A DNA stretch of 47,023 bases, filler included, from Sphacelaria rigidula (GCA_964200075.2; 2 parts of 2 records of this genome joined end to end with filler, not necessarily neighbours in it); one strand, 5' to 3'; shown: positions 1 to 47,023, counted from the first letter of the whole stretch. The notes: generated by a model not told the origin, from the letters alone. Numbers and translations: made by a program.

Positions 1-43
1 TGGGGTTTTTTCTCTCTCATTGTGGTCTTGTCTGTGGTGTGGT

Positions 44-100
<57 letters not shown>
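44..100. repeat. poly-G homopolymer (57 nt)
   Basis: Uninterrupted G run read directly; the length may be a sequencing artefact. Confidence 0.9.
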
Positions 101-101
<1 letters not shown>

Positions 102-459
102 GCGGAATATTTTTGCCGAGTGAAAGAGACAGCGCCTACATGGAAACACGAAGGTCTGAGCCCACCGGGCGGTTCATCCTGCGCTGCCACGCACATGGCG
201 CGTCAAAATTGGTTGTGCAAATCCACGAACAGCATTACAAGTTGAGGCTTCGAGGTCACCATGACCGGGACCGTACCACCTGTGCCTGTATTATGACATC
301 TTATTCTTCTCGTTACACTTTCAACCTATCCCCGTCCTCGGTCCCCTTCCTCGGGACGAGTCTGCGGCCCCAAGGCATCAACTCATCTCTTCCCGGCATG
401 CACGTAGGTTTGCCGAGTCCGGCCATTGTGCTCAATACTCGAGCCTTTTGCTAGCAATA

Positions 460-880
460 GCTGGGGCTGGTGCGTGAAACAAGGAGATGGGAACAGGAAG
501 TTCAACCCACCCGCATAATAATTCATCCAAATTTGCTGCACTCTTTTTGAAGCGAAGAAGAGTACAATTTACTGTTCACCCGGCCAATCGGCTGGTCATC
601 TACGCCGACGCTATTGCCATTTCTCCAACCCCGAGGGGACTACAGTATCAAGTTCGGATTCTCGAAGCAAGTGACATGAGGCTCATGGTGGGTAAACCAA
701 CTCCGTACATTGGTAAGATTCTATATTGCATTTCCTGGTCGGGCCTCACGATTGGCGCGGCTGTCCTTTTTACGTGAGCGTCTCAATTTTCATGATACTC
801 CGCTCTACAACGTAGCCATATCGTAAGATGCACTCGTGAGAGGGACCCTAGGTACCTCGGAGTGTCGACAGCTGTTGCAT
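460..880 (+). pseudogene. Degraded non-LTR (LINE) reverse transcriptase fragment
   Basis: Motifs in the expected RT order across broken frames: CVKQGDG (~470, like GVxQGD), LVIYADAIA..PRGLQ (~595-645, like YADD...GLQ), RYLGVS (~850, like YKYLG). Confidence 0.6.
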
Positions 881-2060
881 CACACACAGCGCTAACGCGT
901 CACTTTTCGGGTGACACGTGACATTCGCGAGAAGAAGCTGTTCACCCCAGTGGTTGGAGCCAACAGTTTGCGTGAAATCTCGAAATATTGATTACTCAAC
1001 AGTTCAGAGCAATCGCTTCTCTTCCGGGCACCGACGCCCAATCTGCATCAGCATACGGCCCGGACCGGGGCCATCGCATACACCAAAACAATTTCACGGC
1101 CAAGTATAACTTACAAAGTGCTGTTGATCAACTTCCACTAAGAGGTTGCGTGCGGAAGCGAATCAATATATTGAGCAAAAAAGCATACGTATATTTGATG
1201 CCCCGGAAACGCTTTCCATGTTAGCGCCAAACATGGAGCGGTGCCAAGGCATCAAAAGTATCAAGCCGAACCAAGGAGACGCAAATCATACTTACTTTCA
1301 TCGCCCCAAAGATGAAGACAACGAATGCAGTTTCAGGAACAAGAATAAGGACGGAGCACAAATCCAACTCGTACAAGACGATACCACCGCGAATGACAGA
1401 CCGACATAAATGACAACGTAGGACAAGAACATGGCAGCAACACTTTTTTTTTTTTTTCCCGTCTTCACGCTTCCAATTCTTTCCCTTCCCTTCCTCAGGA
1501 AGAATCCGTGATCTCAACGGATCAACCCAACATTCCTCGCATTGCGATAATCGCAAGAGTATACCTCGTACAATCAAGACGCTGATATCACACGTACCAC
1601 ACAACAATTTTCTCACACGCGGCAACTGCCCACTAAAATTCTACAACCCCTAACCGAGTGATAGTTGATGCAACCAAGGGCGGTACGACATCGACACGAC
1701 TTCCGAGCCATTCAAGCCTAGTTGCACGTGTAGGTCAATGGCGATGGATGAATCTCGATTCACATCACTGGAAAATCCCTCTAAACTTTTCCACGTGAGC
1801 CTCCAAGCCTACCAGTGAACCAGCTACTTCAATGAAGAGAAAGAAGGAAACAGCTAATGCGCACAGGCAACCCATACTCCACGTAAAATACCAACTCTCT
1901 CTTGGAGAGCTCAACTTTATGATATGCCTGTCAACAACACATATGTTACCCAAGTAGAAATCACACCTTAGTGGAACGCATTCCAAGAAAAGGGAGTAAA
2001 ATGGCGTCAACATGCGCATTTCCAATTACAACACAAAATTACTCACACACAGCATCATAC

Positions 2061-4140
2061 ACGCACCCCCACCGCAACTGTGGTCGGTAAGGAACGAACT
2101 AGTGGATGGAACTTTTTACACCAAGAGTAAGATAAAACATACGTGCCCTGTCAGAACAAAGCACTCAAGCCGCTCTGGCGTGCTCACAAATATACGGGCG
2201 GACATCGAAAGGCCAGTCCCATCTCCAGATGTCAGTTTTCTCCCCCAGCTTGATTGTCGCTGAATGGGTAACGGTGCCCTGCCGCCTCAAGTCTCATCAA
2301 CTCATCGTTAGACCTCGTCTTCTGATGAAAAAACAGAGACCTTGACAAAAAAATTCAGGCGGTAACCTTTTCCCCAACAGGTCTATCCCGACGAAACAGT
2401 TCCCGAAACCGTTTCCATGACTGAACAACGGTCTGGCGGGTTCTACACCAAGATGTTGGGTGGCCACCCTGCGTGATATTTACCATTACTTAATTTGTGA
2501 ACGAAACAGTGGCGGCTGTTCTGTCCGCTGATTACAGCTGTGCTGTCTGTACTGAGTGTACGGTACAGTTGCTGCTGCCGTTTGTGCTCACATGCATATA
2601 CTGCACAGCGGACAGCTATGCGTCACAGATGCCTTGTACTCTCGCTGCACCGTACACCGTGTGTACCACCTCAACTATGCTGCAGGGAGCTATACTCCTT
2701 ACGCAGCTAGTTGCACCGTTCAGGTGTTTTTGATAAAGACCTATTCCGACTAACTTGTATATGCTCGAAGACAGCATACTTTTTTCGACGAGATGGGCTG
2801 AAGAAACACCTCTCTAGGAAAATTCCCGATACCGGAGACCTTTCCTCTCGGCAAAGGGGCCATACGGAACAATTTCAAATGCATCACCTGGAACCCCCCC
2901 TGCCCCCCGAAGTTCTTCCGAAGATTTTTTTCGGACTCCCACAAGGAGACCGCTCGTCATGACAACTTTCCACATACCTACTTCAATAATCCACGTGAAC
3001 TCGCGCATGGTGTCAGGGAAAACATACTCCATATTTTCCTGCCAATCTGCACCATTCGATGACATTATCGGTACCATCTCGCTTGCGATGACATGCAAAC
3101 ACCTGTTCCCTCCATGGAACACATATAGCACCGAACCTCAGAAGTTGCTGCCGACCAAAGATGCCAGCACAGGACCTGTTGTGCGTGACGCTCTAGACAT
3201 CATTCATACGAAGCGCCGCGAATTAATATCTTTCCCAGAACTCCGGACCACGCTCCGGGTGATTCCCATGAAAGTTTCCAGGGTAAGGAGAGCGCAGCAG
3301 ATGATTGTAGGGCATCGAGTACCTGCTGATGGAGGGCATTTACGAGACACGTTCACGCACACAGTGGACCATCGACGGTTCCTGTGAAGTACAGATTTAA
3401 GCGTACAGCAGACGATCAAATGTAGCCGGATAGTTCCCAAGAAGTACTTCGAACGGACCAAATGCAGACTATCCTATAGCTATCGTGCGTCACTATTTGC
3501 GACTCTCTCTCGGATATGTCCCGAACACTGGTGAAGATTTGTAGGAAAATGGAGATGTATGCGCCCCGAAAAACTGTGTGTGTGCATTAGGCAGCGGGTA
3601 TGGACACACGTCACGCGGGGTCGGCGGGATGGCCACTTCCGCAGGAAGAGCGCTCGAGTGGGGGCATCGCGACAAACATCGGGAACTCTTACCCTTTGAA
3701 TAAACTGATGTCACCGTCAGCCTAAGGCTTGAGAGGCCTCCCGTCACTCAAGACATCGCAATGGAATGCCAGGTATGCAGGCGAACTGTCTCCATGACAC
3801 CCGTCAGGGCACTTCAACCATGTTGGGAACGGTGTGCGCGGTGACGTCGTCCCCTTCACCTAAAAAATATGAATCTTAGACGATATTTGGCAACCAACTC
3901 TGACGATCGAATATTCGGTGGTTCTCGAGGGTCGGTTCCCCGATGCATCATCGCTCACGCGGGGAAAGAGGCTGCACAGCTCTTGAGCGAACGGTATATA
4001 AAACCCTTTAGCCAAGCTTCCCAGGATACGCGGTATATGCTGAAGGAGTTGTGTGAACATGCCCCAAGCGGCAAACAAAGATCCACTTTGATCACGACAC
4101 CACATTTTTTGCTTGATCGCTACTTGTACAAAAACTGAAG
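2061..4140 (-). pseudogene. pol: Heavily decayed Ty3/gypsy pol remnant (RNase H to integrase) ending in a PPT-like tract
   Basis: Minus-strand fragments RSSELVAKYRLRFIFLGEGDDVTAH (~3836-3912, like the RNase H RW..L..Y...I.Y..G..N..AD motif) and VPIMSSNGADWQENMEYV (~3020-3075, integrase-like). GCGGTGGGGGTGCG followed by TGT at ~2075-2059 resembles a PPT/LTR junction. Many stops and frameshifts. Confidence 0.45.
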
Positions 4141-4145
4141 TTCAC

Positions 4146-6290
4146 TCACGGTTGTTCAGCAGAGCCGCGAGAAGAGCTGTCATAGTTGTCTTCCCGGCCG
4201 GGCAAACATCCTCGCTGACCGCTGTCCCTTTCATGCTTTTTGCGCCGAATTTCCCGCAGCTCGATACTCCGCCTGCGGTTCTCTTTGCCAAACTGAGGAT
4301 GGTGGAAGCACTCATTTGTAGTGTGATTCTGGGGGTTCCTACACAGAGGTATTTCACAGCGTCCGTTATGGTGATCGCGAGGACGGCGCTGGGGAGGAGG
4401 ACCCTGTAGAGTCCGACGGCGACCACCACCGCGACTGCGATCACCCGAGTCGTCTAGCACCCGTTTCGGTGGTCGAGGGGTAGTATCATGGGTCGGTGTA
4501 GTTTTGCGATTGACCGAGTCATTTCGCACCCGTTTCACTGGCCGATGGTTGACACCCTGGGTCGGTGCAGTTTTTTCCTCACATTGTCGTGCACGTGACT
4601 CGTCGTCGTTCGGCGATGGGACTTTTTCAATGGCTTTATCGTATCGCTCATGGATCTCATTTTTTCCGGCCGCCGTCGAAGTCTTCCGGTCGCTTGACGA
4701 AGACTTTGTGGGAGAGTTTACGTCCAACGCAGCATCATCATTCGTTGACGGCGATTCGGTCGGGTCAGTGGCCTTCTTCAGTTTGGTCTTGGTGGAGCAG
4801 ATGTTGTCACTGCTGTCAGCAGCAGCTGCTTCGATCGTTTTCGCCCGACTGGCCGACACAATGACATCATTGACTTCGGCACGAGCAAGGCACTCCTCAA
4901 AATTAGTGCATGCAGGCTCGGCACGCTGCGCCCGGCGCAGGTGAGGAACGAGGCCTTTCTCGAAAATTCCTATCTGCAACACCTCCCACACTGATATCGC
5001 ACTCTTTTGGTGTTGCATTAGCCGGTTCAAGTGATGGTTTAAAGCCAACTGGCGTCCGGCATAGCTCCGGACCGATTCTCCGGGGGCTTGACGCATCGAT
5101 AGTAAGGCCATGCATGTGCGTGAGACACCTTCTGCCGGCAAGAAATTGTCCTCTAGAGCGTCGCACACTTCCTTCCAAGTCGACGGCGGGCGGACTCTTG
5201 TATCCGTCTCACTCCCCATCGGTGGAGCGGCTGACATGTCATCAGCATCAGGGTCGGTATCAGGCGGTACGGTGGGTTCCCACACGACACGTCCTTTCAT
5301 CAGCAAACGAAACCACTCTTTGGCGGGATCCTCCAGCACAAAAACAACGTCTCGCAAATGCGCGGTGTTGAGATCTTCCGCGGTGATCTCCGGCCTGTTC
5401 AATCCCACCTTCACGCACGCGCTGAACCCCCGCAGAGTATCCTTCAGAATCGAGGGATCTTTCCCACTGAACTTCGGCACGTCTCGGAGTCCTGGGGGTG
5501 TGTTGCGAACTTTGTGCTCTCGAATTGACGGCTTTTGAGCCATCGAAGCCGTCTTCGACGCCTGGGCAGCAGGTTGCCGGGCCATCTTACTCAGTGCGTC
5601 GAGTGCACAGATGCCTGCCTGGTCAAGGTCGCCGTCCTGTTCGAGTTTCTGCGAGACGAACCGCCGAAGTTGGCGTTCCAGGGCTGGTGATTGCGTTGAT
5701 GGTGATTGGGGCCCGGTAATCGCCGGTTCTATTGTGACAGCTGCTGCGGCTGCCGCTGCCGCCGGGGCGGGCATTGTAGCCGAGGACAGATGGCCTGAAC
5801 GTACGCCTACATTTGGAGAAATTGAAGAATTGAGACCGCCTTCAACAGGTGCAGGATTGCTTGCGCGTACAGACGGCAAGCCCTGGGCTGAAGCTTTACT
5901 ACGGTGCTGTGGTCGTTGTTCAACAACGCCGATTCTTCGCTGTACATCTTCAGATGTTGGCCACCCTGCGTCTTCCCCATGCATAGCTGAATACTCAACA
6001 ACAGACGGTAGGCTTGGTTGCCCGACCACCGTACCACTCACAATATTCGCGGGCTCGCCAGTGTCTATGCGCCTCTTTTCCTGACGGCTGGTGCGTGTAT
6101 TATCGGTGTCTGTTACGGGTTTGGAGGACACTACCCCTGAGACAGAATTTGCCTTGTTAGGAGGTACGCCACGGACTCTTCCGTCGCCGCTTTCAAACCC
6201 TCCATCATCAGACCGTTTGGGTGGGCTACAATCTTTTTGTTGGTTCTGATCCTCGCCGCTTTGCTGCCGCTTCTTCCCATCTCCTCCCAT
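4146..6290 (-). CDS. gag: Intact Ty3/gypsy-type Gag protein (capsid domain + atypical CCHC knuckle), ~714 aa, stand-alone
   Basis: Uninterrupted ORF; preferred ATG at 6290 in ACAACATGG context (the frame is open to 6389). Capsid motifs VPKFSG, LEDPAKEWF, TWKEVCDALEDNF, LSMRQAPGESVRSY, FEKGL (~4875-5490). CX4CX5HX4C knuckle at 4308-4358, followed by a basic tail. Confidence 0.85.
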   Translation of the reverse strand: MGGDGKKRQQSGEDQNQQKDCSPPKRSDDGGFESGDGRVRGVPPNKANSVSGVVSSKPVTDTDNTRTSRQEKRRIDTGEPANIVSGTVVGQPSLPSVVEYSAMHGEDAGWPTSEDVQRRIGVVEQRPQHRSKASAQGLPSVRASNPAPVEGGLNSSISPNVGVRSGHLSSATMPAPAAAAAAAAVTIEPAITGPQSPSTQSPALERQLRRFVSQKLEQDGDLDQAGICALDALSKMARQPAAQASKTASMAQKPSIREHKVRNTPPGLRDVPKFSGKDPSILKDTLRGFSACVKVGLNRPEITAEDLNTAHLRDVVFVLEDPAKEWFRLLMKGRVVWEPTVPPDTDPDADDMSAAPPMGSETDTRVRPPSTWKEVCDALEDNFLPAEGVSRTCMALLSMRQAPGESVRSYAGRQLALNHHLNRLMQHQKSAISVWEVLQIGIFEKGLVPHLRRAQRAEPACTNFEECLARAEVNDVIVSASRAKTIEAAAADSSDNICSTKTKLKKATDPTESPSTNDDAALDVNSPTKSSSSDRKTSTAAGKNEIHERYDKAIEKVPSPNDDESRARQCEEKTAPTQGVNHRPVKRVRNDSVNRKTTPTHDTTPRPPKRVLDDSGDRSRGGGRRRTLQGPPPQRRPRDHHNGRCEIPLCRNPQNHTTNECFHHPQFGKENRRRSIELREIRRKKHERDSGQRGCLPGREDNYDSSSRGSAEQP

Positions 6291-6899
6291 GTTGTCTGTT
6301 GTCTGACGCAATGTTTTTTTTTTTGTGTGTTGAGGTGGGTCGTGTTGCCTTGAACACATAATAAATAATAACCTTGTCGCGCGTAGCATTTTTATCCTTC
6401 ACTTTGTTAGCACGATCAAGGTCGACGACCACAACTTGGGATCTGTGCAGCGAAGTTTCTTCGCCATACTGATTCCTCCACCGCATGTCCACGCCTGCTG
6501 TGTGTGTATTTGTGTGTATATTTTCTGTAGGGATGTGTACAGATACCGTGCGCTGCTTTGCTGCGCTGTTCTGTCCTCTCTGTACTGTACCGTCTGTATA
6601 TTGTCTGTGCTGTACTCTACGAACATCACTTTCGTACCACATCTGAGGAGGTGAGAAAAAAACTGCGGACCAGTGCTGCTGCATCTTCCGGAGGAGGATG
6701 CCCTCTTGTCGCCGGCCTCTGAGGTACGTTGGGGGTTTTGGGTAAGCTTCCGAATCTTCTTAGTTGCGTGTCGTTTTCGAAGCCGTCATCATCGTTTGAC
6801 TCGGATGACTCGCTGATAAGCCATCGAGCACTGGAGGTTGCGAAATACGGGTTGACCCCATCATCTGTCCGCCCGTCGTCACATTTCCTTTTCTGATCG

Positions 6900-7310
6900 C
6901 GGGCGATGACAGCTTCACAGCTCTGTCACAGTCCATCACTTCACACTTCAAGTCCATCACCAAACCTTGTCCCCAGTACTCCGGAGGTTGCCATCGCAAA
7001 CCACAGCGATATATGCACCAGAATGAATGCTGTCGTCGTCTCTTCATTTTTCCGGTGACACATGCAGGCAGCAATGTCGGTACCAGAGAGGGGACTGACA
7101 TGCTACCATGTGATCACCGCCACGGCAAGATGGATCTGCATAAGCTGCAGAGAAATATCACTCGGGCGCTGTGCATGATCTGGCTTGAGGCCGGGGTCCA
7201 CGTTGATGCTCTTGACAGCGACGGTTGGGCATCCTTTCTTTGCTCAGCAAGTTATCCCCACCACTTCCTTCATAGTGGTATGAGGCGAGTGTTGAGACAC
7301 GAAACGGATG
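6900..7310 (-). pseudogene. Possible decayed C-terminus (restriction-like endonuclease) of a CRE/NeSL-type non-LTR retrotransposon
   Basis: Minus-strand translation DPGLKPDHAQRPSDISL...HLAVAVITW*HVSPL..DIAA resembles the RPADI...AVDVTVVSPL...AA motif of REL endonucleases; interrupted by stops. Confidence 0.35.
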
Positions 7311-7372
7311 TATGCCCAAATAGGCTTATTATTATCGACACTTTTTTTCAGAGTTCTCGGACTCTGCGTTCA

Positions 7373-7562
7373 GGCAGTGTCTAATCAAATTGTTTTGGTG
7401 TCAAAAACGTGCGGTCGAATCGAATTCGCTTGTTTCTGATTCGTCCACGCTACTAATTTTCTGAGATGGTTGAGAACATAAATGTCGTGGACGTATCAGG
7501 CACGAGGAAATTTGATTCCATCGTACGGTTTCGAGTCAAAAACAATTTGATAAGACACGGCC
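7373..7562 (+). mobile_element. PIF/Harbinger-type MITE (190 bp), copy 1
   Basis: TIRs GGCAGTGTCTAATCAAATTGTTTT / AAAACAATTTGATAAGACACGGCC; 3-bp TSD TCA on both sides; inverted homolog at 43775-43964. Confidence 0.85.
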
Positions 7563-10500
7563 TCAGACTTCTCCAAGGACGAAGCGGCTTGATTTTTCTC
7601 CGAAGCTTCATTTTTATACAAGTCCGGAAAATTCCGGAAATTCGGACTGTAACGCAGCTCCTCGGAGAGCTGCCCTTTCAATACGCCGTGGCGCTCGCAA
7701 GCATTCGAGAATCATCAGGTGACTTGCCAGTCTCGAGAATTTCGGACATCGGCGAAAAGACAGTGTCGATAACAAAGGGCACCATATCCTGCGCTTATTT
7801 CGACCAGGCAATGGCCGGTCTCCTGGTCAGATGTGGTGCTCGCGAGACTTGTGTCGGTAATGACCTTACAAGGAACTTGGAGGCAGCTTGAGCTTCGATG
7901 TGACTGCTGAGCTCAAGTTTCACGCTCATGCTGGCTCAAGAAGAAGCAAGCTTGCGCCGGCTTCTGTGGTGCGCTCCACCGGACGAAGCATTGCATCGGC
8001 GAGGCTGGATGCAGACAGCATGTCTGAGAGTGGCAAGACACAAGAGAGCGCAGTGGATGACGTCGATGTGATGCTGATCAAGCATGAAATGGATTGGCGA
8101 GCAAAGGAGGCTGCTGGTGGAGAGGCTGGCAGTGGTCCGTAAAGTACAGGTCAAGGTGGTGGACCGGAGCAGGATTACCTTTTCCGTCTTATCGCGAACT
8201 TTCTGTTGGAAGGTGAGACAGAGTTCACCTCTTGGCATAACATGTAGGCGGTATTCTGCAAGTTGCTCAATAACGAAGGAAAGTATGGGCAAAAATGAAG
8301 TGACCGAGACCCCCGCTAACGGCGAAGCAATGCCATGGCCGGGTGTGCGTGGGGGGATCGCGTTTACCTTGTGCCGTAATCCACGTCCACGAGCACTGTA
8401 CTGTTGGTTTCTTCGGCACTGGACACCGGCACCGAGTTCAGAGGTACGGGTCGCTATATAATGATTAAACTGAAATCAGCTATTTCTTGTTGTTTTCCAT
8501 GATCCTTGAACGTATTTAACCGGGATTATTGTGTTGGTGGACACACGTGCGCTACTCAAGCCTTATGTACCGCAGAGAGGTGAACATTTTTTTTTCCGTC
8601 CAGGCCCGGTGTGAGTTTCATTTCCCTCCGCCATCTCGCTACAGCCCAGGACCGTACTGTATAGTATATCGACGGTATTCTGACAAGCACCATGTCATCA
8701 TGAAGCAAGCTTACGCATATACCTTCGAAAGGGGGCGGTGCTGTAGCACACGGAATCACACACGCTGGAGAGATACATGCTTACGTTGGCGGTACGATGT
8801 CCGGTGTGTAGCGTGCTTGGTCGTCTTCGCCATTCCATCTCTAAATAATTTCTGTCGCGGTACGGACTGAATCTTTACCGCAAGATGCGCCAACCCTGGG
8901 CATTGCGTGAGTACTGTGTGATAGCGCCGATCAACACGAGCGATCCAGAACAGAAGCACGACGGCCAACAATAGGGAGCCAGCAGCATTGCTGCCGATGT
9001 AGTCCTTTTCTCGGGATTGTGCCGTCCGGGAGCATGAAACGACGCACAACGACGACGATGGCACCGTCTTATCTCATGCCCCGTATCCAAAGCCGTGCAG
9101 GATACAGGAGGAGCAAGCTAAGCGCAAGTGGAGACCGTAACGCCAACCGCGACTACCGCAACCATACTGCAGGCACGACGACCCTCATAGCGAACGTTGG
9201 TTACATCGCGAACGTTGGGTACACCAACCCGTACACAGAAAGACAAAGCACCATTTGTGGGGCCGTTGTTGTTCTGGTTATCATCTCTCCGCAGCACGGT
9301 CCTGTACTGCGGCTGCGGGCTGCAGAAGGCCGGTAAACACAAGCATGACGAAGTCTATGCTAAACTCAAGTCTGCGTAAAAAAATGCGTTACGCAGGGAT
9401 TGATAATAATTTCAATTAAATAATTTGAAATTAGACTGCGGTATATAATTTGACCCGTACCTATGAACCCACCGCCTGGACACCCCTGCAGTGACGAGTT
9501 CTATTTTTTTTTTCGGATTCAGGTATGGTTGACATCTTCAGCGTTCGGGATTCGCAGACCCGCGCACGAGCCGAAGAGCTTGACTTGGTTTCCATGGTTG
9601 ATCATTCAGGTGCCTCTCGTATACACCAGTACGTCAGTACATGCAAACGCGTGCAGAACAATTGTAGTACGATCCCAGGCAGGGGTCTCCCTGACCCGTA
9701 CAGCAGTACACGCACCATGATCGAAACACAGCAACAGGTTTACACGCCGCTTGTGACAGTCAACACTACTTGCAAGCACCGCTCTCTTGTTGTGACGGTT
9801 ATGCTTGAAGGCCCCGTGGTACGTACTCATGTGCCGCAGCTGACAAGTGGTCCAAATGAAACCCCGCTTGATGGGAAACACTCGCTTTTTTCGATTTTTT
9901 TTTAATTATGTCGAAACGTGCCCACGCTGCTAGGTTGTGCCATCGACTCCTCCATGCTTGGCACGACCTCAGTGCAAACAGACCAGACGAGCACAACTGA
10001 CATTTGAGGCCTAGTTTCCGCTGTCAAAGGCACAAATCACTTGTATCAAAGGGGAGGGCAGTACTGCGCCGTACAATGAAAACGGAATGCCCGCTTCATA
10101 TTTATGGCTGCCCGCGCTCGGCCCGCATACAAAAATCATTGTACTTTTGGACGGAAACTTTGCTTGTGCATTTCTCGACCATGGGCAAAGGTACTGCCAT
10201 GAAACTTGGTGCAGTAGTTGGGACACAGCACAGGCAGTATGTGCACTGGAGAGCAGCTCATTTCGGCCAGCGAGCATATTAAACTAGGCGAATATCGATA
10301 TACCGTCTATACGCCCTCATAGATTCTGTGTACTGTGAGTGAAAGCACATGTGGACGTGGTGCACTCACGTCCACACCATAATCACCTGGGAGGGTACAG
10401 GGCTGGCAAATAAATATAGATCAGTACTGGCACACCCTCTGGGTAATGACAATCTGGACAAGGAGACATTCCGATATCTTCTGTAGAGATGCTCAGCGCG

Positions 10501-10599
10501 AGAGTACACGCGCTATCGCCGCTGCAAGGCGCTGAAACTTCGGTCATATGTAAATCACAATCAACAAAGCCCATGACTCTGGATCTGAGGTTGGGCGCT

Positions 10600-11200
10600 G
10601 CAACAGTGCGCGAGGAGATGAAGAGAGCTCAGATTCTGTCCCGAAATGATTTTTTTTTGGCGCAGGACTGGGAGGTGATAGTTGAACAACCACATGACTC
10701 GCAGCATGAGCTCATTTGAAAGAAACTGACCATCTATACAGTAGTCTAAACCGTGGATTGAATATGGGTCATCTGATGACTTTGCTAGTGGTCCTACGGT
10801 TGCGGAAGCTCAACACGGCTTTCGCAAATCGTACAGATTTGACAAAAGACCGCCAGGCGCACAAGTGATCACATAAAATACTTCAGGACATGTTGCAAGT
10901 TGGAAGACAGGACCACGTTTGGCCATTGCTTTCATATACCATGCACAGTACAATGTGGTACAGTATAGCAAGGTTTTGTGCGAATTGACGTCCAATGGTA
11001 AATTACGTGCTGCACCAGGGAACTTGGCATGGTCAAAAGTGAGCGGTTTTTCCAAGTTTTAGACTGCAGAATGCTAGCGGGCGTACATGAACGCAACCGT
11101 CTTCAGTTCACCTCGTAAGTGCCTCAGGACGAAGATGCCGCAACCATATCTTTTTTGACTCTGAACTTTGCCTTTTGTTATTATTTCCCAACCATGGGCG
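10600..11200 (+). pseudogene. Possible very decayed LINE RT fragment
   Basis: VAEAQHGFRKS (~10799-10831) matches the LINE RT QxGFR motif; the flanking motifs are only weakly recognisable. Confidence 0.3.
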
Positions 11201-11674
11201 TCAGTAGCAAATGACATATCTTACCCGAGGATAGGCGGGGGTAGTTCTGAAAGACTACTTGTGATCGCAAGCCAATGGAAAGCTTCGACACGCCGGGCAG
11301 ATCAGCTCCCTATAGCCCAAGCGAGCTCTTTTTGAGCGTAGCTCCCTCGTGAGCTATGAGAGCTGCATGAGCTACGCATGTTCTCCCTGGGGTAAGATGT
11401 GAGAGCTGTATGAACTACACATGTTTACCGTACGTGAACTACCAACCCGTAGCTCATCAGCTCATATTCGTCCTGGGGTGAGCTATGGGAGCTATATGAG
11501 CTACGCGTGTTTACCGTACGTGAGCCACCAACCCGTAGCACATCCGCTCAGATCCGTCCTGGGTGAGCTATATGAGCTACGCACGTTTGCCCTGGGTGAG
11601 CTATGAGAGCTGCATGAGCAACACATGTTTGCCTTGGATAAGCTATGAGAGTTAGGAGAGCTACGATTGCTTAT

Positions 11675-11781
11675 CCCTTTGACCGCGAGGGTAGGAGGTC
11701 TCTGAATCGGCGTCATTCACACCCGAAAAATAAAGTGAGTTATGCTGATTTATGAGATGGCCAACCCTCGCGGTCGAAGGG
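11675..11781. mobile_element. piggyBac-like MITE (107 bp)
   Basis: TIR CCCTTTGACCGCGAGGGT / ACCCTCGCGGTCGAAGGG; flanks TTAT and CTAA resemble a mutated TTAA TSD. Confidence 0.65.
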
Positions 11782-11785
11782 CTAA

Positions 11786-11886
11786 CCCCTTGACGGCGAG
11801 CATAAGTCATCTGTTGAATCGGCTCCAATTTAACTTGTAAAACGTATGCATGACCAGATGGACTCGTACCCTCGCGGCCAACCGAT
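11786..11886. mobile_element. Second, more diverged piggyBac-like MITE directly abutting the first
   Basis: CCCCTTGACGGCGAG ... ACCCTCGCGGCCAACCGA; shares the CTAA junction with the previous copy. Confidence 0.5.
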
Positions 11887-14116
11887 CAAAAGAAATGAGT
11901 CGGTCCATTATTGTAGAAACTGAGTATCAATACTTTTTTCAACTATCCGACCAAGCGAACGAGGATATGTGTCGGCTTCTTTTTTTCCTATCGCGAAGAG
12001 TGAGGCAAAACATCACAACCTAATGATATGTGGCCCATCCGTTCGAACAAGAATGTTACATCATACGCGACACGGGGTTGGCCAGCGGCGAGCTAGGCAA
12101 ATGACGTGAGTGAGCCACGACCATGTGTCCCTAGGGTGAGCTACCGGGCGTAGCTCATCCGCTCATGCTTTCCCCGGGTGAGCTACAAGAGCTGCGTCAG
12201 CTACACATGTTTGCCTTGGGTGAGCTATCAAGCGTAGCTCATCCGCATATGTTTTCCCTGGGTGAGCTACAAGACCTACATGAGCTGCACATGTTTGCCC
12301 TGGGTGAGCTATCAACCCGTAACCCATCAGCTCATATTCGCCCTGAGTGAGCTATGGGATTTGCATAAGCTACGCATGTTTACCGTACGTGAGCTACCAA
12401 CCCGTAGCTCATCAGCTCAGATCCGTCCTGGGTAAGCTACGACGTCGTATGAGAGCTGCATGAGCTGCGCATGTTTGCCCTGGGTTAGCTACCAACCCGT
12501 AGCCCATCAGCTCATCTTCGCCCTGGGTGAGCTATGAGTGCTGCATGAGCTACGCATGCTTGTCCTGGGTGAGCTACCAACTCGTAGCTCATCGGCGCAC
12601 GTTTACCTTGTGTTGAGCTATCGGAGGTAGCTCACATATACATGTTTGACTATAAGTGAGCTACCGCCCGCAGATGAGCTTGCTCATGAGCTGTCCTACG
12701 TGTGAAAGCTCTCCTGCGATGCATTCTGTGTAACAAAAAAAGGACATCTTTGTTTCAAGATTGTAAACTAATGGCCAGCTTAGCACGTTGGGCGTGAAGC
12801 CGCTATTTGTCCGAGTTGAGATAGGCTGTCAGTTTCACTTTTTTTAGCTTCAAGTTTGCTCACCCAACCAGATGTTCCAGGTATCTCAGAGCGAGTGTGG
12901 GCTGAAACTACAAGTACCGGTGTTTCCCCTGTATACGTGTTTCGTTGTGTTCCGGCCAACGATACTGGAGCGACATCAGCTTTTGTTTTCAAAAGCAATC
13001 TGTAGCGGCAATTTTCGAGTAATATATGTCAGGTTCCGTTTGCGTGAGAAATACTCAAATGCTCTCTTTCTCTCCGCTGCCCAGCTCATCTACCATGAAA
13101 CGGGTTGCAGTTCACACCCAGCACGGGGCGTGTCGTCAACGCGGCTCAAATCCGCCGTCAGCTGCCCCACCAGTTGTGCTGCTCTACCAAGTCTACACGG
13201 GACTGGAAACAAAGTTTTGAAAAGTACAAGCTGAGCCGGCCACGACTTCGCTGCTGCAGCCCACTGGCCACGCGCGGCGCAATATTTCGAATTTCGGGGT
13301 GAAACTCCGACCCCAGATAAACTCAGAGGCTAACCCCTGGCCAGGAATCAAATTGATTTTTTGTTTTCACCCCAACTCCACATGACGTCATCCTTTCAGC
13401 TGTCTGAACCCCCCTTGAAGAAGAGAAGAATAGAGACAAGATCTGATCCCTTATCGAGCGTAGGCCCACGTGTCGCCTAGCTGGTGTCAAAATGTCACCT
13501 CTTTATTCGATAATTGCGCCGCGCGTGGGTGTTTTTGCGTAAGTAGTGGCTGGATGGAGGCTACGAGCTTGGTCGGCCTGAAACCTGATACCGTATTCTT
13601 CCAACCAACATACCTGGAGAACCGTGGCGAGATATCGCGAACAATTTCTGTGACCGGGAGATGGCCCATTCGTAAGCTCCGGCAGCTCTTGATGTACTCG
13701 AACGTGTTCCATCCGTAGGAAAGGTCGTGTACCGGTACATATGCTGGTCTGCGCAGCGTGAGGTTACCCACGAGGAAAACGAGCATCCCTTCGCGCCTTT
13801 TCGTGCATGTGCAGTATATGGCAGACGAGAAAAGCTTTGAGATGATGGTTAATATTTTCATGGGTGCCGTGTGAACGAGGTCGCGGCCGTACGAGACGCG
13901 GTTGAACCATTGAAGAAAAACGTCACGCGAACAAGCAATGGGATGCTTCGAAATCAAGGCTTCACCGGATAACAAGGCCTCGGGGAGTTAAACGTTACAT
14001 CTCAAGGTACAAAATTCACACAAACCCTATCCTTGTCATCCATACTCTGAGCCTACTGCTTGGTGATAAATCCCGGCTCCATGTCAGTGGGTTACTGTGC
14101 GCTTTGAAGACCTTTC

Positions 14117-14587
14117 GCAGTTCCTCGACCAGGTCTTTGGATTCGTCCTGCGAAGCGACGCACCCGCCTGAGTGTCAGTATCGATGCCTGGGACATGGAG
14201 TTGAGCACGTTATCATGCTGGTTCTTCGGATGTTCGTTTGTGTCACGCCGATACCGCAGTTTCGACATCCCGGATGAGATTGAGTACTCGCTTCCCCACC
14301 CTGCAATCTTTGCGTAAAACTTTGGCGATAGCTAGAGGATGTGCCGGCAGCTCTACACCACTAATTGCTATCGCCGAAGTTTCAACCCTAAGATCGCGGG
14401 GGGGGGGGGGTGAAAATCGAGTACTCGTGCTTACTCGGGATGTCTTTCGGCGTGATGTCAACAACGAAGATCCGAAGAGTCTGCACGACGACATGCTCAC
14501 GTCGATGTCCCAGGCGTTGATCCTGATGCTCAGGGGGGCGCGTAGCTTCTCCCACAACGAACCCGCGACTTGTGCCGAAACAATGCA
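14117..14587. repeat. Long imperfect inverted repeat (foldback), arms ~215 bp
   Basis: Left arm 14150-14332 aligns by eye with the reverse complement of 14367-14550, e.g. GCCTGGGACAT, TCTTCGGAT, TCACGCCGA, GACATCCCG, GAGTACTCG, AAACTTyGGCGATAGC. The outer ~35 bp match more weakly; loop ~35 nt. Confidence 0.8.
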
Positions 14588-14870
14588 TCAGCAAGCACTT
14601 TGATGGTTCCTTTTGCTGTCATGCACGTAAAAGGAATGTGTAGAGAATGCAGGTGCCGCGTGTGCGCCCACGCGGGCAGAGGAATCGCGAGCAGAGGGTG
14701 CGGCGTGTATCGAGGGAGGACGCATCACGTCGGCTGTTTTTCAGTGTGCTACGCGTCACGTGGGCTGTACCTATCCGAATACGGCATGTGTACAGCGGAG
14801 TCTGTAGGGCTGCGTCCGCTAAGAGAGGTCAGCTTTGTCTCTTGAAAACACATGGTAGCATTTATTTCTA

Positions 14871-14959
14871 TCCTTTGACCGCCAGGGGGGCTCGTGTCTC
14901 TAATGATCGCTTCAAAAATGACTGCAAAACCCAGATGATCTACCGTGACGGCCGAAGGG
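14871..14959. mobile_element. Diverged copy of the piggyBac-like MITE family
   Basis: TCCTTTGACCGCCAGGG ... TGACGGCCGAAGGG, similar to the termini at 11675-11781. Confidence 0.45.
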
Positions 14960-15528
14960 ATGAAATTCGGAGCTGGCAACAGTAGACGGATGGCGCTCTA
15001 CAGCGAGGTAACCGAATCTGATGTTGATATTCGTCTGTCCCATTCTCCAATGGTGCACTCGACACTATATGACGGAAAATAATAATCTGATTGTCTGTCT
15101 GTCCGACATTTTACTTATCAGGCCTAACCCTTGCCAATTTTTCATTTTTTTCGCATCTCATCACCCCTGCGGTTTGACCTCCGTGCGGTAACGACTGCCA
15201 ATAATCATCACGCAGACTCCCGACCTTGGCCAAACCCCACCTTTTGGGTTGGCATGTGTGTCGACTTAACACATTTGACTGAACAGGGACATGGTGCGGG
15301 AGTGTTGGTCATGATCCAATCCGCGAGACCAAAATGCAAGGCGGGTACCGGGCAGAGATGGATTGCTTGCTCCCTTGAGACCACAGACTCGTCCCGAGCA
15401 AGAGAAGGGGTTCGATGTGTTACGGAAAAAACTAGAGCCGAACGTGGGAGGGGATGTACTCATAATATTGCATGCCACAGTCATACGCCAAACGTGGGGG
15501 GGGGTTCATTTGAAATATACATGTCCCG

Positions 15529-16012
15529 ACCCACCTCCAGCATACAGTACGCGGATTACCGAATACGCGGTGGATATGCACTACAGCTACCCACCTCCAG
15601 CATACGCACACTACCGACCACGCGGTGGATATGTATTACACCTATTATTGTTGTGATGAGATCGCCAGCTATCATGTGTCTCTTCGAAGCGTATGTCGGA
15701 CTTCTCACGTCTGAGTCATGCACCCCGATCGAGAGCAGCACGCGAACGTCGTTCATCGGCGCTGCATTGCAGTCGAAATTGTCAACGACAGTGTGTTGTT
15801 CCGACGAGGGCGCCAAGTATTGGTGCCTCTTGAAATTCATATTAGAAACGACTGACAACAGCGATCACGCAAGCGCTCTGCCTGGGTGTGTCGACTTCTC
15901 ACATTGAACTGAAAAAGGTTATAATCGTGGGCGGTGATATGTGAAGAATGTGCGCCTCCCGACCACCTCTGGCATTCATGGACTACTGACCACGCTGTGG
16001 ATATGCGTTGTT
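15529..16012 (+). repeat. ~55-60 bp direct repeat, 3 copies (two tandem at 15529-15634, one at ~15958-16012)
   Basis: CCACCTCCAGCATAC...TACCGACCACGCGGTGGATATG recurs with variation. Confidence 0.7.
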
Positions 16013-16353
16013 GCAGCTGTCTGGGTTAGGGCTATACGTTTAGTGCTTCTGTAATGAGCATACACGGACTACGGGCATTTTATACTGCCCTGTAGTGTTT
16101 TAATGAATTTTGTGATGGATTCATGACCAAGCACGAACTACCGGCGTTACAGCTTTTTGCACTGTTGTGAGAAATTCATTTCACTAAAGCATCGTGTTGT
16201 TGTGTCCCTTCACATCCAGCGCTGGCTTGAAGCCCAATCGTGGCGGGTGTTGTGTGAAGAATGCACATGCCCTCTCACCCCATGCATTGAGACATGTTTC
16301 TGGTGGCAGGTTGACACAACACCTTGAAACAGCTCCACGGAAAATCTTTCATC

Positions 16354-16718
16354 TGTGTGTGTGTTGTCATCCCATCCATTCTGGACGCCGGCCTACACCT
16401 TTCGGTGTATGTGGGCGCACCAGCCGGGGTCACACAGGAGGAAAGTCAACAGAGGATTTTTTGTTTGTTTGTTTGTTTTTAGTACTCCGCCTTCCTTCTG
16501 CGGTGCCCGCCTTTTTTTTTTATCGCGAGAGGGATTCAGCAATCCCTTTCCCTCGTCGACCATTGAGTCGATTTTTGTGTACCCACGACATAAGTCGCTC
16601 TCCACTGTTGGGCATGGTGTGAGGAAAAATCCCAGATCGTGTGACTACACCGAGACTCGAACCCACGACCGAACCGTCAGAGGGTTTCGGGGTTACCAAC
16701 AGAGCCACCGGGGCGACC
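16354..16718 (-). mobile_element. tRNA-derived SINE, apparently full length
   Basis: Minus strand starts GGTCGCCCCGGTGGCTCTGTTGGTAA (A box) ... GGGTTCGAGTCTC (B box) and ends in a (CA)n tail; body homologous to 43361-43575. Confidence 0.8.
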
Positions 16719-17080
16719 GCCGAGTAGTGGTTACCATTCACCGGCTCTGCCCGTACCCCAGCGTCCCGAAGGGCTACCCTATAGAAGGAGCGTCCGTCGC
16801 CGGGGTGGATACGCTCGTGTGCGTGACAATTTGTTTTCGATTTATCGGCACCAATTTGGTGCGTTGCTTCCGTTTGGCTCTCGACTGAAACATCATGACC
16901 AACTAATGTGGTACGCTATACTGTACTCAGATATGTACCCCGTTCCACGTGTTTTGAAATCAGCCGAGGTCATTCTCCACGTTACCGACATTGCGAAAGC
17001 TGTTCACTCCAGTGGAGAAGAGCATGCCATTATCGTCCACTGGCATGACACAACAATATGTCAGGATCTTTGAGTTTCAA

Positions 17081-17463
17081 AGGAGAGTTCACCCCAACGG
17101 CGTGTGTGTGCGACACTGAAGTTGGTATCGTTGCGGAAATATAAGGTGGTAAAACCCGATGCACAAGAAAATGAAAAGAGCGCAAACTTTTGGCTCGAGA
17201 AACCTTCGGCCACGTCAAGTTCGGGTTTTGCCCGAGTAGAGCGATTTTTGCGATTTGGGATGGACATGATTGAAAATGCGACGGAGTGGTTTCGGACGAG
17301 GAGTAGCTTGCCTCTGCGCAAGAGGTCAGCTGAAACGAGGAGTTTTTAGCGTGTATTTTTCTAGCGTTTTTTTTTGTCCTCGCAAAAGGGGCGAAATACG
17401 GGTATTTTCGGGCCGACAGATATTTTTGGGCCGTGCGGCCGCGTGGGGTAAGCGAAATCTGCT
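17081..17463. mobile_element. Putative Kolobok-like MITE
   Basis: Imperfect TIR AGGAGAGTTCAC / GCGAAATCTGCT (9/12), flanked by TCAA and TTAA. Confidence 0.4.
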
Positions 17464-20234
17464 TTAATAAAAGTGAGTTTAACTATAAAAACGCCGAGAA
17501 GAATGTATTGAGAAAAGCTAAGAAAAAAAAAAGCGACCTCCGTTAAGGATCCGTAAAATTTAACTGCCTTATGGTGAAGAGGAAATACCTTTGAAGACAC
17601 CGCAGTAGAGTACGTGGCTTGCTCTGAGACAGATGAACGTCGAACGTACTGCACGGCATGTCAAGTTAGTTGCGCGGTATATTAAAAAAAAAAAATGTCA
17701 TGGATACCGACAGCAGTGCTGTCTGTACAACATCCGTAAGGCATCAGGTTTGTTTTCGAAGAAATATGGAGCACTCGTTTGTAAATGCTTGAGCGGGCAG
17801 CCGGAGGGTGACGCTTCAGAGCAAAGTGATGTAATCTGATGCTTGCAGAAATCTACAGACAGCGGTAGTAGAGCACGAGGCGTGCACTGATGAGGCGAAA
17901 GACATACTCACTGCGGCCCCATAGTACGTTTTTCCCCCCCGTTCCGCCATGTGTTGGATACTGATTTTCTCCGTAGAGCATCGACTTTGAATTTTGATGA
18001 AACATGGACCAGCTTTTATCTTCGAGGGAAACAAAAGTTTTTAGGTCGACCATCTCTTCGTGTGCTTTGCTTTAGTTTATATTTTTTTCACCTCTTAGTC
18101 TACTGTGTCGTTCTGTTCGACTTTGTTCTGTTTCTTCTTTTCTTGAGGGAGTGTTTCAACTTTGCTTCCCTTGGGTACGTCTATCATGCGACCACAGCTG
18201 GACCCATGGGTGGGCAGCTAAAGTGCGATAATAAATCAAGATCAAATCAAGAAGTGGAGCGAGCTACTTGCATTGAGACGGCAGACGCCATCGGGCGGCT
18301 GCACTGTACTGCATGCTTGTTGTGCTGTGCCTACCTATCCATGCCGTAATGTGTGCCGAACAGTCTGCAGTTTCCACGCGCTGAGATGTGTTGGCTGCTT
18401 CAAAATTAGCCTCTGCCTACCTTCTTTTTGCCAGGGGAGCCACCTGGCGGGCAACTTCCTTTCGTGAGAACCAGCAGAACAGTTATGTTGGCCGACTCTC
18501 CTCGGTGCGTTCTCTACGACCCATATACTTGGCCACTTGAACTTCATTTGTACATTGAACCTTTTTTTCTAAATAAGAAGCTCTGTTCTTTGTGGTCGTG
18601 GGCAGCAGCTATCCGTTCTTTGCAAAGATGATGAACTCACCCATCCGTACCCAATTCTGGAGTATTCTTTCCTACACGACGATGCTATGCCCGTAGCTGT
18701 AGACCACACACGCCGCTGTGAAGTTTTTAGAAGTCCTACGCGCATCGAACGCTCCGTGCGTATGGAAGGCCGAACACATTCTCCCACGGAGGCCGATGTG
18801 TCTTTGCGTTGTTTTTTACTTGGGTCAGGTGTTCTCGCTTCGTCTGCTATCTGATGCATTCCAGTTCGTGTGCAGTGAATATTTCGATAACCTCCCCCCA
18901 TTCCCCCCCCACCCCCCCCGAAAAAAAAAAAAGGACCCGCCGTTGAGACCCAAAACTGTCGAGATGTACTGTTTGATTGCGCACTCATGACTAACGATCC
19001 AGTGGAAGTCTGACTGCACATACGGTGAGGGTCTTCCCCATCCGCAGCTGCGTGAAGGTTGGCATCAGCCGATTGTTCCTTAGCTTGTAAATCAACGCTA
19101 CTTGAAACTACATTTGCTTCCTATAGTTTTATCAAGTACCATAGTTTTTCTTTTGAAGATAGTACACTTTCCCTGGTGAAGTGATGTACTCCGGGTTGTT
19201 CTGACTTTCTCATAGTGAGTTCTGCCCGCACCCTCATGCCCTCGCTCCTTTGATTGCTTGTCTCGTCAACACGGCAGTCGAAAACACCGCATCAGACAAG
19301 GATCGTTGCCTGTGTACGCCCGATGGTGACAGGTCCCTGGCGCGACTGCTACCAACGCCACCACCAGCGTTCACTATCGATACCCTTCAGGTGGTACCAT
19401 CGGCTAGAGATGAGAGTCACGTGTCACGAATCGACAGGGCAACATTCATCATGTGCATCCCCGGTGTTGGTATATGCACTTCAACGTCATGTGGATGGAG
19501 TGGGTACCTTTATGGTACACCAAAGGCCCGGTCCAAGAATCTTCAGATATGTCTTTTTTTTTCCCCTCATATAAACAATCCGACTGTGGAAAATTATTCT
19601 CTGTTGTTGATTTGTATCTATTTGTTCTTGTTTGGTAGCCTCAGTCACCAAAGGACGGCCTATCTTTGATGATAGGTTCTCCAAGGTGTATCCGACTGCC
19701 GAGCAAACTCGGAACAATTTCTTTGGTGTGTCATGAAGCCCCTGCTTGCAAGGGTGAAACGTCCGCCAGTATGAACGTGCGGTCTTAGCGTCTCTGAAGT
19801 CTCTCGTCATACGGTGACAACGTTTTTGCGAAGTGCACTGTAACGGGGGTCGTCATAACTTGTTGAAAGTTGTGTACGGTGCTGCCTTGATGGGTGCTTG
19901 CGGAGGATGCACCATGGCTGTTTAGCCTACTAGCGCTCGGCACACATGATGTGGGATGGTATACTAGACACATACTGGGCCTGAAGAGGATGAAACGATA
20001 GAGGGAGTTAAAGTGAGGTATCATCAAAATGAAAAGTACAGCTGGGCAGATATGCAGTCATCAGCGATCTCATCTCGGTGTCCACATTCAATTGTGTAGT
20101 GGGTAATAAATACATGGCCTTCACTGTATTATGTTCAAGTAACTAACGTCCTACACTCGACGGGAGTGATGAAGATGCGCACCTCGAAGGTGTGTGAAGC
20201 TACCCAACTTGAAGAGTAGAAATGAGTGATGCTA

Positions 20235-20432
20235 CGGTAGGGGTGCACATATATTTTCTGAGGTTAGAATTGTTAGGAGCCCTTTANNNNNNNNNNATTA
20301 CTACTTCAATGTGCTGGGGATATTCCGAATGAATTTGCAAACGGGGATGCCCTGACCCATGTTTGTGTGCATCTAGAATCGTTAGGAACCCTGAAGTAGA
20401 CATAATTGCGCGAAAAAAGTGCACCCCTACCG
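20235..20432 (-). mobile_element. Tc1/mariner-type MITE spanning a 10-N gap
   Basis: TA-flanked TIR CGGTAGGGGTGCAC / GTGCACCCCTACCG; interior 20305-20360 is the reverse-complement homolog of ~45980-46035. Confidence 0.7.
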
Positions 20433-20869
20433 TAGCGTTGCTCAAATATGAAGGGGCGCATTATGTGCCTTTGATTGCTACAAGCACCATAGCGCATACT
20501 CTAAACCTCGGTTCGGGCAAGTTAACGTCATGCTGGAGGCACAGTACAAATCATGCCCCTCAAGATATAGGTTTACTTTGCTAATGCCCTTCACACACCT
20601 GCATCATGTTTGCAAGAAAGCACGTATCACGCAGCCGCCCGCCCCCCCATACCCGNNNNNNNNNCATTCTTCAACGTTTCAAGATACAATTCTTCGGAAC
20701 ACAAAAAAACTTGGTCATTTGTACTGTACTCCAACATTACTCAGTCAAAGTCGTGTCAGACACAATCTAACTTGAATTCCGACCTTCCGATCCGACGGAG
20801 TCCTGTTGCTCGACCCCTTTCAATAGGCACAAGCATGTACATATCAAAATAACCTCTCTTTCTCCCCTC

Positions 20870-21320
20870 GTTTCGACTTGGGTTTGGGGACCTGGACCTG
20901 CCAAAAAGAAAAGATTTACCAGTAGTCGAAAGGAGGAGGTGGTGGATGCTCAAAACTGCCACCGTGGCAAAGCAATAGAGAGCAGATGTCATATGGTGGC
21001 AATGTGAACTGTACAAGGAGGAACGGGACTTGCTGAAGGAGGGAATGCGGGACGTGAACGGAGTTAGCATGGAATCGTTTGATGCGTTAGACAGTACGGG
21101 TAAAATGACGGTCACACGAAGAGATGAGTGACCATAGGCGGCGAAACAGGATGGGGATGAGGTATTTCAAACCTTTTTTGCGCAACGTATGGGAGGCACG
21201 TTATGAGCACCGGACTGTTGTAGATGTCTCTGCTAGGAGTAGGAACGTTGCTCGATGTCGAAAGGAATGCGTGGTCAGTAGTCAAACGACTAAGGCAAGA
21301 AACGAATGAGTACGTCCCCA
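20870..21320 (+). pseudogene. 3' end of a LINE (C-terminal Cys/His region of ORF2), 5'-truncated
   Basis: Broken translation FGDLDLPKRKDLP...DAQNCHRGKAIESRCHMVAM/CELYKEERDLLKEGMRDVN resembles a LINE CCHC-type tail; the last ~60 nt recur at 46841-46917. Confidence 0.75.
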
Positions 21321-22032
21321 TTTTTAGCTTGTAACAGTCTACTTCGGTCTTCCTTTCCTGCCCCCTCCATCTCCAGCCACGGGAAGAGGGCTGCTGCATC
21401 ATGGGCATTGCCCTCTCTCTCTCCATCAATGTCCATGGAGAGATCCTTGCAGAGAGGTGTTTGTGCTTGCTCGCCGGTCGCGATCCACCCCAAAGTCAAG
21501 CCCAACATTCATCACCGGGAAAACAATTTTGGAGTTCACGCCTCACCGAGAAGTGATGCTCGACAGGGGACATGAGGGCTGGAAATAAGCATGTCTCGAT
21601 AGCCACATATTTATCATTCCACAAAACGTTGCATCTCTACAGTCCAATATATTATCTTTTTTGTTATTCCACAGACCAACAGGCCGATGCACCCCAACAG
21701 TTATCGATATGTTATTTGAATTCGGAGGCACAATCATTCCATAGCATGCTGTGCGTGACACGCCGCATGCTCTATTTTTAATTTTTAGTTCAGCTGTCAG
21801 CTACAAACCGACCAACAATCAAATCAGGCGACGCCAGATACTCTCTTGTTTAAGCATGTTACGTGGAAATGTTTGCGTTCTTCGTGAGGATCCAGTTCTG
21901 CCCGCTTACAGCTCGCCCAACAACCAAAACAGATGATGCTTTACACTTTTGTTTGGGATGCTCTACAAGCCAGCGCATGCCTGTACACCTCATAATATTT
22001 CAGTTCTGCTGAGTTATTACAATTTGACCATA

Positions 22033-23203
22033 CGAGCTGGGTCAGCCTAGTGGCGGATCTGAAGTTTGCAGGCCTATAATCGTTTATACATAACAGGGTT
22101 TTCGTGAGATTGAGAGTAGATGATACGATTGAGAGAGGCTTTGATCATTCGCTTTAAGTGATTCATTTTTATTCCACGTGTGCTTTTCTTTTCCTCCATT
22201 AATTGCGTGTGCTTACAGCTACACGTCGATATCCTACCCAGGGATATCAAGGGCCTCAGTGGCCAGCTATTATTATCGCAGAAAGCATGTTGAGCCTCGT
22301 AGAAGTGCATTTCGGAACTGAAACGATTCACTCACTGGTTGACCGCTTTTCACTCCCAATCGTATCATCTACTCTCAATCTCACGAAAACACTGTTACAT
22401 TTTGAGTTGGACCCTGAAATTTGGTATGGACAATGTATAGGGCATAAAGAAAAAAATTACCTCGGTACCAAAAGTTTTTTTTTTTTAATCAATTGAACGC
22501 ACTTTACTAATACCTGAGAACTGATTATTGCCCTTAGATCATGGAGAAAAACTAAAAACCTTTTGGTACCGAAGTAATATTTTTTTTCATGCCTTAATCA
22601 TTTTCCATACCAAATTTCAGCGTCCAACTCTGAGTGTATAAAAAAGCCTGGGCCTGTCAAAAACCGGGTCGGTAGAAATCCGGAACAGTATTTCGCAGAC
22701 CACTCACCGGCCCACGTTTGGTTTTCGTGTATTGAAACTTTGTGTGGGCGCTCTCTAAGGCATAATTGACAAAAAAAAAGTAGGTCAGGTTGTTTTTTTT
22801 TCATTTTTCTTCACTGGTTTAGGGCGTTCTACTATGGTAAAGACCATTTCTTCACGAGAACGCCCTAACCTCTATGAAGAAAATGAAAAAAATGGAGGCT
22901 CGTTTTTTTTTTCGGCACTCTTTTGTGGTTCTCCACACCAAAATTCGTCGCCATCCACTGAAAAATGCATGGATCGGGAGATTCATAGAGATTTTAGTAT
23001 CGGGGCTTCTCCCTCAGGTATAGGAATTACTAGACATGGGGTATAATCAACGAGAAAATATGGGCCCAAACTTTTGAGCAGATGGGCACCTTCCCCTTGA
23101 TTAGACGATTAGTACGATATTATGCGGATCACGGCCCAACTCGTCTATGTCGATGCGATATTGCTTTTAGAGCTTAAATCCGTGTCTAGGCTGGCCCAGC
23201 TCG
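22033..23203. mobile_element. Non-autonomous Tc1/mariner-like element (1171 bp)
   Basis: TIR CGAGCTGGGTCAGCCTAG / CTAGGCTGGCCCAGCTCG with TA on both flanks; no transposase ORF. Confidence 0.8.
22403..22630. repeat. Internal inverted repeat (~73-bp arms)
   Basis: GAGTTGGACCCTGAAATTTGGTATGG...GGTACCAAAAG versus CTTTTGGTACC...CCATACCAAATTTCAGCGTCCAACTC. Confidence 0.8.
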
Positions 23204-23464
23204 TACAAACGGCTGATATGAAGCATTTTTTTTCATGCCATGCTCGAACATGTATGTCCCCAGATCATGTAATACTGTGTCAACCCTAGGCAGTTTCAAC
23301 TCTACCAGTAAACAGTAATGCGTGATGCGCATCTCAGTCTGTACTCAAGTACTCATGCGGCGGGGGCACCGGTCAATTTTCATCTCTAAACAACAAATGA
23401 ATTGTGCGAATTGAGGTTTAACTCCGAGATGAGGTTCAAGCCTAAAACAGTGCTTTCCCCACAC

Positions 23465-23564
23465 NNNNNNNNNNNNNNNNNNNNNNNNNNNNNNNNNNNN
23501 NNNNNNNNTTAATTAATTAANNNNNNNNNNNNNNNNNNNNNNNNNNNNNNNNNNNNNNNNNNNN
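23465..23564. other. Artificial scaffold linker (44 N + TTAATTAATTAA + 44 N)
   Basis: Exactly 100 nt, symmetric, with a palindromic core carrying stops in all six frames. Smaller N gaps at 20287-20296 and 20656-20664. Confidence 0.95.
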
Positions 23565-23799
23565 GTGTCAAACGTCATGAGAGTGAACAATCCGTGGACC
23601 AAAAATCTGTTTGCCATAACATCCGGCCTTATATGTAAAAAGAGTCATCACTTGGATCACAAGGAAGGACAAATGCAGCAGCACACCCCTACAAACAACA
23701 ATACAAGAGTCGGTAGAGAGGCGCCAACGCACAAACGGCACACATGATCAGAAGGGGAGGAGGGGGGATCCAGGAATATTCTCTTTGTGCGCTCCTGTC

Positions 23800-24300
23800 G
23801 GTACCAAAAGTTTTTTTTCATTAGTTGAAGGCATTTCACTGATAGCTCAAGACTGATTATTGCCCTGGACTGTTAGAAAAAACTATTTTGGCACCGAGGT
23901 ATTTTTTTTTCATGTCCCATTCGTTCGTTGTGCATACCAAATTTCAGGGCCCAACTCTAAATATTGGCAGGAGCATGGGCCTTCAAAATCCGGTTCGGTC
24001 GAAAGTCGGAAAGTATTGCGAAGGCCACTCACCGGCTGACGTTTGGTTTTCGTGTATTCAAGTGTTGCGGGGGTGCTCTCCATAGCAAAATCAACAGAAC
24101 AAAGCAGATCAGTTCCTTACTTATTTTTCTCCCAGGTTTAGGGCGTTCTAGTATGGTGAAGACCATTTCTTCACGTGACCAACCTAACCTCTGCGAAATA
24201 ACTTGGAAAATGAAGGCCTACTTGTTCTTTATTCGCAACACTTTTGCGGTTCTCGGTGCCAAGTTTCAAATCACAATTCTAAAAATTGAGCCACAACATC
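23800..24300 (+). repeat. Diverged direct copy of ~22464-22975
   Basis: Shared blocks GGTACCAAAAGTTTTTTT, CTGATTATTGCCCT, CATACCAAATTTCAG, CACTCACCGG, GGTTTAGGGCGTTCTA, AGACCATTTCTTCACG. Confidence 0.85.
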
Positions 24301-24592
24301 GAGATAAGGCCCAAGAGTAACGTTCGTTTCTCCCCAAACCTCCACTAAAAACACGAAATAAGATGCAAAAATGAAGGTAGAAAGCTCTCTTCAATTTTTC
24401 CTATGCCTGAAGTCATCGGGACAGAGCGAGGAAGAAGCAGAGGCAGATATTTTACGAACCCCGCAAAGCCCACCAGACTTTTCGGATTTCGTGTCAGTGT
24501 TCATTGATCAATTTCTCGCAACAAAGCTGACAAAAAATTCATGACATTTTCATCATGTCCTCTGGGGGGGGAGGGGGATGGGGGGGGGCAGG

Positions 24593-24904
24593 TGTCGGAA
24601 CCTTAGGCTGTACTCTGCCAGGTTGCGAGCACGGGCTGTACTCGGGAGCACAGTAGGCAGCTGTGCTTTGCCAATACAGTACAGTATTATACCGTCTTCA
24701 CTGTAGGGTTCGAGGTTACGTACACGAAGCCCGGCCAGCAGAACATCGTATACCCTGAAATTCCCTCGTGGGGAAAGTACAGGGTATACAACACGCCTAG
24801 AGAGGCTGTAGGTTCGATACCTCAACGAATCCTTTACCAGCAATGTACTCGCATGGTCTTGGTCGCATCCAACAGACAACTCAGGCGCCCTGTAGAACCC
24901 GACA
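24593..24904. mobile_element. Putative isolated LTR (312 bp)
   Basis: TGTCGG...CCGACA terminal inverted repeat, preceded on plus by a G-rich PPT-like tract (24564-24592); no clear TSD and no second copy seen. Confidence 0.4.
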
Positions 24905-25443
24905 GGGAAGCCTGCCAGCCGGAAGCGGCTCTGTATTTGGAGGTCTCAGACACGTGCCCATTTTACCATTTGGAATGGGATACGGGCGGGGAGGGTGTTG
25001 TGATGGGGATCAGGTCGAAAATACCGCACGATGGCCCCAGAGGCTCGTGCATTACCGCTGCGATAGGCGGCGCAGATGGTACGCAGCATGTTGTAATAGC
25101 CACTGTGCAAGAGAGTCGAGAGAGGAAAGGGAGGCTCACGGCGAAGCAGCCTATCGCGGTCACTCCCGGGGATCTGGTCGTATGTGGGCTGGGATTCGAG
25201 CAAAGGTGGCTGAGGGCCAGACGCGACACGGGTCGAGAGGGGTTGGAGGACGGGGTAGCCCCCGATAATGACCATGACGACTGTGACACTGGAAGTGATG
25301 GCGATGGTGATATTTGCAATAGCAACTAGTGATGACACTGGAGCCTCAAGTTGCAGTGGCGCAGTTGGAGAGTGAAAGAAATAGGTTCACATAAAGGTCG
25401 GGATGCGGGCGTGAACGTACAGTTCAGGGCGGGGTCGAGATGC

Positions 25444-25706
25444 TGTCATGTAGCATGATGCGGTGTTGCGATGGTGTGTATGGCGGGACCGTACGAAGCG
25501 ATCTTGGGGGTGGATGCCCACGATCTCTCTTTCTACAGAGACATTGCCGCCTCATATATGCTCGAACTGGATTGGAAAGCTCGACGGGTATTTGCAGTAC
25601 GGTTGAGTCGTGCAATAAATTATTCACGTTGTGCATCGGCCGTCAATTCTTCAGGACAGGGGACGCCCGATCATCCGCTCGGCACATCCCTGCGTTGGCA
25701 GTGATA
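25444..25706 (-). mobile_element. Putative 3' LTR of the large Ty3/gypsy element
   Basis: On minus, PPT-like GTGGTGGGGGGA is followed by TATCAC...CATGACA (one mismatch from TGTCA...TGACA), ~300 bp after the integrase stop. No matching 5' LTR found in the window. Confidence 0.55.
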
Positions 25707-26007
25707 TCCCCCCACCACGTCACTGACAGCACCTTACTGACCTTACTGACAGCAACTTGACGCCCGAGATTTTTGTGTGGACACGAGCCTCGAGATGAAC
25801 AACAGTGAAAACATCGTCGACAATCAAACAAACGTTGTCATGCTCTGTCGCCCGCAGCTAACCACGGATGGGCGACATGTGCAACTACGGACGCACTTCC
25901 TACTCCTCCAAAAATTGCACATCAGCGCCGTCGTGCGGTACTCCCGAGGGCTTTTTGTCACCCAACGGCTAGGGTATTCAAACCTCATTTCATTGATGAA
26001 CCTCATT

Positions 26008-27849
26008 TCATAGAACCCCCTGTTGTTTGGACTTGAGGCGCTGAAGACACCAAGATCCGCGTGGTGCAGATGGACTAGTGGTGTATAGCGCAGGCCGGAG
26101 CTTAAGCTGTGTGGGTCCCGGGTCATTGATGAAGCGCACGATGTATCTGTCAGCAGAGACTAGATTAGCGGAGTGAGTCTGACCCAACCACCAGAGGTTG
26201 TCGCTGCCTTTGAACCACAGGTAGGAGCCCTTGGGTAGTGTTTTCTGGTTTGCGAAGAACTTTGCTTCACAAATCTTGGTGGGAACCAGTTCGTAGCCAT
26301 CGGCGACAAAGCGTAGGCGTTGGTCGCGGTGCACTTCGCGGGCTGCTGCACCACGACGTATGATACGATATCTCTTGTTGTGAGCAAGATGCTGATGTTG
26401 GGGTTGCGTCCAGTATAGGAGGATTGCACGGCGGTGCAATTGAAGGTCGGATTCGCGTTCCCAAGAAGCTCTCCGAAGACCTTGCCAGTGGGTATTATAC
26501 ATGATGGCAATTTTGCCATCTCGACCACGAGTGATTTGGTTGCCGGATATGGCGAAAACCGTCAGGCGGAGGGACTGTTCCGTTACGTCATCAGTAGTGA
26601 CGTGGTAGGGCGGGGACTTAGTCGAGTAGCTGTTGAGAACGTACTGTGTAAATCCTGTAGGCAGGTACTTGGGCATGTCACTTGTATCATGCGGGTTCGT
26701 GCATGGTTTGCACCTGTGCACGCAGACACGGGGTTTGGCGTCTTTGCCCTGAAGGTCGCGAGGTAGATCGAGACAGAGGAGTTTGTCACCAACGGGTTTA
26801 TCATCCGGTGAGGATGGCGTTGGACCGACCTTCAGAATCTTGAAAGGTCCTGTCCAATTGAGGGAAAATTTTGCCTTCAAAATTGTTTCGTCGGCTGCCT
26901 TGCTGGAACCACCCTGGCGGATGGTCGATGGACTGTTGTAGACCCAAACCCAATCACCAACTTTCCAGTTGGGGCGTTTGTGCATTAAGTTGTAGAGAGC
27001 AGTGTTAGATCGCTCCAGGCGCGAGGTGTTGATAGCGTGTTGTTCGCGCACGAGGGTAAAGGCTTTTCGTTGTCGTGAATGCGCTAGCTCATGATAGGAT
27101 ATCTGATCCTGATCCAAGCCTTGGTGGCCATCGGACGTGTGTCTTTCAATCACGGTGATAGGTAGCCGGGGATAACGTCCAAGATGGAGTTCGTTCGGAG
27201 AAAGGCCTGTGGCGGCATGAACCGAGTTATTGTAGGACAACATAATGTGTGAGAGATGTAGGTCCCAGTCATTTTGGCGGTCGTTGACGACAAGAGAGAG
27301 CATTTGGGCCATGGTGTGATGAACTCGGTCGGTACCACCGTTGCCGTTAGGGTGGTAGGCGCTCGTTGCAGTTTTGCGGATGCCCAGGAGCTTGTGAAGC
27401 TCCGCAGAGAGATCTGAGCAAAATTGATGACCATTGTCTGACAGAAGACGTTTCGGGCAACCGTAGTGCTTGATGTAGTCGTGGACAAATATGTCGGCCG
27501 TTCCTGCTGCAGTGAAATCTGCAGCGGTTACCGCCTACATGGACGCGTGGCGGCTGAAGCGGTCAGTGAAGAGTAAGATGTAGCTGGTGCCGCGCCCTGT
27601 GGGCGGTAGAGGGCCGAAATAGTCAAAGGACACAAGGTGGCCGGGCGCGTTGGAGAGTCCCATAGAGATGACTGGCCAGCGGACTGTCTGCCGTGAACTC
27701 TTTCGAGCTTGGCATTTGAAGCATCGCCGAATCCAAAAGCGGGTGAAAATGTCCATGCCAACCCACCAGTAAAACCGTTCTAAGAGCGCTAGGGTGCGGG
27801 TGACGCCAAGGTGACATGACAAGTCTGTGTGACAGCCTTTCATGACCTA
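26008..27849 (-). pseudogene. pol: Integrase: HHCC finger, catalytic core, GPF motif, chromodomain, PWWP/Tudor-like tail
   Basis: CHTDLSCHLG...CFKC, FDYFGP, LLSDNG, YHPNGNGGTD, WTGPFKI, YNTHWQGLRRASWERESDL; in-frame TAG stops at 27535-27537 and 27847-27849. Confidence 0.92.
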
Positions 27850-28215
27850 GGGGGGCAATAATAACGGAACGTATATGCGCGTGGGTTCGTCATCAAGTAG
27901 TCGTGCGTGACGTCCCGTGGTGGAGGTAGTGATTGCGCCTGCTATAGGCGTGGGTCGACGCACGAGTAATTGGACACCTTCGTCCGTGGTAACAATAGTG
28001 CCTTTACGCACGAGTTCATATACCTCGGAGATAGCTGGTGGTGGCAGTGTGCCAACAGGAGCCACAAGTTCGGGCGGAAAAGGAACTGGGCAGTCGAGCT
28101 GTAAGTGACGGGTGGCTGCGCGACATAGCGGTTCTGCGTTTTGTTCGCGAGCCCAGTCACGGTTAGAGAAGCTGGCGAGAAACTCGGGCAGTTGGCCTTC
28201 CGCTTGGGAGCCGAC

Positions 28216-29300
28216 CTAACATGGCGGGGTTGGTAGCGGGGGGACAGGTGACGGGGCAGAAATGCCTACGTCATTCTCCGCTTCGGGGGCAGGGGTTGTC
28301 GGTCTTGCCGTCATAAGCGGCGGAGTTGAAGTTGTGCGCGGCGAAGAAGGTCCGCGGCGCGTGTTGTTTGTTGCAGTAGTGATTGCGGAGCGTTGCGGGC
28401 CGGTCCGTAGGGCCGGCGCTGCGTGGCTCGCAGAACTTGCAGCTGTCATCGGTGGCGGCGGGGCACTTGGGGGGTTGGTGCGGGCGGCAGACCGACAGCG
28501 CGTGTTGTCTGAAATCAGGTGGATAACCGAGGGTGTCTCCGTGAGAAGCTTGGCGCGAGTACCAAAGGTCCAGAAATCGACAAAATCGGAGATTGTGGGT
28601 TTGATCCCACCCAAGACGGCGTCATAGGGCAGAGGGCGAGGTCCGCCCATATGCACACCAGTTTCTGGACATTGAAGGTCAAGGGCGTAGACTGGCGTCG
28701 AAAAAGGTCTAATAGGGTAAATCCCAGGTTCGTCGGGTTCCGTTAGACGGCAAGCCGGGATGGAATCTGCGGCTGTAGGCGGCAGGGGTAATCGGGAGAG
28801 AAGATCAGCGTTCCCGTTGGTTTTACCTGGACGATACTTAATGGTATACTGGTATGCTGTTAACAACTCCAACCAGCGTTGTACACGCGGGTTGTGTTCG
28901 CCGACCTTGGCGAGTTGCTCGAGTGCCCCATGATCCGTGTAGATTTGAAAGGGCACGTGAAACAGGTATTGTCGAAGGCGCTTAATGGTCCAGGTGATAA
29001 CTCCGCCTTCCAGTTCTAACGGGCTCCAGTTGGCCTCATTGGGCAAGGTGGCGCGACTGATGTAGAGAAGAGGTCGAACAGAGCCATCAGCCTGAGGTTG
29101 ATTCAAAACTCCTCCGAATCCCTCTGTGCTAGCTTTAGTGTGGAGTTGGAAAAGGCGAGAGCCGTCTTGCACTGCCTCCCAACCGGGGAAACAGAGGACC
29201 GGTTTTTCGGTGAGCGTTTTCAGTAATTCGTGGGTCTATTTTCCATCTCGGTGGTGAAGGAAAACACGGCTCCTTTCTTGAGTAGCTCGGTGAGGGAGCG
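28216..29300 (-). pseudogene. pol: RNase H domain and linker of pol
   Basis: FQLHTKASTEGFGGVL, NWSPLELEGG, FQIYTDHGAL, RVQRWLELL, YRPGKTNGNADLLSR; frameshifted from the RT near 29300; TAG at 28216. Confidence 0.92.
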
Positions 29301-30690
29301 GGGCGTATCCGTTTAGATAAATTCGGCAAAACAATTCGGTAGTAAAATAGCCCGCCCAACAATGAGCGTAGTTGAGAGATGTTAGTTGGCATCGGTAAGT
29401 CGGTCATAGCCCTGACTTTGTTCGTATCCGGATGTAGGCCTGCGGGCGAGATGGAATGCCCCAAAACATCCAGGTCAGTCGCGCCAAGGCGAGCTTTGGG
29501 TGGGGACAGTTTCAAATCGTGTGTTCGCAGTCGAGAGAGAAATTCTCGCAGAGTGCCGATATGTGCAATAGGTGACGCATCGAAAGCGATAGCGTCATCT
29601 AGGTACATGATGATGTACTCGAGGCCCTCCGTAACGCGTTGCATTAAGCGTTGAAAGCATCCTAGAGCGGTGGCAGCGCCTTGTGGCATTCGGAGCCATT
29701 CATACAGCCCGGACGAGGTACAAAAAGCCGTAAGTGGCACCGTGTCAGGGTGGATAGCATTCTTGAAGAATCCAGAAGCGAGATCGAAGGTGCTGAATAT
29801 TTTTTCTTTACCTAAAGAGTCGAAGACTTCATTAATGCGGGGGATTGGAAGTTTATCAATCACGGTGACGCGGTTCAACCGTTGGTAATTCACTGTGATG
29901 CGTATGTTGCCGTCCTATTTAGGGACAACCACAAGTGGCGAGGCCCAAGGAGAGGAGGAATGTTGTATTAGTCCTGATCCCAAAGACGCATCCAAGATGG
30001 CGTTAACCTGTTTGGTAACGATTGGGTTCGTCCTGTATGGTCGGGAAGAGATCGGCGTGACCCCGGGTTGGAGGGTAACTTCAAAGGGCAGTGTTTTGCA
30101 ATGCCCAAGATCCGTCTTGGATCGGGAAAATCGGTCTTGGTACTCTAGCAGAACATCACTGAGTTCTTGGATGACTGCCGGTTCCCAACCGAGCCCATGA
30201 AGGTCAAAATTGATGTCGCGCATGTGTGGCGGCAGTTGGTGCCACATGTGCAAGAAACTATTCCGAGAACCTGGTGATAAGCATTGAAGCACTTCAGCAG
30301 GAGGATCGGAATTTGACTGGGCAGGATCCACGGTGTGGACGTGGGGTGGAGTCGCGGAGACAAGGTCGAAATAGGGTTTATCGACACAATGGACTCACTC
30401 TGCCAGAGATGTGGCGTTAGGCGCTGCAGGCCCTGTGACGCACGTCTCGAGTGGGATGTGCATCAGGGGAGCAGCGGCGATTCCGAAAACATCGCCGGGT
30501 TCCAAGTTAGCATGGCCCGTAAGAGGGAGGAGTTGTTGTCCCGCCGACACAAAATGTTCTGTGTCGGCTGGTACGCCAATACGGGGTAAAAGTTCAGCAA
30601 GATAATGGCCCGCAAGTGCTGGCATGCCATTTCGGCGAACTAGTGCAACTTCAAGAAGTTGGGGGTCGTCGGAGAGTGTAATACCCACGC
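29300..30690 (-). pseudogene. pol: Ty3/gypsy reverse transcriptase
   Basis: SSPWASPLVVVPK*DG, VNYQRLN, FSTFDLASGF, LTAFCT, YEWLRMPQG, MYLDDA; in-frame stops at 29915 and 30395. Confidence 0.95.
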
Positions 30691-30813
30691 TACCGTTATA
30701 TCGTAGGTGGTAAGCAGCTCCGGTCGCTTGAGGATTCTTTTGATAAGACAGGGCGCCGTGGAGAGTACCGAAGTGCTCGAGGTTGAATTCTCCACGCGGC
30801 GTGGAATGTGGCG

Positions 30814-31150
30814 TTAGTGGTGTAAGCGTGCGGTAGGTTCGTTCATTGACCGCATATAGCTATCTCTGCCCAATAATATGGCGTGATGCATTGTGTGATC
30901 GGGGACGATGTATGCCCAGACTACCAGGCTGGAAGATCGAGTGGTGTTGTGAAAGAATTGTACACTGAGACGTAGGAATTTTCGTGTTGTCAGTGGCGCG
31001 GCAGAATCACCGAAACTGCCCCACACGCGAGGTTTGGTGGTGGTTTCGCAAGCTGCAGTAGCAGCGCCAGTCTGTTTCATGTGTTTCCATGTTGGTTCTC
31101 GAAAACATGTTTGCGGGCTGCCGCTGTCCAACAAGGATACGCATTTCGTA
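30814..31150 (-). pseudogene. pol: Retropepsin aspartic protease
   Basis: LLDSGS active-site motif and ILLGRD motif; frameshifted relative to the RT. Confidence 0.85.
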
Positions 31151-32112
31151 GGCGTGATAGCGTTTGGACCGGCATGGAATGCAACGCAGTAGTGAAAGTG
31201 GCCGGATCGACAGACACTTTGCCGCCGACAAGATCCGGACCGTGTTCCGGCAAGGTAAACTGGTCAGGATCGGCGTGGCTGACAGCAAAAACAGAAGGCG
31301 GTGGGTCCGTCGGTGGGTCAGATTCTCCATCAAAGAAGGGGGTGAACGGTTTATCATTTCCAGGTGTGGCACGGTCAGGATAACCATTAGCGATTTCCGT
31401 CTAAGGCAGATCGAGATTGTTGTATGTGCCTGTAGTCGTCCATTGAACAAGAAGAGGAGTCAGAAATATCTGATTTCGTTTCTTCCGTGATACTTGATAG
31501 AGCCGTCGAGCTCAAAGCCGTCGCATTTTGGAGGGATGGAGGTCGAGGATTTCCGCTCGAAAGAGGGGTACGTAGTGATGCGCGCGCGTCCTTGTGGGCA
31601 TGCTTACGGGGCTTTCTCTCTCGCCGCGACAAAGGGCGGGGAACTTCCAAAGCATTTGGAGATGAGACCACAACTGCGTCCAGTCGGATGGATGGGGTCA
31701 GCATCGGGGCATGATGGGGCGAAGGTTGTGGGCTGCTTTCCGTAGGCAAGCTTGGCGGGAGAGACATGGCCGAAGGTATTCTGGGGCAGTTGTTATTTGA
31801 ACCTGCCAAAGCTAGTTTTGCGCGGGTTGAAAATCTCGTGGAAGGAACTCGATCTAGCTTATTGAGGACGACATGATCCGAAGTGATCAAATTCAAATCA
31901 GCACCCCTGAGGTCAGCTGAAAAACGCTTGTGACTACCTGTGCGTGCGGTCGCTGAGGAAAGCCGTTGCCTCAGGAACTGGCGGTTGGTCTTCCCACACC
32001 TCAGACTTACACTCGATACTGAAGGACAAAGTTCAGGGCCGGGTGTAGGTATAAGTCGCGGATTGACACAACTGTTACGCGGTGTGCGGAGGGGTGAAGA
32101 CTGGGGTCGAAA

Positions 32113-32392
32113 TGAACGGCCGTCGGTTGCGCTCCTGTATATTGCCGGGGGAGCCGGGCGAACACTCTTAGTCGCGGGCTCTGCGGGCTGTGTTGCAAAG
32201 TGTGTGGAGGTCGAAGACGGGGGTCGAATCGAACGGCCGTCGGTTGCGCTCCTGTATAGTGCCGGGGGAGCCGGGCGAACACTCTTAGTCGCGGGCTCTG
32301 CGGGCTGTGTTGCAAAGTGTGTGGAGGTTGGAGACGGGGGTCGCACTGAATGGCCGTCGGTTGCGCTCCTGTACAATGCCGGGGGAGTCGGG
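32113..32392 (-). repeat. 120-bp in-frame tandem repeat (~2.3 copies, 40-aa unit) in the gag-PR spacer
   Basis: PPALYRSATDGRSIRPPSSTSTHFATQPAEPATKSVRPA repeated in ORF 31387-32409. Confidence 0.9.
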
Positions 32393-32776
32393 TAAACAAT
32401 CTGAGTCACGGACTCCGCGGGCAGTGTTGAAAAAATGTTCGAAAGTGCTGTCGGCGGCGCCGAAGACTTGAAAACGCCGGCGTTGTTGCATCATGGGTCT
32501 AAGCGATCCGAACTGAAGATACCAGGGTTTCTGGTGTTGGGGTTCGAGCTATGTGTCGGTCCCGTCCGCTGATGTCTATCAGCGGAACTATGATTGGCGC
32601 GAGATGTATGATCTTGCTGGCGAGTGCCGGAACCGTAGTTGGTGTTTGGCCCGCGCGTGCAATTCAAGCGATTGTTGCCGCGGTTGTTCGAATGGCTACG
32701 ATTATCACCACTCGGAGCACGATAATCGCGCATTCGTTTTTGCCAGCGGCGCCACGCGGGTTTATTGTCCTGTAGT

Positions 32777-33562
32777 TCAGGGTTCATGAGGTCGAACGCG
32801 TTGATGCATGGTTTGGTGCATGCGCATGCTGTGGCCTTGTGCTTTGCAATTGATACAGCTGTTGGCGTGGCGACCAAAAGCGTCTTGTCTAGCCGAATAA
32901 GACAGAAGCGGGTTCCTCAAATGGGGGTCATCTGTGTCAAAAGCTGTCGTAGAAGTCAAATAAACATCGTCCCTTGTTCCGGCAGAGTACGGCGAGCCGT
33001 CAAAGCTCGCGCGGAAAGGGTCTTTGTTTCTTTTAACATTCATTACTGAACCGGCCACAGAGTCGGGGGTCCATGTATTACGAGGTGAACTCGGGTTCCG
33101 TCCGCGAGACCCGTTGGTGTTCGCGGAGGAGACAGCGGCAGGCTGTGAACGCGGAGACGAATATTTGTCACCCCGAATGGCGGGAGTGAGGTTGCTTTCT
33201 TGGTGGACGAAAGCCGTCCACATTGCATTAACAGAGGCGTAAGGCACCTCGCGATGTGCTAAGGCACCCGGAAACAGCGACGGCATCAATGCCGGAAACT
33301 GCTCGGAGACGCTCGTACGGACATATGACTGACACATAGAATCGGAAGGCCCGCTCTGGCGGCCACTTCCCAAGGTACTGGAAACCAACAATTTAAACTG
33401 CCAAAGGTAGTCGTCGAAACTAACGTTGGTGGCTACCCCAAACGAGCTTAAACGTGGTATGGAGCTACCCTGTGTGCTCCGATCAAAGTAACCCGTCAAG
33501 CGCCGCTCGAGATTACTGAGTATTGCTGGGCCAGCTCGCCCCGAGGCACGGTCCGAATCCAT
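32777..33562 (-). pseudogene. gag: Gag core of the large gypsy element with a CCHC knuckle broken by frameshift
   Basis: SFDDYLWQFKLLV (major-homology-like); CINCKAQGHSMR followed by a frameshift whose next frame reads ...CTKPCINA. Confidence 0.7.
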
Positions 33563-36500
33563 CGCTGTGATGAATCCGTCGATGATCTGCGTCAGTGAAG
33601 AGGCACAGTCAGGCTAGCGGCGAGAGATGGCGCAGTGTAGGGCCTTATGTAACGGTGTCTGCCAACCATCGACCCAATCAGCATCGTCAAACCGCTGAGC
33701 ACCCGTGCGATCCGCTACAGTACGCAGAATGTTGTGTACAGTACGGCGGATGGATTGGATAAGACTCGACGTACACTGTACAGAGTGCTCATTGTCTGCT
33801 GCACGCATGGTGTTAATATGCCATAATTTCTTGACGTCCATCTGTATGTACTCTCTCTGTATGGCAGCCACGCGGGCAGCTTCAAGTTTGACAGCTGCTG
33901 CAGCCTCGCGTGTTGCAGTCTGTGCTTGGCTAACAGCGGCGGCTGCTAAAGCGCGGGCCGAGGTTGAAGACAAAGGTCGATCTTTATCATCCGTGTCAGA
34001 CAAACCTAATATCTCGCGGGAAACATCAGCTAAGCGAGGGGTGTCTCGCCTAATGTTGATGGACTCCACAGGAGGGGGTCCGTTGACGACCCGTCTCGGT
34101 TTCGAGGTCTTCGAGAAGAACCGCCCGACGAGCCCGAGCCCCGGCGCGTCCAATTTGCGTGCTGGGCAGCACGGTTGGTCCGCCGGCTGTTGGCGCCTCG
34201 ACGTCCTCCGCCGCTGGACCCGGAGCCGTCATGGCGGCCGCCTCGTCCGCCACCTTTACGATCATCATTATCGTAGTTGCCTTTAGGCGGGCGGCAGTTG
34301 GCGGTGACCGGAGTCCATCCATCATCGTCATCGTCGTGGTCGTCGTCCGCAGAAGTGCCGGACTGAAAGGCGTTCCGGAGAGCCTGTAAAAGGTTATGGG
34401 CCGCCCTCTCGTATACGTCGGCGCCGCTGTTGGGACCCGTGGTGGCGTGGGCCACCAGCTGGGCGAGAGTGAGGTCGTGGGGGTCCTTAACCGGGAGTGG
34501 CCCGCCCTGGTCGAGGTAGAGACCTAACGCAACCAGAGCGCTGTAGTGAATGGCGTCCCAGGCAGTCCGCGAGCTCTACAGAGGGTTCTTGATGGAAACC
34601 TTCCCAGAAAAGTCCCGAACCGGGTGCACTAGCCAGGTGGCCTCATGCGGAGCGAGAGAAAGGTCGGGGGTGGCTGCAGGGGCGGCATTGGGAAAGCTAG
34701 TATCGTGTTTGCGGGGTATGTGATACCCGGCAATTTGTGAAGAGCTTGAGCCTGATGGCGCGGTGTCCACCGTGGTCCGCTATGGGGGCGGAGAAGGGTA
34801 AAGCGACATGACGGTGTGCGCGAAGTCTGATGTGCCGCAAGCAGATGTTTCGCCGACATAGCGTGCTCCGCGGTACGGTCTATGTGGGCCACGAGCTCGG
34901 CAGCCTTCCGTTTTCAGTCGGCCATTACCGGTTGATGTTCGACTTGGGCCCGGAGGGCGGCGGAGGGTGCTGCTGCCGCGGTTGTGGAGTTCCGCTGCAG
35001 ATTTGCTTCTTTCGTGGCGTACTCTTCCCGAAGAAGGCGGGTTGCAGTATCGTCGGCCTAACCGTGGCCGCGGGAGGCGGGGTTGGCGCCGGAGGGGCCG
35101 CCGGCTGGGTTTGCATGTCGTCGGCCTAACCGTGGCCGCGGGAGGTGGGGTTGGCGCCGGAGGGGCCGCCGGCTGGGTCGGCATGGCCGGCCCCGGGGGG
35201 GCAGCTCGATACAGAGCGATGATCTCGTCTTGCCGGACTCTATCATGCTCTAGAAAGAGGCACGGGAGGTACCCCGTGGGGCAAAACTCCGCCGAAAGTC
35301 GCGGCTGCAGGAGACCGTTGGCCGTGGAGGGCGTCGCGGTCTGGCCGCCGCGAGCGATCGTGAGTGCTGTCGCAGGCACGGTGGTCTCAGTAGAGACAAC
35401 GGGTGTGGTGGCGGCAGGGGCGGTCGACACTAATGGGGCAGCCTTCCCGGCGGCCGAGGGTGCCGTAATGGCGCGCTTGGCGGCGGAAGGAGAAGCCGAA
35501 GTAGGGGTCGTTGCCGCCGAAGGAGTAGCTAATGTCTGTTTGGTCGACATGATCTGTAGCAGGGAGTGTTGTAAGTCCCAAACCTGCTGTTGGAGCGTAC
35601 GGATAGTGACGGCATCGACAGCGGCGCGGCATGGGACATCGCGGTTAGATCGGGCTCGTGTTTGATGACGCCGGGGTGCACGAAAGGAATTGTCACTAGC
35701 TTTTTCAATCGAAGAAGCTGGGTCCGATGATAAGTTGGAGAGAATATCTCTGACATCTTCCACATGCACGTTGTCATTATGACGTGAGGGATGTCGATGT
35801 TGCTAACGTCGGGTAGACGAAGCGCGACTACTGGTGTGACTGTGGCCGGATGATTGTCTAGAGCCACGCGAAGAGCGGTGGCCGCGGCCTGGGCTGCCCC
35901 GATGGGAGTGGCTGTCACTGTCAGTTTTATTACGTCGATTAGAAGTAGAATGTTCTAGGGCACGAGCTCGTCGTCCGTAGGGAGCGGAGGATAGGCGAGA
36001 GTGATTTCCATCTCGGCTTCCTCGCGGAGACTGCGCAGTTCGCGTAGGGATCAAAGCGGTATCAGTACGAGCTGCAGTAGTCGCGGTACTGCGAGCGCCG
36101 CGAGCGACCTGCGCGTAAGAGGGGCGCGCCTGAGGCTGTGGCGTATCGCCGTAGAATGTTTTGAGCCCTTTGAAAAGATGTGTACCTGGATCGTCAGAGG
36201 AGCCAGGTAGAGAATTGACAGTGTTCTGGAGAGCCGAAATCAGGGCCTCAATCATTGTGCCGGGACCAGATGGCGGGGTGCGGCGCGTTGGACTCTCAGA
36301 TGCCGCCAGTTGAGGGCTACCAACACGAGCAGCACCCGTAGACGGGTTTCGAGCTCCGGAAGCGGATCGCTTTGTTTCCGAACTGGACGCTATTACTGAA
36401 ACTGCCGTCCGAGGCGCATCTGAAGTTGTCTTCTGAGCCACTGATCCAAGAACGGCATCCGTGGGAGCATGCCTCAGCAAGGGGGGCACATCGGCACTAG

Positions 36501-36929
36501 TCGGTATCGAACCGTCACGGGATGGTACATCGTGGAACGGTATCGGAACGTCACGGGATGGTACATCGTGGATTATGGGAGTTGCAGTCGCAACCGCTGT
36601 AGAGCCGTCTCAGGATGTTACGTGGTGAGGCCTGCTCGTACTTGTAGGCTGCTGGTCGTCAAGTCCCGTAGGTGGCGCAGTGCTCTTCAGATGTTGCTGA
36701 AGAGAGGATGGTGGAGTATCTTCCTTCCCACTGTGGCGAAGACGATTCAAAGTTCGACTGCGTGTACGGGGGAATCGTTTGTCCCTCGACCCCTGGGAGG
36801 AAACGGGGCTAATGGGTTGCGACATACTGGGGAAAGGAGAAGTACAGGAAAATCGCACTTACGATCCGACAAGTCTAGCACAGTAAATAAGGCGATGTAG
36901 TCCGATTTAGGCAAGGGGTGCAATGCCAA
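33563..36929 (-). pseudogene. Long fragmented low-complexity ORF upstream of the Gag core (extended ORF1 or extra ORF)
   Basis: Successive minus-strand ORFs (33614-34153, 34030-34770 with one TAG, 34780-35769, 35803-36489, 36610-36929) tile most of the interval; 66-bp (~35050-35185) and 36-bp (36502-36572) tandem duplications. Confidence 0.5.
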
Positions 36930-36940
36930 GCAGGGAGGGG

Positions 36941-38097
36941 CAAGGGCAGCCTGTTACCTGTACTACGAAGGACCTGTAATTCCTGCGCCCAGGCAATGTG
37001 GTGCCCGAAAAGACAGAAACAATGAAAAGCTGTATTCAGTCGATGCTGTGCTATGGCGGAACGTTGAACAGGTCAAAACGAGGGAAGCCTACTGTCGGTA
37101 CTTCGAAAGGCCTGTGCCGGTAAAGACGGGAACAAATATTTCTGCACGCAGTCAAATACTGTGCCGCGGCGCGGTGTCAAACAGGTAGAAACAGTGGCGG
37201 CCGACTCTCCGTACCAAAAAACTTGTCGCGGTAGAGACGGAAAAAATAGTGTCTATACTCAATCGACGCGGTGCCACGACGTAACGTCCAACAAGCAGAG
37301 AAGAGGGCAACCTGCTGTCGGTACTCCGAAAGACCTGTGCCGGTGAAGACAGAAACAAACATATTCTGCACGCAGTCAAATGCTGTGCCGCGGCGCGGTG
37401 TCAAACAGGTAGAAACAGTGGCGGCCGACTCTCCGTACCAAAATACTTGTCGCGGTAGAGACGGGAAAAATAGTGTCTGTACTCAATCAACACGGTGCCA
37501 CGGCGTGACGTCCAACAAGCAGAGAAGAGGGCAACCTACTGTCGGTCCTCCGAAAGACCTGTGACGGCGAAGACAGAAACAAACATTTTCTGCACGCAGT
37601 CAAATGCTGTGCCGCGGCGCGGTGTCAAACAGGTAGAAACAGTGGCGGCCGACTCCCTGTACCAAACTACTTGTCGCGGTAGAGACGGGAAAAATAGTGT
37701 CTGTACGCAATCAACGCGGTGCCACGGCGTGATGTCCAACAAGCAGAGAAGAGGGCAACCTACTGTCGGTCCTCCGAAAGACCTGTGCCGGTGAAGACAG
37801 AAACAAATATTTCTGCACGCAGTCAAATGCTGTGCCGCGGCGCGGTGTCAAACAGGTAGAAATAGTGGCGGCCGACTCCCTGTACCAAAACACTTGTCGC
37901 GGTAGAGACGGGAAAAATAGTGTCTGTACGCAATCAACGCGGTGCCACGGCGTGACGTCCAACAAGCAGAGAAGAGGGCAACCTACTGTTGGTCCTCCGA
38001 AAGACCTGTGCCGGTGAAGACAGAAACAAACATTTTCTGCACGCAGTCAAATGTTGTGCCGCGGCGCGGTGTCAAACAGGTAGAAATAGTGGCGGCC
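36941..38097 (+). repeat. 223-224 bp tandem array (~4.5 units), each a dimer of related ~112-bp monomers
   Basis: GCAGTCAAAT..TGTGCCGCGGCGCGGTGTCAAACAGGTAGAAA at 37149, 37373, 37596, 37819 and 38043; degenerate monomers at 36941-37140. Confidence 0.95.
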
Positions 38098-38699
38098 GTT
38101 GTAAAGATGTCCGTGGGCACCGGATGGTTTTCGCACGGGTGTTTCACGCAAACAACCCATGAACAAACCCTGCAGTGAACTGTGTACAATTCTTTGCTGC
38201 AAAGCGAAATGTGGTCTGGCGAGAGTCCACGTCAAATGCAGCAGCTGCCTATGAGCAGCGATGCACTTGGTGCAGCGTTTCCTGCCACAACCTGGGGCAG
38301 AGCGTGTGTCCTGTCGAAAAATAGAACACGGGCGGGGCGAAAATGCTAAAGACGTTAGCCGGGGTGCGTAGCCGTTCTATATATAAACAAACAGGGAAGG
38401 GTGCCTGTGCAGATATAACGAGGAGCAGGAAAGTGCAGATGCGCACCAAAATATGTGCACAGGTCGTGTGAACGACTGTTGTTGCAGCAAGCCGCTAGTC
38501 GCCAAAAGGCTGTAAGGCACAAGTACTATGTACGGTACACACACGGAGAAAAGCATATGCAGTAGCTAAGAGCTGACTACGTAGCAAGCGGAGGCAACTA
38601 GCTCCGGGGCGCTACAAGTAAATTTGACTACTACTAACGAAAATCCAAGAAAAGAGGGAACGTCGGTACCTGTAAAAGCAACCAAAGACTGCTACGGGA

Positions 38700-41219
38700 A
38701 CGTGATGCGATTCGAGAAAAACAGAGACCACTCCGTTGTAAAAAAAAAGGAAACGCAACCGCAAGGGGAGAGATTCCTTTGTCGAACGCCAATTGTCAAG
38801 GGGATAGGCCGCGTGCATGAAGTATACGAGTCGCTAGCAATACTCGGTGAGTATACAAGACAAGAGCCCAACAACGGACTCGAGAAATCAGTGACTGTAA
38901 CCCTTGATGTGTCCGAGGTATTCTTTATGATCTCACGTGTAGGTTTAGTATATCTCTTGGTTAAATGCTGGGCGTCAACCTTCTTCTGCTTATCAAATCT
39001 CTCACGTTCAATCGCACTCGTCTCCCTCACCTCTCTTCACCCAATCTCCTACGTGTGGATAGTAATATATGAAGACTCACAACACATCGACATCTTCATA
39101 CCGCAGTCATTATGTGCACCTAGCCACAGCTGCTTAACTGCTGCGGACAGTTGGGAGGGTAAGATGGCTTCTTCGCTCGGTCGTAAGTGTTTCGCGTCAT
39201 CCCTGCAAAAACGAAATGCCACCTCAACCTCATTGTGAGATGGACCCCATTTTCCAGGATCCACTGTGATGATGATTGTGCACACAGTGATATATAAAAT
39301 ATGTGCTTCATATTCGACAGTCTAGCGTTGGTTTGGCACTCGTATCATCCGAAGACTAGGTATAGTAGTAAGAGAAGACAAGAGCATCGGATGGAGCTCG
39401 ATCACTCATGTATATGGTACGCAGCCAATCTTGCCAAGTGGTTGATGCCCCTGAGGCTTCCCGCGAAACTGCAGGCGGGACCACAGGCTTGCTGAGGAAA
39501 ATAGTAGTTTGCACGTTGCAGGCGCTGATGGACTCGGTGTATTGGCCGCACGATGGGATTTTTTGCTGGATTGTGTTAGGAGAGTGTAGTCGACAGTGAG
39601 TGGCAAGTGCAACGAGATAGGTATGCCAGAGAGAGGAAACATGTGATGCGCGGTAGCCTGAATAATGTCAGCAGCCCGATACGGTACGCTGTAGTATAAA
39701 AACTTCAAGCTGTAAAATACGGTACCTGGCCGTTGTTTTTTCACCGAACTGCTGAGAAACGACTCTTCTTGTTCAGCGTGTGAGTCCAGTTTGCCGAAAC
39801 AATTGGAATATATCAGGTGGGTAGGTAGAGGTGGTGAAACCTTTCCAACCATCATCAGCTTATACTCTCATCAAGTGTATGCCCAATCTCACCCCGCTCA
39901 CTGGCATGCACAGCAACCTTCCGCTAGTCTTGCCTCACCTTTTCACATGCTCTGTCGTGATGGGCTGTCTCATGACCCACCACGCCAGGATGTTATCGTG
40001 TACCCCGTATCAACAAATACTACAAACGGACCTAACTTCGTATTGCACACATAAATCCCTCACGGACTTGTTTTCGATCGCGACTGACCCACGGTAGCAG
40101 AAGCAGTAGCATATGCTTCCCAAATGTGCTGTGTTCGCAACCATCAATCACTTGAGGTATCTCAAACTCGACGTTCCCGATATAATTAACAGTGATTTTA
40201 CATTTATTTGAGTATATCGGGAAGCTCTAGTTTTGAGTTTGAGATATCTCAACTGTTGCAACAATAAGCTCTGTGTCGCTGGTTCAGTGAAAAGCAGCCG
40301 CAACGCTCCCGCTGCTGCAGCTCTACGGCTTTCATGCATGAAGACTGCGACTTGGCTGCGGGGGACGCCCTCTGCGAGTAATACACCCAAATGGTTATTA
40401 AATCAACAGCTCATCTCCAGACACCTCGCCGACTCAACCATTACATTGAAGGAGAGACGATCAATCAACCCCTCCGCCGCCAGGGTGGGTCGTCTGCTGA
40501 AATGAAACACCTTCAATCGAAATTGTGACTCTGGGCGCAAATGACTCACCCTGACGAGTAATGGGCTGCTGCAGAAACCCCTAACGTCTCGAAACATGAA
40601 TCTGACTGACAACTTCCAGAAAAAACCTGGCAATTGTGCCACGCAGAACACGGACGCCCTGGGGCGGTCTGTGTCGTTCATAATGATATCTAAAACAGAA
40701 AAGCCAGAGTTTGCTTTCCGCAGCGATAATGCACATATTTTTACTGTATACATTCATACCGTATTCAGGTTATAGATGCGCAACGTTGCTTGAGCAACCG
40801 CTGCAAAATGACAGGGACTGATCTACTAAGCCCTGAATGTAGGTTAAGTCAATTATGTATGTACACGCCGCTAGCTCTCATTTTGGTCGACTACATGCTG
40901 CAATGTATTGAAAGTTATCACAGGTATCTCAAGCTCAAGTTTTCCCGCATATTCAACAGTAAAGCCAATACTCCAGCAGCAGGCGAAATGTGGATCAAAA
41001 CCCCTTCAAGTCCCGAGCTTCTGACCATTCACAAGAACAAGAATGTATAGATGCGTGTTTCTCCGCAGTTCGGTCGAATGACATCAGCCTGTGTTTTTTA
41101 TTCATTGAAGCTCGGTTCAACAGCATAACAGTGGCCGGCACCGTATTTCTTTTTTCCATTGGCTTAAAACATCCCATTTTACCGCGGATTTTCTGGCTCC
41201 TCCTGTTTTCCTGGCTCAT
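38700..41219 (-). pseudogene. Probable decayed KDZ-superfamily (CxC/HMGXB3-like) transposase
   Basis: Fragments in the expected order: LRIYNLNTV*MYTVKI (~40780), KTSGRLLCMPVSGVRLGIHLMR (~39930-39865), PLPTHLIYSNCFGKLDSHAEQEESF (~39830-39760), TVFYSLKFLY. These resemble TGG...CPHG...GFHLM / P..IIYDNAC.L / F.VDRFH. Many lesions. Confidence 0.4.
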
Positions 41220-41341
41220 GCGCGCTTCACGCCCTCACGCCCCCTCTCCTGCCAGTACCATCACAACAGCACCAGCAACCAGCAACAACACAGCTCTTCA
41301 TACACACCACCAGAGATCCCTACTTTTCATCGAGTGCAACA

Positions 41342-41444
41342 ATGCGAGCAGTCATCAAGTTGCTTGTTCTCCTCGCGGTGGTGGCTGCACCGACGGCCTT
41401 CGCTGAGGGCCTCAGGGACGTCGATCACTACGAGAAATCAGGCT
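41342..41444 (+). CDS. Exon 1 of a small secreted Ser/His/Lys-rich protein (signal peptide)
   Basis: CAACAATG start; MRAVIKLLVLLAVVAAPTAFA|EGLRDVDHYEKSG has a basic n-region, hydrophobic h-region and A-F-A cleavage site; GTGAGT donor at 41445, phase 1. Confidence 0.8.
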
Positions 41445-41480
41445 GTGAGTTGTGGTTGTTTCTGGGATTTCCCCCTTTTG

Positions 41481-41583
41481 CACTAGAGTAGGTATTTCAA
41501 GCTCGAGGTTCTCGGTACATTTCACAGTAATTTACGGTAAAACACACGGGGAACCTCGACATTGAGACACCTCTGCCAATGTG
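41481..41583. repeat. ~100-bp imperfect hairpin (MITE-like) in intron 1
   Basis: AGGTATTTCAAGCTCGAGGTTCTCG versus CGGGGAACCTCGACATTGAGACACCT. Confidence 0.6.
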
Positions 41584-43063
41584 CATCCCTTTCAAAATTT
41601 GGAAGGGAGCTGCGATGGCTGCCAGTAGTGGTCCGCAGTAAATTCTACATGTATGCGAATATGTAGTTGGTTGTTCCGTGTTTTCCTCCCGACATTTCAG
41701 TTATTGTGTAGCGAGTCACTCAGAAATCTTCGCCTCCGGGGAATTGGTGCAAGGACACCCAGGTCGCAAGACGCGCACACGTGATACATGGACTCATGAA
41801 AAAACATGTTCAGAGTCGAAGATGTGAGGTCGACGCTTGGCCTGATAACAGTCCTCGGATCTCAGTGTATAAAAAGGTTTATAGACCGGCTGAACACATT
41901 TTACCCCGATAATTCTACTGTGAAATAGTAAGCATGCTCAGATCGCAAGGTTAGAAATTATGTCATAAAGGCTGGACATCTACAGGGGTCATCCACTCAG
42001 CGCTCTCCCGTGACCCATCTTTCGGCGCCTTCCCAGCGTGAGGACAGTACAGGCACTGGGCATGCCAACACCGTATTACTTGCTTTCTTTGTAATTTCCG
42101 AAGAAAACAACTCGCCTTCGTACCAAACGAACGGAACCTACAGTACTCGGTGCAATATGCATCAGGCGGTTGTAGCAGGCAGACGGCACATGGCCTGCTT
42201 GAGAACGAAGCGATCAAGCACGTGGGCGCTTCATCGCCAGTATTAAAACTGCTACAAGTGGCGCCCGCCTGTTATATGCTACGCAAAATTGTGTCGCAAT
42301 GTCAATTTCCCCGTAATGCACTCTGCTCGATATCTCTACAGTTTGGCGCAATTGATTTACAGGATGAAAATTGTCGATCGTCAACAAACTCCCGCCACCT
42401 TGTGCGTAGTGCTGGCACGCAGGCTTTCGTGTATGAGGAACAGCCTTGGCATACGCCTCGAAAAAGAGGAGTTATTCAATTTTGAGTTGCGCTGACTACG
42501 AATACGCGTGTTTCCATAGTCGAATTAGTGAGAGCCCAGCTTGCTGCTACAGGATGAGTCGCTGATCGCCAGGTAGGTGCATACCTGTTTATGTCCTCTC
42601 CCCACTCTTGGCGCGTCCGAGAGATCCATGAGCTTATCCGATATTTTCTAGTGGTGGATCATGAGCGTCGAATGGATATGTCGTGTTGAAAGTATGTGTC
42701 ATTGCAGCCATCTCAGTGCGGTTGGGGCACCACTCTTGTGGGGAAGAAGCCCCGGCCCGATCGGGGTTGACATGGTAATAGGGATGCACGGAACGCCAAT
42801 GTTGGCAGTGCAAAGACTCTTCACAATCGTGTTCAATCGACTGCAGGGGTTACTATATAGTAGCTCTCATGTTCAGACAAGCCTGGCAGAAAGCGGGTGC
42901 ACGTATGTGCGCAGCCTGGCAAAAGGCCGGTGTACGTGTATGAGCCCCTGAATAGAGCGGGTGTCGGAGAAATAGCGACCATGGCTTAATCTGCAATAAT
43001 GCCACCCGCCTGACAATGAAGTATCATATATATATGTTAGATCGAAATTATCACTGCTCACAG

Positions 43064-43105
43064 AACAATGCCATCGTTTCGCCGGAACTTTCTGGGCCAG
43101 TGACG
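43064..43105 (+). CDS. Candidate 42-nt internal/alternative exon (xQCHRFAGTFWASD)
   Basis: CCTGAC branch-like site (~43009), CTCACAG acceptor, GTAAGT donor, phase 1-1. Direct joining to exon 1 would create TAA. Confidence 0.45.
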
Positions 43106-43360
43106 GTAAGTTTGTTTTGTGTGTACATTATTGGGCAAGTTACGGTTCGGCTGGAAAAATAATGGTGTTCATAGACGATTCTATAAAATGAGGCTGTACG
43201 ATGAAGTGGGGCTCAAGCCCAAAACAGTGCTTTTCCTACACTTTCAGCGATAGTGCCCTGTGACGTTTTCGTCGGCATCGCACAACCTCATTTGATAGAA
43301 TCGTCTGTTTGCTGTTTTCCCTAGCATTATACAAACTAACACATGTGTTTCGACTATTTC

Positions 43361-43575
43361 GGTGGAACACAAATTTCGACTTCACGGTCGACGGGCAAAG
43401 GGGCCGCTGAACCCTTTTCGCGCAAAACATGCAAGCGTCCCAGAAAGAACGGGGAGAACTGAGAAACAAAAAAAGTCCTGTGTTGGTCTTTCTCCTGTGT
43501 GACCCCAGGTAATACGCCAACATGTACCAAAGTGTGTAAACTGGCGTCCAGAATAGATGGAATGGCAACAGACAC
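43361..43575 (+). mobile_element. 5'-truncated SINE copy (same family as 16354-16718)
   Basis: CTCCTGTGTGACCCC, GGCGTCCAGAAT, GATGGAATGGCAACA match the reverse complement of the 16354-16600 body. Confidence 0.75.
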
Positions 43576-43588
43576 CGACAAATCGCTG

Positions 43589-43591
<3 letters not shown>

Positions 43592-43633
<42 letters not shown>
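43592..43633. repeat. (TA)n microsatellite
   Basis: Read directly. Confidence 0.95.
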
Positions 43634-43637
<4 letters not shown>

Positions 43638-43774
43638 GTGCATACATCGACAGATGATGAGGAATAAACACGGCGTAGCTATAACGAATTTCTGTGAATT
43701 TCTGATCTTCAACTGGTAGAACCAGTGTAAACCACGACTCCGGCCCTCGTTCGACTCCTGCGACTGATGCCTTA

Positions 43775-43964
43775 GGACGTGTCCTATCAAATTGTTTTCG
43801 ACTCGAAAACGTACGGTGGAATCAAATTTGCTTGTACCTGATGCATCGAAGGCATTCGTGTTCTCAACCATCTGAGAAAATTCGTAGCATGGACGAATAA
43901 AAAACGAGCGAGTTCGATTCGACCGCACGTTTTCGAAACGAAAACAGCTTGATAAGATACGGCC
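43775..43964 (-). mobile_element. PIF/Harbinger-type MITE (190 bp), copy 2
   Basis: TIR GGACGTGTCCTATCAAATTGTTTTC / GAAAACAGCTTGATAAGATACGGCC; TSD TTA; reverse-complement homolog of 7373-7562. Confidence 0.85.
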
Positions 43965-44094
43965 TTACAATAATTTCATCGCCTCTAGAATGAAAATTTC
44001 ATCACCGCTGATGACAACCCGATTGCTGTGCTGACGTACTACCTGTACAAAAATGTTGTTCGTTCTACGTTTTCTCACTCCTCTGGTAAAACAG

Positions 44095-44136
44095 ACAAGT
44101 GCGACGACCACAAGAAGTGCGGCGACGGCTGGAAGG
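44095..44136 (+). CDS. Internal 42-nt exon (xKCDDHKKCGDGWK) of the small secreted protein
   Basis: GCTGAC branch-like site (~44030), pyrimidine tract, AAACAG acceptor, GTGAGT donor; phase 1-1, in frame with exon 1 and the last exon. Confidence 0.75.
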
Positions 44137-45422
44137 GTGAGTGATGTAACTGGTTTTCAAGTGCATGACAAACGGTTTACTTCCCCTCGAGAAGCACATG
44201 ATAAAACTGGAAAGATTGGCGACCTTCCCAACCCGAACCGTGATGATCGACCCACCCCCTCCCCGAGACACTTTTCGCAGCTGCGACAAGCTCTTCTGAC
44301 GTGCTGCTACGGTCACATTGCGAGAAAACACGGAATAGTAGTTGTCACCGGGGCGTACCGGTTTGTCCGAATACCGTGTTGCATGAAGTTTTCATACCCA
44401 GAAAGTTTTGAGAATGCCTTTTAACGAGAACTCAGCATGATGGCCCATAGTATGTCTGTTGAACGGGGCAAGCCCCCCCGAAAGACTGCTCGTCGTTCGC
44501 GAGACGACCTTGGTGGCCGAAGCTTGCAAACCACGGTAGTTTGCCTGCGTGCGGCTTGCCGGGATCAGCTACAGATCCCTTCTGTTCCATCAATGTCTCA
44601 GCCAAGATTCCGTTGCACCTCGAGTGAAATCATTTCAATTGATCATTTTCCTGAAATTTTTGTCGTACGTACTAAGATCGCGTCGAGTCACAAGAAATGT
44701 ACCAGAAGACGGACATAAATCCTTCACGTTGACCTTGTGTCAGATAGCCTCCAGCAACGCATTACTCTGTCTGACAAATCCAATATTTTTGGCTGTTGGA
44801 ATGCTCGAGATTTCTTGGTTTCATTTGCTTTCGAGTGTGAGATATACAACATATCTACTGAGCTAAACAGTCAGCGCGGACTGATACCTCAGTGGATATG
44901 TTGTATATCTAATATCGACGACCCCTTGTTTTGTGGTTTCGATAACCCAGCCGCACCGCGTTGTGTATCATCAAAATGTTATTGCTACTCACGCAGTTTC
45001 ATGTTTTCAAAGACATAAATCAGGTGCTTGTGAGCAACAGCAACGTAGAAGACTGATATCTGCTGATAATTGAACTCCCATCTACTCCACCGGAATCCGT
45101 GCTGAGATGTAGCAGGTTTGAACCACCAGGGCGCGACGGCTGGCACATGCTGGTACATGCTTTAGAGAAGCACCATGTAGGTTGCTATGTACAAACCGTT
45201 ATTCCCAATAATATTATTTTGATGTCAGTCCCAGGGGTCTTTGGTAACTGTGGGGGTCGTGAACCCATGTATCTTGGGATTTGCGCGAGGTAATCACACA
45301 GCCTGCCGTCCATCGGGTTGGGTGCCGACATATATATATATATATATATTACCGTCTGGCGATCATAATACTTCGTAGTTGACAACGTCCGTGTGTTGTT
45401 GTATGCCCGTCTTGCGGTCCAG

Positions 45423-45556
45423 ACTCCTCCAGTGACTCCAAGGATCGTCACAAGCGTTCCAGTTCCAGCAGTCACTCCAGTTCCAGCAGCCACTCCAAGC
45501 GCAAGGACTCCAGTTCCAGTGACTCCAAGGACCACAAGCACAAAAAGAAGCACTAA
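45423..45556 (+). CDS. Last coding exon (DSSSDSKDRHKRSSSSSHSSSSSHSKRKDSSSSDSKDHKHKKKH*)
   Basis: GTCCAG acceptor at 45422, phase 1; TAA at 45554-45556; GTGAGT donor 5 nt later (3' UTR intron). Exons of 103+42+134 = 279 nt give a 92-aa ORF. Confidence 0.75.
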
Positions 45557-45903
45557 GCAATGTGAGTGGGATACCTTTCATTAAAACGACGCTCGCTGTA
45601 AGAAGCCTTCGTACGGATACCGGGGTTAGCTGGGTGCTGGTCGCCCGAGCTTCACGAACACTGGTGCAATGGGAGCCATTCGCCAACTACCACTTCTATG
45701 ATGATTTTTTTTTCGTGCTGAACGTCTGTTGATGAGCTTTTGATAGTTGAACTTCGATATGTCGGCTTCAGCTCTCGTTGTGGTTGCAATATTTCAGTGG
45801 TGAATGTTTCAGACACCGGAGTGATTGGACAGGTGTTATTGCGGTGTCAAGCGTTTTTATTGTTGTCAAGCGTGGGCCGAAAAAGATCCATGCGATACTG
45901 CTA

Positions 45904-46297
45904 CGGTATAGGGGTTGCACATTTGGGCCTGGATATTTGTCATCCAGGCGCTCCTAACGTTGGGAGCTGCCCGATAACAAAAGTCAGGACATTCGCGTTT
46001 CCGAAATCATTCAGGGTATTCCCAGCCCATTCGGAATGGCGCATCGTAGTTCGAAACACCTCAGGATCGACGTTTCTCAAAACCAATCGAGCCAGTCCCT
46101 GCAGGGACCAAGACCCTGACCCTTACCTTGACAGCAATAACCCTAACCCTAACCTCAACTCCTCTAAGCACGCGGACCTCTCACGCATCACAATTATAAT
46201 CGTGGCGTGTTCTCACATATTTCATGCCTGGTTTTCTCGGTTCAGCAAGAGGGCGTTCAACAATCCCACTCGAGAAAATATTTGTGCACCCCTGCCG
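45904..46297 (+). mobile_element. Tc1/mariner-type MITE (family of 20235-20432) with an internal telomere-like AACCCT motif
   Basis: TA + CGGTATAGGGGTTGCAC ... GTGCACCCCTGCCG + CA; AACCCTAACCCTAACC at ~46139-46154. Confidence 0.65.
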
Positions 46298-46840
46298 CAG
46301 CACCACTCCCATACACACATGATTGCCGCGGGAAATGCGCTGTAACTTACCCTGCAAAACTGTTGTTATATGGACAGTTTGTTTATAAAACAGCCATCAT
46401 CCATTTCGAGGATGAAGCTTTTCATCGAGGACGGAACACCCGGAAATTAATGTTTTTGCATCACAAATAAAATACAAAATATGGTACCATTCCTTCACCT
46501 GCTAGAAGCTTTTGACAACTACTACGCACGCCATAAAAGTTGGATTCCGATTACCGATATTGGGGGTTACTACGTGAAAAACAAAAATGTCGAGAATTTG
46601 GGTGATGCGATCGGATCACCTAGATTCCCAATAAATACTGTTTCTTCACCTAGGACCCCAACATGTCGGTTATCAGAATCTCAATTTGCATGGCGTGTAG
46701 TAGTTGTCAAGAGCTACCAGCAGATGAAGTAATTGAACCATATCTCGAAGAATTGGTGTGGATGCGAAGGTATCATTTTTTCGAGTTATCATCCTCAAAG
46801 CAAAGACACTTTCTACGATAGCCCCCCCCCCCAAAACGTG

Positions 46841-46917
46841 CATGTGCTCCGTCTCGAACGGGATGCGTGGTCAATGGTCAAACGACTAAGGCGAGCAACA
46901 AATGAGTACGCCCCCCC
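46841..46917 (+). mobile_element. Short LINE 3'-terminal fragment
   Basis: GATGCGTGGTCAATGGTCAAACGACTAAGGCGAGCAACAAATGAGTACG matches ~21265-21315. Confidence 0.8.
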
Positions 46918-47023
46918 AAAACAATTGCATGGTTTTGGGAGGCAAAATCTGCACGTAAATTGAAATGGGAAAAGCCGAGCACAACGAGAAGCTGGGAATT
47001 CCCACCCTTGGGTTCGTTCTAGG

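Follow-up and report, generated by a model that had tools for sequence, protein, structure and literature searches.

What does the integrase of an abundant Ty3/Gypsy element in the brown alga Sphacelaria rigidula carry behind its GPF motif, and what could this tail do? The locus was analyzed within a window of 47,023 nucleotides, filler included (GCA_964200075.2; two records joined end to end). The original prediction, made by a model from the sequence alone, held that the integrase ends in two tandem Royal-family readers, a chromodomain and a PWWP/Tudor-like domain, which together recognize two histone marks. Here, we report that the tandem is real, conserved, and unreported within the literature searched.

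A decayed Ty3/Gypsy element

The window holds a decayed Ty3/Gypsy element on the minus strand, with the tail of its integrase at 26035-26571 (minus), at the end of the minus-strand frame 26008-27534. Assignment to Ty3/Gypsy (Metaviridae) follows from the order protease, reverse transcriptase, RNase H, integrase (Pfam matches and the similarity of relatives) and from a 5' long terminal repeat (LTR) with a probable adjoining primer-binding site. The pol frames of this copy are disrupted by stops and frameshifts. The family is very abundant in the genome, the assembly of which consists of 27,214 contigs. Features are given below with the evidence in brackets; tail residues are numbered in the translation P0001 (window 26011-26634).

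26022..26038, minus strand: 3' truncation point, at about 26026 (alignment end at other loci)
26035..26238, minus strand: Tudor-like five-stranded barrel, residues 133-200 (separate model, Foldseek, VIA, profiles)
26239..26403, minus strand: conserved linker, residues 78-132 (model, arginine counts, net charge)
26404..26571, minus strand: chromodomain, residues 22-77 (AlphaFold2 model, VIA, profile matches, cage counts)
26701..26973, minus strand: integrase region with the GPF motif at 26842-26850 (sequence)
27349..27846, minus strand: integrase zinc finger (H2C2) and catalytic core, with a stop codon inside (Integrase_H2C2, E 6e-13; rve, E 0.0085 and 0.0013)
28852..29160, minus strand: RNase H (RT_RNaseH, E 2.4e-25)
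29450..29911, minus strand: reverse transcriptase (RVT_1, E 1.1e-18)
30850..31247, minus strand: aspartic protease region, in more than one frame (tblastn to the relatives P0264 and P0207, 49-57% identity)
32777..36609, minus strand: presumed gag region, in several broken frames (open reading frames; "gag" from position)
37030..38098, no strand assigned: array of five tandem 224-bp units that separates the presumed gag from the primer site (repeat families D1 and D4)
38775..38791, minus strand: probable primer-binding site, with its TGG start two bases past the LTR end (sequence, position)
38794..39013, minus strand: 5' LTR with a CA end, its first ~20 bases diverging from siblings (siblings' 3' LTRs)

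The GPF-bearing region, which we take to be the SH3-like C-terminal domain usual in Gypsy integrases, gave a weak SH3_Tf2-1 match in one relative (Pfam, E 0.18). Asp_protease_2 scores were weak in the full-length relatives (Pfam), and the presumed gag region (32777..36609) had no relevant Pfam match. The 3' LTRs of siblings L002, L003, and L012 aligned to window positions 38788-39029 at 78-88% identity. At the other end, alignment to the window copy stopped at 26022-26038 in 29 out of 29 other loci, so the last five codons of the window frame are not element sequence; siblings extended 17 to 20 residues past the cut to a stop in 23 of the 29. Missing from the window copy are the last ~20 codons, the 3' untranslated region, and the 3' LTR, and this truncation is why the window holds no LTR pair. 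We infer that the intact element is ~14 kb long, with LTRs of ~245 bp.

The tandem, its linker, and its two cages

Both blocks lay exactly where the original prediction had placed them, behind the GPF motif (chromodomain-like block proper, 26410-26565, residues 24-75; second block proper, 26041-26238, residues 133-198). The window tail alone (208 residues) had no Pfam match at E ≤ 1, so domains were assigned with family profiles and predicted structure. Both domains were present in 150 out of 150 own-genome matches scored, which are the best-scoring of 1189 candidates and hence biased to full length (span of at least residues 26-189, 72-100% identity). In databases, 34 proteins matched the tail (39-55% identity), and in 32 the match covered at least 94% of the region; the one named homologue comes from Sphacelaria rigidula. 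A further 472 representative sequences matched at E ≤ 0.001. Two genomic subfamilies of 4 and 24 copies were compared, with 2 intermediate copies set aside. Net dN/dS was 0.04 for the chromodomain, 0.17 for the linker, and 0.04 for the barrel (60 bootstrap replicates using 8 of the 24 copies; 90% interval, 0.00-0.14), compared to 0.03 for the integrase core and 0.09 for the GPF region. During the family's active period, purifying selection on the tail was thus as strong as that on the catalytic core.

AlphaFold2, run with a 70-sequence family alignment, modelled the tail (pLDDT 88.8, pTM 0.79) as two tandem Royal-family-type folds behind the integrase, one on each predicted block; the whole-model pTM suggests a defined arrangement of chromodomain and barrel. 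The C-terminal block, on which the original prediction had staked itself, modelled as a Tudor-like barrel and is conserved in all of the scored copies. When the profile of the same alignment was searched against sequences of solved structures, all 13 matches at E ≤ 10 were chromodomains or Tudors of chromatin proteins (5 chromodomains on the first block and 8 PHF19/PHF1 Tudors on the second). Foldseek returned no match at E ≤ 0.001 for either the tail model or the barrel model, and no solved structure spanned both domains at low rmsd (Foldseek, VIA). Domain scores are individually modest (VIA Z < 8; Pfam matches below cut-off), and the fold methods, which all draw on a single source of alignments, are not wholly independent of one another; they agree in position and class.

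The first block was modelled with strands at 26-36, 42-50, and 57-60 and a helix at 61-76, which gives the three-stranded sheet and C-terminal helix of a chromodomain as a predicted structure with middling scores. The chromodomain of Chp1 superposed on it (VIA Z 7.0, rmsd 1.6 over 53), profile matches were to Swi6 (best, E 0.014), MPP8, and Oxpecker, and Pfam Chromo matched 8 of 70 family members below cut-off. Cage positions, mapped by HMMER alignment to Swi6 (HP1 reference Y24, W45, Y48), were aromatic in 2, 30, and 1 out of 32 rows of the family alignment. The sole cage aromatic kept is the middle one, W50 (26485-26487), where Group I (HP1-like) chromodomains have three, and on these residues the domain is group II-like. 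Rows were kept for cage counts if at least 85% filled and at least 30% identical (chromodomain, 32/70; barrel, 62/70), and they are not independent, many being near-relatives or decayed copies. Since the aromatics are missing family-wide, the loss of the cage is not decay of the window copy. Nor is it general in this genome: a Pfam-Chromo search (34 matches; 150 scored) led, at 27 of the 30 loci fetched, to another integrase lineage with a single chromodomain, then a helix, then a stop, in which the first two cage aromatics were kept in 27/27 and the third in 26/27 (by eye), making the loss specific to the window's family.

Between the two domains, the model places a basic helix (87-104; 26323-26376), a strand (114-116), and a second helix (119-127) leading into the barrel. 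The linker is basic (median net charge, +7), and its arginines are near-invariant (R103, R93, and R99 in 25, 23, and 22 of 25 rows, respectively).

A PWWP domain is defined by a Pro-Trp-Trp-Pro motif at the start of strand 2 and by a helical bundle C-terminal to the barrel. The second block, modelled alone (pLDDT 88.9), formed a five-stranded SH3-like barrel that superposes on Tudors (strands 138-142, 148-155, 163-168, 174-178, and 195-200 in the tail model). Its best Foldseek match was the PHF1 Tudor (E 0.026, rmsd 1.7 over 47), with the first PWWP at rank 38. The PHF19 Tudor was matched by the family profile (E 0.018) and by a barrel-centered profile (E 0.034), and nine out of ten solved-sequence matches of the latter were PHF19/PHF1 Tudors. 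VIA Z values were tied within 1 across SH3-like folds (TraI, a non-chromatin SH3-like domain, 6.7; Spindlin, 6.3-6.5; RDM15, 6.1; PHF1/PHF19, 5.8-6.2; one PWWP, 5.8). Pfam matches on the family, all below cut-off, were to Agenet (11/70), SH3_VIII-1_N (myosin SH3; 12/70), and PWWP (1/70, E 0.12). In Protein Atlas, the best score for residues 105-203 was 0.84, to hypothetical proteins. Family rows there at 0.78-0.81 named Spin-Ssty, KIF2A-like, PTM/DIR17 Tudor, Tudor-knot/MBT, and SAWADEE, and these, being below 0.9, are a lead only.

At the PWWP motif position the barrel reads L-W-W-L, with proline in 2 of 62 rows at position 150 and outside the six commonest residues at 147; the Pro-Trp-Trp-Pro motif is absent. 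No helical bundle followed the barrel in the models (of a window copy that lacks the true last 20 residues of the family), and the tail past the last strand was no longer than 31 residues in 66 out of 79 motif-bearing proteins (15-16 in one subfamily), which makes such a bundle unlikely. PWWP identity is not supported, given the missing prolines, the single Pfam match, and the PHF1/PHF19 Tudor top matches. From "PWWP/Tudor-like," the Tudor half is the one favored by the matches to solved sequences: the second domain is Tudor-like rather than PWWP.

The barrel's cage was mapped by HMMER alignment, with the Y80 equivalent extrapolated just past the aligned stretch. Positions equivalent to W50, Y56, F74, and Y80 of PHF19 were aromatic in 0, 58, 51, and 0 of 62 rows, respectively, and the position after the Y80 equivalent was aromatic in 1/62. 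W149 and F168 are the aromatics kept and the other two have no counterpart, leaving the barrel without the full cage of a methyl-lysine-reading Tudor of PHF19 type. Conserved barrel residues are W149 (58/62), F168 (51/62), D170 (56/62), and P174 (59/62). Cage conservation, which the original prediction had proposed as a check, is therefore partial, at one aromatic out of three in the chromodomain and two out of four in the Tudor.

A different, PTM/DIR17-like Tudor had 76 matches in the genome (150 scored). The 20 loci fetched share one tail type, with integrase similarity at nine; the integrase is 21-25% identical to that of the window, and the Tudor sequence differs. This lineage is probably the Gypsy-10 lineage discussed below. 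The Tudor of this lineage is preceded by a conserved segment (~55 residues) whose aromatic and acidic positions are spaced much as in a chromodomain. The segment had no PDB sequence match and no Pfam Chromo match in 10/10 members, and none of 174 database candidates was a relative; among the Protein Atlas rows listed, Chromo (0.81) was the one family with a name. We put about even odds on a chromo-like domain here, which is a lead only.

For the origin of the window family's barrel, 8000 candidates were scored with the barrel-centered profile, and no host donor emerged: 11 out of 11 longer proteins fell within the family score range, and 8 of these bear a precomputed integrase domain. Alignment with hhalign gave 0.6% for the barrel against the GPF domain, 3% for the barrel against the Gypsy-10-like Tudor, and 1% for the whole tails of both lineages, compared to 1.8% for the positive control (a canonical chromodomain set against the window family's chromodomain), so this test was without power.

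Possible roles of the tail

The reading that we favor, and to which we give an even chance of being right, is a chromatin tether made of two domains, attached to nucleosomal DNA, to the nucleosome surface, or to a host protein. The tail would hold the integration complex on chromatin and in this way bias where copies land, most likely gripping through the arginine-rich helix and conserved non-cage surfaces in place of two methyl-lysines read by canonical cages. That both cages are incomplete argues against canonical bivalent reading of methyl marks. The chromatin background invoked by the original prediction was correct for brown algae, which have lost DNA methylation and PRC2, use repressive H3K79me2, and have no H3K27 methylation and sporadic H3K9 methylation (PMC13076208); little H3K9 and no H3K27 methylation in the host lineage fits the loss of an HP1-type cage. 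A parallel may lie in plant group II chromodomains, which are localized to heterochromatin even though their cage aromatics are missing (PMC3350952, PMC12786077). Tandem Tudors of PHF20L1 are reported to bind nucleosomes through DNA, with methyl selectivity lost (PMC13285377). In PHF19, where the cage consists of W50, Y56, F74, and Y80, W50A abolishes binding to H3K36me3 (PMC7105160). Counting against a tether, the domain scores are individually weak, the barrel's top VIA match is the non-chromatin domain of TraI, in the ECR elements the chromodomain by itself is said not to explain targeting (10.64898/2025.12.07.692804), and W149, F168, and D170 may, judging from residue conservation, form a non-canonical pocket.

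Through such a pocket, the Tudor barrel could itself read methyl-lysine or methyl-arginine (e.g., H3K79me2, H4K20me, or H3K36me), with the chromodomain and basic helix adding nucleosome affinity. We hold this to be unlikely, if a serious contender: the three residues and P174 are conserved, Tudor cages as described in PMC13285377 have 3 to 5 aromatics, often with aspartates, and undergo residue swaps, the best sequence and Foldseek matches are the H3K36me3-reading Tudors of PHF1/PHF19, and one subfamily (14/62 rows) has a Phe at the neighboring position 144. The cage positions, however, hold two aromatics only, the equivalent of PHF19 W50 is aromatic in none of the 62 rows, and W149 and F168 may owe their conservation to the fold. 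Incomplete cages, a basic helix suited to any nucleic acid, and best VIA scores for the barrel that include the non-chromatin folds of TraI (Z 6.7), Spt5 KOW, and UvrD would also fit extra barrels without a targeting role. Such barrels would work in the integration complex, help to assemble particles, or bind RNA or cDNA of the element itself, in the manner of a further SH3-type C-terminal integrase domain; the activity and specificity of Tf1 integrase change with its chromodomain (PMC3350952). This we regard as quite unlikely, given that profile matches were chromatin-protein chromodomains or Tudors in 13/13 and 9/10 cases and that reader-type domains are described at the same position in all four Ectocarpus Gypsy lineages (PMC12477816).

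The bivalent methyl reader of the original prediction, with a methylated histone residue bound by each of its two domains (chromodomain and PWWP/Tudor), draws on two strongly selected Royal-family-type folds in tandem and on the unusual mark set of brown algae (PMC13076208). It is weakened by the finding that each cage lacks half or more of its aromatics family-wide (1/3 kept in the chromodomain and 2/4 in the Tudor), by the absence of the PWWP motif prolines, and by brown-algal chromatin in which the usual chromodomain ligands are absent or sporadic (PMC13076208), and we now find it very doubtful. A longer shot still is that, in a host lineage bereft of DNA methylation and PRC2, two unrelated Gypsy lineages (the window family and the Gypsy-10-like one) built chromodomain-Tudor tandems independently and that the tandem here is one unit reading repressive H3K79me2 or H4K20me3 via a non-canonical pocket; if true, this would provide a transposon-encoded probe for brown-algal heterochromatin. 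The tether that we prefer would bear on how cage-less (group II) integrase chromodomains find chromatin, and the tail on the marking and reading of heterochromatin in brown algae, which have neither DNA methylation nor PRC2. As a conserved module of 180 residues, selected as strongly as the catalytic core, it can be expressed alone for nucleosome assays.

Relation to known integrases and readers

Four Gypsy lineages are described from Ectocarpus, three with a putative chromodomain and one (Gypsy-10_Ec32, called the first transposable element with a Tudor domain) with a Tudor; the chromodomain lineages are placed outside the chromoviruses, and one of them bears an N-terminal NADAR domain (PMC12477816). 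These published integrases were not mentioned in the original prediction. Gypsy lineages resembling those of Ectocarpus are present in the genome studied here. Lineage IV and the window family both have a chromodomain after the integrase, and the window family (~14 kb; LTR, ~245 bp) resembles Gypsy-12_Ec32 in size (14,254 bp; LTR, 268 bp), but the text of PMC12477816 reports no second reader domain for lineage IV. The full-length relative P0264, 48-51% identical to the window from reverse transcriptase to integrase, has an N-terminal NADAR (E 3e-36). The other four of the five long relatives begin at or after the protease, past the place where a NADAR would lie. The window copy gave no NADAR match, and the two NADAR matches in the genome had no pol similarity in the flanks fetched. 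The window family is probably lineage IV or its sister, and the Tudor alignment in PMC12477816 may include its barrel.

Gypsy-10_Ec32 and its Tribonema homologue, from the same host group, likewise have a Ty3/Gypsy integrase that ends in a Tudor-type barrel; Gypsy-10_Ec32 differs as a separate lineage with a Tudor only, a length of 11.5 kb, and 636-bp LTRs (PMC12477816). Size and LTR length speak against placing the window family in Gypsy-10, as does the separate Tudor lineage in the same genome, and we hold membership to be unlikely. ECR-1 and ECR-like elements are also brown-algal Ty3/Gypsy elements with an integrase-chromodomain fusion, but ECR-1 is 6.6 kb long with a single open reading frame and all three cage aromatics, and its descriptions report no second domain (PMC11541908, 10.64898/2025.12.07.692804).

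The plant group II chromodomains (Tekay, Reina, Galadriel) share with the window family the lack of the first and third cage aromatics (HP1 Y24 and Y48) and the retention of the W45 equivalent and the (T/S)WE motif (PMC3350952). Plant chromoviruses belong to another host group, and in the window family a conserved basic helix and a Tudor barrel follow the chromodomain. The Chronos clade of oomycetes has an additional archaeal-type RNase H beside one chromodomain (PMC5348765); in the five long relatives here, RNase H is of the reverse transcriptase type only (Pfam).

Among solved domains, the PHF19/PHF1 Tudor is closest to the barrel by profile (E 0.018-0.038) and by Foldseek. Its cage residues Y56 and F74 have aromatic counterparts in the barrel and W50 and Y80 have none; the barrel differs in an additional strand and helix at its N-terminus and in a longer loop ahead of the final strand, and at ~20% identity, direct descent is not claimed. 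PWWP domains of the LEDGF/p75 type share the five-stranded barrel class and the K-x(4)-WW spacing, and the Shuguo PWWP is level with the other folds in VIA (Z 5.8, rmsd 3.2 over 57), but the barrel lacks the motif prolines and has a short tail after its last strand.

A survey of reader-transposon fusions describes mostly Chromo and PHD fusions (10.1101/2021.11.30.470311), and in the open-access literature searched, no integrase with a chromodomain-Tudor tandem turned up. Because single readers on brown-algal Gypsy integrases were published in 2025, the tandem is an architecture variant with an inferred function rather than a new kind of system, and it adds a two-domain case to the single-domain integrase readers catalogued for brown algae that year.

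Repeats and other elements in the window

The decayed Ty3/Gypsy copy contains three tandem arrays, two of which encode proline-rich stretches, and further repeats lie elsewhere in the window.

Tandem arrays in the main element and other repeats and elements (window coordinates)
37030-38098: five tandem units of 224 bp, in the element's long 5' leader
32096-32446: three tandem units of 117 bp, coding for a proline-rich stretch, between presumed gag and protease
35039-35174: two tandem units of 68 bp, coding for a proline-rich stretch, inside the presumed gag region
4146-6398, minus strand: open frame of 750 codons, matched by the Pfam family Retrotrans_gag (E 8.6e-07)
7372-7571 and 43766-43965: dispersed repeat pair, inverted orientation
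16357-16462 and 43470-43575: dispersed repeat pair, inverted orientation
22091-22397: short MITE-like element, terminal inverted repeats of 45 bases
46479-46743: short MITE-like element, terminal inverted repeats of 47 bases
11349-12612: array of 42- to 43-base units, subtypes alternating

Judged by its Retrotrans_gag match, the 750-codon frame is part of another retroelement. Both inverted dispersed pairs, the first of which (7372-7571/43766-43965) is itself palindromic, are probably non-autonomous DNA transposons. The MITE-like element at 22091-22397 was also found flanking two sibling copies of the main element's family (L005 and L029). Other repeats were present in the 3' flanks of sibling copies L025, L005, L021, and L019, with pol sequence from its own family in that of L025; these flanks may point to nested insertion.

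NADAR matches and a probably chimeric gene model

The 117-bp array lies at about the site occupied by NADAR in the full-length relative P0264. NADAR had only two matches in the whole genome, both on the same contig (L031, G000:C4:35363-35809, and L032). L031 was 42% identical to the NADAR of P0264, and no pol similarity was found in its flanks. The database gene model P0035, in which the linker and Tudor barrel of the window family are fused to unrelated extracellular domains, is probably a chimeric prediction.

Other integrase lineages with Tudor domains or chromodomains

A separate integrase lineage (L033-L082; e.g., L041:1171-1650, plus strand, G000:C1886) ends in a PTM/DIR17-like Tudor, which had 76 matches in the genome (Pfam); one copy of the lineage used as query returned 151. 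This lineage, which is unrelated to the window family and is probably the Gypsy-10 lineage, carries a conserved chromo-like segment upstream of the Tudor (Atlas score for Chromo, 0.81), for which Pfam, PDB, and hhalign tests were negative or without power. It may represent a second chromodomain-Tudor tandem in the genome.

Three short chromodomain exons (L083-L085) resemble host CHD-type remodeller genes. A third lineage (L086-L112), accounting for 27 of 30 Pfam-Chromo loci, has one chromodomain, with its cage aromatics kept; after this domain come a basic helix and then a stop. The lineage is possibly similar to ECR, the brown-algal Ty3/Gypsy elements with an integrase-chromodomain fusion.
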